Shown piece by piece: positions 1-64,000 of a stretch of 64,000 nt of DNA. The notes below the pieces were generated by a model. That model searched no databases and was not told where the DNA came from. It was given only the letters and a program-made list of their open reading frames with translations. Where the stretch lies: positions 1 through 64,000 of IMG/VR virus record IMGVR_UViG_3300011008_000049, one strand, 5' to 3'. How positions within the stretch are numbered: position 1 is the stretch's first letter; every line of letters begins with the position of its first letter. Source of the DNA: a virus (taxonomy: Duplodnaviria > Caudoviricetes). Position numbers and translations under genes: made by a program.

Positions 1-1596
1 ATACCAAAACAGAACATCATCTGTTTTCGCAAGTCTCATTCTTCTGATATTTGAATGACACGTCATCGGCGCTCTGAAACAGGAAATTTCATCAGCGCCC
101 TTGTCAATCCAATACTTGTGATACACTTCTCCTGGTTTTAATAATCCGGTTACTTTAAGACTAAACATATTCTGCGCAAGAGCATATGGGTCGCCAGAAA
201 TCATTGCATAATTAGCATTGATTCTAATAGCACCGCGTTCTCCCATTTCAATGCGTTTCTTTATCATGTTATAAATCTTGCGCCTAATAAATGGGTCATT
301 TATCATCCTGCGGTCAATCATTAAAGCCTTTATGTAATTGTCAAGGTTCTCATTAAATGCGTTATCATCATCTAAACCAAATCCGGCAAGGAATGTTAAA
401 CTTTTGCGATAATCCAATCCAATAACATCTCTGATTTCATCAATTGTCGGCTGGCATAATTCGGCTAATTCTTCATCTGTAAATTCATAACTTTGTAAGA
501 ACTGATAATTCGTATCACGAACATTCTCCAACTCATCGGGTGTAGTTTTCGTGGTAGAAAATTGATAATGATTCTTTTCACAATTCTCATAATAATCTTC
601 CCACGACTTATAACTATCATAAAGTTTTAACATTGATTCTGTCAGAATTACTTCCGCCTGTCGCACATCTCTCTTATCGCCCCATACATCCGTTATCTCA
701 TATGTACCAGCAACTTTTTCTGCGAATTCGATAAAATCAAATGTATAGCACATACCTTTTGTCCAGGCATATCGTGTATTCATTCCTGCAATAGTATGTT
801 CCGAGTCTCCTGTAAGAAACTCATTTACCCTTTTTGAATACGATGGAAGCATTAAACCATAACCATCAGAATCATTATGTTCTATCTCATAATCCGATTC
901 ATGCGTTAATTCCGGCTCTCCATCAACGGCATCATTAATCAATATAATATTTTCCTTAAAATGAGTGATACAGTCTTTTACAACGATTATTCCGTTTGGC
1001 GGTGGAAGCGGAGTAGAGCCAGAGCATATCAGAGCTTGATATGCTTCTAATTTTGCCGGAACAAGTTCCTTTGACATATCTCTGCCATTATCAAGTCTTT
1101 TCTTCAACTCCGGATAGATTTCTTCATTTACATAAACAATAGTTGAGTTTTTAATTCCACCGTTTGTTCCAAGAAATCTCTTATATCGAATAACACACTT
1201 TTTCCCATCAACAACGCCATAGTCTATACTGAAACCTTGATTAGCTCTATCATAGTCAGAATCATTGTTCATGATTACACAAATATAGTCTTTTTGAAAT
1301 TGAAGATTATAAAGCGTATCATAATAGTTTCTGATAAGCATTTTATTATTTGGGCTTTTTGGTTGTTTCTTAATGCCTCTTATCTTTTTTTGAATGCTGC
1401 GAACTTTTTCGTTAATGTCCTCAACGCCATTTATTTCGTCAATGAATCTTAAACACTGGCTGTCGTTAAGTGAAACTATAACTTCCGGGCAAGTCCGCAT
1501 AGCCACTTTGAGAGGGAGAGTCAAATTCCATTTTGCTCTCTTTAATACCTTGCTCTCAATTTTGTAAATGAATTTGTGAACTGCCTTTTGTTCCAT
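1..1596 (-). CDS. YonO-like single-subunit (RdRP-fold) phage DNA-dependent RNA polymerase, runs off the left edge
   Basis: Hand translation from ATG at 1596 (GGAGG RBS) is open to base 1: MEQKAVHKFIYKIES...NDSDGYGLM...TKGMCYTFDF...ISGDPY...CFRAPMT; the catalytic DxDGD would lie beyond the window. Confidence 0.75.
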   Translation of the reverse strand, partial: MEQKAVHKFIYKIESKVLKRAKWNLTLPLKVAMRTCPEVIVSLNDSQCLRFIDEINGVEDINEKVRSIQKKIRGIKKQPKSPNNKMLIRNYYDTLYNLQFQKDYICVIMNNDSDYDRANQGFSIDYGVVDGKKCVIRYKRFLGTNGGIKNSTIVYVNEEIYPELKKRLDNGRDMSKELVPAKLEAYQALICSGSTPLPPPNGIIVVKDCITHFKENIILINDAVDGEPELTHESDYEIEHNDSDGYGLMLPSYSKRVNEFLTGDSEHTIAGMNTRYAWTKGMCYTFDFIEFAEKVAGTYEITDVWGDKRDVRQAEVILTESMLKLYDSYKSWEDYYENCEKNHYQFSTTKTTPDELENVRDTNYQFLQSYEFTDEELAELCQPTIDEIRDVIGLDYRKSLTFLAGFGLDDDNAFNENLDNYIKALMIDRRMINDPFIRRKIYNMIKKRIEMGERGAIRINANYAMISGDPYALAQNMFSLKVTGLLKPGEVYHKYWIDKGADEISCFRAPMTCHSNIRRMRLAKTDDVLFWY

Positions 1597-1625
1597 TCAT
1601 TTACCTCCTATTTCATGGGTATAGT

Positions 1626-2108
1626 TTAATTTCCTAAATAAACCGAAAACTCAACGGTTGCAAAATAATTACCTGCTTTCAAATAATCCGCTTCATAGTT
1701 TTCTTCTCCAACACAAAAACTGATTTTTGAATTTGTATCTTCTCCATAAAAACAGCCGACACAGTATTGAGGGACATCCGTATCTCCCGAAGTAACAATA
1801 TTTTTCTTTAACGTGTTCTCACCGTTATCGTGTGTAAAAAGAATTCTTCCGTTCTCATCAACATTTGAAACAACAACAAAAACTCTTTCTCCATTTGCTA
1901 CATTAAGATAATCAGCCTGAAAAGTATATTGTCCACAATCGGCATCAATGTATTCAGGGATTAAAATACAATAACTGCTTTGTACTCGATATGTAATTGT
2001 CGTACTTGCGCTTCCTTCATATACTTGTGAATCTTCTGCGTGAGCAGTAACACAAGAAATTGACAGCAATAGAATCATTGCCAAAATAAGTGATATTAAC
2101 TTTTTCAT
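1626..2108 (-). CDS. secreted hypothetical protein
   Basis: Signal peptide MKKLISLILAMILLLSISCVTAHA. Confidence 0.75.
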   Translation of the reverse strand: MKKLISLILAMILLLSISCVTAHAEDSQVYEGSASTTITYRVQSSYCILIPEYIDADCGQYTFQADYLNVANGERVFVVVSNVDENGRILFTHDNGENTLKKNIVTSGDTDVPQYCVGCFYGEDTNSKISFCVGEENYEADYLKAGNYFATVEFSVYLGN

Positions 2109-2112
2109 AAAT

Positions 2113-2595
2113 CTACCTTTCTATAACTATTAAATTAAAATTGACCTTTGCAGAATTCAATTCAGAACCATCAGACTTGAAACATTGAATCCGCAAAACT
2201 CCGCTGTATTGACCTTTTGATAATTCATCGGCAAGCTCGATTTGATAATAACCATTGCCGGGAGCAACATATCCGGATTTCCATACCTGCTTTTCATTAA
2301 CAAACAAAGTCATTAGGAAAAGACAGTCGTTGCCTTCAGGATTGTAAAAATTGACCGCTTGTTCCTTTTGCCGTTCAATAAAAACCAATTCATCAAATCC
2401 AGGAATTGCGATTACATCTCCCTGCGCCCGCGCCGCCCTCGGTAAAGACTGTTCACCGTTCCACGGAGTTGCATTGTCATCTTTAATAAGAGACTCATTA
2501 TCCGTCCGATGGGTGCGCAGCACCTCCGCCGTGCCAAAAATCAACAGCAAAATTATAATGATGATTAAAACAATAATTATCTTTTTTGATTTCAT
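2113..2595 (-). CDS. membrane-anchored hypothetical protein
   Basis: N-terminal hydrophobic anchor, beta-rich C-terminus. Confidence 0.75.
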   Translation of the reverse strand: MKSKKIIIVLIIIIILLLIFGTAEVLRTHRTDNESLIKDDNATPWNGEQSLPRAARAQGDVIAIPGFDELVFIERQKEQAVNFYNPEGNDCLFLMTLFVNEKQVWKSGYVAPGNGYYQIELADELSKGQYSGVLRIQCFKSDGSELNSAKVNFNLIVIER

Positions 2596-2615
2596 AAATA
2601 TATACCAGTATTATT

Positions 2616-3029
2616 CTATCTTATTTTTAATGACAATCTAAAACAACGCTCTTTTTCTAAATATCTAACCTGCAAATTATCATGCTCATATCTCAATAAC
2701 TCTGCTACTTGATATATGTAAAAGCAATAATCAATCTCACCTTTGCGGATATGAGATAAAATATCATTGATAAAATCACAATAACATTGATACTGTGTCT
2801 TACCGTGATATGTTCTGTCCGGACTATATGGTAACTCCGGTATAACAGTCATTTGGCTGAATGGAGATTGACTTATCTTTGATTTCAATAATTCAAAATC
2901 ACATTGCCATTGTTTGTCTGTATAGTCTGATGGTGGTTTTCCGGTTCTCTCTAAAATGCTAACAATAGTGAAATACCTCCTTTCAAAATTCTGGATGTAA
3001 AGTACCGCCCACCATGGGCGATTGACCAT
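2616..3029 (-). CDS. hypothetical protein (true start probably near 2966)
   Basis: ORF; an AGGAGG RBS at about 2976-2982 suggests a later start. Confidence 0.6.
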   Translation of the reverse strand: MVNRPWWAVLYIQNFERRYFTIVSILERTGKPPSDYTDKQWQCDFELLKSKISQSPFSQMTVIPELPYSPDRTYHGKTQYQCYCDFINDILSHIRKGEIDYCFYIYQVAELLRYEHDNLQVRYLEKERCFRLSLKIR

Positions 3030-3049
3030 TCCTTTTTAACTCCACGGTC

Positions 3050-3078
3050 ATTATAGCATACTTTTAGAGTTATGTCAA
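3050..3078 (-). promoter_or_regulatory. sigmaA promoter, leftward
   Basis: TTGACA-N17-TATAAT on the minus strand. Confidence 0.8.
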
Positions 3079-3468
3079 GAGGTTTTCGCAAATTATTTTT
3101 AACATTTTTCCGGGTTCAGAATTTGAATCGTTGCGCCATCGGTAAAGACGAAACCAACAAAGAAAATTTTCTTCTCTTATATATATATATATATATTAAT
3201 ACTATTCTTGATTTCTAATAGAAATTAAGAATAGTCTTAAATGAGTTAGAAATCAATACTATTATTAATTTCTATCCTATACTATACTGAATTGTATTAC
3301 TATTAAGAATTGTATTAAAGTATAGTATAGTGCATTTTCTAATTTCATTTTTCGGAGAAGAAAGTAATTGAATTACTTCAATTTTCGGGAATAAAAAGAT
3401 AATTGTTTTGCACCAATTTTGTTCCGAAACATGATTTGAAACCATAGCAATACAATTACTGATTCTTA

Positions 3469-3703
3469 TAAACTCCGAAACTTTGGGAGTTACAATTCTT
3501 TTTAAGCTGCTAAAAATCATTATTTTATAAAACCGTTTTCGGTACACCGAAAATTAGATACTCAAACTCCGAAACATTGAGGGTTAGAATCGTTAAAAAT
3601 GTGTTTTCGGTAAATGATTTATTTTAGACCAAACACCCAATAATTGAGGGTTTATGATGTTAAAGAACTCTTTTCGGTAAACTCCGAAAGTATGGGGGTT
3701 TAT
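3469..3703. repeat. four imperfect palindromic ~24-bp repeats AAACWCCSAA..TGRGRGTT
   Basis: Copies near 3470, 3564, 3631, 3679; also TTTTCGGT-AC-ACCGAAAA inverted repeat near 3536. Confidence 0.6.
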
Positions 3704-4300
3704 AGAGGTTTAAGAAAAATGAATCGAAAAATTTGGGTGAGGTTAGTGAGGAACACATTCCGCTCTGGAGGACTGCTCCGGCAGTCATGGAAATGTAAAC
3801 ATACCCGCCTATTAAGGACAAAAAACAGAATTACAGAAAAGCAATAAAATTTTTGTTTTATGCTGATTCTGTCAAGCTGTCATTTTTGAAAAAATCAATT
3901 TTGATTTTCGATTTTTTCGGGAACGGTTCAAAAATCAATTTTTATTTTTGATTTTTTTATCAATTCATTTTTTCATTTTTTCCATCAAATCAAAATCCAT
4001 CTTTTCCGGTTCAGTTATTCAAAAACCATCTTTTTATATTTCCGATAATGATATATTTTTCTGTTATTCCTTTATATTTCTTTTTCCGGCGTTTATTGCT
4101 TTTCCGATATTCCTATAATATCCAGGTTTAGCAATTCCGGCAACATGATATATATTGATTCAATATTGATATTATCCAGAGCATACCGGCAGAGTTGATT
4201 ATATTATGCAATATGCACAACACAATATCATTATATCACTTTGTCAATTATGCAATTCTTACAAATCCGCAAAAATCACAAAAAAATTTCAAAAAAGGGC

Positions 4301-4329
4301 TTGACAGACTGAAAGCAGTTTGATATAAT
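4301..4329 (+). promoter_or_regulatory. sigmaA early promoter with ACTG-N4-CAGT palindrome in the spacer
   Basis: TTGACA-N17-TATAAT. Confidence 0.85.
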
Positions 4330-4433
4330 AAGCACAACAAAGGCAAGCGGGCAGCACAAAAGCCCGCAAATATAAAGCCTTTATAAATAATCCGGAGCAA
4401 CACAAAAAGCGGATTATAAATCAGGAGGACAAA

Positions 4434-4754
4434 ATGAAAAAGAATATTTTTACAATCGGATTAAACGACAAAGACAAAGAAATTCAGATTATCAGCACCC
4501 CCGAAGCGAAGCAGATTATAGCCGAAACACTGATAAATAAATATGATGTTTTCGCTTTTACAATGTACGAATGCGCCGGAGTCTACCGCATGAATAGCAC
4601 GGGCGCAATTATCCAGGAGGCAAGCATCCGCGTTGAAATTGCAACCGATGAAGAATTGACCGCCGCCGATGGAATAATCGGAGAATTGAAGGAAAGACTG
4701 AATCAGGAAAGTATCATGCACGAAGTAACCGAAGCAAATATATATTTCAAATAA
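4434..4754 (+). CDS. hypothetical early protein
   Basis: AGGAGG RBS, first gene after promoter. Confidence 0.8.
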   Translation: MKKNIFTIGLNDKDKEIQIISTPEAKQIIAETLINKYDVFAFTMYECAGVYRMNSTGAIIQEASIRVEIATDEELTAADGIIGELKERLNQESIMHEVTEANIYFK

Positions 4755-4827
4755 TAAGACTGAATAACACTATAACATATATCACGCTGACCGGCGGCAG
4801 CGAAATCCCGCCGGAGGGAGGTTTAAT

Positions 4828-5079
4828 ATGAAAACTATGTATTTAATCAAAGGCGAATACACGAAAACCGGCAAGATATTTTATTTAGGTAAAGGCGGTT
4901 ATGTTGTAGATTATGAAGGCGGTTATTGCTTTTATATGGACTGTTACGAAACAGAACGCGCCGCGAAAATGACCGCTACAAAATACAATAAAAGAAATGA
5001 ATTTGATGTGAAACACAATTCAAAGTATATCAGCGAAACGCATTATTCCGCTTTTCCCGTTGAGTTTGGCACGGTATAA
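4828..5079 (+). CDS. hypothetical protein
   Basis: GGAGG RBS, early operon. Confidence 0.75.
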   Translation: MKTMYLIKGEYTKTGKIFYLGKGGYVVDYEGGYCFYMDCYETERAAKMTATKYNKRNEFDVKHNSKYISETHYSAFPVEFGTV

Positions 5080-5115
5080 CACAATAAACAATTATATTAT
5101 AGGAGGGCTATTACA

Positions 5116-5448
5116 ATGGCACGCAATACAAAACCGGAATACATTAAAAAACTTTTGAAGCTGGAAGCGCCGAAGGGCTATAAATTCGATGTTGCGAATT
5201 ATCTTTATAATCCGGCGTATGGGTACGATTATCCCGCCTTTATCAAAGTTATTGATGAAGATGAAACGACTGAAACAGTCCGCCGCGTTTACTATTTCAA
5301 GTATTACGGAGGAACGGGCGAATACAAAGAAGAAATTTATAAAAGAGACAAAAGCAAAGAGGGATGGCAAGTTATCACGAATAGACAAGAAAAGACACTT
5401 GAAGAATCAAACCGCTTTAATCTCAATAAACTATTATCTTTGATTTAA
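5116..5448 (+). CDS. hypothetical protein
   Basis: AGGAGG RBS. Confidence 0.75.
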   Translation: MARNTKPEYIKKLLKLEAPKGYKFDVANYLYNPAYGYDYPAFIKVIDEDETTETVRRVYYFKYYGGTGEYKEEIYKRDKSKEGWQVITNRQEKTLEESNRFNLNKLLSLI

Positions 5449-5461
5449 GGAGGAAACGAAA

Positions 5462-5803
5462 ATGACCGCAACATTCAATAATATCATGAATCGCTATGAA
5501 TGTGAATTTACGAATAACAAAGGCGAAAAAATCCTTCTTTGGATTAGCAAAACGAAGCACGACAGAAAAGCGAAAAGAGGATTGATGAATCTCTGGATTA
5601 AAGCCGGATATATGAAAAAGTTTATTCCGGAAACGTGGAACATTGACACATATGTATATGACTCTGAAGGAAATTGTAGAAGAAAATACAATCCGCAAAT
5701 TACAGCGGACGGACGGAAAATCAATTTTGAATGGATGATTGAAGCAACGCCGGAGAATTTACAGAAAATTATATCGGAAGTTGAACGGCGGGCGAATGGA
5801 TAA
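5462..5803 (+). CDS. hypothetical protein
   Basis: AGGAGG RBS. Confidence 0.75.
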   Translation: MTATFNNIMNRYECEFTNNKGEKILLWISKTKHDRKAKRGLMNLWIKAGYMKKFIPETWNIDTYVYDSEGNCRRKYNPQITADGRKINFEWMIEATPENLQKIISEVERRANG

Positions 5804-5992
5804 GGAGGCGGAAAAATGGAAGTAAAAACCTATTGCATAAACAGAGGAACGGCAGCGGAATTTTACGGGCTGAAAAACGCGGAAGATAATATACCATTAT
5901 ACGCCGCGCCGAATAACTGGAAAACGGAAAAAGGCGCGGAACGATGGGCGGAAAAACACGGTTACAAAGTACAGAGATAAACGGAGGCAAAC

Positions 5993-6178
5993 ATGGAATA
6001 TAAACCGAAAAGATATATCATTGAAATGTGCAACGATTTTGTAAAAAGGCACGAAAACGCCGGAAACATTGAGAGCGCCCGGAAGATTGACAGAATCCGA
6101 AATGATTATATTTGCGGAATGCTGACGGAAATTGATGCTATAAAATCAATCATGGCAGAGGAGGAAAAAGAAAGATGA
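5993..6178 (+). CDS. hypothetical protein
   Basis: GGAGG RBS. Confidence 0.7.
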   Translation: MEYKPKRYIIEMCNDFVKRHENAGNIESARKIDRIRNDYICGMLTEIDAIKSIMAEEEKER

Positions 6179-6447
6179 AACGAATCGCGGAAAATTTTGA
6201 TGAATTTATCGTCAAGGTAGAGGAAGCGGAAAGAACGGTATTAAATACCGAAATCGGGCAGCAATTCACAAAGGAATATTTGAAAGAGTGTTTACGGAAA
6301 AATCCAGGAATGACGGCGGAAGAATGGACGGAAAAGAAAAGCGAATTGATGACCGTTATATTCTTGATGTTCGTCAAGGAAAATCCGGAAGCGTTCAAAG
6401 AATTTGCGGAACATACATACAACGAATTAAGGAAGGAGGAAAATTAA
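6175..6447 (+). CDS. hypothetical protein, paralog of 22531..22815
   Basis: ATGA overlap; shared GQ..NP.MT.EEW..K....IF...KENP pattern. Confidence 0.75.
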   Translation: MKRIAENFDEFIVKVEEAERTVLNTEIGQQFTKEYLKECLRKNPGMTAEEWTEKKSELMTVIFLMFVKENPEAFKEFAEHTYNELRKEEN

Positions 6448-6511
6448 AGCCGAAACGGGCGGAAGCCCGTCACCGGAAAGATGGGCTATCCGGTCTGATG
6501 ATGGCAGCCCG

Positions 6512-7135
6512 ATGGAGGAAAATATGAAAAGAATATCAGAGCTTTTAACACTTGAAAAGGAATCCGATGTAAAAATCGCATATTGTGAAATCATATCGGA
6601 TTATACAAACGAAAAGGAAAATACAAGAACACGAATTTTATTTGATGAGCATACCGGAAAATATTATTTCCACCAGATGAAAGACGGAAAAATTTTGAAA
6701 TGTTTTGAAATCGCTTTATCGTGGAAACCGTTTGAAAAGATTTATATATTCTGTTTTACGCTGGATGATATGCACGTTTACGAAATCGACTCACGGCAGC
6801 CGGAGAAAATCGAAATTAAAAAGTTGGAGGAAAATCAGATAAGCGCCGGAATGAAATGCGAATATGACGGAATGACGGTTGAATATGAATCGGAAAATTC
6901 TTTGAAATTCAATGGAAAATCTATTGAAGTGATACCGGAATCCGGATATGTTTTCAAGTTGAGAAAACGGAAGATATACGCCCAGGACGGAGCAAAAGGA
7001 TTATATATCTTTTTGGAAAATATCGCGGTGAATGGAAATTTTGCCGGACACGGTGAAGATATTAAAATCGGAAATTTTGTTTTAATGTCGCCGGATAGAA
7101 ATTACTGGATGAGATTTAAGGATATGTATTTATAA
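6512..7135 (+). CDS. hypothetical protein
   Basis: 207-aa ORF in early operon. Confidence 0.75.
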   Translation: MEENMKRISELLTLEKESDVKIAYCEIISDYTNEKENTRTRILFDEHTGKYYFHQMKDGKILKCFEIALSWKPFEKIYIFCFTLDDMHVYEIDSRQPEKIEIKKLEENQISAGMKCEYDGMTVEYESENSLKFNGKSIEVIPESGYVFKLRKRKIYAQDGAKGLYIFLENIAVNGNFAGHGEDIKIGNFVLMSPDRNYWMRFKDMYL

Positions 7136-7148
7136 GGAGGAACGAAAC

Positions 7149-7388
7149 ATGACAAAAGCGGAACGAATGGAAGATATAAAGAATAGATATTCCCTTGCAT
7201 TATCCGAAAGGAATTTTACAGAGCCGGGAACGGAAAGTTATAAAATATTATCGGAAGTCGCAAAAATGATATTGTCGGAAATTTCCGGAATCTGTTTGAA
7301 TCGCTGTAAGGATGTAAACCGTTATGGTTTTAGGATGTACGGAAGTAAATATAAAATGATTATTTTATCGGAAAATCAGAGAGTATAA
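7149..7388 (+). CDS. hypothetical protein
   Basis: AGGAGG RBS. Confidence 0.7.
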   Translation: MTKAERMEDIKNRYSLALSERNFTEPGTESYKILSEVAKMILSEISGICLNRCKDVNRYGFRMYGSKYKMIILSENQRV

Positions 7389-7403
7389 AGGGAGAATATA
7401 AAA

Positions 7404-7832
7404 ATGAAAAATTGGGAATTTGCCGTTAAATCAGCGGAAGAAATCAGGCAGCGCGGATTATGCGGATGGTATGCAATTCTTGTAAACGGAAAAGACAGTT
7501 ATACCGGAAAGACAAAGGATGATTATATCAAAGAAGGATATACCGTTCTATCGGAAAATGAATTTGATGAGCTTATAGCGGAAAACGAAAGAAATCAATG
7601 CAACGACTGGAAAGAAATCACGGAGGAAGAATACGAAAGAGCGTTGAACATTCTACCGCCGAAAAAGTGGCACGATGGCGGATTTTATATCGGAGAATGT
7701 TACAGCGGTTCGCTTTACGGATTTTATCAGAAGTTTAACGGAAAATACTACACGTCATTACAGAGTATTTACACAAAGCGGGAGGAAATCCTGGAAAATC
7801 TCAAAAAGTTTATAGAAAGGAATGTCAAGTAA
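7404..7832 (+). CDS. hypothetical protein
   Basis: GGGAG RBS; EITEEEY...LNILPP motif typical of phage early proteins. Confidence 0.7.
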   Translation: MKNWEFAVKSAEEIRQRGLCGWYAILVNGKDSYTGKTKDDYIKEGYTVLSENEFDELIAENERNQCNDWKEITEEEYERALNILPPKKWHDGGFYIGECYSGSLYGFYQKFNGKYYTSLQSIYTKREEILENLKKFIERNVK

Positions 7833-7852
7833 ATTCCGAAAAAACTTGACAA

Positions 7853-8128
7853 ATGACAAGTAAAATGAAATTAACTGATATTGAATTATTGGCGGCGTTG
7901 GAAAATTTAAGGATTGGTTATCAATACAGGGATATTGATGATTATACAATGCGCATAGCATCCGCCATAGTTGCGAAAAATCTCGGTTATAAGGATAGAG
8001 CCGAATGGACGGAAAAATTAAGCGAATCCGGACTTGTAAAATATGAAATTTGTGATGACACGGAAGCCGCAAGAGCAAATTATTTGCGATTGATGGAAAA
8101 ATTAGATAAAGGAGAAAATGAACAATGA
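7853..8128 (+). CDS. hypothetical protein
   Basis: ORF overlapping next start. Confidence 0.65.
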   Translation: MTSKMKLTDIELLAALENLRIGYQYRDIDDYTMRIASAIVAKNLGYKDRAEWTEKLSESGLVKYEICDDTEAARANYLRLMEKLDKGENEQ

Positions 8129-8826
8129 AAAAGTATAAAGTATTTTGTAGAGCCGACAAAAGAGGCGCACAGTGGAGAGCATACAGCGGATTATTTGACA
8201 CAATGGAAGAAGCCGCCGACAGTCTTTTAATGGCGATTGATTTTGATAAGTGTGACCCGGTTATTTTCAAAGTTGAAGCCGTTGAGACAACGGAAAACGC
8301 CTCCAGAAGCGCGGAATGTATTTGTTTTACCGATGTTCAAGCAGATGTATATGAACAGGTTAAAAAGGCAAAGAAAGCCGGAGAGACGGAAAAACTAAAC
8401 GGAATCCGCGACAAATACGGATATGACCTTTATAAATGGGCGCTGGATGAATTGAATAAACAGGAGGAAAAGGTTATTGAAATTCTATGGGGCGCAGCTT
8501 GTAGCGGAGAAATTGACACGCTGAAGGCATATTATGAGAACGGCGGAAAAGTAAACCGCAGATATTATAAATTTGGAATTGCGCATAGTTTAATCGCCGG
8601 AGCATTGCGGAACGGTCAAACGGAAACAGTCAAGTATTTACAGAGCAGAGGCGAATCAGTGGCAAGCGTAACGGAACATAGCGAATTGAGAGGGCTATAT
8701 CTGAACGTTTTAATCGAAGCGGCGGAAAATCTGGTTGATTATTTCAAATACCATAACAAGAATACGACAAAGGCGCAGGACGAAAAAATTGATGATTTAG
8801 CGGAGATTTTACGCATAATCAAATAG
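8125..8826 (+). CDS. protein with ankyrin-repeat-like segment
   Basis: LWGAACSGEIDTLKAYYENGGKVN and LIAGALRNGQTETVKYLQSRG resemble ankyrin repeats. Confidence 0.55.
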   Translation: MKKYKVFCRADKRGAQWRAYSGLFDTMEEAADSLLMAIDFDKCDPVIFKVEAVETTENASRSAECICFTDVQADVYEQVKKAKKAGETEKLNGIRDKYGYDLYKWALDELNKQEEKVIEILWGAACSGEIDTLKAYYENGGKVNRRYYKFGIAHSLIAGALRNGQTETVKYLQSRGESVASVTEHSELRGLYLNVLIEAAENLVDYFKYHNKNTTKAQDEKIDDLAEILRIIK

Positions 8827-9027
8827 GAGGACAAAATGAAAAAGAATATAATCGGAAAATCGCTTGTAGTATTATCCGTGATGTTGATTGCATGGTTCAT
8901 GTTGAGTTGGGCGGAAATTGTAGCCCATAATCTGGACGAGCATCCTACATATAATAAATATAATATGTTCGTTCTGATGACGGAAAATCAAAATTAAAAA
9001 TAATTTTGAAAAATTTCAAAAAAGGTA

Positions 9028-9056
9028 TTGACAAACTGAAAGCAGTATGATATACT
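9028..9056 (+). promoter_or_regulatory. sigmaA promoter
   Basis: TTGACA-N17-TATACT, spacer near-identical to that at 4301. Confidence 0.8.
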
Positions 9057-9149
9057 ATTATCAGAAAGGAACAAGAGAGCGCCGCAGCGGGCGCAAAATT
9101 AAAACCGTTATAAATAAGACGGAGCAACAACAGAACGGAGGATAAAACA

Positions 9150-9458
9150 ATGGAAATCAAAATCACAAGGCGCAGAAAACTTTATGAGAATCACAATTCG
9201 ATGGTATCAAATTATTGCTATTTGGTACAGGGCAGAATTTATGATGAAAGCGGAGCATGGTATAAGAAATTCCGATTTGTGGTTATCTTTGATGGATATG
9301 ACCTTTACGAAGCAGAAATGACCGCAGCGGAATATCTGGAGGAAAGTATCGCCGGATTTACGATGAACATTGAAAGTTTTGAGAATTGCAAAGCGTTTTA
9401 TGAAATGTGCAAGGACTCAATTGAACACTACAACGAAACATTCGCAAGAGCGGCATAA
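9150..9458 (+). CDS. hypothetical protein
   Basis: GGAGG RBS. Confidence 0.75.
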   Translation: MEIKITRRRKLYENHNSMVSNYCYLVQGRIYDESGAWYKKFRFVVIFDGYDLYEAEMTAAEYLEESIAGFTMNIESFENCKAFYEMCKDSIEHYNETFARAA

Positions 9459-9474
9459 GAAAGGAGAAATCAAA

Positions 9475-9994
9475 ATGTCAGCACCGAATTTTAAGCCGAT
9501 GGAATACAATATGCCGATGGTATGCGGCGGCATGAACTATTGGGAACAGAAAGAAGCATATGAAAAAGAATATGGAGAAGAATACACGCCTGGAATGTTC
9601 TACATGGACACGGAAGAAGAATTTACCGAAGCGCAGAGAATGGCGGAAAACTTCACCGAAAATCTGAAATTTCACGATGTAACGGTAATCGGGGGGATAT
9701 TACGAAGGTTTTCAATTTTGGGTAGAAGAAAAGTATAGCGGATATTTTGACCTTGATAAAGGTTCAAGATACTGTATCGACAATGAAGATGCAAGATACT
9801 ATTTCGATATGTACCGTAGTCAAGCATTGAGAGCAGCGGAATCGGAAAAGCGCAAAATCGAAAGATGGCTTGAAAGTCTGAATGGACACGGTTTTGAAAT
9901 CCTTGTATGTACCGGTAGATTTTCCGATGGTTCGGCAACATACGGAAACAGAAACAATGTTCGGGCAAGGCTGAAAGCCGCTTGCATAGCATAA
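9475..9994 (+). pseudogene. hypothetical protein frameshifted at G6 tract 9691-9696
   Basis: Removing one G joins 9475 ATG to the 9809..9994 frame (IGGYYEGFQFWVEEKY...). Confidence 0.6.
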
Positions 9995-10013
9995 AAGAAA
10001 GGAGGAAATCGAA

Positions 10014-10214
10014 ATGAAAATCATGGTTATTGTTGTGATTTGCCTTTATGCAGCATTCAACTTTGTGACCGCAAAGATGATGAACGCAAGTGAAATGAAG
10101 GAACACTTCATTGACGGTCAGTGTGTTGTCGGCAAAATTGCCGCGAATGTGTTCTACATTCCGGCATGGGTACTCAAAGGATTAAAATTCGTTATCGACA
10201 TTCTGGTTAAGTAA
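10014..10214 (+). CDS. small membrane protein
   Basis: RBS, hydrophobic segments. Confidence 0.7.
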   Translation: MKIMVIVVICLYAAFNFVTAKMMNASEMKEHFIDGQCVVGKIAANVFYIPAWVLKGLKFVIDILVK

Positions 10215-10281
10215 ACTACATAATCCGGATGAGCTATCAGACCGGCAAACAACGGGCGATTAAAAACGGAGGATATTAAAA

Positions 10282-10482
10282 ATGATGTATAAAGAGCTGA
10301 AAAAGCGTATTATTGATTGGCTTATGGAAAACGAAAATCAATGGCAGAGAGTAAATAGTTGTCATGAGGCATTCAGAGAATACATTTATGATAAAAACGG
10401 TCAATATATTATTGGCGGTGAGGACGTATCAAAGTTTATCAGCGAAGCAGATAATTTAATTTATGGAGGGAGAAAGATATAA
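10282..10482 (+). CDS. hypothetical protein
   Basis: GGAGG RBS. Confidence 0.7.
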   Translation: MMYKELKKRIIDWLMENENQWQRVNSCHEAFREYIYDKNGQYIIGGEDVSKFISEADNLIYGGRKI

Positions 10483-10688
10483 TGAAAGATTTTGAAGTTA
10501 CTGGATTTACTAAAAATGGCGTTTGGTCAACCGTAACGGTTCATACAATCCGCGAATGTGTTGAGCAAAGAGCAAAAGAAAAGGGACTTGAAATCATTAC
10601 AAATATTCAGGAAGTAGCCGGAAGATTTGTTGATGAACAGCGGAGATTATACGAAGATTTGAGACTTGAACAATGTGAACAGATGTAG
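10482..10688 (+). CDS. hypothetical protein
   Basis: Coupled start/stop. Confidence 0.7.
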   Translation: MKDFEVTGFTKNGVWSTVTVHTIRECVEQRAKEKGLEIITNIQEVAGRFVDEQRRLYEDLRLEQCEQM

Positions 10689-10697
10689 GAGGAAAAT

Positions 10698-11024
10698 ATG
10701 CGTAAGGTTACATTTTATATTGATGATATTCAGTGTTTGCGAAATCGGTTAAAGGAAAGACACAATTTGCCGGATTCACAGATTGATGAAATTGTTTCTG
10801 GACTGAAAGAATTAAAAGCTATCTATTCCCTTTTCGGAGACAAATATATTGACCGTTATGAACTAACGGACATGGACGGAAACAAAATCAATATTAACAG
10901 TCTAAACAATTACGAAAGAGCCGTTGTATTGGGCGATTGTATGGCATATTTTGAAGGTAAGAAATTCCATTTTGACGGAGATTCACCGACAGGAGTTATT
11001 AAGATTGAAGAAACGGAGATTTGA
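10698..11024 (+). CDS. hypothetical protein
   Basis: AGGAGG RBS. Confidence 0.75.
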   Translation: MRKVTFYIDDIQCLRNRLKERHNLPDSQIDEIVSGLKELKAIYSLFGDKYIDRYELTDMDGNKININSLNNYERAVVLGDCMAYFEGKKFHFDGDSPTGVIKIEETEI

Positions 11025-11027
11025 AAA

Positions 11028-11291
11028 ATGAAATTATCAAAGAACGATAAAGAATATTTGAAAGAAATCGGATATTCTGAAAAAGATTTTAGTCAGATTG
11101 AGCGGGCAACCGGAAAAACCGATTATATGTATCAGCGCAAGAGAATCGGGCAGCAGAAAGCCGTTGAGCTTTTGGGAAGAAAGGATTATTTGAGCGGAAT
11201 TGCCAGGAGCGCATTTCATTTTACCGCTTGCAGAGAAACGCAGGACGGAAAGCCGGTATATTTCAATTCTATGAGATTTTTCAGAGATTAA
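11028..11291 (+). CDS. hypothetical protein
   Basis: RBS, operon context. Confidence 0.75.
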   Translation: MKLSKNDKEYLKEIGYSEKDFSQIERATGKTDYMYQRKRIGQQKAVELLGRKDYLSGIARSAFHFTACRETQDGKPVYFNSMRFFRD

Positions 11292-11301
11292 GGAGATAAA
11301 G

Positions 11302-11517
11302 ATGTTTACAATCAAAAGTATATCAGATGAAGGAATTTATTATCTTGTCAACGGATGGGATAGACATAAAGCATTCTGGAAGTTAAAAGAAAATTTGAAG
11401 CCGGATATGCTTTTCAAGAGTGCGGCAGATGCTAAACGTTCATTAACAAAGTTGTTAAAGATTATGCCGGATTATGCAACGGATAAATTTGAAATCGTTC
11501 AGATGGATATTGCGTAA
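11302..11517 (+). CDS. hypothetical protein
   Basis: AAGGAG RBS. Confidence 0.7.
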   Translation: MFTIKSISDEGIYYLVNGWDRHKAFWKLKENLKPDMLFKSAADAKRSLTKLLKIMPDYATDKFEIVQMDIA

Positions 11518-11553
11518 ATAAAACTGATATTTCATTTACTGAAGGGGAACGTT

Positions 11554-11757
11554 ATGGAGAACATTATTATTGATATGATTGAGGCGGCGTATAGGCACGC
11601 AGACAGAGAGATGGCAACACAGGCATATAAAATCATGTGCGAGTTTGCAAACACCGTAAATTGCCCGTCAAATTGGCGCGACATTGGTGAGAAAATGGCG
11701 GCACGGTATCAGGGCAACACCTGGATTGAGGAAAATTGCTGTCTGTACGATTTTTAA
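11554..11757 (+). CDS. hypothetical protein
   Basis: RBS. Confidence 0.65.
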   Translation: MENIIIDMIEAAYRHADREMATQAYKIMCEFANTVNCPSNWRDIGEKMAARYQGNTWIEENCCLYDF

Positions 11758-11769
11758 TTGCCGGACATA

Positions 11770-11798
11770 TTGACAAACTGAAAGTAGTATGATATAAT
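11770..11798 (+). promoter_or_regulatory. sigmaA promoter
   Basis: TTGACA-N17-TATAAT. Confidence 0.8.
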
Positions 11799-11824
11799 AT
11801 AGTAAATGGAGACAGGAGGATAAT

Positions 11825-12019
11825 ATGAGTCTTTTAGCAACAGTATTGATTTTGATGGTATGGGCGATTTATGGAATTGTTAGAGGACTAACGCCTTCAG
11901 ACCTGCCGATTGATGATATTGATAAGCATTGCAAGGGAGTAATGCAATGCAGTAATCAAAAGGAAAGACGGAAATATATAAAGCAGGATACAGCCAGACG
12001 GAGAAATAAAAACGGTTAA
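11825..12019 (+). CDS. small membrane protein
   Basis: AGGAGG RBS, N-terminal TM segment. Confidence 0.7.
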   Translation: MSLLATVLILMVWAIYGIVRGLTPSDLPIDDIDKHCKGVMQCSNQKERRKYIKQDTARRRNKNG

Positions 12020-12033
12020 GAGAGGTACACAAT

Positions 12034-12282
12034 ATGGCATATACACCGGAAGAAGCAAGGCAAAGAAAGAATAAGAGCCAAAGAGAATACGCAAAAAGAA
12101 CAGGTTATGCGGGCGGAGCAAAGTATAATAAGGAAAGAGGAAAAGTAATCAATTTCCGCCTATTTACGCCGCAGGATGATGCAATTTTGAACTGGATTAA
12201 CAGTCAATCAAATAAATCCGGTTATCTGAAATCTTTGATTAAAGAAGATATGAAGCGTAACGGAATTAAGGTAGACGATTAA
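12034..12282 (+). CDS. putative ribbon-helix-helix DNA-binding protein
   Basis: KYNKE..VINFRL..DDAILNWINSQSNKSGYLKSLIKEDM pattern. Confidence 0.55.
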   Translation: MAYTPEEARQRKNKSQREYAKRTGYAGGAKYNKERGKVINFRLFTPQDDAILNWINSQSNKSGYLKSLIKEDMKRNGIKVDD

Positions 12283-12352
12283 AGAAGGCATTCCTGGAAA
12301 CAGGAATTTCTTCAAAAATCTAAAAATAATTTGGAAAATTTTCAAAAAACAC

Positions 12353-12381
12353 TTGACAAACTGAAAGCAGTATGATATAAT
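12353..12381 (+). promoter_or_regulatory. sigmaA promoter
   Basis: TTGACA-N17-TATAAT with AAAATAATTTGGAA upstream element. Confidence 0.85.
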
Positions 12382-12413
12382 AAAGGTACAAAATAACAAA
12401 GGAGATAAAAACA

Positions 12414-12911
12414 ATGAGAGATTTAACAGAGTATGCAATCAGAAGTATGGAGTACCTTGACAATATCGGTATCGAGTACGGAAATATTATTGATTTTACG
12501 GTCAATACCAGAGCAAGAAACAGATGGGGACAGTGTAGAGCCGTTCCGGGCGGATATACGATTAACATTAACGCCGCATTGCTTGATGAAAGAAATGATG
12601 AAAACGGATTGATTAACACTATCCTCCATGAGTTGCTGCATAGTTGCAAAGGATGTATGAATCACGGCGAAAACTGGAAGCGGTTAGCCGCAAAGGTATA
12701 TCGTGAATATGGTTATAATATCAAGAGAACAAGCAACGCAGCAGAAAAGGGAGTTAAAGAGGAAACAAGACCGGAAAAGACGGTTAAACATAAATTCGTA
12801 TGTGAAGGATGCGGACAGGTTATTACAAGACAACGTGAAAGCGATTTTACAAAGAGATATGACAAATACACTTGTGGTAGATGTCACAGCCATTTCAAGA
12901 AAATTTTTTGA
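12414..12911 (+). CDS. SprT-like zinc metalloprotease
   Basis: HELLH..HG..W motif and C-terminal CxxC..CxxC zinc ribbon. Confidence 0.8.
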   Translation: MRDLTEYAIRSMEYLDNIGIEYGNIIDFTVNTRARNRWGQCRAVPGGYTININAALLDERNDENGLINTILHELLHSCKGCMNHGENWKRLAAKVYREYGYNIKRTSNAAEKGVKEETRPEKTVKHKFVCEGCGQVITRQRESDFTKRYDKYTCGRCHSHFKKIF

Positions 12912-12965
12912 TGTTTATAATAAGACGGAACAACACTATTACATAGAATAACGGAGGCAATATCA

Positions 12966-13160
12966 ATGAAAGACTATTATAAAGAGATTGACCAGGCATT
13001 GAAATCTTTTGAGGACTTCAAGCCATATCATACAAAGTCGATTGATTGGATTTGCAACCGGATTGATTGGTGCTGGAAATTCCGCCATATTACAGAGAAT
13101 CAGATGCACGAACTTGCAGACAGAGCCGTTACCGTGATGAACATGAGAAAGTTTTTCTAA
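12966..13160 (+). CDS. hypothetical protein
   Basis: GGAGG RBS. Confidence 0.7.
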   Translation: MKDYYKEIDQALKSFEDFKPYHTKSIDWICNRIDWCWKFRHITENQMHELADRAVTVMNMRKFF

Positions 13161-13188
13161 AAAATTAAAAATAATTTGGAATAACCTC

Positions 13189-13239
13189 TTGACAAATCAA
13201 AAACAAGGTGCTATAATGGTTATAGTAAATGAGTTACTA
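13189..13239 (+). promoter_or_regulatory. sigmaA promoter with TAGTAA-N5-TTACTA operator at +1
   Basis: TTGACA-N17-TATAAT; palindrome 13223-13239. Confidence 0.8.
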
Positions 13240-13256
13240 AACAGGAGGCAGCCAAA

Positions 13257-13472
13257 ATGAAAACAACAAGATTTTATGTAATAGTGGTTGAGCATATCAA
13301 GAGCCAGACCGCAAAAGTATCACAGGAAGCATATTTCGATTATGAGGAAGCAAAGAGCTTTATTGAATCCCGCAGCGACAAACCGGAACAGATAAGCCCA
13401 TTCAAATTTGAATCAGCGGAATACAGATACTTAATCAATGATGTATTCGCAAACAGAAAGGAAGGCAATTAA
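13257..13472 (+). CDS. hypothetical protein
   Basis: AGGAGG RBS. Confidence 0.7.
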   Translation: MKTTRFYVIVVEHIKSQTAKVSQEAYFDYEEAKSFIESRSDKPEQISPFKFESAEYRYLINDVFANRKEGN

Positions 13473-13473
13473 A

Positions 13474-13764
13474 ATGGTAGACTATTACGGAAATTGGACT
13501 TATGAAAAGAACACGCCGATGACCAGGATGTGCGATATGGACTATATCGCAAGGATGGTTGAGGCAAACGGCTATGAGCCGATGACCACGATGGAAAACC
13601 TGGTTGAAATGATTATTTCTTCCTATCAGACCTATCTTGATGATACCGGTTATGAGTATTACGGAATCGAGAATGACCCGGAGAGTTTGACAGTCAATGT
13701 TGATGACATTGAATGCTATGTTCATGATAACGGCGGATTCGCAGAATTTGATTATTATTGCTGA
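13474..13764 (+). CDS. acidic hypothetical protein
   Basis: Start moved to ATG 13474, after the upstream stop. Confidence 0.65.
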   Translation: MVDYYGNWTYEKNTPMTRMCDMDYIARMVEANGYEPMTTMENLVEMIISSYQTYLDDTGYEYYGIENDPESLTVNVDDIECYVHDNGGFAEFDYYC

Positions 13765-13804
13765 TAAAAATAAGATAGAATAACACAGAAAGGAAACTAT
13801 AAAA

Positions 13805-14578
13805 ATGAAGATTAAAACATGGATTAAATATGAAGAAAGTTATTTGCCTCCGAGATGCCGCAAGTTGCGTTATCGTGAGTGTGAGGATTATATCAACGTC
13901 AATCTGAAGGAAGTTGCGCCGGATGAAATGAGACTTGCATTTGAGGATAATTCCTATTCCGGCAAGGGAAAGATTTATTACTACAAAGGAAAGTTGTGGA
14001 GTAAGGTAAAATCCGGAAACTTTATGTGTAATCCAGAGGAACGCGGAATTAAAACGCCTCTTGAAGAACTGAAATATGTAAATGCACATTGTTCAATCTA
14101 TTTCCCACGCAGTTGGAGAGACGGAGAGCATCCGGGCAAAGAAAGAATGTTGTCGGCAGCCAGGAAAGCAATCAAGAATTACGTTCTGATTGATGAAGAA
14201 ATTTATGAACAGACCGCCGAGCCGAGATACGTTATCAATACCTTCGGACTTGGACACAATCACGGCGGTACTGGAATGTTTGTTGAGTATCATTACAATC
14301 CGAATATTCGCAACGACAATTATTTTTCGGCGCTGGATGGTAAGAAAGCCGTTGAATATGCGAACAGTGTAGCCGCAGGGCGCGGAGATACAAACGATGT
14401 CGGAAGATTTAAGGAACTGATTATTGTCTATATGCCGGAGCTTGTCAAGGTTAAGCCGAAGAAACAACACGGAGAGGGCAACAAATTTCTTAATGACGTT
14501 GAAGATATTATCAATGGTTCAGGTGATGCGCTGACAGCCGGATTGCTTTGTATGTCTCTGATTGCACATGAAAAGTAA
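13805..14578 (+). CDS. hypothetical protein
   Basis: 257-aa ORF with RBS. Confidence 0.8.
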   Translation: MKIKTWIKYEESYLPPRCRKLRYRECEDYINVNLKEVAPDEMRLAFEDNSYSGKGKIYYYKGKLWSKVKSGNFMCNPEERGIKTPLEELKYVNAHCSIYFPRSWRDGEHPGKERMLSAARKAIKNYVLIDEEIYEQTAEPRYVINTFGLGHNHGGTGMFVEYHYNPNIRNDNYFSALDGKKAVEYANSVAAGRGDTNDVGRFKELIIVYMPELVKVKPKKQHGEGNKFLNDVEDIINGSGDALTAGLLCMSLIAHEK

Positions 14579-14744
14579 GGAGGCACAATATGAGCAAAGA
14601 AATGACAACGGATGAGTGTATGGAAGTATTCAAGAAGTACGACATGGAACTTTATAACTACTATAAAAACAATATGTGGTATTTCGGATGTGATGCAAGA
14701 CGGTATGCGGAATATCTGAAAAGGACAAAGGAAGGAGCATAAAA

Positions 14745-15173
14745 ATGGCAAGAGAGATTAACGGAACACTTTATCGAATCCGTGGTTATAGTGGAGTACC
14801 GCATTATGTGGAGTGTGAAAATCTGTATGACCTTTATTGCTATATATCGGAAAACTGGATGATGAAAGGTTATCCCATTTCTTCTATTAACCGGATGGAT
14901 GCCGATGGAACAACACCGAAAGTCGCAGTATTGACAAACAAGGATTTTAAGCGGATTTTAGCAAAGTATCAGAATTTCGCTTATGCAACACAACAGTTAA
15001 TGAAATTTAATTATCATGTTGAATTCACTATTACGAATCACGCCAGGGTTTATTACAAGGACAAGAGCGGAGATTTTACGGAGTTATCGCCTTGTGATGA
15101 GATGAGACACGGATATGTAACAATCGAAGGAAAGGTTCAGAACATTGACGAATGGTTGAATAGGAGAATATGA
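14745..15173 (+). CDS. hypothetical protein
   Basis: RBS. Confidence 0.7.
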   Translation: MAREINGTLYRIRGYSGVPHYVECENLYDLYCYISENWMMKGYPISSINRMDADGTTPKVAVLTNKDFKRILAKYQNFAYATQQLMKFNYHVEFTITNHARVYYKDKSGDFTELSPCDEMRHGYVTIEGKVQNIDEWLNRRI

Positions 15174-15574
15174 GAATGAACATTATTATTGAAAGTTTTG
15201 ATAAGAAAATCAAAGAGTTTGAATCTCATAAAGAATATCCGTGGTTAAAGCAAGAAGCTGAAAAGGCAAAGAGAGCATACGGCGGTTATGGATTAGAAGC
15301 AATTATCTATGAGGATTTTATAGAAAGAATTGTAGCAATGCCGAGCGATTATATCCTGGATTGGCTTGATAAAAAGAATGAGCTTAAATGGCGCGAATGT
15401 GACAAAAAGATGATTAACGCAATTAAAGGCGGATATGTTCATTTGCTTGAAAAGTACAAAAATCATTCAATTCATCATATCGGAACTGGTTCGGAAAAGT
15501 TTTATGAATCATGTGGATATGAAATAATCAAGGATGGCGATAATGTTTTTGCAGTAAAGGAGGATGCAGCGTGA
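15170..15574 (+). CDS. hypothetical protein
   Basis: ATGA overlap. Confidence 0.7.
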   Translation: MRMNIIIESFDKKIKEFESHKEYPWLKQEAEKAKRAYGGYGLEAIIYEDFIERIVAMPSDYILDWLDKKNELKWRECDKKMINAIKGGYVHLLEKYKNHSIHHIGTGSEKFYESCGYEIIKDGDNVFAVKEDAA

Positions 15575-15756
15575 GAGTTAAAAGAATGACACTTGTTGAA
15601 GGAATGAGTGTAAAGATTGACGATTATCCGAACTTTCATAAAAGCGGAAATGTTCGCGGAATGAAAGAAAATGTTTACGGAAAGGATGCGCTGTTAGTAC
15701 GGTGCGGAAATTATATTTACAAAGTACCGAAAGAGATATATGACAGCGCCCATTGA
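15571..15756 (+). CDS. hypothetical protein
   Basis: GTGA overlap, AGGAGG RBS. Confidence 0.65.
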   Translation: MRVKRMTLVEGMSVKIDDYPNFHKSGNVRGMKENVYGKDALLVRCGNYIYKVPKEIYDSAH

Positions 15757-15767
15757 GGAGGAAAATC

Positions 15768-15959
15768 ATGTATAAGCCAGGTGACAGAGTTAAATATAAA
15801 ACTTCAACAATCAGAACAATTCATCAAGGAGAAATTATCGGACAAACAAAAACCGGAATAATTGAGGAAGTGTTTTCAACACTTGATAACAAGCCTTGTT
15901 ATTGGATTGCAGGAGAAAAAGAATTGATTTTGCAAGGACAAATTATCGGAGGTGTATAA
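15768..15959 (+). CDS. small SH3/KOW-like hypothetical protein
   Basis: YKPGDRVKY motif; GAGGAGG RBS. Confidence 0.55.
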   Translation: MYKPGDRVKYKTSTIRTIHQGEIIGQTKTGIIEEVFSTLDNKPCYWIAGEKELILQGQIIGGV

Positions 15960-16187
15960 ATGCAAGTCAACGATGTTGTGCAGTTTACGGAAAATCACAA
16001 ATGGTGTGGTTGTCTGGGAATTGTAACGGAAGAAAAGCATTGTGGAGATGATATTCGGTACATGGTCGGAGTACCTATTCCGGAGCAAGGAACGGCATAT
16101 ATCTTCACGATGAAAAGTAAAAACGAAATCGAGCATATCGGAAAAGCCGTATTGATTGCGGTGGAAACAAACGAAAAAGGAGAATAA
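15960..16187 (+). CDS. hypothetical protein
   Basis: GGAGG RBS. Confidence 0.7.
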   Translation: MQVNDVVQFTENHKWCGCLGIVTEEKHCGDDIRYMVGVPIPEQGTAYIFTMKSKNEIEHIGKAVLIAVETNEKGE

Positions 16188-16189
16188 CA

Positions 16190-16960
16190 ATGACAAAAGA
16201 AATGAATTTAACACGAATAAGCGGAAAACCTAAAAGGAAGCGCAGACCTCTATCAGAGAATGCAAAACAGAAATTACGATGGATTAGATTGACGGTTATC
16301 ACTTTTATAATTCTGTTCGTTCTTTCGATGATTGTAAATGCAATTGTATCAGCCGGAAACGCAGAAGCAGTAAAGGATTCTGACATTGAAACAATTACTA
16401 TTGAAAATCATAAAGAAGATATAGCATCTAATCTTTTATACATAGTATCGAGTGAAAGCAGTGCGCCGGAAATTGCAGAAAAGGCAACGGAAAAAGTAAC
16501 GGAAAGCAAGCCGGAAAAGGTTGTATCAACTGTATCAGAGGAAGCAACGGAAGCGGTAACGGAAAAAGTTATAGAGCCGGTAGCAGAAGTAAGAAGTTAC
16601 ACAGATGATGACCTGTTCTATCTTGCCGCAGCGGTATGCCGAGAAGCAGGGGGCGCAACGGATGAAATTCAATTGCTGGTTGCAAACGTGGTTATCAATC
16701 GAGTTAATTCTTCAATCTATCCGAACACTATTTATGAAGTATTAACACAGAAATCACAGTACGGAACAATGTGGAAATACGGAATATCTTTTCCGAATTG
16801 GGCTGACCAGAGCATTCAAGACCATTGTTATGACATAGCAAGGAGAATCCTTGACGGTGAGCGAGTTTGTCCGGAAAATGTGCTTTTCCAGGCGGAATTT
16901 GAACAAGGTTCAGGAATCTATAAACAGTTTGGTGACGATTATTATTTCTGTTATTACTAA
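16190..16960 (+). CDS. membrane-anchored SleB-like cell wall hydrolase
   Basis: TM helix, Glu/Thr linker, LAAAVCREAGG..VANVVINRV..YPNTIYEVLTQKSQY. Confidence 0.85.
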   Translation: MTKEMNLTRISGKPKRKRRPLSENAKQKLRWIRLTVITFIILFVLSMIVNAIVSAGNAEAVKDSDIETITIENHKEDIASNLLYIVSSESSAPEIAEKATEKVTESKPEKVVSTVSEEATEAVTEKVIEPVAEVRSYTDDDLFYLAAAVCREAGGATDEIQLLVANVVINRVNSSIYPNTIYEVLTQKSQYGTMWKYGISFPNWADQSIQDHCYDIARRILDGERVCPENVLFQAEFEQGSGIYKQFGDDYYFCYY

Positions 16961-16982
16961 TACATAAAGGAGAACAAAAGGA

Positions 16983-18131
16983 ATGAAATTTTCTATCTAT
17001 TCAACGGAATTTAAGAACATTACGGAGCGTGCGGCGATTGTATGCTTGAAAAAGGGTTTATCCACTGTTACAAGTCTCTTGATTATCGCAGACAAGGAAA
17101 ATCAGAGAGTAATTATCAAGGCGGCAAATCTGAATTCCTTTGTTGAAATCTTTTCTGACGATGTAAGAGTTGAGGAAGGCGGGAAAATCTTTGTCGAGTT
17201 GGAGAATATTAAGCGCCTTTATAATGTTGTCGGAGAAATAACAGTTGAAGCAACAAAGAATTCTATCAAGGTAAGAAGCAATAAGAAGCAGGGCGAAGTT
17301 TACGCCTTTGCAGAACTTGATGAAATCGCATTCCCGGAAATCGTATCTGATAAGGCGTTTTCAGCGGATAAAGACGATATGCTTGAAACGTTCTCAAAGC
17401 TATCTTGTTGCCTTTCCGGAGACGAATCCAGACCGATTTTCACGGGATTTAATGTAGCAGTAAATAATTCGGGGGCAGACCGTATTGTTTCTTGTGATGG
17501 TTACAGAGCCGTTATGAGAAAAGTTGATTGGAACTTCAATCCCGTTCTCAATATTACAATTCCTGGATATATTGTCAAAGAACTTTCAAAAGTATCGGCA
17601 AACAAGCGAAAGGAAAATATCGAAGTATTTTACAATGAAAAATACGCATGGTTTGTCGGAAATGACTTTACATATACTACAAGACTTCTTGAAGGAAAGT
17701 ATTTTGACATTGATAAGAACTTTGAATCCGGATATTCTACATACGGATTTGAAATTCCCGCAAATGTTCTCTTTTCCATTGCAAAAGAATACAGCGGTTT
17801 TCTGAAAGGTACGCAGATTCCGATGTATGTATGCTATATCAACGGAAAACTTGTTACAGCAGCAATGAGTAGCAATTACAGGACTTCCGATGTTCTGGAA
17901 GTTGATAATATGCACGACATTCCGGAAAATTTGAGATATGCAATGAATCCCATGTATGTCAAAGACGTTTCAGAAATCTTTGAAAAGGATAAAATCGTTA
18001 TCGAAGCGGATTTGAACAACAAATATACGGCATGGTTTTTCAAGGGAGACAACGGATATACCGGCTTGATTCTTCCGGTAAGACCGAGAGAAGATTTGAG
18101 CGATATTGAGGAATTTGTTGCGAGTGCTTGA
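16983..18131 (+). CDS. dnaN: DNA polymerase III beta sliding clamp-like protein
   Basis: 382 aa; SRPIFTG, SCDGYR, RLLEGKY, C-terminal LILPVR. Confidence 0.85.
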   Translation: MKFSIYSTEFKNITERAAIVCLKKGLSTVTSLLIIADKENQRVIIKAANLNSFVEIFSDDVRVEEGGKIFVELENIKRLYNVVGEITVEATKNSIKVRSNKKQGEVYAFAELDEIAFPEIVSDKAFSADKDDMLETFSKLSCCLSGDESRPIFTGFNVAVNNSGADRIVSCDGYRAVMRKVDWNFNPVLNITIPGYIVKELSKVSANKRKENIEVFYNEKYAWFVGNDFTYTTRLLEGKYFDIDKNFESGYSTYGFEIPANVLFSIAKEYSGFLKGTQIPMYVCYINGKLVTAAMSSNYRTSDVLEVDNMHDIPENLRYAMNPMYVKDVSEIFEKDKIVIEADLNNKYTAWFFKGDNGYTGLILPVRPREDLSDIEEFVASA

Positions 18132-18179
18132 TTGACAATTTGAATTTCGCAGGGTATAATAGTAGTAAATCAATTACTA
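18132..18179 (+). promoter_or_regulatory. sigmaA promoter with TAGTAA-N5-TTACTA operator
   Basis: TTGACA-N17-TATAAT; palindrome 18163-18179. Confidence 0.8.
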
Positions 18180-18203
18180 TTATACCTTGCAGGAGGAAAA
18201 CAA

Positions 18204-18500
18204 GTGAAAGATAAGATTGCAGCACAAATTTTGATTTACAATGACCTATGGGAGAAAACAGATAAATCTGTAATTGCTGACAATGTGGAAAAATATCTGT
18301 TTATCAAATTTCCGGAGTGTTCGGGGGCGTTTGATACCAAAATGAACAAACTGGAAGAAATAACAGGTTCAAAAAGACAAACAATATACGCATGGTTGAA
18401 CCGGAGCAGAAACAGAGTAAAAGTACCGTTAATGAAACTATGTACGATTGCAAACGCATTGGATGTTGATATTGCGGATTTATTGAAAAAGGAAGATTGA
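18204..18500 (+). CDS. Xre-family HTH regulator
   Basis: LEEITGSKRQTIYAW...LCTIANALDVDIADLL. Confidence 0.75.
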   Translation: MKDKIAAQILIYNDLWEKTDKSVIADNVEKYLFIKFPECSGAFDTKMNKLEEITGSKRQTIYAWLNRSRNRVKVPLMKLCTIANALDVDIADLLKKED

Positions 18501-18531
18501 AAAATAATTTAGAAAATATTCAATCTTGCTA

Positions 18532-18560
18532 TTGACAAACCGAAGGAATTGTGATATAAT
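18532..18560 (+). promoter_or_regulatory. sigmaA promoter upstream of riboswitch
   Basis: TTGACA-N17-TATAAT. Confidence 0.85.
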
Positions 18561-18568
18561 ACATTACA

Positions 18569-18650
18569 CTATCAAGAGTGCGTAAGGGAGCAAGCCCAAT
18601 GACCGCACAGCAACCTACCAGATGGCAAGGTGCTAATGCTTGACCGATAG
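18569..18650 (+). promoter_or_regulatory. SAM-I family riboswitch aptamer (P4-less, SAM-I/IV-like)
   Basis: CTATCAAGAG..AGGGA..GCCC.ATGA..CAGCAACC..AAGGTGCTAA..GATAG; P1 CTATC/GATAG; CAAGC/GCTTG pseudoknot. Confidence 0.8.
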
Positions 18651-18670
18651 GATTATATGAGATTATTCCC

Positions 18671-18701
18671 TATCCTATCGGTAACGATGGGATATTTTCT
18701 T
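18671..18701 (+). terminator. riboswitch-controlled intrinsic terminator
   Basis: TATCCTATCG-GTAA-CGATGGGATA then TTTTCTT; competes with ACCGATAGGAT/ATCCTATCGGT antiterminator. Confidence 0.7.
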
Positions 18702-18743
18702 ATGAACTCTGATAAATAATCTAAATTTATTGGAGGATTTGAA

Positions 18744-19064
18744 ATGAACAGAACTATTAGAAAATTGGCAGAGAAGAACGGCAGAGTTTATGTATATCTT
18801 GCAAACGGAGAAATTGGAAATAAATTCTTGCAGCAAGCCGAATCGGAAGGATTTACTTTTTGTGACGGTGCAAAACCTACTGAAAGATGTTATGCAGAAA
18901 TTATGACGGTAAACCGTGATATTACTATTAACTTTGTCGGAGCAAATGGAAGAATTGCATTCGGCGCAGGAGCAAAGAAAATCGGAGACGAAGAACTCAT
19001 CCGCGTTGATTATGAAAAGTATATCGCCGGAGACGAGGACTATAATTTCAATGGCAAACATTAA
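18744..19064 (+). CDS. hypothetical protein under riboswitch control
   Basis: GGAGG RBS, first ORF after riboswitch. Confidence 0.75.
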   Translation: MNRTIRKLAEKNGRVYVYLANGEIGNKFLQQAESEGFTFCDGAKPTERCYAEIMTVNRDITINFVGANGRIAFGAGAKKIGDEELIRVDYEKYIAGDEDYNFNGKH

Positions 19065-19219
19065 CCAAAACACAGTTTTCTTCATGGAGAAAAACATTCA
19101 CGGCGCATGGGTTGTCTATGGTACAGAAGGAGTAAAACAATACTATGGATATACGAAAGCCGAAGCCAGGAAGAAATATATTGAAGAATGTAAAACAATA
19201 ATTAATCAAAGGTGATATT

Positions 19220-19426
19220 ATGAAATGTCCATATTGTGAAAATGATACAAACGATTTTATCATCTTAAATCAAACTGTTGAATATTCCGGAATTGAAATG
19301 GCAGTGAATAGGCAAGGTTGTTTGAGAGTAAGAACATATCCAGATGGAACAGACAATAATTTTGATTCGCAGGATATAGTTGAAATAAAGTATTGTCCGA
19401 ATTGCGGAAAACGATTTATGAAGTGA
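19220..19426 (+). CDS. small zinc-finger protein
   Basis: CPYC...YCPNCG. Confidence 0.7.
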   Translation: MKCPYCENDTNDFIILNQTVEYSGIEMAVNRQGCLRVRTYPDGTDNNFDSQDIVEIKYCPNCGKRFMK

Positions 19427-19436
19427 GGTCTAATGT

Positions 19437-19769
19437 ATGAACAAAATGCGCGTTTGGTGGATTCCGCAAGTTGGAGCGGATGCAACCTTTTATGTGCCAG
19501 TTGAAACAGTTGAAGAAGCAAAGAAAGTTATGGATATGCTTGCAGCTTATGACTGTTTCCAGTATAACCATAGAATTAAGCCAGATTTTTGTAATACCGG
19601 TGGGCTTCAAGTGTGGGACGAAGCAGAGAATGATTGGGTCGATTGGACTTATGAGGATGATGAATCCTACTATGATGATGTCGATGAGTATTGTGAGGAA
19701 AAATCTGAAAAGTCGGAAGAACTTTCTGAATTTACAAAATCAGTAATGTCGCAAGTTGAATTCGATTAA
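19437..19769 (+). CDS. P22 gp17-like (superinfection-exclusion escape) protein
   Basis: RVWWIPQV..LAAYD.FQY...IKPDFCN.GGL, recalled from the gp17 family. Confidence 0.55.
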   Translation: MNKMRVWWIPQVGADATFYVPVETVEEAKKVMDMLAAYDCFQYNHRIKPDFCNTGGLQVWDEAENDWVDWTYEDDESYYDDVDEYCEEKSEKSEELSEFTKSVMSQVEFD

Positions 19770-19932
19770 GTAAATAAAATGCTCGTTTTATTAAATGTTT
19801 ATTATTATTGACAAAACAAGCAATAATGTTCAAAACAATAAACAAAATACTTGCAATCAAAATAAATGATGGCGTAAAGCCTTGAAAAATAAGAAAAATT
19901 TAGTTGCAGTTATTTGCAGATTGGAGATTTAT

Positions 19933-20097
19933 ATGGAAAACAAGTTTTATTCCAAAGGCGAGTTGAAAGACAAAAAGATTCTTGAAGTTTTGAAGAAGTT
20001 ACCGGAGCAATACGAAAATGGAGAAATTGCAGAGGTAAGAGATATAATGGAAGAAATCATTTTTGCGATTGATGAATTTGAAAAGAGCGGGCAATGA
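19933..20097 (+). CDS. hypothetical protein
   Basis: GGAG RBS before ATG 19933. Confidence 0.6.
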   Translation: MENKFYSKGELKDKKILEVLKKLPEQYENGEIAEVRDIMEEIIFAIDEFEKSGQ

Positions 20098-20291
20098 ATA
20101 AAAGAATAGTCGAATTGACCGAACTTGAAACAGAAAAAGCAAATGCCTGTATTATGTTGATTGCAAAAGACTTTGAAATACAGTGTTATAAAAACGGAAT
20201 TGATATAAACGGAAACGATGAACTTGCACAAAAAGCAAGATTCTATTCTGACCTTGCGAAGAAGTTTGAAAGAGGTTTAGTCCAGAGCTAA
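20094..20291 (+). CDS. hypothetical protein
   Basis: ATGA overlap. Confidence 0.65.
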   Translation: MNKRIVELTELETEKANACIMLIAKDFEIQCYKNGIDINGNDELAQKARFYSDLAKKFERGLVQS

Positions 20292-20331
20292 ACTTTTTTC
20301 AAAAAAATTAAAAATAATTTGGAATAACCTC

Positions 20332-20382
20332 TTGACAAATCGGGAACACTATGCTATAATGAGTATAGTAAATGAGTTACTA
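20332..20382 (+). promoter_or_regulatory. sigmaA promoter with TAGTAA-N5-TTACTA operator
   Basis: TTGACA-N17-TATAAT; palindrome 20366-20382. Confidence 0.8.
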
Positions 20383-20405
20383 CTAAAACAAAGGAGCGAA
20401 AAACA

Positions 20406-22259
20406 ATGACAAACATTACTTTGAGAAACGATTTGAATGGTATCGAAATCCGATTTGACGGAAAGCCCGCAGAAGAGGTTATTTCTTCCCTGAAAGAGAA
20501 CGGATTCCGTTGGAGCGGTAAGCAGAAAATGTGGTATGCGAAGCAGAGTGCAAGCCGTATTGACTTTGCAATGTCAATCGGGGGCATTGAGAATACCGAT
20601 GATGGTTTTTCTAACACCGTAAAAAATAAGACGGAGCAAATTCCTACTTATGATTTGTGGGGAATGACCCGTACAGATGGTATCGAAAACAATTACGAAA
20701 AGTACCATATTCACGATTGTAAAGAAATCGCAGCCATTATCCGCAAGCATATCCGCGCCAGATTCAAGATGTGCAGATGGTCGGTTACTTCCGATTATAA
20801 CAGCATTGATATTGACCTTCTTTCCAGCCCTTTCGCAAAGGACAGCGAAGAAGTAAAAGCAATCGTTCATTATGTTTATAAGTTTTCACAGAGTTATAAC
20901 TATGATAACAGTGATTATATGAGTGATTACTTTGATGTCAATTTCTACGGTGTGCATGAGGGAAGCATTGTTTCTTGGAAATATGAACAGACCGAACTGA
21001 CGGTTGAAATGAAGAACATTTCCGACAAATACCAGGAGCGCAAGGCAGAGTTTGAAAAGGCAGAAGCCGAGCGAGAAGAAAGAGAATTCCAGGAAAGAAT
21101 GGCGCAGAGAGAAATCGAGCGTAAAGAAGCCGAGAGAATCAGAGCGGAAGCCGATGCAATTCACGAAAAGATTGAGGCAAATCATACCGTTAAAGAAGTC
21201 AATTATTTTGTTATGAACGCTGATACTTCAACGGTTAATAAGATGAATTCTGTTTCTTCAATCGAGGAATACGAAGAACACAAGAGAGAAAATTGCAAGG
21301 TTACAAGAGAAGTCTATATGACCGAAGAAATCTATCAGATGTTCTCAAATCATCTTCTTGCTGATTATTCTTTCCTTGCCGGAATGGGCGGTACTGCAAC
21401 AGATGACCTCCGCATTCAGTCAATAGATGATTACAGAATGATGGATAGGGACGATAGAGATACCGTTGAATGGTATAACACAAATTGCGTTGCCATTTAT
21501 TGCGGTGATGACCTGAAACTTGTTATCAATCCTGAAGGATTCAGTTACGCCAGATATACTTATATCGTTGATAGTAAGAGTTATCGAGTTGACGATTACA
21601 GCGGAGCAAGCGGAATTACCGAAGAAGAACATCAGAAGAATCTTGAACTTGCCGAAACGATTGAAGATGTAAGCACCGGAATCATTGTAAATAATGAACT
21701 TCAAAACATTTGGGACAATGACGGATTTGACACTTATAGAGCGTTGATGAAAGAGTGGATTTATTCTCATGATTTCAAGTTTAACGTTGGAGTTATCAGA
21801 GCCGTTGAAAACGAAAGATTAAAGATTGCGCTATATCGAATCTATCGTGAAGTTGTAAGTATTACAGAGCAATTCAAATGTGCAGACTTGAAAGCCGGAC
21901 AGAGACTAACGATGATTTACATTAGCGATTTCGGCGGAATAGTGACTCATAGAGTGACTTTCGCAGATGTCCAGTACGGAAGATATGCACAGTATGAAAA
22001 CGCCGTAAAACTGATTTATAAGCCCCAGAAAGGCAGAAATCTTTGTTATAACTGGTTTCATAGGGATATGCTTGTATTCGATGGTTGGTTTGAGCTTCCG
22101 GAAAGTGTTTTATGGGAGGAACTTCCGAGTGTGAACGGTGTTGCACTGAAAAAGACAAAATTTATGTCATGCGATAATAAACAGTACGATGCTATTCTTG
22201 AATACTTTAACTCTATCGGAGTTAAGCCGATTATCAACACATATAAACCGCAGTTTTAA
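20406..22259 (+). CDS. polyvalent-protein-associated (LPD29-like) domain protein
   Basis: GFRWS..KMWYA N-domain; IRKHIR..F..WSV..SYNYDNSDYMSDYFDVNFY; coiled coil. Confidence 0.6.
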   Translation: MTNITLRNDLNGIEIRFDGKPAEEVISSLKENGFRWSGKQKMWYAKQSASRIDFAMSIGGIENTDDGFSNTVKNKTEQIPTYDLWGMTRTDGIENNYEKYHIHDCKEIAAIIRKHIRARFKMCRWSVTSDYNSIDIDLLSSPFAKDSEEVKAIVHYVYKFSQSYNYDNSDYMSDYFDVNFYGVHEGSIVSWKYEQTELTVEMKNISDKYQERKAEFEKAEAEREEREFQERMAQREIERKEAERIRAEADAIHEKIEANHTVKEVNYFVMNADTSTVNKMNSVSSIEEYEEHKRENCKVTREVYMTEEIYQMFSNHLLADYSFLAGMGGTATDDLRIQSIDDYRMMDRDDRDTVEWYNTNCVAIYCGDDLKLVINPEGFSYARYTYIVDSKSYRVDDYSGASGITEEEHQKNLELAETIEDVSTGIIVNNELQNIWDNDGFDTYRALMKEWIYSHDFKFNVGVIRAVENERLKIALYRIYREVVSITEQFKCADLKAGQRLTMIYISDFGGIVTHRVTFADVQYGRYAQYENAVKLIYKPQKGRNLCYNWFHRDMLVFDGWFELPESVLWEELPSVNGVALKKTKFMSCDNKQYDAILEYFNSIGVKPIINTYKPQF

Positions 22260-22269
22260 GGAGAAAACT

Positions 22270-22530
22270 ATGGATAAATGTTTTTCAAAGGGCAATACAT
22301 TTTCCGTATGCCGATTGGACACGGATAAAATGGAGTATGTAAGGCTTTATGAATTTATAGAAACACTGGAAGAAGCCTACATTTTGGCACAGTATTCAAT
22401 GAAAGCACATAGAACAAGTTATTCGCAACTGATATTTATTTTTCCTGGATGGAATATAGGAATTGAGGAAAAGCCGGAAATGTATCAGAAAGCGATTGAA
22501 CTTGATAAAAAGTATAAGGAGGAAGATTAA
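22270..22530 (+). CDS. hypothetical protein
   Basis: AAGGAG RBS before ATG 22270. Confidence 0.65.
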   Translation: MDKCFSKGNTFSVCRLDTDKMEYVRLYEFIETLEEAYILAQYSMKAHRTSYSQLIFIFPGWNIGIEEKPEMYQKAIELDKKYKEED

Positions 22531-22815
22531 ATGAATTTTGATAAGAAGCAGGAAGATATTATCAGAAGGGCGATTATGGCGGAAACTTCCGCTTTGAACA
22601 GTCCAAAGGGACAGGAAATCATGCAGCAGCTTCTTGATAAAGCAAAGGAACAGAATCCAAATCTCACGCCGGAACAGTGGAGCGAAATTAAAAAGAATTT
22701 TCTCATTGTAATTTTCAATGAGATTATCAAGGAAAACCCTGGTTTTGTAAATCATTTTGCGAAAATCGTAAAAGAATATATAGAAAAGGAAAGGAACGAT
22801 AACGATGAAGATTAA
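22531..22815 (+). CDS. hypothetical protein, paralog of 6175..6447
   Basis: AGGAGG RBS; shared motif. Confidence 0.75.
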   Translation: MNFDKKQEDIIRRAIMAETSALNSPKGQEIMQQLLDKAKEQNPNLTPEQWSEIKKNFLIVIFNEIIKENPGFVNHFAKIVKEYIEKERNDNDED

Positions 22816-23136
22816 AGCAGGTAAGGAATCGGATTACAAGAAATTTGTTGAGGTAAACAGTAAAGACCCGTATTCTTCCGCAGTTGTTTCTTATGCGGAA
22901 CGATGGGCGGACATGATGGAATCAAGAATCCTTCGGGGGAGAGATTGATTGACATTGCAGATGAGACTTCCCGTAAAGCAGATACAGATGGAATCACTGG
23001 TTTCATGTATGGATGTGCTGTAAATGCTCTTTCTCAACTTTGGGAATATGGTGAGGAATTGAGAAAATGGCATAATAAAGAGTACAATTACGATGGAGAC
23101 GGTGTAGTTAATCCGGCAATCTTAACAATCGGATGA
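22805..23136 (+). pseudogene. hypothetical protein frameshifted at G5 tract 22935-22939
   Basis: One extra G joins MKIKAGKE..RWADMME to ...GITGFMYGCAV..GVVNPAILTIG. Confidence 0.6.
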
Positions 23137-23352
23137 AAGGAATATACATATGATTGTAGGAGAAGTTGTTGAAATACTTATACAGATGCGCGATAATATG
23201 GTGCTTGACCGTAGAACCGATGAAGCCGTATGCGCCGCCTGTAATATACTTGATGAACTTCCGCGATTAGAAGAAGCGGAAATCGTAAGAGAACAATTGA
23301 GAGAGCGTAAAAAAGAAAATTAAAAATAATTTGGAAAAGTTTCAAAAAAGAC

Positions 23353-23403
23353 TTGACAAACGGAAAAGGTGGAGGTATAATGTGTATAGTAAATGAGTTA
23401 CTA
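23353..23403 (+). promoter_or_regulatory. sigmaA promoter with TAGTAA-N5-TTACTA operator
   Basis: TTGACA-N17-TATAAT; palindrome 23387-23403. Confidence 0.8.
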
Positions 23404-23418
23404 CAAGGAGGTAACGAC

Positions 23419-24366
23419 ATGAGTACAGCAACAATGCAGATTACATCTCCCCTTTTTCCTGGTAAGGTAATTGTTTTTCCGCAGGAGCAGCAGGGACAGA
23501 AATTGAAGAAAGACGGTACGCCGAAAAACATTGTATGTAATAAGAAGAAAGGTAAGAAATCGGAAGTATATCCTTTTGAAATTGAGGATATGAAGAAGAT
23601 GATTCACTACTTCTATGACAACGAAATGTGGGCGCATTACTTGATTTTCGTTATGTCGTGCAACATGGCAAGACGTATCGGTGATACTTTATCTCTGACC
23701 TGGGAGCATATCTTCAATCCGGAAACCGGTAAGATGAGGGCAGACCTTCTTGAAATTGTTGAAGATAAGACGGATAAACTCGCCAACCCACGAATTAACA
23801 CAGCTTGCAGGAAAGCAATTGAACTCTATATCGAAAAGACGAAATGCAATCCAGCGGAAAACGGTTATAAGGGCTATGTATTCATGCAGACAAGCGGAAC
23901 AGGCAAAGGAAACGTTCTTTCCGCCGATGGCTACCGTAAGGCGCTGAAAAAGGTTGCTGTTGCGGTTGGTATTGAATACAATGTCGGAACGCATAGCCCG
24001 CGTAAGACTTTCGGTAAAATGAGCAGAATGCTCCATCCGGGAGATTACGACAGTATGGAACTCCTTCAGACGATTTACAACCACAGCGATACAAAGACTA
24101 CAAAGCACTATATCGGCTTAACCAAACAGAAGGTTGATAAATACTATGACGATATGGGCGAATTCTTTGATGACTATGTGACCGGCGACAAGACGTTTGA
24201 GGATAATTCCGATAAGCCGATTATCAGTCTGGATTCAAATGACCTTCGTGATATTATTGCGGCGGCATACAAGGCAGGAAGCGAAAATGCCGGAGATTCC
24301 GATGGAATGGTTCACATCGAAGCAATCAATGAGATTATGCAGATGATAGAGGGATTAGCAAAATGA
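23419..24366 (+). CDS. tyrosine recombinase/integrase
   Basis: RIGD, HSPRK, NH, Y catalytic residues; AAGGAGG RBS before 23419. Confidence 0.85.
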   Translation: MSTATMQITSPLFPGKVIVFPQEQQGQKLKKDGTPKNIVCNKKKGKKSEVYPFEIEDMKKMIHYFYDNEMWAHYLIFVMSCNMARRIGDTLSLTWEHIFNPETGKMRADLLEIVEDKTDKLANPRINTACRKAIELYIEKTKCNPAENGYKGYVFMQTSGTGKGNVLSADGYRKALKKVAVAVGIEYNVGTHSPRKTFGKMSRMLHPGDYDSMELLQTIYNHSDTKTTKHYIGLTKQKVDKYYDDMGEFFDDYVTGDKTFEDNSDKPIISLDSNDLRDIIAAAYKAGSENAGDSDGMVHIEAINEIMQMIEGLAK

Positions 24367-24677
24367 AGATTTGGGTTGATGATGTACGCCCAGCACCAGA
24401 AGGATATGTTTGGTGTAAAAGTGTATATGATGCAATTTATGTAATTGAGGGCGCGTACTTGTATCATTGGGTATGTAAACCCGATGAAGAAATAGAATTA
24501 TTAGATATTGACCACGATGCAGGAGATTATGCAAGGTATGGCGGAGATTATATAAAATTGCTTGACTGGCTTGAAGAAGTCGGATTGAGTTTACCAATCC
24601 ATATTCATTCTATGAATCCTGTCGGAGTTGAAAATATGAGAAGGATTATCCAAAGAAATAAATGGATTGAAGTGTAG
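24363..24677 (+). CDS. cyclic-phosphate-processing receiver-like domain protein
   Basis: IWVDDVRP, LDIDHDAG, IHSMNPVG motifs. Confidence 0.7.
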   Translation: MKIWVDDVRPAPEGYVWCKSVYDAIYVIEGAYLYHWVCKPDEEIELLDIDHDAGDYARYGGDYIKLLDWLEEVGLSLPIHIHSMNPVGVENMRRIIQRNKWIEV

Positions 24678-24690
24678 AAAGGAATAGTTT

Positions 24691-24903
24691 ATGGCGGAAG
24701 TAAAAGGTATTCCGAAAACAGAGCGAATATGGGTAAAACGCACGACATTAAAAGGTGAAGTGTTTTACACAACATCAAAAGAAAATGACCGAAGTTATTA
24801 CTTCTTATATAAAATGGAAGGAGATAAAGCGGTTAAGTTAGGAAAATCTAAATCACCTGTTGAATTGGAACGAAAGTACATAGATGGAGGAAAAGATGAT
24901 TAG
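24691..24903 (+). CDS. hypothetical protein
   Basis: RBS. Confidence 0.7.
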   Translation: MAEVKGIPKTERIWVKRTTLKGEVFYTTSKENDRSYYFLYKMEGDKAVKLGKSKSPVELERKYIDGGKDD

Positions 24904-25579
24904 TAGATACGATGTAAGGCGATATGAAGAAAAACATCCGGACACATGGTTTTCTATTGATGAAAAAGATAACATAATTAATAAAGAAGATGGAGAAGTT
25001 GTATGTTCTCTTGATACTTTCGTTGATATTCTCCGCAAGAAGAATCATTGTGATTTTGAATCTGTTTATTATTGTCATGCGACATTACAAGATACAATTC
25101 GTTGTAAAGAATGCGGGACTGTAATATTTGCAACGGATGATGAATGGGGGTATGACCCGAACTTATGTTGTCCTACTTGCGGGAAATATGAAACAGACCT
25201 TGAATACTGGACTGCCGAAGAAATTGAGAATGACCCTAAAAAGAAAAATACGATTGAATTTCTTGAACAAATGGAAAGAGATTCAATCGAAGCTGAAAAG
25301 AGACGGAAGAAACGAAACGGAAAATATGATTGGCAAATCGGAAGTTGCAGAATTAAACTCGGAAGCCGCGCTCTATATTTTGATTTAGAATGTGATAATC
25401 TTTTCAGAACAAAATTGAAAGGGTTAAGGCTTCAAGTGAATTGGGCGCATAAAGAAGATTTCGGATTTGTTTATAAAAAGCATTTCACAATTCCTCTTTC
25501 CTTCTCGTCTTTAAGGATTCAGATACACATTCATAGTAAGAAATGGAAAGAAGAAAATAAGGAGGTATTTTTCAGTTGA
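24884..25579 (+). CDS. zinc-finger hypothetical protein
   Basis: CKECG and CPTCG pairs. Confidence 0.7.
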   Translation: MEEKMISRYDVRRYEEKHPDTWFSIDEKDNIINKEDGEVVCSLDTFVDILRKKNHCDFESVYYCHATLQDTIRCKECGTVIFATDDEWGYDPNLCCPTCGKYETDLEYWTAEEIENDPKKKNTIEFLEQMERDSIEAEKRRKKRNGKYDWQIGSCRIKLGSRALYFDLECDNLFRTKLKGLRLQVNWAHKEDFGFVYKKHFTIPLSFSSLRIQIHIHSKKWKEENKEVFFS

Positions 25580-25866
25580 CAATTAAAAACGGAATTTACA
25601 AGTGCAAGCCAGACGGATGTTATGGAGAAATCACAATCGAAGTCAAGGAAACGGAGAAAGCGTTTTCGTTCAAGTTGATTGAAAATACTTGCCGATACAG
25701 TCCGGCACACATTGATATGCTATTCTCAAAATCAGATAAGGTTATCAATAAGAAACAGGGCGGCAAACATCCTATGAGATTTGTTTCCGGCATGACAGAT
25801 TGGTTTGTTATCTATCCATATCAAGCAGGTATTCCATTTTCTTTTGACCTGGTGAAAGAATTCTAA
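25576..25866 (+). CDS. hypothetical protein
   Basis: AAGGAGG RBS, TTG start. Confidence 0.7.
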   Translation: MTIKNGIYKCKPDGCYGEITIEVKETEKAFSFKLIENTCRYSPAHIDMLFSKSDKVINKKQGGKHPMRFVSGMTDWFVIYPYQAGIPFSFDLVKEF

Positions 25867-25896
25867 AATTATTTATAAATAATTTGGAATAACCTC

Positions 25897-25947
25897 TTGA
25901 CAAATACCATACCATATGCTATAATACTTATAGTAACAGAGTTACTA
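25897..25947 (+). promoter_or_regulatory. sigmaA promoter with TAGTAA-N5-TTACTA operator
   Basis: TTGACA-N17-TATAAT; palindrome 25931-25947. Confidence 0.8.
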
Positions 25948-26064
25948 TTAATGGGCTGGAGGAGGTCGAACATAACATAGCCCATAAACTTTCATAAGTT
26001 ACACGCAGCAAATCCAGCCTATGAGCAAGTTTTACATATGAGATAGTAAAGGCAGGTATGGATT

Positions 26065-26448
26065 ATGCTGAACGAAAGGAACTACGACACAAAACCGCAT
26101 TGCGGAGAAATATGGATGTGCTACCTTACGAACAAAGACGGAAGTGTTCAGGGTGGTTACAGACCCGTATTCATTCTCTCTAACGACAAGAACAATACAT
26201 ATAGCACAACGCTTAACATTATTCCGATAACATCTAAAATGAACAAGCGCAAATTGCCGGTTCATGTTGAGCTTTGGAGTTATCAGCAATACGGATTAAG
26301 GACTCCAAGTACAATGTTAGTTGAACAGATAATGACCGTTAATTCAGAATGTTTAGACAAAAGAATCGGATGTGTAAGTGATAGTGAAACTTTGTGCAGC
26401 ATTAGAATGGCTATGTCTGTGCAGTTTCCGGTTTTGGCAATGGCTTAA
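26065..26448 (+). CDS. PemK/MazF-family endoribonuclease
   Basis: GEIW..GSVQGG.RPV.ILSND..N..IIPITS..LPVHVEL..EQI. Confidence 0.85.
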   Translation: MLNERNYDTKPHCGEIWMCYLTNKDGSVQGGYRPVFILSNDKNNTYSTTLNIIPITSKMNKRKLPVHVELWSYQQYGLRTPSTMLVEQIMTVNSECLDKRIGCVSDSETLCSIRMAMSVQFPVLAMA

Positions 26449-26466
26449 AAATAATACGGAAAAGCC

Positions 26467-26495
26467 TTGACAAATACTATTAAATTTGCTATAAT
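26467..26495 (+). promoter_or_regulatory. sigmaA promoter
   Basis: TTGACA-N17-TATAAT. Confidence 0.8.
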
Positions 26496-26527
26496 GATAA
26501 CAAGTCGTAGATTCGAGGTGTAATGTT

Positions 26528-27520
26528 ATGGGTAAAATTACAACAAAAGAGATTTTAGATGGATATTATGAAAGTGTTGCCGGAACTTCCGCAGCGTTGA
26601 CAAGAGTACAGATTGATAAAGCAGAGTTATATGCCTATGAAATGAAAATCGGCAAAGAATTCATTGACATGGACGTTGATGATTTGTTTGGACTGATTAT
26701 TGAACTGAAAAATAAGAGAAAAGGGAAAGAAATAAATTACATGATTTCTCATTCCTCTTATGACCAGATTTCAACACTATTCAGAGCGATTTTCAATTGG
26801 TATATCGACAATGTTGAAATTATCAAGAACCCTCTCAATGATAAGCGGATGAAAGGCAAAGAGGCAACGAAACGCCTTGCACAAGGTCGAGAACCGTTTA
26901 GATGGAAAATCGTTGAGGATGTTATTAAAAAACTTCATCAGGAGAAAGACCAGGATAACGCAGATTATATTGAATTAATAATGCTGATGTTCTATAATGG
27001 TTTTTCAAAAGCGGAAGAAGTTGTAAAACTTCAAGAGAATATGATTGACCATAGAAATCATACGGCGAAACTTCCCGGCAGAACTGTTCATCTTTCTGAA
27101 AGATGTTACGAGCTTCTTCAAAAGTTTCACAATATGGAAGAAATCGAAGGTTGGCGTGGCAATTATCTGATGGCAAGTTGGAACGGTAGTTACTTCAAAT
27201 TCATTATTCGGCAAAGCCAAGAGGATAAGTTGAACGAAAGACCTATGACAGCAATGTGCGATATTCTAAATCGAGCATTAGCGGTAAATGTCAATGACAG
27301 ATTTGGAATTAAGATTAACTATCATATTCTTTATCTCTTGGGATTCTATGATTTCATAGTCAGCAAATACGGAGAGGAAAGAACAAGCGAAATGCTAACC
27401 TCTTATAGAAATTCGGAAGATGTAACGGCATTGATGAGTGCAGCACGAGAATACGGTGTAGAAGTGGATAATATATCTCATCTTAAACGGTATTTAAGAC
27501 CGTTCATCGAGGCGGATTAA
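26528..27520 (+). CDS. recombinase-fold protein, MrpR/YopR-like repressor candidate
   Basis: SAM-like N-domain with ..KNP.., LMFYNG..EEVVKL box I lacking catalytic Arg, no HxxR. Confidence 0.55.
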   Translation: MGKITTKEILDGYYESVAGTSAALTRVQIDKAELYAYEMKIGKEFIDMDVDDLFGLIIELKNKRKGKEINYMISHSSYDQISTLFRAIFNWYIDNVEIIKNPLNDKRMKGKEATKRLAQGREPFRWKIVEDVIKKLHQEKDQDNADYIELIMLMFYNGFSKAEEVVKLQENMIDHRNHTAKLPGRTVHLSERCYELLQKFHNMEEIEGWRGNYLMASWNGSYFKFIIRQSQEDKLNERPMTAMCDILNRALAVNVNDRFGIKINYHILYLLGFYDFIVSKYGEERTSEMLTSYRNSEDVTALMSAAREYGVEVDNISHLKRYLRPFIEAD

Positions 27521-27529
27521 AGGCAATTA

Positions 27530-27555
27530 TAGACTGCCTGAAACATGGCAGTCTA
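27530..27555 (+). terminator. hairpin after repressor-like gene
   Basis: TAGACTGCC...GGCAGTCTA. Confidence 0.6.
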
Positions 27556-27615
27556 TATAAAATGATTATAAAATAAGACGGAATAACACTAAAACAGAGA
27601 AAAGGAGCGGGAGCA

Positions 27616-28168
27616 TTGGGTGTATATGTCCTAACAGATGGAAGCGGTACTTATATTCGCAAAGATGAAGCAACTGGAAGATATGTACCGATTAGAAGTT
27701 TTAAGCACGCAAAACAATGGGATAGCATTCTGAAGGCAAAATCTGTATTGGATAATTCTATTTCAAAGTCAATCAGAAATTCATATGCTGTTCAGTTGGT
27801 AGACACAGAAGAAATCATTGAGAAAGAAGATTTAAGCAAACAGAACGAATTGATTTTCCGGGAAATCGAGGATGATAATATATCCGATTGGTTATCCAAG
27901 ATAAATACTATTAAAGATGTTCTCTCCGGTTCTGATAGTCGTGTTAGTGAGTTGACGGAAAAGTTAAGCGAGGTTGACAGAGAAATTGTTGACGTTCAGC
28001 ATTACATAGAATTTGGAAAGTTTAATTGTTATCAGGATTAAACATGATTAAGCAATGCAAATTTGATATGACTTCAATCTCTGCTCTATCTCAAACAATT
28101 TCAGATGCAAAGAACAAGTGTTATACTCCGAGAGCTTTTCCGGAATTGTTTAGGAGCGGAAAATGATA
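27616..28168 (+). pseudogene. coiled-coil hypothetical protein, apparently broken near 28040
   Basis: ORF stops at 28041; a plausible C-terminus (..KQCKFD..CYTPRAFPELF) follows in another frame. Confidence 0.45.
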
Positions 28169-28302
28169 AAGAAATTACGATTATGGTTACATGACCTGAA
28201 ACCGCGCATTTATAATTGTCCAGATGTTTATTACATAGTCTGGCGCGGAAACGAATACATAATTAAAAAATGTGGAAATAATTACAGATTTAGGGGGTGA
28301 AA

Positions 28303-28574
28303 ATGTGGGAGCAGACGTTTTTGAAAAGTTGGTAAAAGAAATCGTTGCGAAATATACCAACGAGCATCTTGATAAAAGTGATGATAAGCAGATTACAGAA
28401 GATGATGTATTTATCGTTTGGCAGGTTAAGGCTTTGCAGAATAACAAGGCATTAGCAAGTACAACTCTCTTTGACGGAATGTATTATGAACTTACTTATA
28501 ACGGCGATAAAGAAGAAATCTATCTCGATGCTTATAAGAAGTGGGAAAACAAATGTATCAGTCTGAAAGGATGA
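28303..28574 (+). CDS. DUF6275-like phage protein
   Basis: DVFIVW..KALQNNKALASTT..DGMYYELTYNGDK.EIYLDAYKKWEN. Confidence 0.7.
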
Positions 28575-28578
28575 TTAA

Positions 28579-28890
28579 ATGAAAGTCGGAGATTATATCG
28601 GCGCTTTGTATAAGAAAACGAAGCCGGACGGAAAAGAAGTATGGGAACTATGCGAAAGTAAGATAACCAGAATTGTCCAGAACACGAAAGGAACAAGAGT
28701 ATATAGCAAGAGATTCAATGCTCTCGATATTGATGAAATTCAAAGCAATACGGAGATGATGGAAGAAGCCGATAACTTTATTCTTGTTCGTGAAGTTGTA
28801 TTGCTCAATGAAATAACCAGACCGAAATATGAACGGTGGGTAAAATGGGCGAATGAGAATCCGGATGAAGTAAAGTCGATATTACAATAA
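28579..28890 (+). CDS. hypothetical protein
   Basis: RBS. Confidence 0.7.
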   Translation: MKVGDYIGALYKKTKPDGKEVWELCESKITRIVQNTKGTRVYSKRFNALDIDEIQSNTEMMEEADNFILVREVVLLNEITRPKYERWVKWANENPDEVKSILQ

Positions 28891-28932
28891 AAGACGAGTT
28901 TTATTATCAATTTTGAAAGGAGATTATAAGAT

Positions 28933-29280
28933 ATGGTAGAAATGAGACTACGCCCAAGCGGTAGCATTGTCCGTGTTTACAGTTTTAATTCAGATGGAAC
29001 GGCTTTTATTTTTGACCCAATGGCATATATGAATAACAATCAAGGAATGATTAAGGTTAAAATCGGAAAACTTGTTCCAATTGATTATCCTCTGCATAAT
29101 TCTGATGCGTGTTCTAAAACAAAAAAGAATAAGGCAAAAGCAAGATTACATTTAGTTGATGCCGTATGGGAATCCACAGATGGAATCAAATACAGCCATG
29201 ACTGTATCGAAGAAGCAATTCAACATGAATTAGACCTTATGGAAAAAGAAAATAATGAAAGTGAGATTGTTAAAGAATGA
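28933..29280 (+). CDS. hypothetical protein
   Basis: AAGGAG RBS. Confidence 0.7.
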   Translation: MVEMRLRPSGSIVRVYSFNSDGTAFIFDPMAYMNNNQGMIKVKIGKLVPIDYPLHNSDACSKTKKNKAKARLHLVDAVWESTDGIKYSHDCIEEAIQHELDLMEKENNESEIVKE

Positions 29281-29822
29281 AGAAACTATTAGTTGTAGTT
29301 GATATGCAAAATGACTTTATAGATGGCTCTCTTGGCACAAAAGAGGCAGAAGCTATTGTTCCGAATGTTGTAGATAAGATTGAGAAATGGGATGGAGATA
29401 TTATTACTACACAAGATACTCATTTTGACAATTATCTGAATACAAGAGAAGGAAGATATTTGCCGGTTCAACATTGTATTTCTGGAACAAATGGTCATAA
29501 AATTAATGAAAAAGTCAATGAAGCCGTTCTGTCATCTGGTCATCATATAATGAATGTTAGTAAGTTCTCATTTGGTAGCAAGGGACTTCCGCATTTCATA
29601 TTTAATGAGATTTTCAAAAATGGAACAGAATACGGATATATTGAAATCATCGGATTATGTACCGATATATGTGTTGTTTCAAATGCACTTTTGTTAAAAA
29701 CACATTATCCAGAAGTTGATATTGCTGTTGATGCTTCCTGTTGCGCCGGTGTTACGCCAGAAAGCCATAAAGCTGCGCTTCTTACCATGAAGATGTGCCA
29801 AATTGATATTATCGGAGAATAA
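29277..29822 (+). CDS. pncA: nicotinamidase (isochorismatase family)
   Basis: VVDMQNDF..GSLG, TQDTH, HC, K, GLCTDICV. Confidence 0.85.
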   Translation: MKKLLVVVDMQNDFIDGSLGTKEAEAIVPNVVDKIEKWDGDIITTQDTHFDNYLNTREGRYLPVQHCISGTNGHKINEKVNEAVLSSGHHIMNVSKFSFGSKGLPHFIFNEIFKNGTEYGYIEIIGLCTDICVVSNALLLKTHYPEVDIAVDASCCAGVTPESHKAALLTMKMCQIDIIGE

Positions 29823-29824
29823 AA

Positions 29825-30685
29825 ATGATTAAATTAAACGGAACAGAGATTGTTATTGATAAATTTCCGGATGGAACACTTCATTTTGCAGATAGTTGCG
29901 GAATGGATAAGCATTCGGGATGGACTTGTGCAGATATTGAATGGTATTTTGAAAGCAATGAAGAAATGGTTTCTTTAATGTTTATTGTCAAACATTTAAG
30001 GGCGCACGATGTTCAAATAGCCAGATTGACAATGCCATATATTCCAAACGCAAGGCAGGACAGAGTTAAGAGCAGCGCAGATGTTTTTACATTGAAGTGG
30101 TTTGCCGATTTTATAAATTATCTCGGATTTAACGAGGTAAGAGTTCTTGACCCGCATTCTTCTGTTAGTGAGGCTTTATTTAATAATCTACGAGTACAAA
30201 ATCCTTCTCATTATATTATGAAAGCAATCACTAAAATCGGTTGTATTAAGGAAGATACTAATAAAAATTTAATTGCGTTTTATCCGGATGAGGGTGCTAT
30301 GAAACGTTATTCTGGTCTGATTCCGTTGGAATATGCTTTTGGAATCAAAAGACGTGATTGGAAAACAGGAAAGATTGAAGGAATTGATGTTGCTGGTTCT
30401 GTTGATGCAATTAAAAATAGTAGCATTATCATCATTGATGATATAAGCAGTAGAGGCGGTACATTTTACTTTTCAGCGAAAAAGTTAAAAGAACTTGGAG
30501 CAAGCCATATCTATTTATATATAACTCATTGTGAAAAGACAATTTTTGAAGGAGAAGTTTTCAAAAGTGGTCTGATTGATAAGGTTTATACTACAAATAG
30601 TATTTTTAATGCGAAAGTCCAGGAATACGGTGTATCTCTTGGATTGAAAGATAAATTTGAGGTGTTTGAATATGAAAAATACTAA
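29825..30685 (+). CDS. prs: ribose-phosphate pyrophosphokinase-like (Adps-like candidate)
   Basis: FPDG, MPYIPNARQDR, LDPHS, PDEGA, IIDDISSRGGTF, THC. Confidence 0.85.
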   Translation: MIKLNGTEIVIDKFPDGTLHFADSCGMDKHSGWTCADIEWYFESNEEMVSLMFIVKHLRAHDVQIARLTMPYIPNARQDRVKSSADVFTLKWFADFINYLGFNEVRVLDPHSSVSEALFNNLRVQNPSHYIMKAITKIGCIKEDTNKNLIAFYPDEGAMKRYSGLIPLEYAFGIKRRDWKTGKIEGIDVAGSVDAIKNSSIIIIDDISSRGGTFYFSAKKLKELGASHIYLYITHCEKTIFEGEVFKSGLIDKVYTTNSIFNAKVQEYGVSLGLKDKFEVFEYEKY

Positions 30686-32144
30686 CCCTATGCTTTTGAT
30701 TGATTTTTATAAGGCTGTTCATGCAGAAATGCTTCCGAACAATATTACAAAATCCGTATCATATTTTACTCCGCGTATGAGCAGAGTCAAAAGATGGGAT
30801 AAGGTCGTAATGTTTGGATTACAGGGATTTATTAAAAGGTATTTGATTGATTATTTTAATAATGAATTTTTCAATAAACCTTTTGATACGGTTATATCGG
30901 ACTATAAACGCATTATGGATGCAACTCTTGGAAAAGATGCTTATAAAATCGAAAAAATTGAGCATTTGCATAAGTTAGGCTACTTACCAATTGAGATAAT
31001 TGCCCTTCCGGAAGGAACTCTTGTCCCTATGCACGTTCCTATGTTTGGCATTACGAATACACATCCGGACTTTGCATGGCTTCCGCAATCTCTCGAAAGT
31101 CTTATTTCCGCCGAAAGCTGGCATCCAATGCTTGCTGCAACAGTCGGATATACTTACCGTGAGATAGTAAACAAGTATTATGATTTAACTTGTGATGACA
31201 ATGTACCGAGAGCAAAGGCACTTGGGGCATTTGATTTCAGAGGCGAGGAATGTACTGAATCGGCAGTTAAAGCCGGAGCAGGATGGTGTTTATCGTTTTT
31301 GAATACTGCAACAGTTCCAACAATTCCTTATCTTGAAGAAATGTATAATTGCGATTGTACGAAAGAACCAGTTGCGTTTGGCAGCCCAAGTACAGAACAT
31401 TCTGTAATGTGTAGCAATTATGCAGTTGATGGTGATGAAATCACATTATTGCGAAAGTTATTAACAGAAATTTATCCAAACACATCATTTTCTGCTGTTT
31501 TGGATTCCTATGACTATTGGAATGTTATTGATAACATTCTTCCGCAACTTAAACCTGAAATTTTAGCACATAACGGATGTATGCTGATGCGTGGAGATTC
31601 CGGAGATTGTGTTGAGGTTGTTACAAAAACTGTATTCAAACTCTGGGATGAATTTGGAGGTAACATTAATAGCAAAGGATATAAAGTTCTTAATCCCCAT
31701 GTAAAAGCAATCTATGGAGACTCTATTACAATTCAGAGATGCGAAGAAATTTATAAAATCCTGATGAGTAATGGGTTTGCCTGTTCAAACGTGGCTCTTG
31801 GTGTTGGTTCGTTTTCTTTCCAGTGCGTTGAAGAAGATGGAATTTTGAAGCCGTTTACCAGAGATACATTTAGTTCTTGTATTAAAGCAACATATTGTGA
31901 AATTGATGGAAAACCAACTCCAATTTTTAAGAATCCAAAAGATGGTGGGTTTAAGAAATCGCAAAAAGGATGTTGTGTTGTTTTCAAAGACAATGATGGA
32001 CATTTAACATATCATGATGAATACACCTGGGATGAGGCAAGTAAAGAAAACAACTTGTTAAAGCCTGTTTATAAAGATGGAGTTTTACTTTTTGAGCAAA
32101 CTCTTTCCGAAGTTAGAAGCAATCTACACGGAGGTAATTTTTGA
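30672..32144 (+). CDS. nadV: nicotinamide/nicotinate phosphoribosyltransferase-like (Namat-like candidate)
   Basis: DFYK..H, DF.RG, STEHSVM, DSYD, RGDSGD, IYGDSI, KKSQKG; start moved to ATG 30672. Confidence 0.85.
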   Translation: MKNTNPMLLIDFYKAVHAEMLPNNITKSVSYFTPRMSRVKRWDKVVMFGLQGFIKRYLIDYFNNEFFNKPFDTVISDYKRIMDATLGKDAYKIEKIEHLHKLGYLPIEIIALPEGTLVPMHVPMFGITNTHPDFAWLPQSLESLISAESWHPMLAATVGYTYREIVNKYYDLTCDDNVPRAKALGAFDFRGEECTESAVKAGAGWCLSFLNTATVPTIPYLEEMYNCDCTKEPVAFGSPSTEHSVMCSNYAVDGDEITLLRKLLTEIYPNTSFSAVLDSYDYWNVIDNILPQLKPEILAHNGCMLMRGDSGDCVEVVTKTVFKLWDEFGGNINSKGYKVLNPHVKAIYGDSITIQRCEEIYKILMSNGFACSNVALGVGSFSFQCVEEDGILKPFTRDTFSSCIKATYCEIDGKPTPIFKNPKDGGFKKSQKGCCVVFKDNDGHLTYHDEYTWDEASKENNLLKPVYKDGVLLFEQTLSEVRSNLHGGNF

Positions 32145-33319
32145 TGATTGATAAATTTGATGGTGAATATGCTTTTTTAAGCAACTTTTTTGAAGTTCCT
32201 GTAAATTATGACGGTCTTTTATATAGAAATAGTGAAGCAGCATTTCAAGCACAAAAAACCATCAATCAAAATGAACGATTACAGTTTGTGAATCTTAACG
32301 CATCTCATTCAAAGAGGCTCGGAAGAACTATTGAATTACGGAAAGATTGGGAATCCATTAAAATCAGAGTTATGTATGAAATTTGCCTCGCAAAATTTTC
32401 TCAAAATCCTGAACTTGCTAAAAAACTGATTAAAACCGGTGACAATATTCTTATTGAAGGCAACACTTGGAATGATACATTTTGGGGCGTATGTAACGGC
32501 GAAGGCAGAAACAATCTCGGTAAAATACTGATGAGAATAAGAGCGGAACTTTCATTTGATGCGGTAAAAGTTAAAGAAAATGTCGTAAAATGGATAAAAG
32601 ACATTTTTGAAACAAACGGGAAAGGGTGTAACGCCGTTGTTGGAATCTCTGGTGGAAAAGATTCAAGTGTTGTTGCTGCGCTGTGTGTTGAGGCACTTGG
32701 TAAAGAAAAAGTAATCGGTGTTTTAATGCCTAATGGCGTACAAAATGATATATCTGATTCTGTAAAATTAGTTGAACATCTTGGAATCAAATATTTAACT
32801 GTTAATATTTCCGATGCTTATAATGGCGTGATAAATGAAATCAATAGTATTTTTGTTCCCGAAAGAGATGGATATGAAGATATTGTTATTTCGGAGCAGA
32901 CAAAGGTAAATCTTCCGGCAAGAATTAGAATGTCAACATTATATGCAGTATCACAATCTATGAATGGCAGAGTAATGAATACTTGTAATTTGTCAGAGGA
33001 TTGGGTTGGATATTCCACGAGATATGGAGATGCAGCAGGAGATTTTAGTCCAATATCATCATTAACGAGTGGTGAAGTTGTTAAAATCGGTAAAGTGTGT
33101 GGCTTACCAGATGAATTAATTTATAAAGCTCCTTCGGATGGGTTATGCGGCAAAACAGATGAGGATAATCTTGGGTTTACTTATGATGTTTTGAACACAT
33201 ATATAAGAACCGGTATATGTGATAATGATGAAATCAAAGACAAAATAGATTTAATGCACAACAAAAATAAGTTTAAGTTGCTTCCTATGCCAAAATATGA
33301 GTATAATCCAAATGATTAA
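32141..33319 (+). CDS. nadE: NADAR (YbiA-like) domain fused to NH3-dependent NAD+ synthetase
   Basis: N-term FLSNF..EAAFQAQK..KF.QNP.L..L..TG..LIEGN..D.FWG..G.N.LGKILM; C-term GISGGKDS, ARIRM, GYSTRYGD, PSDGL..TDEDNLG. Confidence 0.9.
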   Translation: MMIDKFDGEYAFLSNFFEVPVNYDGLLYRNSEAAFQAQKTINQNERLQFVNLNASHSKRLGRTIELRKDWESIKIRVMYEICLAKFSQNPELAKKLIKTGDNILIEGNTWNDTFWGVCNGEGRNNLGKILMRIRAELSFDAVKVKENVVKWIKDIFETNGKGCNAVVGISGGKDSSVVAALCVEALGKEKVIGVLMPNGVQNDISDSVKLVEHLGIKYLTVNISDAYNGVINEINSIFVPERDGYEDIVISEQTKVNLPARIRMSTLYAVSQSMNGRVMNTCNLSEDWVGYSTRYGDAAGDFSPISSLTSGEVVKIGKVCGLPDELIYKAPSDGLCGKTDEDNLGFTYDVLNTYIRTGICDNDEIKDKIDLMHNKNKFKLLPMPKYEYNPND

Positions 33320-33348
33320 AAATAATTTAGAATATTTTCAAAAACTAC

Positions 33349-33377
33349 TTGACAAATTAAGATTCGTGTGCTATAAT
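33349..33377 (+). promoter_or_regulatory. sigmaA promoter driving the DGR operon
   Basis: TTGACA-N17-TATAAT. Confidence 0.8.
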
Positions 33378-33440
33378 ACAGATACACTAAATAAGACGGA
33401 TAAACACCGTAACACATTTATAAAAGAAAGAGGTATTAAA

Positions 33441-34052
33441 ATGAAAATCGAAGTTAAGAACAATGTTCCCGGACTGAATGTGACCGTGAACCAGAATGCA
33501 GATGGTTCTTTCGCCATCCTTCTCGCAGAGCAGCGCAAAAAGACTCTTGGAGATGTTAAGCCCGGAGAAGTTGTGAAACTCGGAAACCGTGAATATATCG
33601 TTCTCGGTCATGCTGCGGAGACTACTGCTGTAATTACCAAGGAATTTGCAAAGAAAATGGAGTTTGGTAATAACGGAGATTATTCAAAGAGTTATGTCCG
33701 TGAATATTGCAATGGAGAGTTCTATAATGAACTTGTAAAGGCTGTCGGAAAGGATAACATTGTAAAGCATACCGTGAACCTTATGGCTGATGATGGCACT
33801 GGTAAGGGCAATGTTGTTCAGGACTATGTTTCTATTCTGACTACTGACCTTTATCGCCGCTATCGCGCCTTTCTCCCCTCTTATGGAGATTGGTGGTGGA
33901 CTGCAACCAGAGTTTCCGCTGATGATAGTCTTGGATATGCTCGTGACGTTTGCTATGTCTGCTCCAGCGGTATTCTGGGCTGGCGTGGCTGTGGCTGTTC
34001 CAGTGGGGTTCGCCCGTTTTGTATCTTGAATTCTTCTGTCTTGGTATCTTGA
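33441..34052 (+). CDS. DGR target protein, C-type-lectin fold (DUF6273-like)
   Basis: WWWTAT...GVRP C-terminus contains the VR; start moved to ATG 33441 (GAGG RBS). Confidence 0.85.
   Translation: MKIEVKNNVPGLNVTVNQNADGSFAILLAEQRKKTLGDVKPGEVVKLGNREYIVLGHAAETTAVITKEFAKKMEFGNNGDYSKSYVREYCNGEFYNELVKAVGKDNIVKHTVNLMADDGTGKGNVVQDYVSILTTDLYRRYRAFLPSYGDWWWTATRVSADDSLGYARDVCYVCSSGILGWRGCGCSSGVRPFCILNSSVLVS
33939..34018 (+). repeat. DGR variable repeat (VR)
   Basis: 80 bp, 12 mismatches to TR, all opposite TR adenines. Confidence 0.95.
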
Positions 34053-34067
34053 CAGAAATTATAAATA

Positions 34068-34433
34068 ATGAGTGATGAACGAAAATTTGAGATAGGTGAA
34101 AAGGCTGAACAGTTATATTTTAAGGTATTTGACCTAACAACGAATAGACAGCATTATCCGGTCAAATTTCGTAGGATGGCAGACAGACTTCAAGAATATG
34201 CTCTTGATATACATAGTGATGTTTTGGATGCGAATTCATATACATCAAGTTCAATGTCTCATAAGCAGAAACGATATGACTTGCAGACTAACGCTATAAC
34301 AAAATGCAACAAGTTATTAAGTTTGACGAAGTATTGTTTGCACGCTCATTTAATAAGTTATGCTACAAGCGAGGAATGGACTAATTTAGCCCATGATATA
34401 AAATATATGACTCTTGCTTGGAGAAAGACCTGA
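34068..34433 (+). CDS. avd: Avd-like four-helix-bundle DGR accessory protein
   Basis: 121 aa helical protein, YP..FR..L, C-terminal W, between target and TR. Confidence 0.85.
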   Translation: MSDERKFEIGEKAEQLYFKVFDLTTNRQHYPVKFRRMADRLQEYALDIHSDVLDANSYTSSSMSHKQKRYDLQTNAITKCNKLLSLTKYCLHAHLISYATSEEWTNLAHDIKYMTLAWRKT

Positions 34434-34462
34434 CTTGATATTCTTTTAGGCTATATGCTGTC

Positions 34463-34542
34463 GCTCGTAACGTTTGCTATGTCAACTCCAACGGTATTCT
34501 GAACTGGAATGACTGTGACTATTCCAATGGGGTTCGCCCGTT
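34463..34542 (+). repeat. DGR template repeat (TR)
   Basis: AAC/AAT-rich copy of VR between avd and RT. Confidence 0.95.
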
Positions 34543-34656
34543 CTGGTGGAAGTGCGAGGTCTATAAACCGCTTCGGCGGTTACAAGGAGAGCGCCACATC
34601 AAAAGAGCATATAACCTTTCTCATAAGAAAAGATGGGATAAATACAAAAGTCTATT

Positions 34657-36087
34657 ATGGGTGATTTTCAGAAACTTACTGATTTCGGGAATCTCTATAA
34701 TTCTTGCCAAGTTTCTTTAAGAGGTAAAGGCAAGAAAAAGAGTGCGGCGAAGTTCAATGTTATGGCACTCGAACACCTATGCGTGATGAAAAGACAATTA
34801 TTGAGTCGCACATACAAAATTTCGCCGTATTCTGAATTTATCGTAAAAGAACCAAAAACAAGAGTTATCAAGTCAGGTTCTTTCAAAGATAAGGTGTTGC
34901 AGCATTGTCTATGTGATTATGTTTTGCTGCCTACAATGAAAGACATTTTTATAACAGATAATTATGCCGGACAGATAGGAAAAGGAACATTATTCGGTCT
35001 TGACAGATTATCTGAAAATCTCCAAGAGTTTTATAATGAGCATGGGAGCAAAGGATATATTCTAAAATGTGATATAACTAAATTCTTTTATTCAATCAAT
35101 CATGATTTGATGAAAGAAAGTATCAAAGAATATTTCCAGGATGATGGTATTCAATGGATATGTAATCTTTTCATAGACAGCGTAGATGGTGATGGACTTC
35201 CTCTCGGAAATCAAAGCAGTCAAGTTTTTGCACTTATATTCCTGAATGGTCTTGACTATTTTATAAAAGAAGAATTGAAGTGCGAATACTATGGTCGCTA
35301 TATGGATGACTTCTATCTGTTGTCAAATGATAAGGATTATCTAAAATACTGTTTACAACGGATTACAGAATTTTTATCTGGTTTGCGCCTATCACTAAAT
35401 AGTAAAACAGAAATTGTTCCAATGAGCAAAGGAATAAGATTTCTCGGTTTTCATACATATCTTACGGACGATGGAAAAGTAATAAGAAAATTAAATGGAG
35501 AGAACAAAAGACAAATTAAAAAGCGTTTAAGAATTTATTCAAAATTGGTACTTGCCGGAATAATGACAAGAGAAAAATTTGATGAAAGTTATAATTCTTG
35601 GCGCAATCACGCTTCTCATGGGAATTGCTTTAAGTTGTTATGTGAGATTGATAAATATGTAGAAGAATTGTTTGGAGAGAAGAAAATGGAAACCAGAATT
35701 ATTATTGCAGGTAGCAGAGGATTTACGGATTATCAATATCTTAAATCTAAAATGGAACAGTTTATCAAAGAACATCCGAATCAAAGGTTTGTCATTATAA
35801 GCGGAACTGCCAATGGAGCGGATAAACTTGGAGAACGATTTGCGATTGAAAAAGGAATTGAACTCCGCAGATTTCCAGCAGAGTGGAATAAATATGGTAA
35901 ACGAGCTGGATATTTAAGGAACGTTCAAATGTTGGATTTTGCAGCACAAGCTGACGGAGAATCTGTTCTTATGGCGTTTTGGGACGGTAGCAGTAAAGGC
36001 ACAAGGCATATGGTTAAAATTGCAAAGAACGCCGGAATTACCGTCAATGTATTTTTGAAAGAAGAAAAGAACAATGAGAATAATTAG
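34657..36087 (+). CDS. DGR reverse transcriptase fused to C-terminal SLOG (YspA/DUF2493-like) domain
   Basis: LKCDITKFF, GLPLGNQSSQ, RYMDD, FLGF; from aa 344 IIIAGSRGF..ISGTANGAD..AGYLRN..AFWDGSSKGT. Confidence 0.9.
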   Translation: MGDFQKLTDFGNLYNSCQVSLRGKGKKKSAAKFNVMALEHLCVMKRQLLSRTYKISPYSEFIVKEPKTRVIKSGSFKDKVLQHCLCDYVLLPTMKDIFITDNYAGQIGKGTLFGLDRLSENLQEFYNEHGSKGYILKCDITKFFYSINHDLMKESIKEYFQDDGIQWICNLFIDSVDGDGLPLGNQSSQVFALIFLNGLDYFIKEELKCEYYGRYMDDFYLLSNDKDYLKYCLQRITEFLSGLRLSLNSKTEIVPMSKGIRFLGFHTYLTDDGKVIRKLNGENKRQIKKRLRIYSKLVLAGIMTREKFDESYNSWRNHASHGNCFKLLCEIDKYVEELFGEKKMETRIIIAGSRGFTDYQYLKSKMEQFIKEHPNQRFVIISGTANGADKLGERFAIEKGIELRRFPAEWNKYGKRAGYLRNVQMLDFAAQADGESVLMAFWDGSSKGTRHMVKIAKNAGITVNVFLKEEKNNENN

Positions 36088-36265
36088 AAAAGGAAATCTT
36101 GAACTTCCAAAGAAAATTAAAAGGTTTCATTGTGAAGAATGTGGATGTATTTTTGAAGCAGAGAAATCAGAATATCAATCTGGAAGTCAATATAACGAAA
36201 CATACTATTATTGTCAATGTCCTACTTGTGGAAAGATAACTTATAAAGAGATTCCGATAAGATAA
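36074..36265 (+). CDS. small zinc-ribbon protein
   Basis: CEECGC...CPTCG. Confidence 0.7.
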   Translation: MRIIRKGNLELPKKIKRFHCEECGCIFEAEKSEYQSGSQYNETYYYCQCPTCGKITYKEIPIR

Positions 36266-36293
36266 AAAAATAAAAATAATTTGCAAAAACCTC

Positions 36294-36322
36294 TTGACAG
36301 ATAAATAAAAGTATGGTATAAT
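36294..36322 (+). promoter_or_regulatory. sigmaA promoter for tRNA/ncRNA region
   Basis: TTGACA-N17-TATAAT. Confidence 0.8.
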
Positions 36323-36502
36323 GTAAGAGCATTAGATGAGAGCCGACAAATAAAAGGTCGGTAATCATTTGAGGCTAATAAATAAGATGGAATAACAACA
36401 CAATTATTTGAGTAGTGAGTATAAAGCCATATTGAGTATGCCACAACGTACAAACTATTATATAAGCGCCCGTACAACGCTGTAATAGTGTGGCAGGGAT
36501 TA

Positions 36503-36576
36503 GAGTGATGGTGTAATAGGTTGCATTCTGCCCATGAGGGGGCGGAGGTACGGTTCGAGTCCGGTAATATCTCGCC
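36503..36576 (+). pseudogene. degenerate tRNA-like element
   Basis: D-arm and GGTTCGAGTCC T-loop present; anticodon loop and acceptor stem irregular. Confidence 0.4.
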
Positions 36577-36754
36577 CAAAAAGAAAGTCCCTTAAAAGTA
36601 CAAGATATGAAAAAGCGACAAATCAAATGATGGAATTAGAAAGACTGTTTAAGCCAACAGAATGTAAAAACAAAATGGCTTGCCGGTAGCAGTGCTGCGC
36701 AGACTAAATCCGGTTGTCGCTCCCACAGGTGAAAGTCCTATGGCTCAATAATTT

Positions 36755-36831
36755 GCGGGCATGATGTTTAATGGTTAGCATCCCAGTTTTCCAAACTGGT
36801 TGTGAGGGTTCAAATCCCTTTGCCCGCTCCA
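36755..36831 (+). tRNA. tRNA-Gly(TCC)
   Basis: Cloverleaf, loop TTTCCAA, CCA end. Confidence 0.9.
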
Positions 36832-36835
36832 ATAT

Positions 36836-36909
36836 TGGGATATGGTGTAATGGTAACACACAAGACTTTGACTCTTGCTTTGTAGGTTCGAGTCCTGCTA
36901 TCCCAGCCA
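36836..36909 (+). tRNA. tRNA-Gln(TTG)
   Basis: Cloverleaf, loop CTTTGAC, CCA end. Confidence 0.92.
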
Positions 36910-36912
36910 TTT

Positions 36913-37003
36913 GGAGAGGTAATCCTAATTGGTAAGGAAGCAGTTTGCTAAACTGTTAGTAACCAGCAATGGCGTGTGAGTTCGAGTCTCGCCCTCTCCG
37001 CCA
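36913..37003 (+). tRNA. tRNA-Ser(GCT)
   Basis: Long variable arm, loop TTGCTAA, CCA end. Confidence 0.9.
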
Positions 37004-37006
37004 TTT

Positions 37007-37083
37007 AGGAGAGTAGTTTAACGGTAGAACTCCGGTCTCCAAAACCGATGTAGATGAGGGTTCAAATCCTTCCTCTCCTGCCA
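37007..37083 (+). tRNA. tRNA-Trp(CCA)
   Basis: Loop CTCCAAA, CCA end. Confidence 0.88.
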
Positions 37084-37088
37084 AATAT

Positions 37089-37164
37089 GAGCCAGTAATT
37101 CAGTTGGTAGAATATCGCACTTTTAATGCGAAGGTCATGGGTTCGAGTCCCATCTGGCTCACCA
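37089..37164 (+). tRNA. tRNA-Lys(TTT)
   Basis: Loop CTTTTAA, CCA end. Confidence 0.92.
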
Positions 37165-37165
37165 T

Positions 37166-37243
37166 AGTGGCTATTGATAATCTTCCTTCTTTAATAGAAG
37201 AAATTATTTAAGAAAGTAGATTTTAGATTATCAGATTTCCACT
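37166..37243 (+). ncRNA. Y-RNA-like element 1
   Basis: AGTGGCTA-TGATAATCT-TCCTTCT...AGATTATCA-GATTTCCACT. Confidence 0.7.
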
Positions 37244-37258
37244 CCGTTCCTTTTTGCA

Positions 37259-37332
37259 CGGCTATGTAGAAACTTCCTTCTTTATATAAAACCAAAATCA
37301 AATATTTATAGAAATAGTTTCTGCAATTACCG
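37259..37332 (+). ncRNA. Y-RNA-like element 2
   Basis: CGGCTA-TGTAGAAACT-TCCTTCT...AGTTTCTGCA-ATTACCG. Confidence 0.7.
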
Positions 37333-37361
37333 ATAAAATTAAATTACAAGGAGAAAAGAAA

Positions 37362-39599
37362 ATGAACGCAACTGAAAAAATCCTACTTCGCCGTAAGCAC
37401 TTTCTGATTGTCAATCCGGGTGATTCAGAGTATCAGCAGGATAAGAGTGAAAAAACTCTTGTAATTACGGCATTGAAAAATGTGCAATCTCTTGGATTCA
37501 CTTTTTCACAGGCACTTCTCGAATCACTGTTCCATTTTACGAAAACCGAGTTCAAGGCTTTTTATAAGGCGCTTATTCCTGAACTGAAGGAATTGGTTGG
37601 TGCTGATGTTACATACGAGCCGATGTACCCGAATTTTCCGGAGCAGGTCGCAAATGCAGATGATGTTGAACTTTTCATCAATGCAATCATTCACTATTGG
37701 TCTTTCGGAACTTTGATGCCGGAATATGAGAAAGATGAGCGTTTACCTCTGATTGACGATAATAAAATGACCGTTTTATCTATCGGAACGCATGAGGATT
37801 TAATGAAAATCTTCTCTAATTTGGTTGAAAGCAAAACTTCCCTTTCTATCCAGGACAAAGAGGATATTACCACTGTTGTAAAGTCTTGCACTGATTATTC
37901 TGACTATCTGCCGGACGTTATTCCTCTGAAAGAGAATGTGGCTTTTATCGGAAAACTTATTATTGAAGAAGCTCCTATCAAATCCGCAAAGGCAATTCAG
38001 AAGTATTTCAAGACTGCAACTGATGTTCTTCGTCTTGTTACCGCTCTGTCTGATGGAGATATTAGTCTTGCAACAAAGACAAAGTTTAGGAATTTGAAGC
38101 GCAGAGAACGCAGAATGATTCTTGATTTACTTGCTGGCTGCGGAAATATCACAGAAGATTTGTTCCGTTATCAGTATGAATGGATTAGAGTTGCAGAAAT
38201 TCTTCATCCCTTTGAATACAAGATTGCGAAGTATAAGAATGTAAATGCTTCTTTCAACACGCTTCGTAATGAGCATAAGCCTCTTATGTTTGGTGGTAAA
38301 GTTCAGAATGCTATTCTTGCGAAAGATATGCGTACTGCTGCTAACTTGTTAAAGACCAGACCTGGCGAATTTGCGAGACAACTTGATAAGGTTATCCGCG
38401 ACTCTGACAATGTGAACTATGTTCTGAACTGTTTCAAAGAAATTGCGGTAGAGATTTCGACTCCGGTACTCCTTCAGGTAAGACAGCATTTCATTGGTCG
38501 TATGGCTGATGAGAAAGCACCTATCAGAGTATTCTTCCCCAAGGGCAATCTTGCAAGAGCAACATCTATCAAGAATGAACTTCCGGAAATTCCCATGAAT
38601 GTTTGTAAGAACGTTGCAAGGATTTGCAGAGATGCACTTATTGAGCAGTACAGAAATAAAGATTTCATCGGAAATGTTTATATTGATGATGAGTTAAAGA
38701 ATTATCTCGTACCGTTCAGCCAGAGAAGCGCAAGCAAAGCCGTTAAGACTATTGTTCGTGGTAGCCAGCTCCCTATTTCCAACGATGCAAAAGCAATCAG
38801 AGGATTTATTTGGTGGACTAACACCGACAAGGGAAAGGGTTATTATTATGATGACGGTAGAGTTGACATTGACCTTTCAGCAGCAATTTATGATGAGAAT
38901 TGGAGATATGTTGAACACGTTTCATATACAAATATCCGCTCTCATAAGTACAGAGCATATCACTCTGGTGATATTACCAACGGTGGAAGTGTAAACGGAA
39001 AAGGCGTTGCCGAATTCCTTGATGTTGACATTGATGCTGTTGCCAGAAACGCAGGTAGATATATCGTCTATCAGGTTTACAATTATACCAGTCAGAAATT
39101 CTCTGAACTTCCTAATTGCCGTTTCGGTTGGATGGAAAGAGCGGATGTTGACAGTGGAGAAATCTTTGAACCTACCACGGTAGAAATGAAGATGGATTTG
39201 ACCGCCGAAGGAACTACCGCTATCCCTGTAATCTTTGATTGTGTAGAGCGTAAATTCATCTGGTGTGATATGAACCTTGGCATTGAGCGTTCTTATTATG
39301 GTGGCAATAACCTTGAAAGCAATTTTTCCGGCGTAACTGCGACCTGCTATGCAATGACTCACTTGAACAAGCCAAACATCTATGACCTTGTTATGCTGAA
39401 TGCGGTTGCAAGAGGCAATGTCGTAACCGACAGAAACAATGCCGACATCATTTTCAGTAATGATACGACAGTTCCTTATGAGATTGTAACCGAAATTGAT
39501 GAAATTACCGGTACTGAAAAGAGAGCAATTAAAGAAAAGACCGATGTTCCGATTATCACAGCGTTTGATACGGACTACTTTATGGGACAACTCCTTTAA
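37362..39599 (+). CDS. large helical protein with C-terminal TerD-like domain; candidate Ro60/TROVE-like RNA-binding protein
   Basis: TerD-like VDIDLSA..YTN..HSGDIT..AEFLDVD; helical N-region with TATDVLRL and RPGEFARQLD; flanked by Y-like RNAs. Confidence 0.6.
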   Translation: MNATEKILLRRKHFLIVNPGDSEYQQDKSEKTLVITALKNVQSLGFTFSQALLESLFHFTKTEFKAFYKALIPELKELVGADVTYEPMYPNFPEQVANADDVELFINAIIHYWSFGTLMPEYEKDERLPLIDDNKMTVLSIGTHEDLMKIFSNLVESKTSLSIQDKEDITTVVKSCTDYSDYLPDVIPLKENVAFIGKLIIEEAPIKSAKAIQKYFKTATDVLRLVTALSDGDISLATKTKFRNLKRRERRMILDLLAGCGNITEDLFRYQYEWIRVAEILHPFEYKIAKYKNVNASFNTLRNEHKPLMFGGKVQNAILAKDMRTAANLLKTRPGEFARQLDKVIRDSDNVNYVLNCFKEIAVEISTPVLLQVRQHFIGRMADEKAPIRVFFPKGNLARATSIKNELPEIPMNVCKNVARICRDALIEQYRNKDFIGNVYIDDELKNYLVPFSQRSASKAVKTIVRGSQLPISNDAKAIRGFIWWTNTDKGKGYYYDDGRVDIDLSAAIYDENWRYVEHVSYTNIRSHKYRAYHSGDITNGGSVNGKGVAEFLDVDIDAVARNAGRYIVYQVYNYTSQKFSELPNCRFGWMERADVDSGEIFEPTTVEMKMDLTAEGTTAIPVIFDCVERKFIWCDMNLGIERSYYGGNNLESNFSGVTATCYAMTHLNKPNIYDLVMLNAVARGNVVTDRNNADIIFSNDTTVPYEIVTEIDEITGTEKRAIKEKTDVPIITAFDTDYFMGQLL

Positions 39600-39609
39600 T
39601 TGATTGTTA

Positions 39610-39676
39610 TTGCGGCTATGGATTCCCTTCCTTCTAATAATAATATGGGATTATAAAGGGAATCCGATTTCCGCAA
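39610..39676 (+). ncRNA. Y-RNA-like element 3
   Basis: TTGCGGCTAT-GGATTCCC-TTCCTTCT...GGGAATCC-GATTTCCGCAA. Confidence 0.7.
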
Positions 39677-39687
39677 ACCGACATTTT

Positions 39688-39758
39688 GCGGCTGAAATAC
39701 TCATCCTTCTTTTACATAAAAACTTGAAATTTTTTAATTCAGAGTATTTAATTTCCGC
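39688..39758 (+). ncRNA. Y-RNA-like element 4
   Basis: GCGGCTG-AAATACTC-ATCCTTCT...GAGTATTT-AATTTCCGC. Confidence 0.7.
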
Positions 39759-39774
39759 GATTTTCCTTTTCTTG

Positions 39775-39853
39775 CGGCTATTGTTTCTCATCCTTCTATG
39801 GCTGGTTACAGCACTTTACTGGTAATAAAGAGATTTAGAGAAACGCATTTCCG
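39775..39853 (+). ncRNA. Y-RNA-like element 5
   Basis: CGGCTATT-GTTTCTC-ATCCTTCT...GAGAAAC-GCATTTCCG. Confidence 0.7.
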
Positions 39854-39881
39854 ACATTATTTTAGAAATGAGATAAGTAGA

Positions 39882-41135
39882 TTGTCAAAAGTATTTGAAA
39901 TTATTGAAAAAGAAAAGGCAAGGCAGGACAAAACATTTGAATTGATTGCAAGTGAAAACTTTGTAAGTGAAAATGTATTAAAAGCGGTTGGCTCTTGCCT
40001 TACAAACAAGTATTCTGAAGGTTATCCAAAGAACAGAATTTCCGGCAATAAAGGAAGATATTATGGTGGTTGTCACTTTGTTGATGAACTTGAAGAATAT
40101 TGTTGTGAAAAATGGAAAGAAGTATTTAACACAGATTATCATGTAAATGTTCAACCTCATAGCGGTTCATCAGCGAATCTTGCAGCATATATGTCTATAT
40201 TGGAGCAAGGAGATACAATTCTCGCCATGAACCTCAACAATGGCGGACATCTTACTCATGGCTCTCCTGTTAATTTTTCCGGAAAACTTTTTAACATGGT
40301 TTTTTATGATGTTGATTGCAATGGCTATATAGATTATTCCGATATGGAAGATAAAATATATAGATACCGTCCGAAACTTATTCTTGCAGGAGCAAGCGCA
40401 TATTCAAGAATTATTGATTTTGAAAGAATCAGAAAAATAATTGATGATGTTCTAATTTGCATTGCTCATGAGACGGTGGAACGACAAATATTCGATTATG
40501 ATGGAAATTTGATTTCGGAGTTGCCAGAACAATATAATCCGCTGTTTATGGTCGATATGGCGCATATTGCCGGGTTGGTTGCAGCAAATATTCATCCTTC
40601 TCCTTTCGGTGTTGCAGATATTATTACTACAACTACTCATAAAACATTGAGAGGGACACGAGGCGGCTTAATTTTCTGTAAGCCAGAATTGGCAAATAAG
40701 ATAGATAGTGCAGTATTCCCTTGTTGCCAGGGTGGGGCGTTACAACACGTTATCGCAGGAAAAGCAGTTACAGCGGAAGAAGATTGCACAGAGGAATTCA
40801 AACAGTATATCGTTAATGTTGTAAATAATTGTAAAGCAATGTGCAATGAGTTTATTACATTAGGATATGATGTTGTAACTGGTGGAACAGATAATCATTT
40901 ATTTCTGATTGATTTTTCAAGAACGCATCCACATCTCACTGGAAAAATGGTTCAGGATGAACTTGATAAACACGATATTTCATTAAATAAGAATTGTGTT
41001 CCGGGAGAAAAGAGAAAACCATCAGAAACAAGTGGTGTTCGTATCGGTACGGCTGCAATGACCACAAAAGGATGCACCGAAAAAGATTTTGTAGAAGTTG
41101 CAAGGCGAATTGATAGTATTATAAAAACAATGTAA
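39882..41135 (+). CDS. glyA: serine hydroxymethyltransferase
   Basis: LIASENF, NKYSEGYP, NVQPHSG, GGHLTHG, DMAHIAGL, TTTHKTLRG; start moved to TTG 39882. Confidence 0.95.
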   Translation: MSKVFEIIEKEKARQDKTFELIASENFVSENVLKAVGSCLTNKYSEGYPKNRISGNKGRYYGGCHFVDELEEYCCEKWKEVFNTDYHVNVQPHSGSSANLAAYMSILEQGDTILAMNLNNGGHLTHGSPVNFSGKLFNMVFYDVDCNGYIDYSDMEDKIYRYRPKLILAGASAYSRIIDFERIRKIIDDVLICIAHETVERQIFDYDGNLISELPEQYNPLFMVDMAHIAGLVAANIHPSPFGVADIITTTTHKTLRGTRGGLIFCKPELANKIDSAVFPCCQGGALQHVIAGKAVTAEEDCTEEFKQYIVNVVNNCKAMCNEFITLGYDVVTGGTDNHLFLIDFSRTHPHLTGKMVQDELDKHDISLNKNCVPGEKRKPSETSGVRIGTAAMTTKGCTEKDFVEVARRIDSIIKTM

Positions 41136-41142
41136 TAATCAT

Positions 41143-41271
41143 GCGGCTGGATGATACCATCCTTCTAATGTAATGGGAACTATGTGTCGTTGGTTCGAGT
41201 CCAACCGTCCCGGCAATCGGGACGTGGCGCAGTTGGTAGCGCAATAGTATTTAGGGTATCGAAATTACCGC
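41143..41271 (+). ncRNA. Y-RNA-like element 6 with permuted tRNA module (YrlA-type)
   Basis: Same terminal stem motif enclosing T-arm GTTGG-TTCGAGT-CCAAC, loop-closed acceptor stem, then D-arm GCGC-AGTTGGTA-GCGC. Confidence 0.8.
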
Positions 41272-41305
41272 TTAAAAATAAATATAAATATTTTTGAAGA
41301 ACCTC

Positions 41306-41334
41306 TTGACATATTTATAAAAGTGTGATATAAT
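41306..41334 (+). promoter_or_regulatory. sigmaA promoter
   Basis: TTGACA-N17-TATAAT; nearly identical to promoter at 63852. Confidence 0.8.
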
Positions 41335-41361
41335 GACCATGTAATCGAAAAGGATATATGC

Positions 41362-41437
41362 GCGGCTGGAAATGCTCATCCTTCTATCAAGGAACAAACT
41401 TTTAATTTGTCAATCTAATAGAGCATAAAATTTCCGC
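41362..41437 (+). ncRNA. Y-RNA-like element 7
   Basis: GCGGCTGGAA-ATGCTC-ATCCTTCT...GAGCAT-AAAATTTCCGC. Confidence 0.7.
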
Positions 41438-41448
41438 ATTACATATCT

Positions 41449-41587
41449 GTCGGCTGGTTGGATTCATCCTTCTATTTACATAATGCCAAACCGCCAATCG
41501 TGGGTTCAAATCCCACCTTCTTACGGAGTAAGATGTAGCCAAGTGGATAAGGCAGCGGTCTATTAAAGAGAATCCAAAATTACCGAC
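41449..41587 (+). ncRNA. Y-RNA-like element 8 with permuted tRNA module (YrlA-type)
   Basis: GTCGGCTGG-TTGGATTC-ATCCTTCT; ACCGC..GTGGG-TTCAAAT-CCCAC, closed acceptor stem, TAGCCAAGTGGATAAGGCA-GCGGT; GAATCCAA-AATTACCGAC. Confidence 0.8.
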
Positions 41588-41642
41588 TTTATATTATTCG
41601 ATTATAAATAAGACGGAGAAAAACCGTGACGGAGGTTTAACG

Positions 41643-42416
41643 ATGGCAAACAAGATTACGAGACAGGCTTCAAACGAAAAAGAAAAGATGTTCCTCGAAA
41701 GGTTCAATTCTCTTTGCTACACCAGAAGCAGTTGGCAAGTTTGGTCTGATTTCATAACTGCCGCCGCTATTGCTATTGCAAATTCAACGGAACAGAACCC
41801 GAAGATACATGAAGAAAGAGAAAAAGAATTCTCAAAATGTATTGAACGGCTCGGCGGTCAGGATATTCCGGCTGAAATGCTCGGAATAATTACGATGGCT
41901 CTCGAAGAAAATTCAGAACAAGATTTCCTTGGGAACATCTTTATGAAGCTCGAACTTGGAAGCCATTGGCATGGTCAGTTCTTTACACCGTATAACATTT
42001 GCGAGTTAATGGCTGAAATCAATTCTGATAATTTGAAACAGCAGATTGAAGATAAAGGATGGATTTCAGTAAATGATTGTGCTTGCGGTGCTGGTGCAAC
42101 ACTTATCGCGGCAGCGAATGTATTCAGAAAACACGATGTTAATTTTCAAGACCATGCTTTATTTGTAGCACAGGATGTTGATAGAATTGCTGGAATGATG
42201 TGTTTCATCCAATTATCATTAATCGGATGTTCTGGCTATGTTGTAATAGCAAATTCTTTAACAAGCCCTCTCACCGGCAACAGTGCTTTGTTTCCGGAAG
42301 AAAAAGAAGAACAAGAATTCTGGTACACGCCGATGTGGTTTTCAGATGTTTGGAATATGAGACGTGCTTGGAATCTAATGGATTTAATGTTTAGGAAAAT
42401 GTCAAATGAATTATAA
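41643..42416 (+). CDS. N6-adenine methyltransferase-like protein (no obvious NPPY)
   Basis: GQFFTPY and DCACGAG SAM-binding motif. Confidence 0.7.
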   Translation: MANKITRQASNEKEKMFLERFNSLCYTRSSWQVWSDFITAAAIAIANSTEQNPKIHEEREKEFSKCIERLGGQDIPAEMLGIITMALEENSEQDFLGNIFMKLELGSHWHGQFFTPYNICELMAEINSDNLKQQIEDKGWISVNDCACGAGATLIAAANVFRKHDVNFQDHALFVAQDVDRIAGMMCFIQLSLIGCSGYVVIANSLTSPLTGNSALFPEEKEEQEFWYTPMWFSDVWNMRRAWNLMDLMFRKMSNEL

Positions 42417-42591
42417 GTTTATTTGTCCGAAATGCGGTAAGCAGGTCACTGTATCAATGCCAATTACAGAATATAAACCAGATGGTCATTACTGTGAATG
42501 TGGCGAAGAATTAAAACGAGATACGAATGATTTCTGCACATATAGTCCGAGAAATATAGAAGGATTTTTCGGAACTTCTAAAAAATCATAA
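42406..42591 (+). CDS. FmdB-like zinc-ribbon protein
   Basis: YKFICPKCG...CECG. Confidence 0.65.
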   Translation: MNYKFICPKCGKQVTVSMPITEYKPDGHYCECGEELKRDTNDFCTYSPRNIEGFFGTSKKS

Positions 42592-42746
42592 ATAACGACT
42601 TTCACAAAGCCTAACCGATACACTTTATATCATGTAGTTCTCCTTTCTGTTGTTCGTTTTGTTGTTGCTCATTTACTTATTTTAATCGGTTAAAACTGCA
42701 AATGCAGAGTGCAAAGTTTATTCGATAAAGGTCTTTGCACATATAT

Positions 42747-42831
42747 GCTGGCGTGGTGGAATTGGCAGACACGCAAGATTAAGGTTCTTGTTCCGTAAGG
42801 AGTGCAGGTTCAAGTCCTGTTGCCAGCACCA
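42747..42831 (+). tRNA. tRNA-Leu(AAG)
   Basis: Leu-type D-loop and variable arm; loop TTAAGGT. Confidence 0.88.
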
Positions 42832-42835
42832 TTAT

Positions 42836-42922
42836 GCGGGAGTGACGGAATTGGCAGACGTAGCGGACTTAAAATCCGCTGGTAGCAATACCGTGTGGGT
42901 TCAAGTCCCATCTCCCGCACCA
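42836..42922 (+). tRNA. tRNA-Leu(TAA)
   Basis: Loop CTTAAAA, CCA end. Confidence 0.93.
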
Positions 42923-42926
42923 ATAT

Positions 42927-43001
42927 ACTGCATTAGCTCAACGGTTAGAGCAATCGCCTTATAAGCGATAGACATTAGTTCGACTCTACTATGCAGTACC
43001 A
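42927..43001 (+). tRNA. tRNA-Ile(TAT)
   Basis: Loop CTTATAA, CCA end. Confidence 0.85.
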
Positions 43002-43083
43002 ACGGCGACTTTCTTAAAAGTTAGTTCTTTAAGCCGGAAAAATCAAAGTAAACTACGCTTGACATTCGGAGAGACGATAATAC

Positions 43084-43173
43084 GGTGAGGTGGCAGAGTC
43101 CGGCTTATTGCACCAGTCTTGAAAACTGGCGGCGGGAAACCGTCCCTGGGTTCAAATCCCAGCCTCACCGCCA
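43084..43173 (+). tRNA. tRNA-Ser(TGA)
   Basis: Loop CTTGAAA, long variable arm. Confidence 0.92.
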
Positions 43174-43319
43174 TAAGATTGCCGATGATACGAATATAGG
43201 CGGTGCAAATTGCTCATAAGTGTGAATCTCGCAAAGTCATCGTTAGCGACCTCCGTGGATGCTGCTCCTATGGCTGATGGCATCTATCGGCAATCGAAAT
43301 TATATTGCTGGAGGAAACA

Positions 43320-43589
43320 ATGTTTAGAAATGTTGTGGTTGGGAAACCTCTTGTGGATGTAAGAATGTTGTTATCGGAAGATGAGGAAGATTGGGAAAGA
43401 AATGAGAAAAAAGATACTCTTTTTACTGAAACAAGATTCCTTCCGGCAATATTAAAGGAAGCAGGTGTTGTTTCGTCAACCGGAGAAATAAGAAGAAACA
43501 AACCTGACCTTGTAATAAATTTGGATAAACCAGATTGTCTATGGGTTAAATGGGGCAAGAAATTTATTTACATAGTTGTCGGTGAATAA
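43320..43589 (+). CDS. S4-like RNA-binding domain protein
   Basis: ILKEAGVVSSTGEIRRN...VKWGKK resembles the TyrRS C-terminal S4 domain. Confidence 0.55.
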   Translation: MFRNVVVGKPLVDVRMLLSEDEEDWERNEKKDTLFTETRFLPAILKEAGVVSSTGEIRRNKPDLVINLDKPDCLWVKWGKKFIYIVVGE

Positions 43590-43592
43590 TAT

Positions 43593-43669
43593 GCGCCATT
43601 AGTTCAGATGGATAGAACAATGGACTTCTAATCCATAGGTCGAAGGTTCAAGTCCTTCATGGCGTGCCA
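43593..43669 (+). tRNA. tRNA-Arg(TCT)
   Basis: Loop CTTCTAA, CCA end. Confidence 0.92.
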
Positions 43670-43673
43670 ATAT

Positions 43674-43758
43674 GCTGGTATGACGGAATCGGCAGACGTG
43701 ACAGACTCAAAATCTGTTGCCGAGAGGCGTGTGAGTTCAAGTCTCACTACCAGTACCA
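43674..43758 (+). tRNA. tRNA-Leu(CAA)
   Basis: Loop CTCAAAA, CCA end. Confidence 0.92.
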
Positions 43759-43759
43759 T

Positions 43760-43835
43760 TGCGGGATAGAGAAGCGGTCATCTCACGACCCTCATAAGGT
43801 CGGAATCGTGGGTTCGAGTCCCACTCCCGCAACCA
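43760..43835 (+). tRNA. tRNA-Met(CAT), initiator-like body
   Basis: Loop CTCATAA; fMet-like acceptor/D arm but no GGG/CCC anticodon stem. Confidence 0.85.
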
Positions 43836-43838
43836 AAT

Positions 43839-43915
43839 CTGGATGTAGTTCAGTTTGGTAGAACGCTGCATTTGGGATGCAGAGGTCGCAGGTTCGAGTC
43901 CTGTCATCCAGACCA
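43839..43915 (+). tRNA. tRNA-Pro(TGG)
   Basis: Loop TTTGGGA, CCA end. Confidence 0.93.
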
Positions 43916-43940
43916 TTATTAAACGAAAGGAATACTACAA

Positions 43941-44753
43941 ATGAAGTACGATGCACTTGGTCAGAGAATGAAAAAGTATGAATTCATTACAAGAACACAT
44001 CTCATTCCGAGAATGCCGGTGATTATTAGAATTGATGGTAAGGCGTTTCATACTTTTACGAGAGGGTTTAAGAAACCATTTGATGAAATTCTTGTAAAGA
44101 CCATGCAGGAAACAATGAAATATTTGTGTGAAAACATTCAAGGTTGTGTTCTTGGATATACGCAGTCTGATGAAATCACGTTGGTTCTTGTTGATTACAA
44201 GAAATTAGACTCATGCTCATGGTTCGATTACAACATTCAAAAGTGTGCGAGTGTTGCGGCAAGTATGGCTACAATGGCATTTAACAGGGAATTCGCACAT
44301 CAGGTCAGACGATATAAGGAAGAACGGATTAAAGATAAAACACATATATGGAATAGTTATAAAGACAATTATTATGCAACCATATATAACGCCATTAGTA
44401 AGGGAGCTATGTTCGATGCTCGTTGTTTCAATATTCCAAAGGAAGAAGTTTGTAATAACATTCTTTGGAGACAAAATGATGCAACAAGAAATTCAATAGA
44501 AATGGTTGGTCATGCGAATTTTTCACAATCGCAACTTCACAAAAAGAGTTGTAATGATATTCAGGATATGTTGATGTTGGAACGTGGAATCAATTGGAAC
44601 AATTTCCCGACACATCTGAAACGTGGTAGTTGTTGTATTCGTGAGGAATCAGATGAATCTGGCAGAACAAGATGGGTTGTTGATACTGAAATTCCGATTT
44701 TCAAAGGAGACGGAAGAAAGTACATTGACGATTTGATTTTCATAGGAGAATAA
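43941..44753 (+). CDS. Thg1-like tRNA(His) guanylyltransferase / 3'-5' polymerase
   Basis: RIDGKAFH, YTQSDEI, FDAR, WRQ.DA.RNS. Confidence 0.9.
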   Translation: MKYDALGQRMKKYEFITRTHLIPRMPVIIRIDGKAFHTFTRGFKKPFDEILVKTMQETMKYLCENIQGCVLGYTQSDEITLVLVDYKKLDSCSWFDYNIQKCASVAASMATMAFNREFAHQVRRYKEERIKDKTHIWNSYKDNYYATIYNAISKGAMFDARCFNIPKEEVCNNILWRQNDATRNSIEMVGHANFSQSQLHKKSCNDIQDMLMLERGINWNNFPTHLKRGSCCIREESDESGRTRWVVDTEIPIFKGDGRKYIDDLIFIGE

Positions 44754-44757
44754 AGAT

Positions 44758-45012
44758 ATGAGTTACCGCAGAAGTAAAGAGCGTAATAGGAGACTTAAAA
44801 AGTTATATGAAGAAACGAAACATTCTTACGGAAGCGGAGCATGGTATGACGAAGAAAAAGGTAGATACATAAGATACTATCCATCAAGTAGCACAGGATA
44901 TACAAAATATCTCCGTAGAATATCCAACAGAAAAATCCGCAGAATGAAAGATATGTCGCTGAAAGGTTGTCAATATAAAAAAGCATTTGACTATTGGTGG
45001 ACACTGTTTTGA
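44758..45012 (+). CDS. small basic hypothetical protein
   Basis: Arg/Lys-rich 84 aa. Confidence 0.7.
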   Translation: MSYRRSKERNRRLKKLYEETKHSYGSGAWYDEEKGRYIRYYPSSSTGYTKYLRRISNRKIRRMKDMSLKGCQYKKAFDYWWTLF

Positions 45013-45020
45013 GGTGAATA

Positions 45021-45500
45021 ATGAGACGATTATTTATAATGAGAAAAGACTTACATATGAGTCCTGGTAAACTTGCGGCACAGGTTGGACACTGTTCAGA
45101 GGTCTTTTGGCTGAATTGGATTAGAGGAAATGTTGCATTAAGAAGTGTTTCTGAAAGAGAGGAAATTCAGCCAGATACAGGAGAACCGGTTAAGATTTCA
45201 GAAATTCATTATGAAATCAAAGGAAATGTTGATTACAAAATATATGAAGATTATATTTGCGGTTCTATTGTTAAAACGATATGTGAGGCAAGAAATAAAA
45301 GTCATTTATTAAAAGCAATGGATATGGCTTATGAACTTGGGCTGATTGAAGGAACTGATTTTGGGCTGATATTTGATAATTGTATGACAGAACTTATTCC
45401 AGAAGAAGCAAATGGAACTACATTGACCGGAATTTGGTTCAGACCTCTTGATGATGATATTGCACATTCTATCAGCAAGAAATATCAACTTTATAAATGA
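45021..45500 (+). CDS. peptidyl-tRNA hydrolase, Pth2 type
   Basis: RKDLHMSPGKLAAQVGH, D.C.TE..P, T..G..P. Confidence 0.8.
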   Translation: MRRLFIMRKDLHMSPGKLAAQVGHCSEVFWLNWIRGNVALRSVSEREEIQPDTGEPVKISEIHYEIKGNVDYKIYEDYICGSIVKTICEARNKSHLLKAMDMAYELGLIEGTDFGLIFDNCMTELIPEEANGTTLTGIWFRPLDDDIAHSISKKYQLYK

Positions 45501-45796
45501 TGATAGAGGTTAAAAAGTTTATAGACCATTTTCATAATATCAGCAAAACGGATGATTTGACGGAAGTTTTCACTTGCGGATGCTGCTATTGGTTTGCATT
45601 TGTTTTATGTAGCAGATTCAAAGAAGCAAAGATGATGTATGACCCTGTAATAAATCATTTCGTTGCAGAAATAGATAACAGGTTGTACGACATCACAGGA
45701 GATGTTACTGGAAGATACAATGTTGTACCCTGGGATGAATATGAAGATGATTTAGAAAAAGCAAGAATAATCAAGTATTGTGTTGATTTTACATAG
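45497..45796 (+). CDS. hypothetical protein (papain-like C/H/D motif)
   Basis: GCCYWFA, NHFV, YDITG. Confidence 0.6.
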   Translation: MMIEVKKFIDHFHNISKTDDLTEVFTCGCCYWFAFVLCSRFKEAKMMYDPVINHFVAEIDNRLYDITGDVTGRYNVVPWDEYEDDLEKARIIKYCVDFT

Positions 45797-45890
45797 TAAA
45801 TAAAATTACTGTTTTATTGTCAAAAATACCACAATATGTTGATTATAACAAAAAACATAAACACTATATATTGAGATTGAAGGAGTTAAT

Positions 45891-46643
45891 ATGGGCAATT
45901 ATTTAGATGGTAACGCAAGTGGCGTTTATTTGGACAGCAACTTTAATGTTGTAGGCTTTGAGCCAATTAACGGAGTTGAGTTGAAACAGAATATTGCAAG
46001 TTCTGATTGTACTCATAACTGCATTTCAAATTTCCCAAAATTTAATGATGGCGAGGTTACGATTACTATGCACTCAAAGGAAGTTGAAAATAAACTTTCG
46101 TGCTTGGCATTTCAGGGTGAAGTGCCGATGAATATGCCGAAAGAAGCATTGACCTATCTCTATGAGAAGTTCGGAGATTTGAAAGTTGGTGTATATAGAG
46201 ATGGCAAACTTGTTAAAATTCATCAGATTATTCCGTCTGTTAAAGATGTAAAAGTTATCGGTGATTCCGTAGTTATTATGTATTTCGCAGACGGAACGAC
46301 AGAAAAGGCTGTTTTGAATAAAGAAGATACTTTCTCTTTGGAACAGGGTATTTCGATTTGCTTGACAAAGAAGATGCTCTCTATGATTTCAGAGGATTCC
46401 GGCAGCTCGGTCTATAACAAGTTGGTTGAACATTGTCTCAACGTTTACAAGAATAACCGTCAGGCTGAACAGGATGAAGCACAGAAAAAGATTGCAGATA
46501 AGGAAGCAGCCAAGAAGTTTAAGGAGAAGTTGGACAGAAAGAAAGCGAGAAAAGCCGCAGAAAAGAGAGAGGCGCAGATTGAGATTCAGAAAGAAGCATA
46601 TCTGCGTGCAATGAAGGAATATAACGGCACTTCTGCTGAATAA
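45891..46643 (+). CDS. hypothetical phage protein with coiled-coil tail
   Basis: YFADGT..D.F..E.G motif. Confidence 0.7.
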   Translation: MGNYLDGNASGVYLDSNFNVVGFEPINGVELKQNIASSDCTHNCISNFPKFNDGEVTITMHSKEVENKLSCLAFQGEVPMNMPKEALTYLYEKFGDLKVGVYRDGKLVKIHQIIPSVKDVKVIGDSVVIMYFADGTTEKAVLNKEDTFSLEQGISICLTKKMLSMISEDSGSSVYNKLVEHCLNVYKNNRQAEQDEAQKKIADKEAAKKFKEKLDRKKARKAAEKREAQIEIQKEAYLRAMKEYNGTSAE

Positions 46644-46655
46644 TTGAAGCAATAG

Positions 46656-46681
46656 GGAGTGTGAAACATCACTCCCGTTTT
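46656..46681 (+). terminator. intrinsic terminator
   Basis: GGGAGTG...CACTCCC then GTTTT. Confidence 0.65.
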
Positions 46682-46850
46682 GCATTTTGGTGATGAAATA
46701 TGGGAGATTTAATACTTTTAGGATTTGCAATAATTGTTTTTGTTTATTTATTTTCCAGAGTATTTAGAAAAGAAAATCACGGATGCGGTTTTGATTGCAA
46801 AAGGTGTCCTTTTCCACCTTGCGACAAAGACACTATTAGGAGAATGAAAA

Positions 46851-47618
46851 ATGATTTACATAACCGGTGATACCCATGCACAGTTTAATAGGTTTTCTAC
46901 AAAGAATTTTCCGGAACAAAAGAATATGACAAGAGATGATTATGTCATTATCTGCGGTGATTTCGGGGGAATTTGGGATTATATCTTATCAAGTTCAACG
47001 GAAACTTATTGGTTAAATTGGCTTGCAGAGAAATCATTTACGCTTCTTTTTGTAGATGGAAACCATGAAAACTTTGATAGGCTAAAAGAATTTCCTGTTG
47101 TTAGTTATCACGGCGGTAAGGCACATCGAATAAGAGACAACATTTATCATCTTATGAGAGGATATGTGTTTGAGTTTGAAGGCAAAAAGTTCTTTACATT
47201 TGGCGGTGCGCAAAGTCACGATATTCAAGATGGTATTCTCGATATAAAGAACTATGAATCATTGACCGATTTAGTACATGATTATAACAAGAGAACCAAG
47301 AAAGGTGAAATGTTGCGAATAAATCATATTTCATGGTGGGCTAATGAACTTCCGGAGAAATATGAAATGAAACGCGGAATTGAGAATTTGAAAAAGGTAA
47401 ATTTTGAAGTTGACTATGTGATTTCTCATTGTTTGCCGCAAGATGTTTGTTCTGCTGCCGGGTATCGAAGCGCGGACAAATTGACGATGTATTTTAATTC
47501 TTTGATACTTGACCACAAGTTAAAATTCCATAGATGGTATTGTGGTCATTATCACAGAGAGCAAGCAATTTTCGGAAAATTTATTATCAAGTATGAAAAC
47601 ATTGAAAGGATTTTATAA
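46851..47618 (+). CDS. calcineurin-like metallophosphoesterase
   Basis: GDTH, GDFG, GNHE, GHYH. Confidence 0.88.
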   Translation: MIYITGDTHAQFNRFSTKNFPEQKNMTRDDYVIICGDFGGIWDYILSSSTETYWLNWLAEKSFTLLFVDGNHENFDRLKEFPVVSYHGGKAHRIRDNIYHLMRGYVFEFEGKKFFTFGGAQSHDIQDGILDIKNYESLTDLVHDYNKRTKKGEMLRINHISWWANELPEKYEMKRGIENLKKVNFEVDYVISHCLPQDVCSAAGYRSADKLTMYFNSLILDHKLKFHRWYCGHYHREQAIFGKFIIKYENIERIL

Positions 47619-47627
47619 AAGCAAAAG

Positions 47628-47810
47628 ATGAAACAGTCAAATAAAAAGAGGAACTATATCCGCAAGTGTGGATGTTGCGGACGTGTAGATGACCAGTCAA
47701 ATATGGTCAGAGTTAGCAAAAGACTTTCCGATAACGGGTGGCTTTGCGAGGACTGTTATGAAGATATTAAATATGAGGAATATGAAAACGATTATGAAGA
47801 TGATTGGTAG
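47628..47810 (+). CDS. small zinc-finger protein
   Basis: CGCCG...CEDC. Confidence 0.6.
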   Translation: MKQSNKKRNYIRKCGCCGRVDDQSNMVRVSKRLSDNGWLCEDCYEDIKYEEYENDYEDDW

Positions 47811-47987
47811 AAAGGAATAAAAATATGACATTTTTAGGCGGATTCATCGTTGGGATGATTGTCGGTGGAATTGTTGGTGTAATGGTTGCTGCGCTTGCCG
47901 TAATTAGTAGAGACAAGGCAGATGACGAGGAACAAGCCAGATATATCAGCGAAATGAAAGATAAAAACGAATATTAAGGTTAAGCAC

Positions 47988-48590
47988 ATGGGAAAGAATT
48001 TTTATATTTCAGATTTACACCTGTTTCATGATAATGTTTTGAAGAATGGCAGATTTCACGAAAGACCATTTGAAACAATGGATGAAATGCTTGCAGAGTT
48101 AAAAGATAGATGGAACAACGTTGTAACAAACGCAGATACGGTTTATTTACTCGGAGATGTTTCACATAAAGGTAATCCGGTTGAAGTTGCGGAATATCTC
48201 TCACAGTTAAGAGGACAGATTGTGCTTGTTAAAGGGAATCACGATTCTATTAAAGACCAAAGGTTAAGAAAGCAATTCTCTGAAATATGTGATTATAAAG
48301 AAATTGTTGATAACATTGATGGCAGAGCGTATTCGGTTATTATGAGTCATTATCCTATATTTAGTTGGAAAGGACAATTTAGAGGCGCTATTCACCTATA
48401 TGGTCATGTTCATGATAACGAAGATGAGGATTTGTACCAGAGCGCAATCAGAATGTTAGACAAACATTTTGAAGAAAGAGATTCAGAACACCACAAACAA
48501 TTTAGAGCTTTCAATGTTGGCTGTATGATTTCATATATGGATTATACGCCGAGAACATTAAAGGAATTGCTGGAAAGCAATAAGGAGTAA
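47988..48590 (+). CDS. calcineurin-like metallophosphoesterase
   Basis: SDLH, LGD, GNHD, GHVH. Confidence 0.88.
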   Translation: MGKNFYISDLHLFHDNVLKNGRFHERPFETMDEMLAELKDRWNNVVTNADTVYLLGDVSHKGNPVEVAEYLSQLRGQIVLVKGNHDSIKDQRLRKQFSEICDYKEIVDNIDGRAYSVIMSHYPIFSWKGQFRGAIHLYGHVHDNEDEDLYQSAIRMLDKHFEERDSEHHKQFRAFNVGCMISYMDYTPRTLKELLESNKE

Positions 48591-48593
48591 GAA

Positions 48594-48980
48594 ATGAATG
48601 TAGATAGATGTGTCTGTTGCGGAGAATATGTTCCTGAAGGTAGCATGGTTTGTAGAAGTTGTGCTTGCAAATCGGGGGCATTCGACCAAGTTAAATGGGA
48701 AAGAGATATAGCCATTTCGCAATTAAAAGATTATGGTGTTTCTCTTGGAGAGAAAGCAGAACTTAAAAAGGTAATTCATGCTAAATGGGTTACATTTGTT
48801 GGTTTCTTACATAACTTTTGTTCTCATTGTGGCTACAAGGTTAAAAATAGGACAAATTATTGTCCCGAATGCGGAGCAACAATGGATAAAGAATCGGTTT
48901 ATTCTTTCGCGTTTCGCGGTGTGCCATCATTAACTGCGCCAAATTATAGAAAGGTAAAGAAAGAAAAGGTTTTAGGTTAA
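48594..48980 (+). CDS. zinc-ribbon protein
   Basis: CVCCG, CSHCG, YCPECGA. Confidence 0.7.
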   Translation: MNVDRCVCCGEYVPEGSMVCRSCACKSGAFDQVKWERDIAISQLKDYGVSLGEKAELKKVIHAKWVTFVGFLHNFCSHCGYKVKNRTNYCPECGATMDKESVYSFAFRGVPSLTAPNYRKVKKEKVLG

Positions 48981-48981
48981 T

Positions 48982-49431
48982 ATGAAAAAGTTAATTTCTA
49001 TTTTAATGTGTATTGTATTATGCTTTGCGTTTGCCGGATGCTCCGGAAAAACAGATGACACAAATACAACGGTTGAAGAAACCGAATATAGTCCTTATTC
49101 AGAGGAAAAATATGAGAGGATTATGGTTGACTTTGCAACAAATGATAATGGTTTCTATTCTCTTTATGCTGATGTGACTCTCGGATATTATGAAAACGAA
49201 TTGGCAGAGGTCTTTATTGAAAATCCTGCACTTCTCGCATTTAAGGTGTCAGATATATATAGCGGCGGTGTTTGTCTTATTGACGGAGTAGACATTACAT
49301 TGTTAATAAACAAGTTAAATCTTGCACAAGAAGCCATCAACAATAACGATTTAGAGTCTGCGAAAGAGTATATTGCAAATGTTTTGGAATTCATTAAAAA
49401 TCAACCCATTTATGATTACTGCCCGACATGA
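48982..49431 (+). CDS. lipoprotein
   Basis: Lipobox FAGC. Confidence 0.75.
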   Translation: MKKLISILMCIVLCFAFAGCSGKTDDTNTTVEETEYSPYSEEKYERIMVDFATNDNGFYSLYADVTLGYYENELAEVFIENPALLAFKVSDIYSGGVCLIDGVDITLLINKLNLAQEAINNNDLESAKEYIANVLEFIKNQPIYDYCPT

Positions 49432-49441
49432 GGTGAACGAT

Positions 49442-50194
49442 ATGAACGGATTTGTAAAACCAACGAGTAAGAATATTTCCGACTCCGATTATATAACAAA
49501 ATTAGTCAACGCAAATCTCCACAAGGATTTACATGATAATGAAGAAATCTGTCAGCACTGCCATGGTACAGGAATGGTTGTTGTAGATAATCCGTATGGT
49601 CTTTCTGATGACCCTGAAAAACATATCGGAAATATGTTTCCATACAAACATCAATCAATTTCATTTTGTCCGCATTGTTATAATGGCATTGTTCATAGAT
49701 GTAGTATTTGCGGAAATCTTATTAAAAGAGGATTTACAAAGTGCGATTGTGACGGTCAGAAAGCAATTGACAGCGAAAAGAGAAGGCAAAAGTTAAAAGA
49801 GGAACTTGATAATGCTCCGATTGCTCCAAAGGAAATAGAAGATTCTATGGAATGCTTTTACTCTGATTGTTATGGATATAATGAAGGTTATTTCTTTGGA
49901 TGGGACGAATTCTTTGATTATTGGTTTGAAAACGAACCCGGCATTGAAAGACCAGAATTCGTATGGATTACAGAACCGGTTGAAATGTCAATAGATGCAA
50001 TGGACATTATCGAAAATGCAACCGAAGATTTGTATGAAGATGCAATTGATAGCATTTCAGATGAATCAAGGAAAGAGTTACAAGAATACCTTGATTCATG
50101 GTGTAAGACTTGTGGTGTTGGTACTACATATTATGAAAGCCATAAATATAAGGTAAGAATACCGTGGGAGTCAGCAGATGATTATAGAAATTGA
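49442..50194 (+). CDS. protein with DnaJ-type zinc finger and acidic C-domain
   Basis: CQHCHGTG, CPHCYNG; GAGGTG RBS before 49442. Confidence 0.7.
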   Translation: MNGFVKPTSKNISDSDYITKLVNANLHKDLHDNEEICQHCHGTGMVVVDNPYGLSDDPEKHIGNMFPYKHQSISFCPHCYNGIVHRCSICGNLIKRGFTKCDCDGQKAIDSEKRRQKLKEELDNAPIAPKEIEDSMECFYSDCYGYNEGYFFGWDEFFDYWFENEPGIERPEFVWITEPVEMSIDAMDIIENATEDLYEDAIDSISDESRKELQEYLDSWCKTCGVGTTYYESHKYKVRIPWESADDYRN

Positions 50195-50588
50195 AGATAG
50201 ATATATTGAAGAACTTAAATATAAAATTCGAGAGTTGAAAGAAGAAAACGCAAAGTTATCAGATAAATTGCGTTTAGCAGAGCAAGATAAGGAACATTTG
50301 TCTTTTAGAATTAAAAATGAGTTAGAGCCGAGGATTAAGGCAGAAGAAAGAGCGTATGATACTTATGTCTTGACAGACCATGCAGCAGAGGTGGCAGACA
50401 GCTTTTGTGGTAAAGTAGACGAACTTATTGAAATGGTTCAAGATAACAACAATTATTTTGTGTGGGATGATTCCGATGGCGATTTGTATGAGAAAATTCT
50501 TTCTTTGATTAAAAATAAAGGTAATTGCCAGGAAGATGACGTAAGCGTTTTTGCAGATGGTTCAGTACAATTAAAATTGGAGATATAA
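50178..50588 (+). CDS. coiled-coil hypothetical protein
   Basis: ORF in operon. Confidence 0.7.
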   Translation: MIIEIEDRYIEELKYKIRELKEENAKLSDKLRLAEQDKEHLSFRIKNELEPRIKAEERAYDTYVLTDHAAEVADSFCGKVDELIEMVQDNNNYFVWDDSDGDLYEKILSLIKNKGNCQEDDVSVFADGSVQLKLEI

Positions 50589-50589
50589 T

Positions 50590-52584
50590 ATGAGCAAAAT
50601 TGATACAATCAAAGATTTAATTACGCGGTTAAACAAATATAGAGACTCTTATTACAACAGGAATGAGAGTCTTATTTCTGATAAAGAGTATGACAGTATG
50701 TTTGATAAGTTGATTGAGTTAGAGAAAGAAACTGGAATTGTATTCTCAAACTCTCCGACACAGACGGTTGGCTATACGAGTGTGAGCCAACTTAAAAAGG
50801 TAAAACATAATCATCCTCTTTTATCACTTGACAAAACAACCGATATTGCGGAATTCACAGACTATTTTGATAATCATGACAGTCTTGTTATGGCAAAACT
50901 TGACGGTTTAACCTGTTCCCTACTTTACAGCAACGGTGAATTTGTCAGAGCCGAAAGTCGTGGAGATGGTGAAACCGGTGAGGACATCACACATAATGCG
51001 AAAGTGTTCGCAAATCTTCCTATGAAGATACCGTTTGATGGAGATATTGTTGTAGATGGAGAATGTATTATCACATATGATGAATTCAACAAAATCAACG
51101 AAAGAGAAAATACAGAATACAAAAATCCGAGAAATCTTGTAAGCGGTTCTGTTCGTCAGTTGAATAGTGAGATTGCAAAGAATAGGAACATTATCTTTAT
51201 TGCATGGAGATTACATAGTATAACAATGCCGGATGGTTCTGATTATCCAATCCGTTCTCATGCGGAAAGTTTTCGATGGTTAAAGGACTATGGATTTGAT
51301 GTTGTGCCTCATATTCTCGTAAAAGATGGAGACAGTACAAGTTTTGAAAAAGCCATTGATAATGTTAAATCAGAATGTGAAAGTAAAACGATTCCAATTG
51401 ATGGCGCTGTTGGAATGTTTGATGATGTTAAATATGGAAATAGCCTCGGAAGAACCGGTCATCATCCGCGCCATTCTCTTGCATTTAAGTTTTATCAAGA
51501 AGATAATGAAACAACATTATTAGATATTGAATGGTCAACCAGTAGGACTGGACTTGTTAATCCTGTTGCTATATTTGAGCCGACAGAAATTGACGGAACA
51601 ACGGTTACGAGAGCTACATTGAATAATGTAAGCATTATTAAAGAGTTAGAACTTGGAATCGGAGATAAAATTACTGTAATAAAGGCAAATCAAATTATTC
51701 CAAAAGTTACGCAGAATTTGACGAGAAGCAATTCTTATAAAATCCCAACGGAATGTCCGGTCTGTGGTAGTAAACTTGTTATCAAAAATGATAACGGTAG
51801 AGAGATGCTTTATTGCACAAACAATTATTGTCCTGCAATTATTCATGATAAGATTGCGAATTTTGCAACAAGAGATGGAATGAATATAGTTGGTATTTCA
51901 GAGGAACGCCTCCGTTCTCTTATGGATATGGGATTTGTTACAGATTTTGCAAGTCTATATAATCTTTACACTCATAGGGATGAGATTGCGAAAGAAAAAG
52001 GATGGGGCGATTCAAGCATTGATTCTCTTTTGCAAGCAATTGAAGAAAGCAAAAAGTGTAAACTGCAAAATGTGATTATTGCTATCGGCATTCCAGGAAT
52101 CGGTAAGTCTGCTGCAAAGTCAATTTCTGAATACATCAATGAAAAATATCTTGATAAGAGTTTGAATTTATATAAGACTTTCCTCTTGCTTGCGCTCGAT
52201 AATCACGATTGGTCAACACTTCCTGGATTTGGTAAAAACACAAGCGATAGTATTAACCAGTATGTAAAAGAAAACTATAATGAGCTTGAATCATTGGTTC
52301 ATATTATTAAGTTGGTCGGAGATAATGTTTCGGTTGGCAAAGTTCCAGGAAAACACAATGGAAAAACATTTTGTATTACCGGAAAACTCGAACATTTTGA
52401 TAATAGAAATGCACTTGTATATGATATTGAATCCAATGGTGGTATTGTTGTATCTGGTGTGAGCGCAAAAACGAATTATCTTATTACAAATGATAAGAAC
52501 TCCGGAAGCTCAAAGAATAAAGCAGCAGAAAAATACGGAACAAAAATCATAAGTGAATTAGAATACATTATGGGTCAGTTATAA
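50590..52584 (+). CDS. ligA: NAD+-dependent DNA ligase
   Basis: KLDG, SRGDG, NPRN, AFKF, zinc finger, BRCT. Confidence 0.95.
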   Translation: MSKIDTIKDLITRLNKYRDSYYNRNESLISDKEYDSMFDKLIELEKETGIVFSNSPTQTVGYTSVSQLKKVKHNHPLLSLDKTTDIAEFTDYFDNHDSLVMAKLDGLTCSLLYSNGEFVRAESRGDGETGEDITHNAKVFANLPMKIPFDGDIVVDGECIITYDEFNKINERENTEYKNPRNLVSGSVRQLNSEIAKNRNIIFIAWRLHSITMPDGSDYPIRSHAESFRWLKDYGFDVVPHILVKDGDSTSFEKAIDNVKSECESKTIPIDGAVGMFDDVKYGNSLGRTGHHPRHSLAFKFYQEDNETTLLDIEWSTSRTGLVNPVAIFEPTEIDGTTVTRATLNNVSIIKELELGIGDKITVIKANQIIPKVTQNLTRSNSYKIPTECPVCGSKLVIKNDNGREMLYCTNNYCPAIIHDKIANFATRDGMNIVGISEERLRSLMDMGFVTDFASLYNLYTHRDEIAKEKGWGDSSIDSLLQAIEESKKCKLQNVIIAIGIPGIGKSAAKSISEYINEKYLDKSLNLYKTFLLLALDNHDWSTLPGFGKNTSDSINQYVKENYNELESLVHIIKLVGDNVSVGKVPGKHNGKTFCITGKLEHFDNRNALVYDIESNGGIVVSGVSAKTNYLITNDKNSGSSKNKAAEKYGTKIISELEYIMGQL

Positions 52585-52632
52585 GTAGAATGTCAAGAGG
52601 TGAAATCTTATAAAATAATTTGTAAAAACCTC

Positions 52633-52661
52633 TTGACATATCTGTAATGATGTGGTATAAT
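52633..52661 (+). promoter_or_regulatory. sigmaA promoter
   Basis: TTGACA-N17-TATAAT. Confidence 0.8.
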
Positions 52662-52863
52662 GATGATGTCGTTGAAAAGGCGACAATTTATTAAAGCATT
52701 AAAAATAAGATGGAACAACACGGAAACATAAATAAAATACCGCTTTTATCATCAGAAAACGGTATTCAAGCCCTCAATTATTGGGAGTCAAACTTCACAA
52801 TAATAGATAGAAAATATGTATTTGTATTGCAAAATGCTTAAAAATAAGGAGTTTTAATAGTAC

Positions 52864-53868
52864 ATGGAAAATAAAAGCGGTACTTCAAAACCAAAAGGAT
52901 ATGAACTTGTAAACTTTTGTGAATTTGATAAATACGCAGCTACAAGTTATTGCGCAATTCACGGAGTAGATGAGAGTTTTAATCTTGGAGACATTACAAA
53001 AGTAGACGAAACAAAAATATCACCGTTTACAATGATTTGCGGTGGTAGTCCATGTCAAGATTTTAGCGTAGCCGGAAGGCAAGCCGGAAGTAAATGGAGA
53101 TGTACGGATTGTGGTTGTGAATACAATCCATTAACCGTTCACTATTCTGTAAGGCATAAATGCCCTAACTGTGGTTGTGAATACAATCCATTAACCGTTC
53201 ACTATTCTGTAAGGCATAAATGCCCTAACTGTGGTAAAGAAAATCTTGACAAATCAAGAAGTTCATTATTGGTTGAATGGTTGAGGGTAATTAGAGCCAA
53301 TAAACCAAAATGGGGAATCTATGAGAATGTAAAGAACATTGTCGGAAAGCAATTCAGAAATACTTTTAATATGTTTATTGAGGAATTGCATGAGTACGGC
53401 TACAATACATATTTCAAAGTTCTTAATTCAAAAGATTTTGGTGTTCCTCAAAACAGAGAGCGTGTATATCTCATAATTATCTTAAAAGAATTAGACAATG
53501 GCAAGTTTTCATTTCCTACCGGATTTGAGAGCGATATTTGCCTAAAAGACGTTCTTGAAGATGAAGTTGATGAAAAATACTATGTTAATACACCAAAGGC
53601 AAAAGAATTAATTGATGACCTTATTCAAAGCGGCAAATTAGATAAAGATGTTTCTAATACCGTAAGAGCCGGGGGGGAGAGGAAGTATAGACCGACATCA
53701 ATGGGATATGGTTCAGGTATGATTAAGACTGGACTATTTTCTAAACAGTGCAAAGTTTTTGATAGAGAAATTGATGTCGCTAATACTTTACTTGCCAGAG
53801 ATTATAAAGGATTTGGAAATCAAAGTATGAATGGAGTTATAGAATGCAGCAAGAAATACGAATTGTAA
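52864..53868 (+). CDS. dcm: C5-cytosine DNA methyltransferase, catalytic fragment (motifs II-VIII plus TRD)
   Basis: CEFD, GGSPCQDFS, ENV, PQNRER; lacks FxGxG motif I. Confidence 0.85.
   Translation: MENKSGTSKPKGYELVNFCEFDKYAATSYCAIHGVDESFNLGDITKVDETKISPFTMICGGSPCQDFSVAGRQAGSKWRCTDCGCEYNPLTVHYSVRHKCPNCGCEYNPLTVHYSVRHKCPNCGKENLDKSRSSLLVEWLRVIRANKPKWGIYENVKNIVGKQFRNTFNMFIEELHEYGYNTYFKVLNSKDFGVPQNRERVYLIIILKELDNGKFSFPTGFESDICLKDVLEDEVDEKYYVNTPKAKELIDDLIQSGKLDKDVSNTVRAGGERKYRPTSMGYGSGMIKTGLFSKQCKVFDREIDVANTLLARDYKGFGNQSMNGVIECSKKYEL
53110..53235 (+). repeat. exact 60-bp tandem duplication in the MTase zinc ribbon
   Basis: CGCEYNPLTVHYSVRHKCPN encoded twice. Confidence 0.9.
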
Positions 53869-54435
53869 ATGTTCTTGGTAGATTGATTCCCGAATCTGGC
53901 AAGATTCATCAAAATCAAGAAGTTTACTTAACATTCGGGGGGAGCATAATGTGTACTGTCAAAGCGACACATTACAAAGACCCACCAAAAGTAATGTATG
54001 TTCTGATGTGGTTAATAAAAATGAAGAAAAGTAGAGATATTATTAGACTAATACACCGAGGTTCGGGGGACAGCAAGGATGGATTTATTCAGTAAATGGA
54101 TTGATGTCAACAATTCCTGCTTCTGGCTATAAAGACCCGCCGAAAATTGTTGTAATAGACGAAAAGAGAAAATGTGATGAACAAGATAATTCAGATAGGA
54201 AACATGAGAGATGATACCAAAAATTTCTCAAATCCGCAAACCGGCAGAGTGTATTCGACTGATGGAATCGCACCAACAATTAACACTTGTCAGGGGGAGG
54301 CAGAGAACCAAAGGTATTGGTCGAGGTGGTTAATATGAAAATTGTATGCGAAAGGCGAACCGATGAAGGACTCCGAACATTTAAGGATAATGTAGTAGGA
54401 ACAATCCGAACCATTGATTCGGGGGTGATAAGCGA
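53844..54435 (+). pseudogene. series of MTase target-recognition-domain modules broken at G tracts
   Basis: Repeated RVYS.DG..PT.../KDPPK modules in shifting frames. Confidence 0.65.
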
Positions 54436-54834
54436 GTGATTGAAAATAGTAAACATAGTTCTGGTTATCGAATTAGAAAACTTACACCAAAAGAATGTTG
54501 GAGATTGATGGGATTTTCTGATGATGATTATGAACGAGCAAGAAAGGCGTTAAACGAAAGGTTTTATAAAGGTAAGAACAAATCAAGTTCTCAATTATAT
54601 AAACAAGCTGGAAATTCAATAGTAACAGATGTCTTATATTACATATTTAAGGAACTATATTCCGCTATGCCGTATCTATTCGATGATTTGAAAGTTAGCA
54701 GCTATTTTTCCGGCATTGGTGCATTTGAAATTGCACTTGATAGGCTGTTCAATGATGATGTAGGCAATAAAGAATTAACCGGTTCATCCGGGGGAGAGAA
54801 ATTATTATCTATGATGACTACAACAGCAATATAA
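54436..54834 (+). CDS. C5-MTase fragment carrying motifs IX, X and relocated motif I
   Basis: RKLTPKECWRLMGF, KQAGNSI, then FSGIGAFE. Confidence 0.8.
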   Translation: MIENSKHSSGYRIRKLTPKECWRLMGFSDDDYERARKALNERFYKGKNKSSSQLYKQAGNSIVTDVLYYIFKELYSAMPYLFDDLKVSSYFSGIGAFEIALDRLFNDDVGNKELTGSSGGEKLLSMMTTTAI

Positions 54835-55146
54835 GAGCAGACCAAAATACAATAGGAACAATCACAACCAATATAGGCAGTAACAGTTTAAGGAACGCAT
54901 ATAAACTGATAGAGCCTTAAATTATTTGGTTTATAGATAAGATAGAATAATACGCAAAAGGATAAATAAAATGAAAAATTGTAAATATGAGCAAGGCAAT
55001 TCAAGAAACAAATATATTCGATGTACTCTTGATAACTCTTTAAGAAATACAGAAAAGAGTTGCGGATATTTTTGTCCTAAATATAAGAAATCATTTTGGA
55101 AGAAGATTTCCGAATGGTTTAGAGGATATTAAAAGGAGTTTTACAA

Positions 55147-55673
55147 ATGGTAATTAACCGAGTATGGGCTATGCCTAATAGTAATACGTTTAGTATTCCT
55201 CCCATTGCTAAACTTGTGAATAGATACACGGCGCAGGGGGTAAAAGCAAAGTAATTGTAGACCCATTTGCTAATGGTTGCAAAATTGGGACGATTACAAA
55301 TGACCTTAATCCAAAATTTGATACTACATATCATTTAGATGCTCTTGACTTTTTGAAACTGCTTGATGATGATTCGGCAGATGTTGTTTTATATGACCCG
55401 CCATATTCTTTACGGCAAGTAAAAGAATGTTATGAAGGTGTCGGTGTAACTGTAACAGCAGAACATACAAAATCATCATGGAGAGCGAAACATCTTGATG
55501 AAATATCAAGAATCTTAAAACCAGGCGGAGTTTGTTTGTGCTTTGGATGGAACACAAATGGTGTAGGCAAGAAACGCGGTTTTGAGATGATTGAAGTTCT
55601 CATTGTTCCGCACGGTGGCAGTAAAAACGATACTCTCTGTACCGTGGAAGTCAAAAAGAGCAATGAAGAATAG
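55147..55673 (+). pseudogene. small adenine-specific DNA methyltransferase, frameshifted at G5 55236-55240
   Basis: WAMPN..TF, VDPFA, DPPYS; one extra G restores the frame. Confidence 0.7.
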
Positions 55674-55854
55674 GAAACCAATTTGTCTAAATAGTAAAGG
55701 CGGACGAAATGGTATTCCAGGATTACAACCATCATTGAAAGATAGGGTTTATAGTACAGATGGTGTTTCGTGCGCCATAACAACTTCTGAATTCTTTATG
55801 CCATGTTATTTGGTTAGAGATAAAGAAGTGAAAGGAAAGAACAATGAGAATTAA
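55663..55854 (+). CDS. stand-alone MTase TRD-like module
   Basis: QPSLKDRVYSTDGVSCAITT resembles the TRD modules at 54.2 kb. Confidence 0.5.
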   Translation: MKNRKPICLNSKGGRNGIPGLQPSLKDRVYSTDGVSCAITTSEFFMPCYLVRDKEVKGKNNEN

Positions 55855-56215
55855 AAGGTATTCAATTAGAGATGGAACGACAATTGAGGATATTAAATCT
55901 GCCGGTGGTAGAGATGGTGGCACATGGATAAACAAAGAATCAAAGTTGTTTATTTCAAAATATTGTGAGTATAAACCTACACAATTTGAATTTTCAATCG
56001 GTATTGCATTTAAGGATAATTTAGCAGATTGGAATGACTTTGATAATGTGCTGGTTTTAGATGAAGATTTCTGTCAGCCTTATACTCCATTTTACGGTGA
56101 AAATTTCGGGAAAGATATTACGAATTTTCCAACACTTGAAAACTGCATTGAACAATACAATCAGTTTATGGATAGTCTGCCATTCCTGATTGAAGATAAA
56201 ACGAAGAAAGGATGA
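55844..56215 (+). CDS. hypothetical protein
   Basis: RBS; VLDEDFCQPY motif. Confidence 0.7.
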   Translation: MRIKRYSIRDGTTIEDIKSAGGRDGGTWINKESKLFISKYCEYKPTQFEFSIGIAFKDNLADWNDFDNVLVLDEDFCQPYTPFYGENFGKDITNFPTLENCIEQYNQFMDSLPFLIEDKTKKG

Positions 56216-56401
56216 TAAAAATGAAGTTTGGAATTTGGCAAATCATTTATGTAGGTCTTATATTGATTGGTATTGGTATTTCCGCTGGTAAGCACGGACA
56301 GCCGAGAACCGACAAATGGAATGTTTGGGCTACATTGATTTCCGCTGCTATTGAAATTACAATTCTCGCATTTGGCGGATTCTTTGGGTAAGGAGATTAC
56401 T

Positions 56402-57460
56402 ATGGGATATTTCTATTCAAATGAAATTGTATTTAAGGGGCATCCAGACAAAGTGTGTGACCAAATTAGTGATGCCTTGTTAGATGCCTATTTACAGCAA
56501 GACAGAAATAGTAGATGCGGAATTGAAGTTGTTGGAGGCAAAGGCAAAATTTTCATTACTGGCGAGGTCAGTTCCAGAGGGAATATCAACATTGTAGAAA
56601 CCGTTAAAAAAACTCTGCGAGATGTAGGATATGCTGGAACTTACGATGTTGTATATGATATTGGATTTCAGTCTCCTGATATTGCGCAAGGAGTTGATGT
56701 TGGCGGAGCGGGCGACCAAGGTATGATGTTTGGCTATGCTTGTCGAGACACAGAAGAATATATACCTACTGCTATGGCTATTTTGCAGCAATTGTCTATG
56801 TTCTATGACCGTTTGAGAAGAATTGATTCTCGCTTTTTACCAGATGGTAAGGCGCAAATAACAGGTCACTATGATGACAATGACAAACTTGATTATATCA
56901 AAGACTTTGTTATTTCATATCAGAACACAGAGGAATTCCGGCAAGATACAGACCAAATTCTTAAAGACTATTGTGAGGAATTATGTTCTGAATATGGTAT
57001 TCCAATTAGAACATTTCATATCAATCCAACCGGTAAATTCTTAATCGGCGGATTTGAAGGAGATGCTGGATTGACCGGCAGAAAGATTGTTGTTGATAAC
57101 TACCATTCATTTGCTAATGTAGGCGGCGGTGCATTCTCCGGTAAAGACGGAACAAAAGTAGACAGGAGCGGAGCATATAAAGCACGTCAACTTGCTATTC
57201 GCTGGCTCAAAGAACATAAATCTGCGTATTGGTGTGAAGTTCAGTTATCTTATGCAATCGGAATGGCAAAACCTCTTGCCGTTTATGTAAGAACAAACAA
57301 TGGAGATTTCGATTGTACGGAAGAATTTGCTGATGAATGCACTCCGGCAAAGATTATTGAAGAATTTGGTCTGAACAATCCAAAGAAAATTAGATTCTTT
57401 GATACCGCTCAATTCGGTCATTTTGGTCATTCAAGTTTTCCGTGGGAGAAAACAAAATGA
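56402..57460 (+). CDS. metK: S-adenosylmethionine synthetase
   Basis: GHPDK, QSPDI, GAGDQG, GLTGRKI, GGGAFSGKD; AAGGAG RBS before 56402. Confidence 0.95.
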   Translation: MGYFYSNEIVFKGHPDKVCDQISDALLDAYLQQDRNSRCGIEVVGGKGKIFITGEVSSRGNINIVETVKKTLRDVGYAGTYDVVYDIGFQSPDIAQGVDVGGAGDQGMMFGYACRDTEEYIPTAMAILQQLSMFYDRLRRIDSRFLPDGKAQITGHYDDNDKLDYIKDFVISYQNTEEFRQDTDQILKDYCEELCSEYGIPIRTFHINPTGKFLIGGFEGDAGLTGRKIVVDNYHSFANVGGGAFSGKDGTKVDRSGAYKARQLAIRWLKEHKSAYWCEVQLSYAIGMAKPLAVYVRTNNGDFDCTEEFADECTPAKIIEEFGLNNPKKIRFFDTAQFGHFGHSSFPWEKTK

Positions 57461-57879
57461 CAGTTGCAAAAGATTCTGTAAGTAAAATCGAAAGTTTTTT
57501 GAAAAGATGCTTGTCACTAAAAGGATATATTATTAGTTTCTATGTTTTTGATGATGATTCTGCAAATTTTTTACTTGATACTATTAAGCAGTATTATCAA
57601 TCAATTGACGGAGATTCGGAAATTTCAGATATAATCCTTGGCTCTGTTTTAGAAATGCAGTTTTCAAATCAAAGCAAAATAAGGGTTTTCAGTAAACAGA
57701 GTATGCAACATAGTGTTCATGCAAATCTTGTGTTTATGGATTCAAGATTCAAGGAAGCATACATTAAGGAGTCAATTTTCCCAAGAATTGATAAGTTTGA
57801 TTTAGAGGAAGGGTTTTTATTGAATCCTAAACTCATCTATATAAAATTTACGGAGGAAAACAAAAATGAGAAAGATTAA
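57457..57879 (+). CDS. hypothetical protein
   Basis: ATGA overlap with metK. Confidence 0.65.
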   Translation: MTVAKDSVSKIESFLKRCLSLKGYIISFYVFDDDSANFLLDTIKQYYQSIDGDSEISDIILGSVLEMQFSNQSKIRVFSKQSMQHSVHANLVFMDSRFKEAYIKESIFPRIDKFDLEEGFLLNPKLIYIKFTEENKNEKD

Positions 57880-58108
57880 CCATCGTCAGAGGGTTACAAA
57901 CAAAACAGAGCAGGTGCTTGAACACCTTCAGAAAAACGGTTCAATTACAAGTTGGGAAGCGATTGAAAAGTATAGTGCTACAAGATTGAGTGCTATTATC
58001 TATAATCTGCGCAAAAATCATGTAATTGACAGCATTGATTCTATCTTCACTGATAGATATGGAAATCAGTCAACATTTACGAAGTATGTATATGTCGGCG
58101 CACTTTAA
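57866..58108 (+). CDS. winged-helix DNA-binding protein
   Basis: VLEHLQKNGSITSWEA..RLSAIIYNLR. Confidence 0.75.
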   Translation: MRKINHRQRVTNKTEQVLEHLQKNGSITSWEAIEKYSATRLSAIIYNLRKNHVIDSIDSIFTDRYGNQSTFTKYVYVGAL

Positions 58109-58126
58109 TTACATAAGGAGTTATAA

Positions 58127-58702
58127 ATGAAAAAGTTAATTAGTATTACTTTGGTTCTTATTATGGTTTTGTCTTTTGGTGCGGTATTGACAGGCTGCGA
58201 TTTAGATGAGACTGTTAGTGGAACGCAACAGGACACAGCAAACACCATCGGCAACGCAAATAAGTTACAGGCGAATCAGCCAACACCAACAGATATTAAC
58301 TATTCTCTCGAAAGATATAATTTGATTCGCAGAACTTATTGGGTGAATGGTCAGAGAGAAAAGGCGAATTCACTGCCATGTGAAATTGAAAAGCCTCTTG
58401 GTTATATTGTTTTATTTTCCGGAAATGTAGTAGTTGGGAATTTTGTTGTTGATGGGAAAGTTTCGAGTCTTAATAGTTTCCTAACACCGGACAGTGAACA
58501 TTATGGAGAAACAGGAGAATATCATTATTACAACGATTGGCTTGCAGATGTTGACGGTTCATATGGTCAGAATGATAACGGAATTTTCTTCTTTACCCCC
58601 GATGGCAAATACATTGAGTGGAGCGGAGATTATCTCTATTCTGATATTCCGTTTGTAGTTGAATCTCCTGTTCTTAATGTTGGAGGCGAAACTAATAAAT
58701 GA
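58127..58702 (+). CDS. lipoprotein
   Basis: Lipobox LTGC. Confidence 0.8.
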   Translation: MKKLISITLVLIMVLSFGAVLTGCDLDETVSGTQQDTANTIGNANKLQANQPTPTDINYSLERYNLIRRTYWVNGQREKANSLPCEIEKPLGYIVLFSGNVVVGNFVVDGKVSSLNSFLTPDSEHYGETGEYHYYNDWLADVDGSYGQNDNGIFFFTPDGKYIEWSGDYLYSDIPFVVESPVLNVGGETNK

Positions 58703-59088
58703 GAAAATTTGGGATTGTTGTTTTAGTAATTCTTGCGGTTTTAATTGTTATTCTTCCAATTTATTTTGGAGCTACACCATCTGGCAGAGCCACATGGAAT
58801 AATTGGTTTCATGCTGTTCAAAAGGCAGACGATGATACAAATTATGAAACGATTAAAAAGGTTGAAGATACCTGCCGCTCAATGATTGCCTCTTATAATT
58901 CAGATAAACTTACATACGAACAGTATAAAGATAATGAAAATGAAGAAAAGCAAGAATGGGCTGAACAGGCAAAAATGAGGGCAAATAAAACCGCAAGCAC
59001 ATATAACAATTATATTTTGAAAAACAGTTATATTTGGAAAGGGAATGTACCAGCAGATATTTATATGGAACTGCCATATATTGATTGA
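58699..59088 (+). CDS. membrane-anchored hypothetical protein
   Basis: N-terminal TM segment. Confidence 0.75.
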   Translation: MRKFGIVVLVILAVLIVILPIYFGATPSGRATWNNWFHAVQKADDDTNYETIKKVEDTCRSMIASYNSDKLTYEQYKDNENEEKQEWAEQAKMRANKTASTYNNYILKNSYIWKGNVPADIYMELPYID

Positions 59089-59098
59089 GGATGATTAA

Positions 59099-60079
59099 AT
59101 GAACATTATTAACACTCATACCGGCAAAATCTATGTCGATACAGATAGACAATTAGAATTTCTTACCGTTGGAGACTATGGCAAAGAGAATAATATTAAA
59201 GCTGATTTTCTTGGTTTGACCAAAGAAATCAATGGAGTTGCGAATACAGATGTTGACCTTACGGACAAATGGGTTGCAACAATCAGCACGCAAAAGGGTT
59301 GCCCTATGCACTGTAAATTCTGCGACTGTCCAAAATATGGATTCCACGGCAATGCAACTCTTGAAGATTTGAAATATGAAATTCAAACAATTATTGATGG
59401 AGAAGATGTAGACCACACCAATAGATTTAATGTCCATTTTGCCAGAATGGGTGAACCTACATTTAATCCGAGTGTTTTAAGATTTGCTGAATATTATCTA
59501 AAAGATATTGTTTCCGCAAAGATTAAAGCAAAAACAATTCATCCCGTTATTTCTACTATGCTACCGAAAGGTCACGCGCTTCTTGAACATTTCATTATGA
59601 AGTGGTGTGATATTAAAAACAATGTTTATGCCGGAGAAGCAGGATTGCAATTCAGTATCAACAGTACAGATGATGAACAGCGGAATGACCAATTCGGGGG
59701 CATGAGTTTAAGCCTCGATGAAATTTCCGAGTTGGCTAAAAAGTTGCCTATGCCGGTAGGTAGAAAATATACATTAAATTTTGCCGTTACTGCTAAAACA
59801 ATTCTTGATGCGAAACGTCTTTCTGAATTGTTTGACAAGGATAAGTTTATTGTAAAGATTACGCCTATTCACGAAACGAATGCAGCCGTAACAAATGGAT
59901 TTGATGTTACTACTACATATACGGATTATGATGTTTACAGAAAGTTCGAGAAGCCTCTTGTTGCTGAAGGATGGGATGTAATTGTCTTTGTTCCGAGCAA
60001 AGAGGAAGATAGCGACAGAATTACTTGTGGCAATGCTTTGATTGCAACAGAAATAGGAGTAACCAGAGAAGGAATGTAG
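59099..60079 (+). CDS. RlmN/Cfr-like radical SAM enzyme
   Basis: STQKGCPMHCKFC, MGEP, C-terminal ITCGN. Confidence 0.8.
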   Translation: MNIINTHTGKIYVDTDRQLEFLTVGDYGKENNIKADFLGLTKEINGVANTDVDLTDKWVATISTQKGCPMHCKFCDCPKYGFHGNATLEDLKYEIQTIIDGEDVDHTNRFNVHFARMGEPTFNPSVLRFAEYYLKDIVSAKIKAKTIHPVISTMLPKGHALLEHFIMKWCDIKNNVYAGEAGLQFSINSTDDEQRNDQFGGMSLSLDEISELAKKLPMPVGRKYTLNFAVTAKTILDAKRLSELFDKDKFIVKITPIHETNAAVTNGFDVTTTYTDYDVYRKFEKPLVAEGWDVIVFVPSKEEDSDRITCGNALIATEIGVTREGM

Positions 60080-60085
60080 AAGATT

Positions 60086-60784
60086 ATGATTAACAATACC
60101 CCCCTGCCGAATCTGATAAATGGAGAGTGTTTGGTAGAGTTAAAGAATATAAAAGACAATAGCATAGATTTAATTGTAACAGACCCACCTTATAAAATTA
60201 CCGCTCGTGGTCACGCCGGTAATTCAGGTGGAATGTTACAAAAGAAAATCAGTATGTCCGGACAGGTTTTCAAGTTTAACAACATTGATTGTTCAGAGTA
60301 TGCACCAGAGTTTTACCGCATACTAAAAGATGGTAGCCATTGTTATGTGATGACTAACCACGTCAATCTAATACATATGCTTAATACTTTTACTGGCGCT
60401 GGATTTCACTTTATTAAATCTCTGATTTGGGACAAAGGAAACAAAATAATGGGGCAGTTCTATATGTCTCAATATGAATATATACTGTTCTTTCGCAAAG
60501 GCAGAGGTATTAAAATTAACCATTGCGGAACAAGCGATATTCTATCTGTTCCAAATAACAAGTTGAAAGATGATAGTGGCAAGAATCTACATGATACTGA
60601 AAAACCAGTTAGACTGATGGAGATTTTGATAGATAATTCATCACAAATTGGTGGAACTGTATTAGACCCATTTATGGGAATCGGTAGTACCGGAATTGCC
60701 TGTAAAAATCTTGATAGAAAATTTGTCGGAATTGAACTTGATAAAGATTATTACGATATTGCGAAACAAAGAATTATGAATTAG
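60086..60784 (+). CDS. N4-C/N6-A DNA methyltransferase (beta class)
   Basis: DPPY, H.TEKP, DPFMGIGST. Confidence 0.9.
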   Translation: MINNTPLPNLINGECLVELKNIKDNSIDLIVTDPPYKITARGHAGNSGGMLQKKISMSGQVFKFNNIDCSEYAPEFYRILKDGSHCYVMTNHVNLIHMLNTFTGAGFHFIKSLIWDKGNKIMGQFYMSQYEYILFFRKGRGIKINHCGTSDILSVPNNKLKDDSGKNLHDTEKPVRLMEILIDNSSQIGGTVLDPFMGIGSTGIACKNLDRKFVGIELDKDYYDIAKQRIMN

Positions 60785-61208
60785 GTTTATAAGAGTCAAT
60801 CCAACCTTTGAATTGCAAAAGAAGTTTAGATTCCAAATCGGAAGTTTCAAAGGCATTGCGTTTGAGTAGCATTTTATATCTGTCAAACCTTTGCCTTGAA
60901 ATGTCAATAGGCAACTCTGTAATAATAGATAACTCATTTTCTGTTTTAATATCAAGTTTCTTTATTACAATCATCGGACAGAGGATTCTCACGGTGAGAT
61001 GTTTTGCGAGATTAGCGTTATAGCCAAATATTTCTAATATTTTATATGATATGGTTAAGGCATCGTTAAAAGTGTTGCCGGTTTTATTGTAGTTAATATT
61101 ATAGAGTTTTGCTATCTTTGAAATATCGACAGGTAATGATTTAATTTGAGAATCTATCAATAAATCCCATGCAAGATTTCTAATGTGTTGATATTCTTGT
61201 TTTTCCAT
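60774..61208 (-). CDS. ImmA-like paralog lacking HEXXH
   Basis: LPVDI.KI N-terminus and ..L.P C-region like 61255..61878. Confidence 0.5.
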   Translation of the reverse strand: MEKQEYQHIRNLAWDLLIDSQIKSLPVDISKIAKLYNINYNKTGNTFNDALTISYKILEIFGYNANLAKHLTVRILCPMIVIKKLDIKTENELSIITELPIDISRQRFDRYKMLLKRNAFETSDLESKLLLQFKGWIDSYKPNS

Positions 61209-61254
61209 AAAAAAATCACCTCATAAGGAGTGTTCCCTATGAGATGATAAGTAT

Positions 61255-61878
61255 TTATTGATTGATTATCTTTGAGTTGTAAATATGTACCATATCATTT
61301 TCCCAAGCTGTTTTCCGGTGATTGTTTTTCCATTTGAGATATTGCTTATAACGGTACAAAGATGCTTCTCCGGACAAACCAAACACATTCTGAATATCAA
61401 TTGCAGATTGTATATTTAGTAAACAGAACAAAGGGAAAGGTGCTAATAATGTCGCGGCAAAATAATCCGCTTCTGATTCAAATTCTTGGTTATTGGTTTG
61501 TGGCAGTAAACTATTTTCGGATAACTTCTCATAAGCAGAAATACTATGGTGTTTACAAAGAATATGACCAATCTCATGGCTGCAAGTCCATCTCTGCCTA
61601 CCAATGTTATTATTGTCGCGTGTAGACTGATTGCACAGAATTAAATATCTGTCCTGCAAAATATCATAATGAGTACATCCAGATTTGCTCTCACAAAGTT
61701 GAATTACATCATCAATTGAACAGCCATTAACTCTTGCAAAAGTCTGATACGACATATATCTACAATTTGGAATATATTTTATAACCTTCTTCACATCGAG
61801 CGGAAATTTAATTTCCGGCAAAGAAGAATAAATTTGTAAAACCAAATTGTTTATAAAAGTGTATCTAATCATATTCAA
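61255..61878 (-). CDS. ImmA/IrrE-family metallopeptidase (anti-repressor)
   Basis: RWT..HEIGH, E.EADYFAA.LLAP. Confidence 0.88.
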   Translation of the reverse strand: MNMIRYTFINNLVLQIYSSLPEIKFPLDVKKVIKYIPNCRYMSYQTFARVNGCSIDDVIQLCESKSGCTHYDILQDRYLILCNQSTRDNNNIGRQRWTCSHEIGHILCKHHSISAYEKLSENSLLPQTNNQEFESEADYFAATLLAPFPLFCLLNIQSAIDIQNVFGLSGEASLYRYKQYLKWKNNHRKTAWENDMVHIYNSKIINQ

Positions 61879-62234
61879 CTATTATTGTCCTCCTGGTCAG
61901 AGAAAGCATAATCAAATCCCACTTTCAGCATTTGCATCATGCGTTCTCTATCTTTTGCAGTCATCTTTTGCCTTGCTCTTTGGAAAGAGATTATATCCTC
62001 ATCTCCAAGAACTTCTGATATAGAACCTTTAATATCTGTTCTTCCGAGAAGATAATCAACTGAAACATCAAAATAGCTTGCAACTTTGATTATCTTATCA
62101 ACAGATGGAGAAGATATACGCTCCCATTTCTTTATAGAAGAATTCCCAAAATCAAGGTCGCTTTCTAATTTAGTGATAGTAATTCCCTTTTCCGAGCATA
62201 AATCCTTAATGCGTTGATACAAAATACTTTCCAT
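61875..62234 (-). CDS. Xre/ImmR-like repressor
   Basis: HTH_3 ending FDVSVDYLLGRTD. Confidence 0.9.
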   Translation of the reverse strand: MESILYQRIKDLCSEKGITITKLESDLDFGNSSIKKWERISSPSVDKIIKVASYFDVSVDYLLGRTDIKGSISEVLGDEDIISFQRARQKMTAKDRERMMQMLKVGFDYAFSDQEDNNS

Positions 62235-62257
62235 AATGTCCTCCAGAAATCAGGTCG

Positions 62258-62368
62258 TATTTTCTCAAAAACCTATTGACACGGGTAAAATTATCTGATA
62301 TAATACAACCAATGAGAAAATAAGACCGTTGATGAATACATTATAGCGAATATTTTCTCAAATGTCAA
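62258..62368. promoter_or_regulatory. face-to-face sigmaA promoters with TATTTTCTCA operator repeats (genetic switch)
   Basis: + strand TTGACA 62276/TATAAT 62299; - strand -35 at 62363 and -10 at 62340; TATTTTCTCA at 62258 and 62351, inverted at 62313. Confidence 0.75.
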
Positions 62369-62390
62369 TAGGCGAAAGGAAAATAATAAA

Positions 62391-62630
62391 ATGTTTTATG
62401 CAACGTTTAAGGGAATTGGAAAAAGTGATATTGCTGTTTTTCATACAGAGCAAGAAAGAAATGATTGGGTGAACTTCAAAGACGAATATAGTATTGCTCT
62501 TGGAGCAAATACAGAGAATTCAACCTTTGAAAGAATCCCTATATCTGCCGGGACAGCAAAGAAAAGAATTAAAACTATGTTACATAAAAAAGACGAGTTT
62601 AATCATAATCAGGAGTGGTATATATGTTAA
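62391..62630 (+). CDS. hypothetical protein
   Basis: First gene of rightward promoter. Confidence 0.7.
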   Translation: MFYATFKGIGKSDIAVFHTEQERNDWVNFKDEYSIALGANTENSTFERIPISAGTAKKRIKTMLHKKDEFNHNQEWYIC

Positions 62631-63025
62631 AGGAAATTAATTCAGCAAAGACAAACAAAGGTGAAATAAATTTTAGCAAAACAATATCTAAAAGAGGTTT
62701 TGATAAGCTGTTATTCAAAGACTATTATAACAATGGCTGTTCATTACAAATCAGTTCATTAGCAAGTGATGAATGTGTGTGGCTTGGAATTGAAGATGCT
62801 CAACCAAGAATTTTAACAAGAGATGCAATTAGACTTGGATTGCTTAAAGAAAACGAAGCGCCGCACAATTGTTACGGAGAACCTTGTGGATGGGTTGAAT
62901 ATCCAGTTCCAGAAGAAGTTTCATTTACAACAAGAATGCACCTTTCGAGAAAACAGATATTAAAGTTGGCACTTAAATTATTGGAATTTGCATTTTGCGG
63001 CAAAATCATCAGTGAAAAGGATTGA
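62615..63025 (+). CDS. hypothetical phage protein
   Basis: CSLQ.SSLA...WLG, RMHL motif. Confidence 0.7.
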   Translation: MVYMLKEINSAKTNKGEINFSKTISKRGFDKLLFKDYYNNGCSLQISSLASDECVWLGIEDAQPRILTRDAIRLGLLKENEAPHNCYGEPCGWVEYPVPEEVSFTTRMHLSRKQILKLALKLLEFAFCGKIISEKD

Positions 63026-63033
63026 GATAATAA

Positions 63034-63837
63034 ATGGCGTTAATTGGAGCAATACTCGGAGATATTATAGGTTCTCAATATGAGTTCAAAAGACCTGCCG
63101 ATTTTGATAATAAAACTGCACTTTTATTGACAGATAAATGCAAGTTTACTGACGATACGGTTATGTCCATTGCTACGCAGTATGCGATTGATAATAATGT
63201 GGGTTTTACAGATGCTTACCATTTCTTCGGCTTGAAATACTTTGATGTCGGTTATGGCGCAGAATTTATGAATTGGATAGACGAACAACGAAACGAACCT
63301 TATGGAAGTTATGGCAATGGTTCGGCAATGAGGGTTTCTTATGTTGCCGATTATTACAATGACAGAGATAAGGTTATTGCTGTTGCAAAGGAATCAGCGG
63401 AATGCACTCACAACCATCCCGAAGGAATTAAGGGAGCGGTTGTAACGGCAGATTGTATTTGGATGGCGAAGCATGGATATAGCAAAGAAGATATTCTTAA
63501 TTACGGTATTATGCAATATCCAAAATCCGATTATGCTTTCAGTTGTGAAATAAGTCTCGATGAATTAAAAGAATTCTATCATTGGGATGTTACTTGCCAG
63601 GGCAGCGTACCAGCAGTAATTAGATGTATTTATGAAGCAAATAATTACACGGAGTTTGTTCGGAATGTTTTCAGCTTAAAATGCGATACAGATACCTTGT
63701 GCGCTATTGGTGGTGGAATTGCAGAGGAATTGTTTGATAACAAGTATGATGAAATTCTTCCGTTTGCCGATTCAATATTGAAAAAGTATCTGGACGAATA
63801 CTTATATAACACATTGCTGAAAAGAAAAATAAAATAA
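63034..63837 (+). CDS. ADP-ribosylglycohydrolase (DraG/ARH family)
   Basis: GDI.G..YEF, TDDT, GNGSAMR, TH, DTDT. Confidence 0.9.
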   Translation: MALIGAILGDIIGSQYEFKRPADFDNKTALLLTDKCKFTDDTVMSIATQYAIDNNVGFTDAYHFFGLKYFDVGYGAEFMNWIDEQRNEPYGSYGNGSAMRVSYVADYYNDRDKVIAVAKESAECTHNHPEGIKGAVVTADCIWMAKHGYSKEDILNYGIMQYPKSDYAFSCEISLDELKEFYHWDVTCQGSVPAVIRCIYEANNYTEFVRNVFSLKCDTDTLCAIGGGIAEELFDNKYDEILPFADSILKKYLDEYLYNTLLKRKIK

Positions 63838-63851
63838 TATGGAAAAACCTC

Positions 63852-63880
63852 TTGACATATTTATAAAAGTGTGATACAAT
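63852..63880 (+). promoter_or_regulatory. sigmaA promoter
   Basis: TTGACA-N17-TACAAT. Confidence 0.75.
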
Positions 63881-63909
63881 ATGTGTGAGGTCAAGAAAGG
63901 AGTTCAAAA

Positions 63910-64000
63910 ATGAATATAGAAACTCTTTTGAAAACACCGGAATACGATTTCTTGCGGAATAATGAGCATCTGAACAGTAACATTATCCTTCTCGGATTTG
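63910..64000 (+). CDS. partial; probable Pol-beta-type nucleotidyltransferase
   Basis: EYDFLR.NEHL..NIILLG is a typical lead-in to a GS motif; only 30 codons visible. Confidence 0.4.
   Translation, partial: MNIETLLKTPEYDFLRNNEHLNSNIILLGF

Follow-up and report, generated by a model that had tools for sequence, protein, structure and literature searches.

SAM-I leaders and riboswitches in phages

Classical S-box (SAM-I) leaders, such as those of yitJ and metI of Bacillus subtilis, and the metF aptamer of Thermoanaerobacter tengcongensis have helices P1 to P3, the core motifs AGAG (in J1/2), GCAACC and GGUGCnAA, and a pseudoknot between the P2 loop and J3/4 in common with the phage leader described here. 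Classical S-box leaders, like the phage leader, use the 3' strand of P1 a second time in the antiterminator and the 3' arm of the antiterminator a second time in the terminator, resulting in switching off by SAM. The phage leader differs from them in lacking P4, in having a target that is no recognisable Met/SAM gene, in its phage location, and probably in an extra layer of control that sequesters the Shine-Dalgarno (SD) sequence. Natural SAM-I aptamers without P4 are reported to exist and function, with weaker SAM binding, in a group of Actinomycetota (PMC12714719). These aptamers share the P4-less SAM-I core with the phage leader, whereas the latter is a form from Bacillota (Ruminococcaceae and relatives) and the phages of these bacteria and has a terminator-based platform. 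The P4-less leader type was also found on the chromosomal metK gene in five related genomes of one Ruminococcaceae lineage (L111, L122, L124, L127, L128). The P4-less aptamer of this metK leader is nearly identical to that of the phage leader, and its antiterminator and terminator are laid out alike; the metK leader drives a chromosomal SAM synthetase, however, while the cassette leader is mobile and drives a ~100-aa protein of no known function. The P4-less form is not a phage invention, because it is a known natural form (PMC12714719) and the same leader type is present on chromosomal metK. Two further members of clan CL00012, SAM-IV (RF00634) and SAM-I/IV (RF01725), likewise have a SAM-I-like core without P4 inside the junction. 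In these two classes a P4 hairpin stands 3' of P1, and the P3 loop takes part in a second pseudoknot. The clan member that best matches the phage leader is RF00162, the Rfam SAM model.

Riboswitches reported earlier for phages include the c-di-GMP-I riboswitches in Clostridioides difficile prophages and the glutamine aptamers in cyanophages and phage Melnitz (PMC5473149, PMC9004378). The present element is likewise a metabolite switch on phage genes, but it concerns another ligand class and belongs to a widespread cassette, seen in 37 viral contigs. A SAM-I switch occurring as a widespread mobile phage cassette stands against the rarity of riboswitches among phages found in a 2017 survey (PMC5473149). 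In the literature searched for SAM riboswitches of phages, this cassette was not described.

Architecture and switch logic of the leader

The leader is located in a window of 64,000 nucleotides, the whole stretch of DNA that was analysed (positions 1 to 64,000 of IMG/VR record IMGVR_UViG_3300011008_000049, Caudoviricetes). The source genome, of 152,621 bp, is that of an apparently lytic gut/rumen phage with early-type promoters. The original prediction had described a promoter, a SAM-I aptamer without P4, an antiterminator and a terminator, and all four were found where it had placed them (Table 1). Taken together, the element is most likely a working SAM-I riboswitch in its natural P4-less form, which is switched off at high SAM and acts as the sensor of a self-contained cassette of promoter, riboswitch and one ~100-aa gene.

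Table 1 Features of the riboswitch cassette and the genes following it (positions in the window)
Feature	Position	Strand	Description
Sigma-70-type promoter	18532-18560	+	-35 TTGACA at 18532-18537; 17-nt spacer; extended -10 TGaTATAAT (TGnTATAAT type), -10 at 18555-18560
SAM-I (S-box) aptamer without P4	18566-18653	+	RF00162 match; covariation in P2, P3 and pseudoknot
P1	18569-18573 with 18646-18650	+	5 bp only
P2	18578-18582 with 18604-18608; 18586-18588 with 18595-18597	+	
Pseudoknot (P2 loop with J3/4)	18591-18594 with 18639-18642	+	
P3	18609-18619 with 18624-18634	+	
Antiterminator hairpin	18643-18682	+	18643-18653 with 18672-18682; 11 bp; -15.0 kcal/mol; 5' arm includes the 3' strand of P1
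Intrinsic terminator	18671-18701	+	18671-18680 with 18685-18694; 10 bp; -13.5 kcal/mol; loop GUAA; U-run UUUUCUU at 18695-18701
Probable second platform	18706-18737	+	Segment Y, 18706-18717 (ACUCUGAUAAAU), predicted to pair with the 5' side of the aptamer (18570-18579) or with 18725-18735, in a hairpin covering the SD GGAGGA (18732-18737)
Cassette gene	18744-19064	+	106-aa protein; large unannotated family; confident alpha/beta model
Small ORF, 54 aa	19051-19215	+	Overlaps the stop of the cassette gene; no family; conserved in 11 related loci
Zinc-ribbon-like ORF, 68 aa	19220-19426	+	Weak matches only
GP17-like gene	19437-19769	+	PF17420; PHROG 1510 'superinfection exclusion'; last gene of a probable operon

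The promoter matches the consensus at 12/12 positions, with the TG of the extended -10 present, and places the predicted transcript start at ~18566-18568, the foot of P1. Equivalent consensus promoters were found upstream of the homologous leaders. RF00162 matched the aptamer with 56.0 bits (E 3e-10 over the whole window), above its curated gathering score of 44.4 bits. In the comparison with the SAM clan that had been put forward as a check, cmscan ranked it as the top-scoring member at this position, and the match is the single one in the whole virus genome. Homologous leaders scored 45-60 bits against the same model. In the aptamer, 1 nt takes the place of 18 RF00162 model positions that make up P4. 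The candidate kink-turn site in P2 reads UAA / AAUGAC in the window against the consensus GGA / UGAA, with AA where the consensus and most homologues have GA. This deviation, the P1 stem of just 5 bp and the weaker SAM binding reported for P4-less aptamers count against a functional switch. By homology the element is a SAM-I-type riboswitch; the missing P4 is no bar to membership, since published work already counts natural P4-less aptamers as members. The leader very probably senses SAM, because a leader of this type stands before the housekeeping metK gene in one Ruminococcaceae lineage, and it is from homology together with this metK link that we infer SAM as the ligand.

Covariation was analysed in 40 distinct homologous leaders, with 500 shuffles and register-slid alignments as controls. 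The aptamer-plus-terminator structure was paired in 93.6% of cells and showed compensatory changes in 20/39 pairs; none of the 500 shuffles did as well, and the register-slid controls collapsed. In the same leaders, P2 was found to be paired throughout (100%; double changes in 5/8 pairs), as was the pseudoknot (100% over 40 sequences; double changes in 3/4 pairs, e.g. CAAGC/GCUUG to CAGCC/GGCUG), followed by the terminator helix (96.3%; 5 pairs with double changes), P3 (95%; 4 pairs) and P1 (76.6%; 3 pairs). The antiterminator was paired in 87.5% of cells across the leaders, with double changes in 6/11 pairs, and again 0/500 shuffles were as good. Together with the RF00162 score, the covariation of aptamer, terminator and antiterminator bears out the earlier claim of a complete SAM-I-type riboswitch with transcriptional OFF logic.

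In its logic the switch is classical; what is new is its occurrence in phages and a target of no known function. The platform consists of a GC-containing hairpin with a U-run and an alternative helix overlapping P1. The antiterminator shares 18646-18650 with the 3' strand of P1 and 18672-18680 with the 5' arm of the terminator, so that terminator and antiterminator are mutually exclusive. The ligand-free minimum-energy fold includes the antiterminator, and the default state is consequently ON. The direction of control, like SAM binding, is read from the anatomy of the leader. When SAM is plentiful, the nascent three-helix aptamer would bind it and lock P1. Strand 18672-18680 would then be available to 18685-18694 for the terminator, and RNA synthesis would end at the U-run. 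At low SAM the antiterminator of 11 bp would form and RNA polymerase would read into the cassette gene. In this phage, such low-SAM read-through would extend to three further small genes, of which the GP17-like gene is the last. The regulated protein would thus be made only at low SAM, the same regime as that of metK in some host lineages with the same leader.

The 3' strand of P1 has nearly the same sequence as the 3' arm of the terminator, and a four-way junction could be drawn instead. The real aptamer would then be 18566-18693, with the 'antiterminator' hairpin as P4 and P1 closed by the 3' arm of the terminator (18686-18690). SAM would favour the non-terminated fold and so switch expression on, or else the stem before the U-run would be P1. 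This fold is the minimum-energy fold of 18566-18701 (-37.9 kcal/mol, against -35.5 kcal/mol for P1 plus terminator, i.e. 2.4 kcal/mol more stable), and for several homologues the alignment picked by cmscan included a full P4 and scored as well or better (L002, 59.9 bits; L012, 59.6 bits). In a small subgroup (L006, L018, L020, L023) a true P4 is present and covaries, and the 3' strand of P1 and a U-run come after it. However, P1 drawn with the terminator arm showed double changes in just 1 pair (4 cells), no better than shuffles, and on covariation its closure by this arm was rejected for the main aptamer. At the discriminating P1 position, U-A changes to C-G jointly with strand 18646-18650 in 11 sequences, and no double change with the terminator 3' arm was seen. 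Complementarity to the terminator arm is moreover an automatic outcome of a terminator/antiterminator design, and the conserved GNRA tetraloops at 18681-18684 (GUAA, GUGA, GAAA, GCAA and GGAA recur among the homologous terminators) suit a hairpin loop rather than a junction. Ten unique short leaders have neither antiterminator nor terminator, nor any hairpin able to be P4; because their J3/4 leads directly into the 3' strand of P1, the aptamer is used without P4. As primary decision the four-way fold would also give no clear switch, because the strand before the U-run is paired in both states, and this reading is judged improbable. A milder version is compatible with the three-helix OFF switch: the four-way fold would form only in the read-through mRNA, where SAM would still close translation.

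In addition to this three-helix transcriptional switch, a translational layer, which the original prediction did not include, is probable. In the read-through RNA, segment Y may pair with the 5' side of the unliganded aptamer, leaving the ribosome-binding site free; with the aptamer closed by SAM, Y would pair with the ribosome-binding site instead. In the window 4/5 SD nucleotides are paired, the hairpin has a z of -2.9 and the two pairings of Y overlap by 8 nt. Among 70 leaders the SD is paired in 53, and the same nucleotides are used in both pairings in 46. The duplex between Y and the aptamer 5' side has a median of -13.6 kcal/mol, with z < -2 in half of the 70 leaders; in the window itself it is weak (-9.6 kcal/mol, z -1.1). 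Dual-acting riboswitches, in which one aptamer governs two expression levels, include lysC of Escherichia coli and, acting with Rho, thiM, ribB and mgtA. The two levels proposed for the phage leader differ from these in being intrinsic termination and SD sequestration by a segment that would alternatively pair with the aptamer's own 5' strand. The leader offers a natural P4-less SAM-I aptamer in compact form, with transcriptional and translational control apparently combined.

Distribution and neighbourhood of the cassette

The unit of switch plus gene is found again at ~100 loci of phages, prophages and Clostridia. The riboswitch was kept at 88 of the 99 assessable family loci (~11% lack it), including 10/10 IMG/VR loci where it lies upstream of the family gene, and the link holds down to ~30% protein identity. 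Conversely, a search with one exact 19-nt leader core yielded 37 viral contigs, in 29 of which the family protein is encoded by the first gene. Among isolated phages compared by nucleotide similarity, only Ruminococcus phage NatCom_28274 has the leader in common.

The genes behind the first one vary. The GP17-like gene is a solid assignment (83.4 bits against a cut-off of 25 for PF17420, E 1.4e-23; PHROG 1510, E 3.6e-27), and the + strand from 18701 to 20223 holds no terminator-like sites. The GP17-like gene was found downstream of the cassette in just 14 of ~100 loci, all in related large phages. No other downstream family recurs; 32 different downstream genes were seen, each Pfam family once. 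The original prediction that the downstream targets are hypothetical genes and a gp17-like gene thus holds as far as their lack of known function is concerned, but not for the set of targets: the conserved unit is promoter, riboswitch and first gene (18744-19064) only, a mobile cassette. The remark that the phage metK has no visible riboswitch proved correct, as no SAM-family match was found upstream of this gene (56351-57460). The same leader also precedes several unrelated small phage ORFs of no known function (the L113/L134 type, the L153/L163 type and L144). L113 and L163 were considered as distant members of the cassette family and rejected, hhalign being not significant and a Pfam match lacking.

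The cassette protein belongs to a family of 445 clusters at 50% identity and had no match in Pfam, PHROGs, PADLOC, NCBIfam or a PDB sequence profile search. A structure search had been suggested for this protein. It provided a good AlphaFold model (pLDDT 85, pTM 0.80) but no usable fold match (Foldseek against PDB, best E 1.7; VIA-align wide search, best Z 3.2; BFVD, best E 8e-3, to uncharacterised proteins). The nearest named ESM Atlas cluster, RegA-like at 0.85, is at chance level and was discarded. The longer family forms are tandem duplications and proteins with MORN-repeat tails, besides a single hexapeptide-transferase read-through and a single fusion to a 2-hydroxyacid dehydrogenase, with no consistent fusion partner among them. 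A riboswitch indicates the cue to which its gene responds, and this one ties a large protein family of no known fold to low SAM.

Possible roles of the cassette protein

The cassette marks an unexplored response to SAM scarcity. For an otherwise anonymous gene it opens a question that can be tested, namely how phages handle or exploit the methyl-donor supply, here in phages with their own SAM synthetase and DNA methyltransferases. Our best guess, weakly held, is that the protein helps the phage or lysogen to cope with or correct a SAM shortage; a generic structural or replication role is less likely.

A possible, though doubtful, specific role is that of a metabolic helper captured from the S-box regulon of the host. 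The protein would be either a small enzyme or a ligand-binding factor in the methionine/SAM economy, and phages would carry its gene, an auxiliary metabolic gene, together with the feedback switch that it had in the host. The leader is of the same type as that on the chromosomal metK of the host lineage, and one chromosomal copy of the family is fused to a D-2-hydroxyacid dehydrogenase behind this leader. The yoaD gene of B. subtilis, encoding a D-2-hydroxyacid dehydrogenase family member, belongs to the S-box regulon. About 29 of the 106 positions of the protein are invariant, mostly polar or aromatic residues, which suggests a pocket, and the riboswitch link persists even among distant homologues. 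However, no fold or sequence links the protein to any enzyme, it is just ~100 aa long, its family is mainly viral or prophage-borne, the fusion is a single case and the same leader also serves the unrelated small ORFs mentioned above.

It is unlikely, but conceivable, that the cassette is a stand-alone phage alarm for SAM scarcity. Its aptamer would have three helices during the transcription decision and four in the read-through mRNA, where the antiterminator hairpin would become P4. The protein released, of a new fold, would act in conflicts of the phage with its host or with other phages, e.g. as a back-up to failing DNA methylation or as an answer to SAM-degrading rivals. Were this the case, the small phage proteins of the L113/L134, L153/L163 and L144 types would form a phage 'low-SAM regulon'.

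Decidedly unlikely, and speculative, is the counter-defence suggested in the original prediction, a back-up in which the 106-aa protein (with the GP17-like protein) would block host restriction or another defence once SAM falls short of what the phage methyltransferases need to protect the phage DNA. It would fit a phage that invests in SAM and methylation, for instance with its own metK. The cassette, driven by a promoter of its own, lies among early genes that have consensus promoters, adjoins an LPD29 polyvalent-protein gene as well as the GP17-like gene, and faces a DNA methyltransferase in NatCom_28274. However, the protein was unlike any anti-restriction or defence-related family or fold in the searches made and, as read from its sequence, is not acidic, unlike DNA mimics. 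Furthermore, the cassette neighbours are not conserved, and the dehydrogenase fusion lies in an ordinary bacterial chromosomal neighbourhood.

Highly improbable is a lysogen cassette reading SAM depletion by an invading phage (e.g. one with a SAM lyase) or another stress and releasing an exclusion or abortive effector: its moron-like layout (own promoter and terminator, varied insertion contexts, sometimes opposite orientation to its neighbours) and the adjoining 'superinfection exclusion' family gene in large phages would suit such a role, but the protein has neither a PADLOC match nor a toxin-like feature, and the cassette is also carried by the apparently lytic 152-kb phage with its early-type promoters.

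Anatomy and conservation of the leader

The leader has an HTH gene (18204-18500) on its 5' side and a run of small genes on its 3' side, in a virus record of 152,621 bp with a completeness estimate of 99%. The promoter, aptamer, antiterminator and terminator of the original prediction were reproduced almost to the base, and the covariance-model search returned the SAM aptamer above the gathering score, as the only RF00162 match in the genome. P1, P2, P3 and the conserved junction nucleotides are retained in the model alignment, while a single nucleotide stands in place of the 18 P4 positions of the model. The RNA is a member of the SAM-I family with the classical terminator/antiterminator platform but without one defining feature, P4, known to be dispensable. 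The mechanism, a P4-less SAM-I riboswitch with OFF logic, is largely as first proposed. Three perfect 12/12 sigma-70 consensus promoters occur within 2.2 kb (18132-18160, 18532-18560 and 20332-20360, all +), which suggests that this is an early region read by host polymerase.

Coordinates of the leader elements, the genes behind them and other ORFs found behind this leader type
Feature	Position	Strand	Remarks
Promoter, sigma-70-type, perfect, extended -10	TTGACA 18532-18537, 17-nt spacer, TGaTATAAT ending 18560	+	consensus match
SAM aptamer	18566-18653	+	Rfam SAM (RF00162), 56.0 bits vs gathering score 44.4
Antiterminator	18643-18653 with 18672-18682	+	11 bp, perfect complementarity
Terminator	18671-18680 with 18685-18694	+	10 bp, GUAA loop, then UUUUCUU
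First gene of set	18744-19064	+	
54-aa ORF	19051-19215	+	overlaps stop of gene 18744-19064
Third ORF	19220-19426	+	
GP17-like gene	19437-19769	+	PF17420; PHROG 'superinfection exclusion'
Other ORF	L113:1675-2097		
Other ORF	L134:8515-8946		
Other ORF	L153:2764-3102	-	
Other ORF	L163:1678-2094		
Other ORF	L144:2277-2729		

Searches with the 106-aa protein encoded by the first gene yielded 10 loci in IMG/VR, 60 in metagenomes and 32 in bacterial genomes or MAGs; the hosts named are rumen and gut Clostridia, among them Ruminococcus, Ruminococcaceae and Acutalibacteraceae. Leader and first gene are conserved together. An RF00162 match is found directly upstream of the family gene in all 10 IMG/VR loci, and upstream in 88 of the 99 loci with sufficient upstream sequence; in Ruminococcus phage NatCom_28274 (59 kb, human faeces) the leader is 82% and the first gene 45% identical. 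Of the loci without the riboswitch, six have the gene behind another ORF and two or three have a plain promoter; the others are one diverged copy and one remnant truncated at its 5' end. The remnant (L095:2441-2776) has lost the P1 5' strand and P2 while retaining P3, antiterminator and terminator, and this copy may be antiterminated constitutively. When 40 distinct leaders of the terminator class were aligned, pairing was seen in 93.6% of cells for P1, P2, P3, pseudoknot and terminator, with compensatory changes at 20 of 39 pairs, and in 87.5% for the antiterminator (6 of 11 pairs); none of 500 shuffles was as good in either case. The covariation score of the aptamer-plus-terminator structure was 0.30, against at most 0.08 in register-slid controls.

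Aptamer fold and ligand

The P1 3' strand and the terminator 3' arm are nearly identical in sequence, and therefore a second, four-way reading of the leader is possible, in which the 'antiterminator' hairpin is P4 and the terminator 3' arm closes P1. This alignment was picked by cmscan for several homologs, and the four-way fold is the minimum-energy fold of 18566-18701 (-37.9 vs -35.5 kcal/mol). Four observations speak for the classical, P4-less fold as the one that takes the decision. Ten unique 'short' leaders (L027, L029, L032, L059, L060, L076, L081, L092, L096 and L101) have neither antiterminator nor terminator, lacking both the strand these share and the terminator 3' arm, and J3/4 leads directly into the P1 3' strand. 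In a small subgroup (L006, L018, L020 and L023; e.g. L006:2837-3004) a genuine P4 hairpin with covariation is inserted ahead of ACC-AAUGGG, ACC plus the P1 3' strand, the same context as that of the P1 3' strand of the classical reading; these leaders have no separate terminator hairpin, and a U-run follows directly 3' of the P1 3' strand. A variable P1 position changes from U-A to C-G jointly with the P1 3' strand in 11 sequences, with no double change involving the terminator 3' arm. Finally, the four nucleotides preceding that arm are mostly GNRA tetraloops, fitting a hairpin loop. The four-way fold may form, and matter, in read-through RNA.

A SAM sensor is characteristically used as a feedback switch on SAM synthetase. 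Among cassette-holding genomes, some lineages have metK under canonical P4-containing SAM-I leaders (70-87 bits), and the housekeeping metK of one Ruminococcaceae lineage (proteins 87-91% identical across five genomes) carries a cassette-type P4-less leader with a near-identical aptamer sequence. The phage has its own metK (56351-57460), which, as stated originally, has no riboswitch in a SAM-family covariance search. Natural SAM-I aptamers without P4 exist and function, and affinity drops as P4 gets shorter (PMC12714719), so that the P4-less form is a known variant rather than a new class. The metK link and this literature suggest that the cassette leader senses SAM.

A probable second level of control

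Segment Y (18706-18717), 3' of the terminator U-run, is complementary to the 5' side of the aptamer, comprising the P1 5' strand and the conserved AGAG of J1/2, and also to the ribosome-binding-site (SD) region, forming a hairpin that covers GGAGGA at 18732-18737. Among 70 unique leaders the duplex of Y with the aptamer has a median of -13.6 kcal/mol, with z < -2 in half and down to -6.7; the SD is paired in 53, and 46 use the same nucleotides in both pairings of Y. In the window the SD hairpin is clear (z -2.9) and the Y-aptamer pairing modest (-9.6 kcal/mol, z -1.1). With the aptamer closed by SAM, Y would be free and the SD hidden; an open aptamer would capture Y, leaving the SD exposed. 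In the simplest reading of these pairings, the cassette is probably an OFF switch at two levels, transcription and SD. Such a design would account for the short class working without a terminator: an anti-SD/SD hairpin lies directly 3' of its P4-less aptamer and control is apparently translational only.

Controlled genes and the protein family

Four tightly packed genes follow the leader (18744 to 19769), with no terminator-like site after the leader before 20223. The first gene alone is constant across loci. The GP17-like gene is downstream in 14 of them and the 54-aa ORF in 11, and related large phages account for all of these. Among 32 different downstream genes each Pfam family was seen once. 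Scanning viral contigs with the 19-nt core of the leader as probe identified 37 contigs, in 29 of which the first gene encodes a family protein; in the others it is another unannotated small ORF, and in none of the 37 is it metK. A promoter, the riboswitch and a single gene therefore form a cassette, inserted in many contexts. At L106:4826-6293 a cassette-type leader precedes the family domain fused to a D-2-hydroxyacid dehydrogenase (430 aa), in plain bacterial chromosome (yicC, gmk, rpoZ, rimO). Cassette-type leaders also precede at least three other types of unannotated small ORF in phages and prophages; the five ORFs tabulated have no Pfam match and are not significantly related to the main family.

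Clustering of the protein family gives 152 clusters at 90% identity; at 50% identity there are 445. Of the 106 positions, about 29 do not vary, and many of these carry polar residues. No match to the 106-aa protein was found in Pfam, PHROGs, PADLOC, NCBIfam or PDB sequences. Its structure is predicted with confidence (pLDDT 85, pTM 0.80) as an alpha/beta fold, with no significant structure match in PDB or BFVD. Some members (P0121, P0136, P0177, P0208 and P0267) hold two domain copies in one chain, from which the single-domain protein may work as a dimer. Because its control is shared with metK, the protein would belong to the low-SAM response; a role in SAM/methionine economy is weakly favoured. 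It may instead act in conflict, as a back-up anti-restriction or exclusion effector; no result points specifically to the counter-defence role originally proposed.

A 2017 survey found few riboswitches in phages (PMC5473149; cf. PMC9004378). No paper describing the cassette was found in a literature search; new relative to the literature searched are the phage setting, the strict tie to a large unannotated protein family and the probable two-level platform. The finding is of moderate interest, since an anonymous, widespread phage protein gains a defined physiological cue.

Other RNA elements were found alongside. The window holds a Hammerhead type II ribozyme match (RF02276, 43.8 bits vs cut-off 37) at 6448-6513 (+), between ORFs 6175-6447 and 6512-7135, and 13 tRNA matches in total, with two tRNA gene arrays at 36757-37161 and 42747-43912 (+). 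In a Clostridia MAG, a Gut-1 RNA (RF01706, 65.2 bits; L098:7967-8039) lies ~4 kb 3' of a cassette copy.

Follow-up and report, generated by a model that had tools for sequence, protein, structure and literature searches.

Organisation of the NAD operon

The window analysed here, the first 64,000 nucleotides of a 152,621-bp gut phage record (IMGVR_UViG_3300011008_000049; CheckV completeness 99%), carries four adjacent open reading frames on the plus strand, which a first-pass annotation had named pncA, prs-like, nadV-like and NADAR-nadE. Its coordinates proved exact and the domain matches agree. The first gene (29277..29822) encodes a PncA-type nicotinamidase of 181 aa (Pfam Isochorismatase, E 1.4e-17), and the second (29825..30685) an Adps-like ADP-ribose pyrophosphokinase of 286 aa (phrog_619 at 2.5e-66). 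The third (30672..32144, in a reading frame that opens with TTG at 30657) encodes a Namat-like transferase, predicted to be of the nicotinate type, with NAMPT_N and NAPRTase domains (phrog_448, 8e-159). The fourth (32141-33319, likely start ATG 32144) is a fusion of a NADAR domain (4.4e-27) and a NAD_synthase domain (1.8e-52).

The translational coupling claimed for these genes fits the junctions, which consist of overlaps or a 2-nt gap. The pncA start overlaps the upstream reading frame in ATGA at 29277. Between pncA and the Adps-like gene, TAA is followed by two bases and the ATG at 29825, with GGAGAA ahead of it. The Adps-like and Namat-like genes overlap by 14 nt, the likely ATG at 30672 being preceded by the ribosome-binding site AGGTG, and the Namat-like gene and the fusion overlap in TGATG, with GGAGG preceding the ATG at 32144. 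A promoter-like site at 26467..26495 on the same strand (12/12 match to TTGACA-17-TATAAT, extended TG) is the probable start of a transcription unit made up of small unknown genes followed by the NAD operon. A consensus scan found no other perfect site between it and the one at 33349..33377 (plus strand, 12/12 match with TG), which marks the predicted end of the NAD operon and start of a DGR cassette.

PncA, Adps-like and NadE proteins

The best solved relatives of the PncA protein are the Pyrococcus horikoshii and Mycobacterium tuberculosis nicotinamidases (1im5 and 3pl1). The catalytic residues D9, K96 and C132 and the metal ligands D47, H49 and H66 are invariant among 165 distinct PncA sequences from such modules, and both triad and metal site align with those of the P. 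horikoshii enzyme. The protein passed the Pfam superfamily model alone, its score against the NCBIfam equivalog NF008623 (28 bits) being below the cut-off of 174.

The Adps-like protein shares 40% identity with the Adps of phage SPbetaL1, a validated enzyme. When compared with the catalytic and ADPR-binding residues defined for the Adps of ICP1 (PMC13586617), it keeps F18, R87, H121, D161, K185 and D212/D213, and its PP loop reads DDISSRGGTF versus DDLSSFGGTF in SPbetaL1. F92 of the ICP1 enzyme is replaced by Lys, at a position that also varies among the validated Adps enzymes. Matches to solved PRPP synthetases reach only E 1e-13, and the protein scored under the cut-off of every NCBIfam PRPP-synthetase model (e.g. 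103 versus 113 and 80 versus 297 bits). As judged by these comparisons, the prs-like gene product is a member of the Adps family, distinct from the housekeeping PRPP synthetase.

The NadE part of the fusion (32576..33319, plus strand; Pfam NAD_synthase) is an NH3-dependent NAD synthetase domain of ~250 aa that scores 170 bits against TIGR00552 (cut-off 63.65), includes the PP-loop motif SGGKDS and has no glutaminase domain. Its second-best solved relative is the Francisella enzyme 3fiu (7.6e-32), which we take to amidate NaMN and not NaAD. Specificity of the phage domain for NaAD cannot be read from its sequence.

The Namat-like transferase

The closest solved relatives of the transferase are the SPbetaL1 Namat structures 9w5w and 9w5x (E 1e-123, ~46% identity), and the Nampts of Xcc and human match at 1e-45 to 1e-48. 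On these scores the protein belongs with Namat and not with Nampt. The Nampt-like catalytic core (D13, Y15, F189, R192, H245, R306 and D308) is fully conserved in the window protein.

The base pocket is altered. Using SPbetaL1 Namat numbering for positions 213, 215 and 242, the changes G213N, D215A and A242S are present in the window and in 125/125 close relatives. In the phage protein, the amide-binding Asp215 is absent and Ala218 takes its place. Canonical Namat and Nampt read G-T-D where the phage protein has N216-T217-A218, encoded at 31302..31310, and the codon for S245, in place of Ala242, lies at 31389..31391 (both plus strand). When 150 representatives of 50%-identity clusters were compared, position 215 was Ala, Ser or, once, Val in 53, hereafter the variant. 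Ser occupies position 242 in 51/53 of these, and Lys (21) or Asn (19) predominates at position 213. The G/D/A pocket is found in 100 canonical representatives, with Ala at 242 in 99/100. In the SPbetaL1 Namat crystal, Asp215 hydrogen-bonds nicotinamide, and D215A causes an ~8-fold loss of activity with this base (PMC12774641). In human NAMPT, D219A abolishes activity (PMC4919578) and D219S switches the substrate (PMC7096376). In a profile alignment with host PncB (probability 95.8%), D215 falls on a PncB Ser and A242 on a Thr. The pocket thus appears remodelled toward the state of the nicotinate phosphoribosyltransferases.

The residues of the adenine 'selectivity clamp' are largely retained, with a modification of the helix. 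Clamp residues F392, T398, R399 and D400 are kept, as is R40 (codon at 30783-30785, plus strand), and throughout the variant clade R40, F/Y392, the aromatic before TRD and T398/R399/D400 are conserved at the level seen in canonical Namat. The Xcc Nampt has no clamp aromatics, carrying G-G-A and Lys instead. The helix motif (31806..31865, plus strand) is split, with G-S-F-S-F-Q and F-T-R-D separated by an insertion of 9 residues in the window, the range in close relatives being 6 to 42. Tyr396 is not kept in position, the phage aromatic sitting directly before TRD, and in the subclade of the window protein Asp replaces Ser190, a residue in contact with the NMN phosphate. Given the insertion and the displaced Tyr396, donor specificity could have shifted. 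Since the clamp residues and an Adps-type partner are both retained, ADPR-PP is still the likely donor.

Genetic neighbourhood of the variant transferase

Gene neighbours were counted where a locus had 2.5 kb or more of flanking sequence on both sides, PncA and NadE being scored within 3 kb. At variant loci (n=178), PncA was present in 171/178, NadE in 170/178 and Adps in 178/178. At canonical Namat loci (n=135), the corresponding counts were 0/135, 0/135 and 129/135. Nine more variant representatives with <50% identity had an isochorismatase gene nearby in 8/9 cases and NAD_synthase nearby in 7/9. In the tree, a single branch (one change, support 99) separates the variant clade from the rest. 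As it forms one deep clade, the variant would have had a single origin and been kept over great divergence, and the link between pocket residues and neighbours therefore represents one conserved event and not independent repeats.

These counts bear on the possibility that the operon is a canonical NARP1 with helpers, in which the Namat homologue still uses nicotinamide, and PncA and NadE boost nicotinate salvage by the host in parallel. The retained catalytic core and clamp residues would allow this, as would the residual nicotinamide activity of SPbetaL1 Namat D215A. However, two more pocket changes that mimic nicotinate phosphoribosyltransferases accompany the loss of the Asp, PncA would destroy the substrate of its own partner enzyme, and recruitment of PncA or NadE at none of the 135 canonical loci is unexpected for generic helpers. 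This arrangement is regarded as improbable.

Chromosomal copies in Clostridia

The operon with the variant transferase was also found on chromosomes of Clostridia, usually beside the regulator NrtR. Of 80 genome loci, at least 53 have NrtR next to the module, compared with 0/213 viral loci. NrtR responds to ADPR, which acts as its effector and frees it from the operators of prs-nadV (PMC2330246). Hence, the module is not a phage invention, being also an NrtR-linked chromosomal operon of gut Clostridia. Its bacterial carriers possess, apart from the module, a NadE as well as PncB-like and NadD-like genes, so the module brings its own NadE. The phage copy has no NrtR and lies behind a phage promoter-like site.

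Because the operon also occurs in clostridial chromosomes, the phage copy resembles a recycling pathway captured from a host. It could then serve as a general metabolic booster that sustains NAD+ while the phage replicates, with the same chemistry as proposed below and no counter-defence role, as its chromosomal location and NrtR linkage in Clostridia would suggest. This role is considered somewhat unlikely, since canonical NARP1, which has the two matching core enzymes, is a proven counter-defence system (bioRxiv 10.1101/2024.02.11.579819), and the substrates of the module would be precisely the two products that NADase effectors release. It concerns role and not mechanism, and overlaps the explanation preferred here.

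Predicted route to NAD+

The first-pass annotation had noted that the window encodes no NMN/NaMN adenylyltransferase and had called for a search of the remaining genome for nadD or nadM. A search with PF01467, which covers NadD, NadM, NadR and NMNAT and was positive in 14/14 control genomes, bears out the former and found no match anywhere in the 152,621-bp record. Neither a NUDIX domain nor a second NAPRTase-family gene was found in the record.

A deamidated route, previously inferred from gene content, is supported by the pocket, the neighbours, the clamp and this missing enzyme. Its substrates and products are all predicted from sequence. PncA would convert nicotinamide to nicotinate and NH3, the Adps homologue would convert ADPR and ATP to ADPR-PP and AMP, and the Namat homologue would join nicotinate and ADPR-PP to give NaAD and PPi. 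The NadE domain would then form NAD+ from NaAD, ATP and NH3, the NH3 freed by PncA feeding this NH3-dependent step. As NaAD would be made directly from ADPR-PP, an adenylyltransferase is not needed. The predicted route costs one ATP more than NARP1.

Alternatively, the genes might provide a host-dependent salvage of the Preiss-Handler type, in which PRPP from the Prs-like protein is used by the Nampt-fold enzyme, acting as a nicotinate phosphoribosyltransferase, to form NaMN, which host NadD turns into NaAD for the final step by phage NadE. The pocket changes favour nicotinate and are silent on the ribosyl donor, PRPP is still a substrate of SPbetaL1 Namat in vitro (PMC12774641), and the clamp helix is interrupted by the insertion. 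Given the NadD-like genes in module-carrying bacteria, a route via PRPP, NaMN and host NadD is conceivable. Against it, the two proteins fall into the Adps and Namat families and not PRPS and Nampt, the adenine-clamp residues are kept throughout the variant clade, and an Adps homologue stands beside the variant enzyme at every one of the 178 loci. Moreover, the carrier bacteria already own a PncB-like gene for the NaMN reaction, and an ADPR-responsive NrtR lies beside the bacterial copies. Such salvage is therefore judged improbable.

Accordingly, we favour the ADPR-based route: the phage operon is probably a self-contained, deamidated variant of NARP1 that would maintain NAD+ in infected cells, most plausibly as a counter to NADase defences. 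With somewhat less assurance, though still on balance, the reaction of nicotinate with ADPR-PP to give NaAD is taken to define a fourth NAD+ reconstitution pathway, ADPR-induced through NrtR in Clostridia and captured by large gut phages of several lineages. No paper describing the four-gene module or this predicted reaction was found in the literature.

Relation to known pathways

NARP1, known from phages SPbetaL1, Bas63 and ICP1, consists of Adps and Namat (bioRxiv 10.1101/2024.02.11.579819; PMC12774641; PMC13586617). The present operon resembles it in that homologues of both are adjacent and translationally coupled, with cores, adenine-clamp residues and ADPR-binding residues kept, and in needing no adenylyltransferase. 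It differs in the transferase, where Asp215 is replaced by Ala together with G213N and A242S and the clamp helix has gained nine residues, in the accompanying nicotinamidase and NAD synthetase, which occur at 0/135 of the canonical NARP1 loci sampled, and in the predicted transferase product, NaAD instead of NAD+. NARP2 (Nampt and NMNAT/Nudix) and NARP3 (PnuC and a NadR-like protein; PMC13464706) are likewise phage-encoded routes that restore NAD+, but they need an adenylyltransferase domain (PF01467), which the present phage does not encode, and start from PRPP or nicotinamide riboside and not from ADPR.

With the Preiss-Handler pathway and pyridine nucleotide cycle (PncA, PncB, NadD, NadE) the operon shares the first and last steps, nicotinate and NaAD being common to both. 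The Adps and Namat-like pair would replace PncB and NadD, making NaAD from ADPR-PP in one predicted step without NaMN. The nrtR-prs-nadV operons of gamma-proteobacteria resemble the clostridial copies in that genes for a Prs paralogue and a NadV-type protein share an operon beside NrtR, but include neither pncA nor nadE and were read as PRPP-dependent nicotinamide salvage (PMC2330246).

If the proposed route is correct, the transferase would represent a new enzyme activity in NAD metabolism, a nicotinate ADP-ribosyltransferase, and NaAD could be made without NadD-type adenylyltransferases. The set of phage answers to NAD+-depleting immunity would extend beyond NARP1 to NARP3, and recycling of the NARP1 type would be a regular, ADPR-regulated housekeeping function of abundant gut Clostridia that phages draw on. 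Positions 213, 215 and 242 would also provide a simple sequence rule by which genome annotation could separate enzymes of the nicotinamide type and of the nicotinate type.

NADAR domain of the fusion protein

The N-terminal NADAR domain (32165..32551, plus strand; Pfam residues 9-137) scores 95.8 bits against PF08719 (cut-off 35.1), and its nearest solved relative is E. coli YbiA (6.5e-20). It might free ADPR from ADP-ribosylated guanines and so feed the pathway. The NADAR-NadE fusion was found only in the window and at two other loci (L001 and L058). It lies outside the conserved core of the module and is limited to the nearest relatives of the phage.

Organization of the operon and the remainder of the phage genome

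The window, the first 64 kb of a phage record of 152,621 bp (CheckV completeness 99%), has a G+C content of ~36% and carries nearly every gene on the plus strand. The four-gene operon described in the first-pass annotation was confirmed. Its plus-strand ORFs encode an isochorismatase-fold protein (PncA, 29277-29822), a Prs-like protein (29825-30685), a transferase found by domain search to include NAMPT_N and NAPRTase domains (30657-32144, likely ATG at 30672) and, also by domain search, a fusion of NADAR and NAD_synthase (NadE) domains (32141-33319, likely ATG at 32144). The pncA start at 29277 lies in an ATGA overlap with the upstream ORF, and the gene ends in TAA two bases before the ATG at 29825. 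The Prs-like and transferase genes overlap by 14 nt, with AGGTG preceding the transferase ATG, and the last two genes meet at TGATG, preceded by GGAGG. All four junctions fit translational coupling.

Perfect matches to a sigma-70-like consensus occur at 26467 and 33349 with none between them, so the operon is probably co-transcribed with several small upstream genes and ends before the adjacent diversity-generating retroelement (DGR) cassette. Several genes lie between the site at 26467 and pncA (26528-29280), and the three of them that were scanned (330, 141 and 115 aa) had no Pfam or PHROG match; the 115-aa ORF that forms the ATGA overlap had no match in related loci. The DGR cassette (33297-36087), preceded by its own promoter-like site at 33349, includes a DUF6273 target protein, Avd, and a reverse transcriptase fused to a YspA-type SLOG domain, and is common to the related loci L001, L048 and L058.

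The earlier statement that the window includes no NMN/NaMN adenylyltransferase holds and now extends to the whole genome. A search for PF01467, the family to which NadD and NadM belong, found no match in the entire 152,621-bp record and was positive in 14/14 control genomes. Neither a NUDIX domain nor a second NAPRTase-family gene was found in the phage. The only other ADPR-related hit was a weak Macro-domain match outside the window (86753-86980 of the full record; 149-aa frame, 22.4 bits, cut-off 22). Megablast of the operon sequence gave no match among 50,697 phage records, and the closest deposited record by protein is MT835544, an unannotated faecal phage scaffold (63%).

Assignment of the operon products and the proposed route

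Among solved structures, the best match to the transferase was SPbetaL1 Namat (9w5w/9w5x, E 1e-123), followed by the Xcc and human Nampt (1e-45 to 1e-48), and its 46% identity to the solved Namat fixes the predicted fold. The Prs-like protein is 40% identical to SPbetaL1 Adps, has a similar PP loop and scores under all NCBIfam PRPP-synthetase cut-offs. In the alignment it retains F18, R87, H121, D161, K185, D212 and D213, which structures of ICP1 Adps assign to ADPR binding and catalysis (PMC13586617). Among solved structures the isochorismatase-fold protein is closest to nicotinamidases, and all 165 distinct module homologues share its Asp-Lys-Cys triad and Asp-His-His metal site; its score is below the equivalog cut-off of NCBIfam for PncA. 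The NadE domain lies above the TIGR00552 cut-off and has the SGGKDS motif.

A deamidated route via nicotinate and NaAD is the probable function of the operon. PncA would convert nicotinamide to nicotinate and NH3, and Adps would convert ADPR and ATP to ADPR-PP and AMP. The Namat variant would then join nicotinate to ADPR-PP, giving NaAD and PPi, which is a predicted new reaction, and NadE would form NAD+ from NaAD, ATP and NH3. The NH3 balance of this scheme closes, at a cost of one ATP above that of NARP1. Our best guess at a reason is that nicotinate would be the available base in hosts with active nicotinamidase and, being charged, might leak from the cell less than nicotinamide. The operon might serve the phage as a counter to NADase defences or as a general metabolic booster; this question of role is distinct from that of mechanism.

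The NARP1 preprint (bioRxiv 10.1101/2024.02.11.579819) was searched for NadE, PncA, nicotinic acid and NADAR, and none of the four was found. Nicotinate does not appear in the paper on the Namat structure (PMC12774641), nor do NadE and PncA in a survey of viral NAD+-ADPr systems. No co-mention of NadE, PncA or NaAD was found in the NARP1 papers, and we found no paper describing a nicotinate-type NARP1 variant. NARP3 differs from the module in being PnuC- and NadR-based.

The base pocket of the transferase

In the SPbetaL1 Namat crystal, the nicotinamide pocket is formed by F189, R192, D215, A242 and R306, with D13' and Y15' contributed by the partner subunit; the amide is hydrogen-bonded by Asp215, and NAD+ formation is ~8-fold lower in D215A (PMC12774641). 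The equivalent Asp219 of human NAMPT sets substrate specificity, D219A being a loss-of-activity mutant and D219S a substrate switch (PMC7096376; PMC4919578). In the alignment, the window transferase has N-T-A-T where canonical Namat has G-T-D-T, so that Ala218 replaces Asp215, and Ser245 occupies the Ala242 column. When the Namat family was aligned, profile to profile, with the PncB-like genes from three carrier bacteria (probability 95.8%), D215 fell on Ser and A242 on Thr. The variant pocket has thus shifted toward the form found in true nicotinate phosphoribosyltransferases. Lys replaces Gly213 in 21/53 variant-clade representatives, which would exchange the negative charge of the pocket for a positive one; from its spacing to D215, residue 213 is predicted to face into the pocket. 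Continued use of nicotinamide by the transferase, with PncA and NadE merely assisting in parallel, is quite improbable.

Asp takes the place of Namat Ser190, a contact of the NMN phosphate, in the window (31233-31235) and in most close relatives. This position is S, G or D across the variant clade and almost invariably Ser in canonical Namat.

Linkage of pocket type to PncA and NadE

A total of 376 loci gathered from IMG/VR and GTDB genomes were typed by residues 213, 215 and 242 (SPbetaL1 numbering), and their flanks were searched with HMMs made from the module proteins. Among loci flanked by at least 2.5 kb on each side, none of the 135 with a canonical pocket (G-D/E-A) had PncA or NadE within 3 kb, and 129 had Adps. 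The 178 loci with a variant pocket (N-A-S, K-S-S or L-A-S) included 171 with PncA and 170 with NadE within 3 kb, and in the exceptions the missing gene was mostly 3 to 5 kb away; an Adps homologue was present in 178/178. Nine further variant representatives from separate 50%-identity clusters had an isochorismatase gene nearby in eight cases and a NAD_synthase gene in seven, one contig (P0037) being too short for neighbour assessment.

In a tree built without the trait columns, all variant sequences fell on one side of a single branch with support of 99, and the variant pocket therefore had one origin, not many. Repeated independent covariation of pocket and neighbours was rejected, as the variant is one clade. 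The weight of the linkage evidence is the joint conservation of pocket and neighbours down to ~40% identity, with no reversal in the sample.

A second gut-phage lineage of roughly 100-180 kb (L218-L297 from IMG/VR, many from sample 3300045988) carries the module with a K-S-S pocket. In the variant locus L381 (3585-9168), the transferase and NadE are separated by ABC-transporter genes and a CinA-domain gene, of the family that includes the NMN deamidase PncC. In L378, two IS605 OrfB/TnpB-type genes (3184-4347 and 7624-8694) flank and split the variant module, and NadE is kept.

Chromosomal copies of the module

The possibility that the module is confined to phages was rejected, as three isolates have it in a plain chromosomal context. 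Its neighbours are a FecCD (ABC) transporter, LacI, and a two-component histidine kinase and response regulator in Konateibacter massiliensis, DnaE, phosphofructokinase and NrtR in strain 0.1xD8-71, and NrtR in Filifactor villosus. The phage transferase is 71-86% identical to homologues in Lachnospiraceae, Oscillospiraceae and other Clostridia, which points to recent exchange with Clostridia and to Clostridia as likely hosts.

An NrtR-like gene was found in the flanks of at least 53/80 genome loci versus 0/213 viral variant or window-related loci. NrtR-type regulators (Nudix and winged helix) stand beside chromosomal Clostridia modules at L068 (8314-9231), L100 (2900-4024) and L380 (128-958). 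ADPR frees NrtR from prs-nadV operators (PMC2330246), and an ADPR-induced operon whose first dedicated enzyme uses up ADPR makes sense. The carrier bacteria also encode separate NadE, PncB-like and NadD-like genes, which makes the module NadE an additional, dedicated copy, in keeping with a pathway that yields NaAD.

The adenine clamp and the donor

An ordinary route, in which PRPP would give NaMN for completion by NadD of the host, would draw on a NadD-like activity of the kind encoded by the carriers. Set against it are the Adps homologue that accompanies the variant transferase and the clamp residues R40, F/Y392, the aromatic near 396, and T398/R399/D400, which are conserved to the same degree in the variant clade and in canonical Namat. 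The Xcc Nampt has Gly-Ala and Lys at the clamp positions. In the window transferase a 9-residue insertion interrupts the clamp helix motif, leaving this comparison less than clean. The PRPP route is unlikely, and transfer of nicotinate to ADPR-PP is preferred.

Some canonical Namat representatives (P0047, P0087 and P0104) have an insertion of ~280 residues directly after G-S-F/Y of the clamp motif; it starts with Cys and looks like an intein within the active-site helix. Many of the other representatives have lengths of 550-1100 aa and align to the query in 2-4 discrete segments.

The NADAR domain

Apart from the window, the NADAR-NadE fusion was found in its nearest relatives L001 and L058 and nowhere else. 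NADAR is a separate neighbouring gene in 30/72 loci of the K-S-S subclade, and most loci have none; NADAR was hence rejected as a core part of the module. Earlier work has recorded phage NADARs close to NAD salvage genes (PMC9503650), and every NADAR type tested so far strips ADP-ribose from DNA guanine in vitro (PMC11125620). It is possible that NADAR supplies freed ADPR to the pathway.

What the first reader, a model, noticed from the sequence alone, without database searches (positions are those of the whole stretch)
37166..41587. Array of eight Y-RNA-like ncRNAs surrounding a helical-TerD protein: candidate new phage RNP system
Seen: eight elements (37166, 37259, 39610, 39688, 39775, 41143, 41362, 41449) share one architecture: terminal (G/T)CGG/CCG stem, a conserved internal loop (CTR.. 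opposite ATT(T/A)), a 6-10 bp stem that differs in every copy but always pairs (TGATAATCT/AGATTATCA, GGATTCCC/GGGAATCC, GTTTCTC/GAGAAAC, GATACC/GGTATC, ATGCTC/GAGCAT...), invariant TCCTTCT, then a variable cargo loop. This is built-in covariation evidence for an RNA structure. Knowledge: Y RNAs have a conserved Ro-binding terminal stem, a pyrimidine tract and a variable effector domain, and lie next to Ro60/Rsr genes, usually in small numbers. Inference: one protein scaffold loaded with eight interchangeable RNAs, acting in RNA repair/decay or as decoys for anticodon nucleases.
Basis: partly seen in the sequence, partly recalled or inferred. Interest (0 to 1): 0.92.

Follow-up and report, generated by a model that had tools for sequence, protein, structure and literature searches.

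The report
Ro/Y-RNA-like particle with tRNA-mimic RNAs
A 152-kb gut phage carries at least ten small structured RNAs that share one conserved stem but display different pieces of tRNA, clustered around a gene for a ring-like helical protein; the same RNA-protein pair turns up in every related phage and bacterial locus examined and appears to be an undescribed relative of the Ro60/Y-RNA particle.

Summary
All eight elements exist on the + strand, and two more lie at the far end of the genome. They share one plan: NNGG-CU(AU), a variable 8-bp helix closed by an invariant C-G, UCCUUCU, a cargo, then AUU(U)CC-N'N'. Covariation is strong: 96% of cells pair against 61% in shuffles.

The cargo derives from tRNA. 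Two cargos are complete tRNAs (Pro-UGG, Gly-GCC), circularly permuted at nt 33/34 with the acceptor end closed, as in YrlA. Others are anticodon stem-loops (Lys-UUU, Ser-UGA, Thr-GGU).

A covariance model finds the RNA beside the 745-aa gene, on the gene's strand, in 20/20 viral loci and 80/80 bacterial loci searched. Diverged forms occur in three cultured phages.

The protein has no Pfam or TROVE sequence match. Its helical domain nevertheless has Ro60 proteins as the two best of 48,161 structural matches (Z 10.6 and 9.7), followed by a TerD domain (Z 16.7).

Best reading: a Ro60/Y-RNA-like particle, not in Rfam or the searched literature. The phage has expanded it into an array of tRNA mimics, probably baits for tRNA-directed enzymes. 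Binding and function are untested. Other first readers in this scan noted this same stretch; their follow-ups were withheld.

The parts
36294..36322 (+). Consensus sigma-70-type promoter (12/12 with TG) heading the tRNA array, elements 1-2 and the protein gene
   Evidence: no terminator-like site on the + strand between here and 44100
36755..37164 (+). Array of five tRNA genes (Gly, Gln, Ser, Trp, Lys) that ends 2 nt before element 1
37167..37242 (+). Element 1: conserved scaffold with an A/U-rich cargo that has no clear tRNA likeness
   Evidence: R1 63.9 bits; fold
37258..37333 (+). Element 2: scaffold with an A/U-rich cargo; the outermost terminal pair is mismatched
   Evidence: R1 47.4 bits
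37362..39599 (+). Gene for the 745-aa protein P0001: N-terminal region (1-140), helical Ro60-like repeat domain (about 146-443), TerD beta-sandwich (about 474-660), C-terminal alpha/beta part
   Evidence: strong AAGGAG ribosome-binding site
39612..39674 (+). Element 3: scaffold with a short hairpin whose loop is AUGGG
   Evidence: R1 59.8 bits
39688..39758 (+). Element 4: scaffold with an anticodon stem-loop mimic AAAAA-CU[UGA]AA-UUUUU (Ser-UGA)
   Evidence: R1 68.7 bits; cargo scan
39774..39854 (+). Element 5: scaffold with a small hairpin and an anticodon stem-loop mimic CUUUA-CU[GGU]AA-UAAAG (Thr-GGU)
   Evidence: R1 41.1 bits
41143..41271 (+). Element 6: scaffold carrying a whole tRNA-Pro(UGG), circularly permuted at nt 33/34, with the acceptor end closed by a short linker (YrlA-like)
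   Evidence: R1 38 bits; Rfam YrlA 33.9 bits; ARAGORN calls tRNA-Pro after in-silico re-permutation
41306..41334 (+). Second consensus promoter (12/12 with TG), about 28 nt upstream of element 7
41362..41437 (+). Element 7: scaffold with an anticodon stem-loop mimic ACAAA-CU[UUU]AA-UUUGU (Lys-UUU)
   Evidence: R1 70.5 bits
41450..41586 (+). Element 8: scaffold carrying a whole tRNA-Gly(GCC), permuted at nt 33/34, with the acceptor end closed
   Evidence: R1 43.6 bits; Rfam YrlA 20.5 bits; ARAGORN tRNA-Gly after re-permutation

Best explanation
This is a ribonucleoprotein system built like Ro60/Y RNA. The 745-aa protein has a Ro60-like helical repeat domain followed by a TerD domain. It most likely binds the conserved basal part of each small RNA: the GG/CC stem, the C-U opposite U-U mismatch, the variable helix closed by an invariant C-G, and the single-stranded UCCUUCU. 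The apical 'cargo' is free to vary. Bacteria have one to a few such RNAs with a plain loop. This phage has expanded the set to at least ten and filled the cargo position with tRNA parts: whole tRNAs opened at nt 33/34, isolated anticodon stem-loops, and in related phages paired T-loop and D-loop hairpins. The RNAs are made from long transcripts together with the phage tRNAs and cut out. The particles then present tRNA look-alikes to tRNA-recognising proteins during infection. Most probably they act as baits that capture or soak up host anticodon nucleases and other tRNA-directed defence enzymes. Alternatively they tether tRNA repair or processing enzymes to the ring. Shown here: the RNA structure, the tRNA origin of the cargo, and the strict gene-RNA linkage. 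Inferred: binding, the Ro60 relationship, and the bait function. The confidence given is for the particle as a whole (the protein binds these RNAs and works in a Ro/Y-like way). The bait role on its own I rate at about 0.3.
For: RNA structure: covariation holds in three alignments, with 95-97% of cells paired against 59-67% in shuffles and 37-62% when slid. Linkage: R1 gave 119 hits in 20 viral sources, all on the gene's strand and flanking it, and hits in 80/80 bacterial loci from Bacillota, Chloroflexota, Cyanobacteria, Acidobacteriota and Bacteroidota. In five bacterial genomes of 5.9-8.7 Mb the only hits lie at the gene. In the reverse direction, of 80 viral loci fetched by the RNA 5' motif alone, 34 of the 46 with a full element also encode the protein, against 1 of the 34 without. 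Distant homologs at 24-32% identity in the cultured phages Weasels2, XacN1 and LpeD carry diverged versions of the same RNA. Their loop sequences change along with the protein (UUACUUCU, GCUCACC). Discrete RNA: in Priestia megaterium the order is promoter, 61-nt RNA, terminator-like hairpin with a U run (read by eye), then the gene. Protein: the AF2 model has pLDDT 91. The helical domain's two best matches among 48,161 chains are D. radiodurans Rsr (Z 10.6, 256 aligned) and Thermus phage Ro60 (Z 9.7), with the next match at Z 7.0. TerD scores Z 16.7. Cargo. Lys-UUU loops recur in at least nine related loci, and the positional counterpart in L003 keeps the stem but carries GCU instead. Setting: tRNA arrays, a Thg1-like enzyme, PTH2 and two phosphoesterases lie nearby.
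Against: No experiment shows that the RNAs accumulate or bind the protein. The protein has no Pfam TROVE match and no profile-profile similarity to a TROVE alignment (hhalign probability 0.1). Foldseek on the helical domain alone gives Ro60 only E 0.11 and TM about 0.3. Z values near 10 can arise among helical repeat proteins without common ancestry. The bacterial RNAs carry no tRNA-like cargo, so bait or decoy cannot be the ancestral role. The permuted tRNAs lack an intact anticodon loop, which is odd for a decoy of anticodon nucleases. No partner nuclease, ligase or PNPase is consistently linked to the gene.
Confidence: 0.6

Rival explanations
1. The particle is the same, but it works in Ro60-like RNA quality control or repair rather than as a decoy. 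The ring would thread damaged or misfolded tRNA or rRNA ends. The tRNA-like modules would recruit RNase P, CCA-adding enzyme, PNPase, ligase or modification enzymes, as Y RNA tethers PNPase to Rsr.
For: Ro60 proteins are the best structural match. The YrlA-type modules are known substrates of tRNA enzymes (PMC4201824). The locus sits among tRNA genes, a Thg1-like 5'-end repair enzyme, PTH2 and phosphoesterases. The bacterial versions have a pyrimidine-rich loop like YrlB/Yrn2.
Against: No RtcB, PNPase or other repair gene is conserved next to the gene, and the bacterial genes look free-standing. The fast turnover of anticodon identity between related phages fits a conflict role better.
Confidence: 0.25
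2. The elements are processing, stability or autoregulatory sites in cis. The protein, or an RNase, would bind them to punctuate the long tRNA-mRNA transcripts or to control the gene's own expression, and no free RNA would act in trans.
For: Many bacterial copies lie within 200 nt upstream of the gene on the same strand. In the phage they sit between tRNAs and ORFs in terminator-free transcripts.
Against: Copies also lie downstream of the gene (Niallia, Heyndrickxia, most phage copies) or 110 kb away beside other tRNAs. P. megaterium has a terminator-like hairpin between the RNA and the gene. Elaborate, conserved tRNA-derived cargo has no role in a simple operator.
Confidence: 0.08
3. Elements 6 and 8, and similar copies elsewhere, are true permuted pre-tRNA genes. 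The conserved scaffold would be a splicing-like signal that is cut out and the ends joined at nt 33/34. RNase P and RNase Z would then open the acceptor end to give working tRNA-Pro and tRNA-Gly.
For: Re-permuted in silico, both are complete cloverleaf tRNAs. They carry plausible identity features, for example C1-G72 in the Pro copy.
Against: Most elements carry only an anticodon arm or no tRNA part at all, and the bacterial ones have none. The phage already has a normal tRNA-Pro(UGG). The junction at 33/34 is not the known intron site. No splicing endonuclease was seen. YrlA has the same layout and is not a tRNA precursor (PMC4201824).
Confidence: 0.05
4. The RNAs have nothing to do with the protein, and the adjacency only reflects a shared accessory island.
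For: 12 of the 46 loci with a full element showed no protein in the DNA held.
Against: Those 12 loci are mostly short or are second sites on contigs that do carry the gene. The linkage holds across phyla and in whole genomes. The RNA loop sequence co-varies with protein divergence.
Confidence: 0.02

Closest known systems
Ro60 (Rsr, TROVE domain) with Y RNAs, especially bacterial and phage YrlA/YrlB
   Same: Small RNAs of 55-140 nt are encoded beside the protein gene in one to several copies. Each has a long stem with conserved mismatches that presumably binds the protein, a pyrimidine-rich single strand, and a variable effector module. In some copies that module is a tRNA look-alike with T arm, closed acceptor stem and D arm in the YrlA order. 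The helical domain superposes best on Ro60 structures.
   Different: There is no TROVE sequence signal. A TerD beta-sandwich follows the helical domain where Ro60 has its vWA domain. The conserved RNA sequences (GGCUAU, UCCUUCU, AUUUCC) are unrelated to the Ro-binding helix of YrlA in Bxz1. There are 8-10 RNAs per phage genome instead of 1-4. Cargo types such as isolated anticodon stem-loops are not described for Y RNAs.
TerD-family tellurite-resistance proteins (TerD, TerE, TerZ; PDB 3ibz, 2kxt)
   Same: Residues about 474-660 adopt the TerD fold (Z 16.7), and part of the acidic GD...G.G..E..D motif is retained.
   Different: TerD proteins are single-domain proteins of about 190 aa in ter operons, with no known RNA partner. 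Here TerD is one domain of a 700-750-aa protein that has its own RNA genes.
NCBIfam NF041916, MXAN_6230/SCO0854 family RING domain-containing protein
   Same: Strong similarity over residues 308-693 (E 3e-125, 419 bits).
   Different: The score is below the family cut-off of 600. The match covers only profile positions 387-762 of 842, so the RING-bearing end of that family is not matched. No function is published for that family in the library searched.
Circularly permuted tRNA genes (Cyanidioschyzon merolae type)
   Same: In elements 6 and 8 the 3' half of the tRNA precedes the 5' half, and the acceptor ends are joined by a short linker.
   Different: The break is at nt 33/34 within a conserved protein-type scaffold, not at a bulge-helix-bulge splice motif. 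Most family members carry no complete tRNA.

Membership tests
Ro60 / TROVE protein (Pfam PF05731) | Match to the TROVE profile | tested here: not met
   No Pfam hit at E<=1. No PF05731 match anywhere in the 152.6-kb genome, while the control genomes were positive.
Ro60 / TROVE protein (Pfam PF05731) | Profile-profile similarity to TROVE proteins | tested here: not met
   hhalign of A1 (64 sequences) against A5 (Bxz1 Ro plus 30 relatives): probability 0.1. A5 is narrow, mostly actinobacterial.
Ro60 / TROVE protein (Pfam PF05731) | Ring of helical repeats that superposes on Ro60 structures | tested here: inconclusive
   VIA-align against 48,161 chains: 2nvo_A Z 10.6 (256 aligned, rmsd 5.9) and 9l5y_B Z 9.7 (236 aligned, rmsd 4.4) rank 1 and 2; rank 3 is Z 7.0. 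Foldseek is weak: E 0.11 and TM 0.3 on the domain, E 5.6e-3 on the full model.
Ro60 / TROVE protein (Pfam PF05731) | C-terminal vWA domain with a MIDAS site | tested here: inconclusive
   A TerD fold occupies residues 474-660. The flanking alpha/beta segments (388-470, 652-745) aligned in part with the Rsr C-terminal region in the full-length superposition, but they were not examined alone.
Ro60 / TROVE protein (Pfam PF05731) | Small partner RNA genes next to the protein gene | tested here: met
YrlA (Rfam RF02553) | Score at or above the gathering threshold of 69 bits | tested here: not met
   33.9 bits (41181-41246) and 20.5 bits (41492-41557), covering model positions 23-85 only. The genuine YrlA next to Bxz1 Ro60 also reaches only 32.5 bits.
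YrlA (Rfam RF02553) | tRNA-like module in the order T arm, closed acceptor stem, D arm, mounted on a long stem | tested here: met
   Met for elements 6 and 8 only. The other six elements lack it.
YrlA (Rfam RF02553) | Stem sequence of the Ro60-binding helix | tested here: not met
   The stems of the two Bxz1 Y RNAs share GUCGGUUA and CACCAUGUCU and show no GGCUAU, UCCUUCU or AUUUCC. This compares one reference only.
TerD domain | TerD beta-sandwich fold | tested here: met
   3ibz Z 16.7 (160 aligned, rmsd 2.5); 2qng Z 16.4; 2kxt Z 13.7. A profile search of PDB sequences gives 3ibz at E 0.0039. No Pfam family, TerD included, matched at E<=1.
NCBIfam NF041916 (MXAN_6230/SCO0854 RING protein) | Score above the curated cut-off and full-length match including the RING end | tested here: not met
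   419 bits against a cut-off of 600; the match covers profile positions 387-762 of 842 only.
Permuted tRNA gene | Complete tRNA recovered after circular re-permutation | tested here: met
   ARAGORN calls tRNA-Pro(UGG) and tRNA-Gly(GCC) from elements 6 and 8.
Permuted tRNA gene | Processing into a mature, chargeable tRNA (splice motif, endonuclease, ligation) | not testable with these tools
   This needs RNA sequencing of infected cells.
Type III toxin-antitoxin (ToxIN-like repeat RNA plus protein) | Tandem near-identical short repeats processed by an adjacent endoribonuclease toxin | tested here: not met
   The copies differ in sequence and keep only the structure. The protein has no PADLOC match of note and no nuclease fold among its structural matches.

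The most novel reading that the evidence does not exclude
A widespread class of bacterial and phage ribonucleoprotein has gone unrecognised. It may descend from the Ro60/Y-RNA particle or have converged on it. A ring-like helical/TerD protein carries exchangeable small RNAs. Large gut phages have turned it into a multivalent array of tRNA decoys, whose anticodon loops and permuted whole tRNAs capture or neutralise host tRNA-cleaving defence enzymes. The cargo is swapped between phages as the arms race moves.
Probability: 0.3. Interest if true: 0.95.

Novelty: new variant of a known kind. Interest (0 to 1): 0.87.

Why it matters
Ro60/Y RNA is one of the few protein-RNA particles shared by animals and bacteria, and what it does is still poorly understood. 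This system looks like a second version of it. It has thousands of protein homologs (2,843 cluster representatives at E<=0.001). It has an RNA partner absent from Rfam, with very clear covariation. It also occurs in species that can be grown and manipulated, including Priestia megaterium, Paenibacillus and Brevibacillus, and in the phages Weasels2, XacN1 and LpeD.

The phage form is unusual because one scaffold is reused to display many different tRNA parts. That makes the idea of RNA decoys or adaptors for tRNA-directed enzymes directly testable. It could also explain part of the unannotated space inside phage tRNA clusters.

Tried and rejected
- **Sequence searches of the protein.** Pfam gave nothing. 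A phmmer search of the PDB sequences gave nothing. PADLOC gave only a stray 13-bit AbiEi hit. The ESM Atlas features search gave only unnamed viral clusters.
- **TROVE homology by profile comparison.** hhalign against a TROVE alignment gave no similarity.
- **Foldseek on the helical domain alone.** No match reached E<=0.001. Ro60 from Thermus phage ranked third at E 0.11.
- **Rfam.** At E<=10 over 36700-44000, and at E<=1 on four bacterial loci and the Weasels2 locus, no family covers the scaffold. Only partial YrlA matches to the tRNA-like cores appeared. The YrlA model also hits junctions between ordinary neighbouring tRNAs (43806-43864), so a partial YrlA hit alone is weak evidence.
- **Conserved protein partners.** Two look-ups of encoding contigs returned short contigs with no informative neighbours.
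- **Link to the upstream reverse transcriptase (34657-36087).** Considered as a retron or DGR RNA and rejected. No RT is annotated or called next to the gene in the related loci whose neighbours were listed, and the elements do not resemble template repeats.
- **Type III toxin-antitoxin repeats.** Rejected; see the membership test.
- **UCCUUCU as a mimic of the 16S rRNA 3' tail (anti-Shine-Dalgarno).** Noted as an idea only. It was not tested, and the motif is equally conserved in phyla that make little use of Shine-Dalgarno pairing.
- **Literature.** Seven searches found no description of this RNA or of an RNA partner for this protein family. The library is incomplete, so prior description cannot be excluded.


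Full report
**What is in the sequence**

The window is the first 64 kb of a 152,621-bp virus record rated 99% complete. They share this plan:
- a 4-bp terminal stem NNGG/CCN'N';
- an internal loop, with CU plus two bases on the 5' side and (N)AUU(U/A) on the 3' side;
- a helix of about 8 bp that differs in every copy and ends in an invariant C-G;
- the single-stranded run (A/U)UCCUUCU;
- a variable cargo of 20-100 nt.

A pattern covering only the 5' half matches 7 times against 0.02 expected. Spacers between neighbouring copies are 12-15 nt. Element 1 starts 2 nt after the CCA end of tRNA-Lys.

**The fold is real**

I aligned 31 short-cargo copies from the window and from related phage contigs and counted pairs for the two helices.
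- 96.2% of cells pair, against 61.4% in shuffles and 37-48% when the partner column is slid.
- 132 cells have changes on both sides, against 39 expected.
- 9 of 12 pairs show double changes. The remaining three (the two G-C pairs of the terminal stem and the closing C-G) never vary.

A covariance model (R1) recovers all eight window copies and nothing else in 64 kb on either strand. It also finds two further copies at 150457-150652 on the - strand, directly upstream of tRNA-Glu. Alignments of 119 viral hits and 62 bacterial hits give the same picture, at 95.2% and 97.0% paired. Those two alignments are fitted to the model and so lean towards it.

**The cargo comes from tRNA**

Elements 6 and 8 contain a T arm, then a 7-bp acceptor stem closed by a short linker, then a D arm and the 5' strand of an anticodon stem. 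Joining the two ends of each cargo in silico between nt 33 and 34 lets ARAGORN call complete cloverleaf tRNA-Pro(UGG) and tRNA-Gly(GCC). The scaffold therefore sits exactly in the opened anticodon loop.

This is the YrlA layout. The Rfam YrlA model matches the cores at 33.9 and 20.5 bits, below the 69-bit threshold. The genuine YrlA next to the Ro60 gene of mycobacteriophage Bxz1 also reaches only 32.5 bits over the same model positions.

Elements 4, 5 and 7 carry canonical 5-bp/7-nt anticodon arms with loops CU-UGA-AA, CU-GGU-AA and CU-UUU-AA.

Across related phages the cargo classes are:
- whole permuted tRNAs;
- anticodon arms, with Lys-UUU in at least nine loci, plus Pro-UGG and Cys-GCA;
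- a T-loop hairpin followed by a hairpin with a D-loop-like GUGGAU loop;
- unclassified A/U-rich loops.

The counterpart of element 7 in L003 keeps the stem ACAAA/UUUG but carries GCU instead of UUU. The anticodon itself seems to be what changes.

**RNA and protein travel together**

The 745-aa ORF (37362-39599) has more than 2,800 cluster representatives at E<=0.001.
- Viral contigs: in 24 loci with homologs of 35-77% identity, every locus has copies of the 5' motif flanking the gene on its strand. R1 gives 119 hits in the 20 sources searched, none on the other strand.
- Bacterial genomes: 80 loci have homologs of 42-77% identity, from Paenibacillus, Brevibacillus, Priestia, Niallia, Chloroflexota, Cyanobacteria, Acidobacteriota, Bacteroidota and others. 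Some of these loci, notably the 64-77% Clostridia and Ruminococcus MAG contigs (L040-L042), may be phage or prophage DNA binned into MAGs. R1 hits in 80 of 80, always on the gene's strand, mostly within 200 nt upstream or just downstream.
- Whole genomes: in five bacterial genomes of 5.9-8.7 Mb the only hits are those at the gene. Only 150 candidates per genome were scored.
- Reverse direction: 80 viral loci were fetched with a 15-base RNA pattern alone. They split into 46 with a full element, of which 34 encode the protein in the DNA held, and 34 chance pattern matches, of which 1 does.
- Cultured phages with distant homologs (24-32% identity): Rhodococcus phage Weasels2 has four tandem elements downstream, one with a YrlA-like tRNA module. 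Xanthomonas phage XacN1 has three upstream and Lactobacillus phage LpeD has two upstream. All keep the architecture but have altered loop sequences, as expected if RNA and protein co-evolve.

The bacterial RNAs are 56-68 nt with a plain 15-25-nt loop. Their consensus is n-A-GGCUAU, helix, C-U-UCCUUCU-A ... UUAG, helix, (C)UUUCC. In Priestia megaterium the RNA lies between a promoter-like site and a hairpin followed by a U run (both read by eye), ahead of the gene, so it looks like a separate small RNA gene.

**The protein**

There is no Pfam family. PHROG 33734 has unknown function. NCBIfam NF041916 matches at 419 bits, below its cut-off of 600 and without the RING end.

AlphaFold2 with 64 sequences gives pLDDT 91.3 and pTM 0.89. 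Residues 474-660 are a TerD sandwich (3ibz, Z 16.7).

For the helical part I folded residues 1-475 alone (pLDDT 77) and compared it with 48,161 representative chains without any prefilter.
- The two best matches are D. radiodurans Rsr (Z 10.6, 256 residues aligned, model 146-443 on chain 36-366) and Thermus phage phiLo Ro60 (Z 9.7, 236 residues, rmsd 4.4).
- The third match has Z 7.0 with rmsd 18.
- Xenopus Ro appears at Z 5.8.
- With the full-length model, Rsr, phage Ro60 and human Ro60 are the best non-TerD matches whose alignment spans most of the chain.

Against this, Foldseek is weak, hhalign against a TROVE alignment finds nothing, and Z values near 10 are not rare for helical repeats. 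I rate a true Ro60-like ring, by descent or by convergence, at a little better than even.

**Transcription and setting**

Two perfect sigma-70-type promoters with extended -10 boxes lie at 36294 and 41306. No terminator-like site lies on the + strand in between. The elements are therefore made in long transcripts with 13 tRNAs and several mRNAs, and must be cut out.

Downstream lie a Thg1-like 3'-5' polymerase, PTH2 and two metallophosphoesterases. The whole stretch is a tRNA-centred accessory region.

**Interpretation**

The strict linkage, the conserved base of the RNA with a free-to-vary tip, and the Ro60-like fold point to a particle in which the protein holds the basal stem and the tip acts as an effector module, as in Ro60/Y RNA.

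The phage has multiplied the RNA and loaded it with tRNA parts, whose anticodon identity turns over between relatives. I think the likeliest use is as baits for tRNA-directed enzymes, chiefly host anticodon nucleases. Lys-UUU, the classic PrrC and PARIS target by established knowledge, is the most recurrent loop. The permutation point at 33/34 is the PrrC cut site.

A Ro60-like quality-control or repair adaptor role is the main rival, and it is the more natural reading of the bacterial forms. Cis-regulatory sites and true permuted pre-tRNAs are less likely, for the reasons given under the rival explanations.

**Novelty**

No Rfam 15 family covers the scaffold. Seven literature searches found nothing on it. 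The known phage Ro60/YrlA systems (PMC4201824, PMC7824862) use bona fide TROVE proteins. I class this as a new variant of the Ro60/Y-RNA kind. Other first readers in this scan noted the same stretch and drew similar readings.

Noticed in passing
window 34657-36087 (+): This ORF has a reverse transcriptase domain (RVT_1, E 5e-17) fused to a YspA-type SLOG domain (E 3e-16). An earlier scan note calls it a DGR reverse transcriptase. No RT is annotated or called beside the RNA-protein pair in the related loci whose neighbours were listed.
   Followed up: partly
window 43941-48590 (+): Just after the second tRNA array there is a run of tRNA-related genes: a Thg1-like tRNA-His guanylyltransferase / 3'-5' polymerase (43941-44753), PTH2 peptidyl-tRNA hydrolase (45021-45500), a YunG-like protein, and two calcineurin-like phosphoesterases (46851-47618, 47988-48590).
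   Followed up: partly
window 6448-6513 (+) and 18566-18653 (+): A type II hammerhead ribozyme (43.8 bits, above threshold) and a SAM riboswitch (56 bits, above threshold) occur in this phage genome.
   Followed up: no
window 36323-36754 (+): About 430 nt lie between a perfect promoter (36294-36322) and the first tRNA, with no + strand ORF of 60 aa or more. An earlier scan note proposes a multi-domain RNA here. Rfam gave no match.
   Followed up: no
window 39798-41135 (+) and 39604-39825 (+): The longest ORF call for serine hydroxymethyltransferase starts inside element 5. The Pfam match begins at residue 31, so the true start is probably further downstream. The 73-aa ORF at 39604-39825 lies across elements 3-5 and is probably not a gene.
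   Followed up: partly
window 41643-42416 (+): A 257-aa protein with an N6 DNA methylase domain (E 1e-9) follows element 8.
   Followed up: no
L010 2873-3184 and L020 2337-2411: Related phage contigs carry a tmRNA gene (tag ANNEVRMAA) and a tRNA with a CUA anticodon (called tRNA-Pyl, a possible amber suppressor) in the same tRNA clusters.
   Followed up: no
L101 339-982 (+): One bacterial MAG contig has six tandem copies of the RNA upstream of the gene. This is the largest bacterial array seen.
   Followed up: no
L037 1120-1390 (Bxz1 record 129932-130202): Two Y-RNA-like hairpins lie upstream of the Bxz1 Ro60 gene and share GUCGGUUA and CACCAUGUCU. The Rfam YrlA model scores the first at only 32.5 bits, so its threshold misses known phage YrlA RNAs.
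   Followed up: partly
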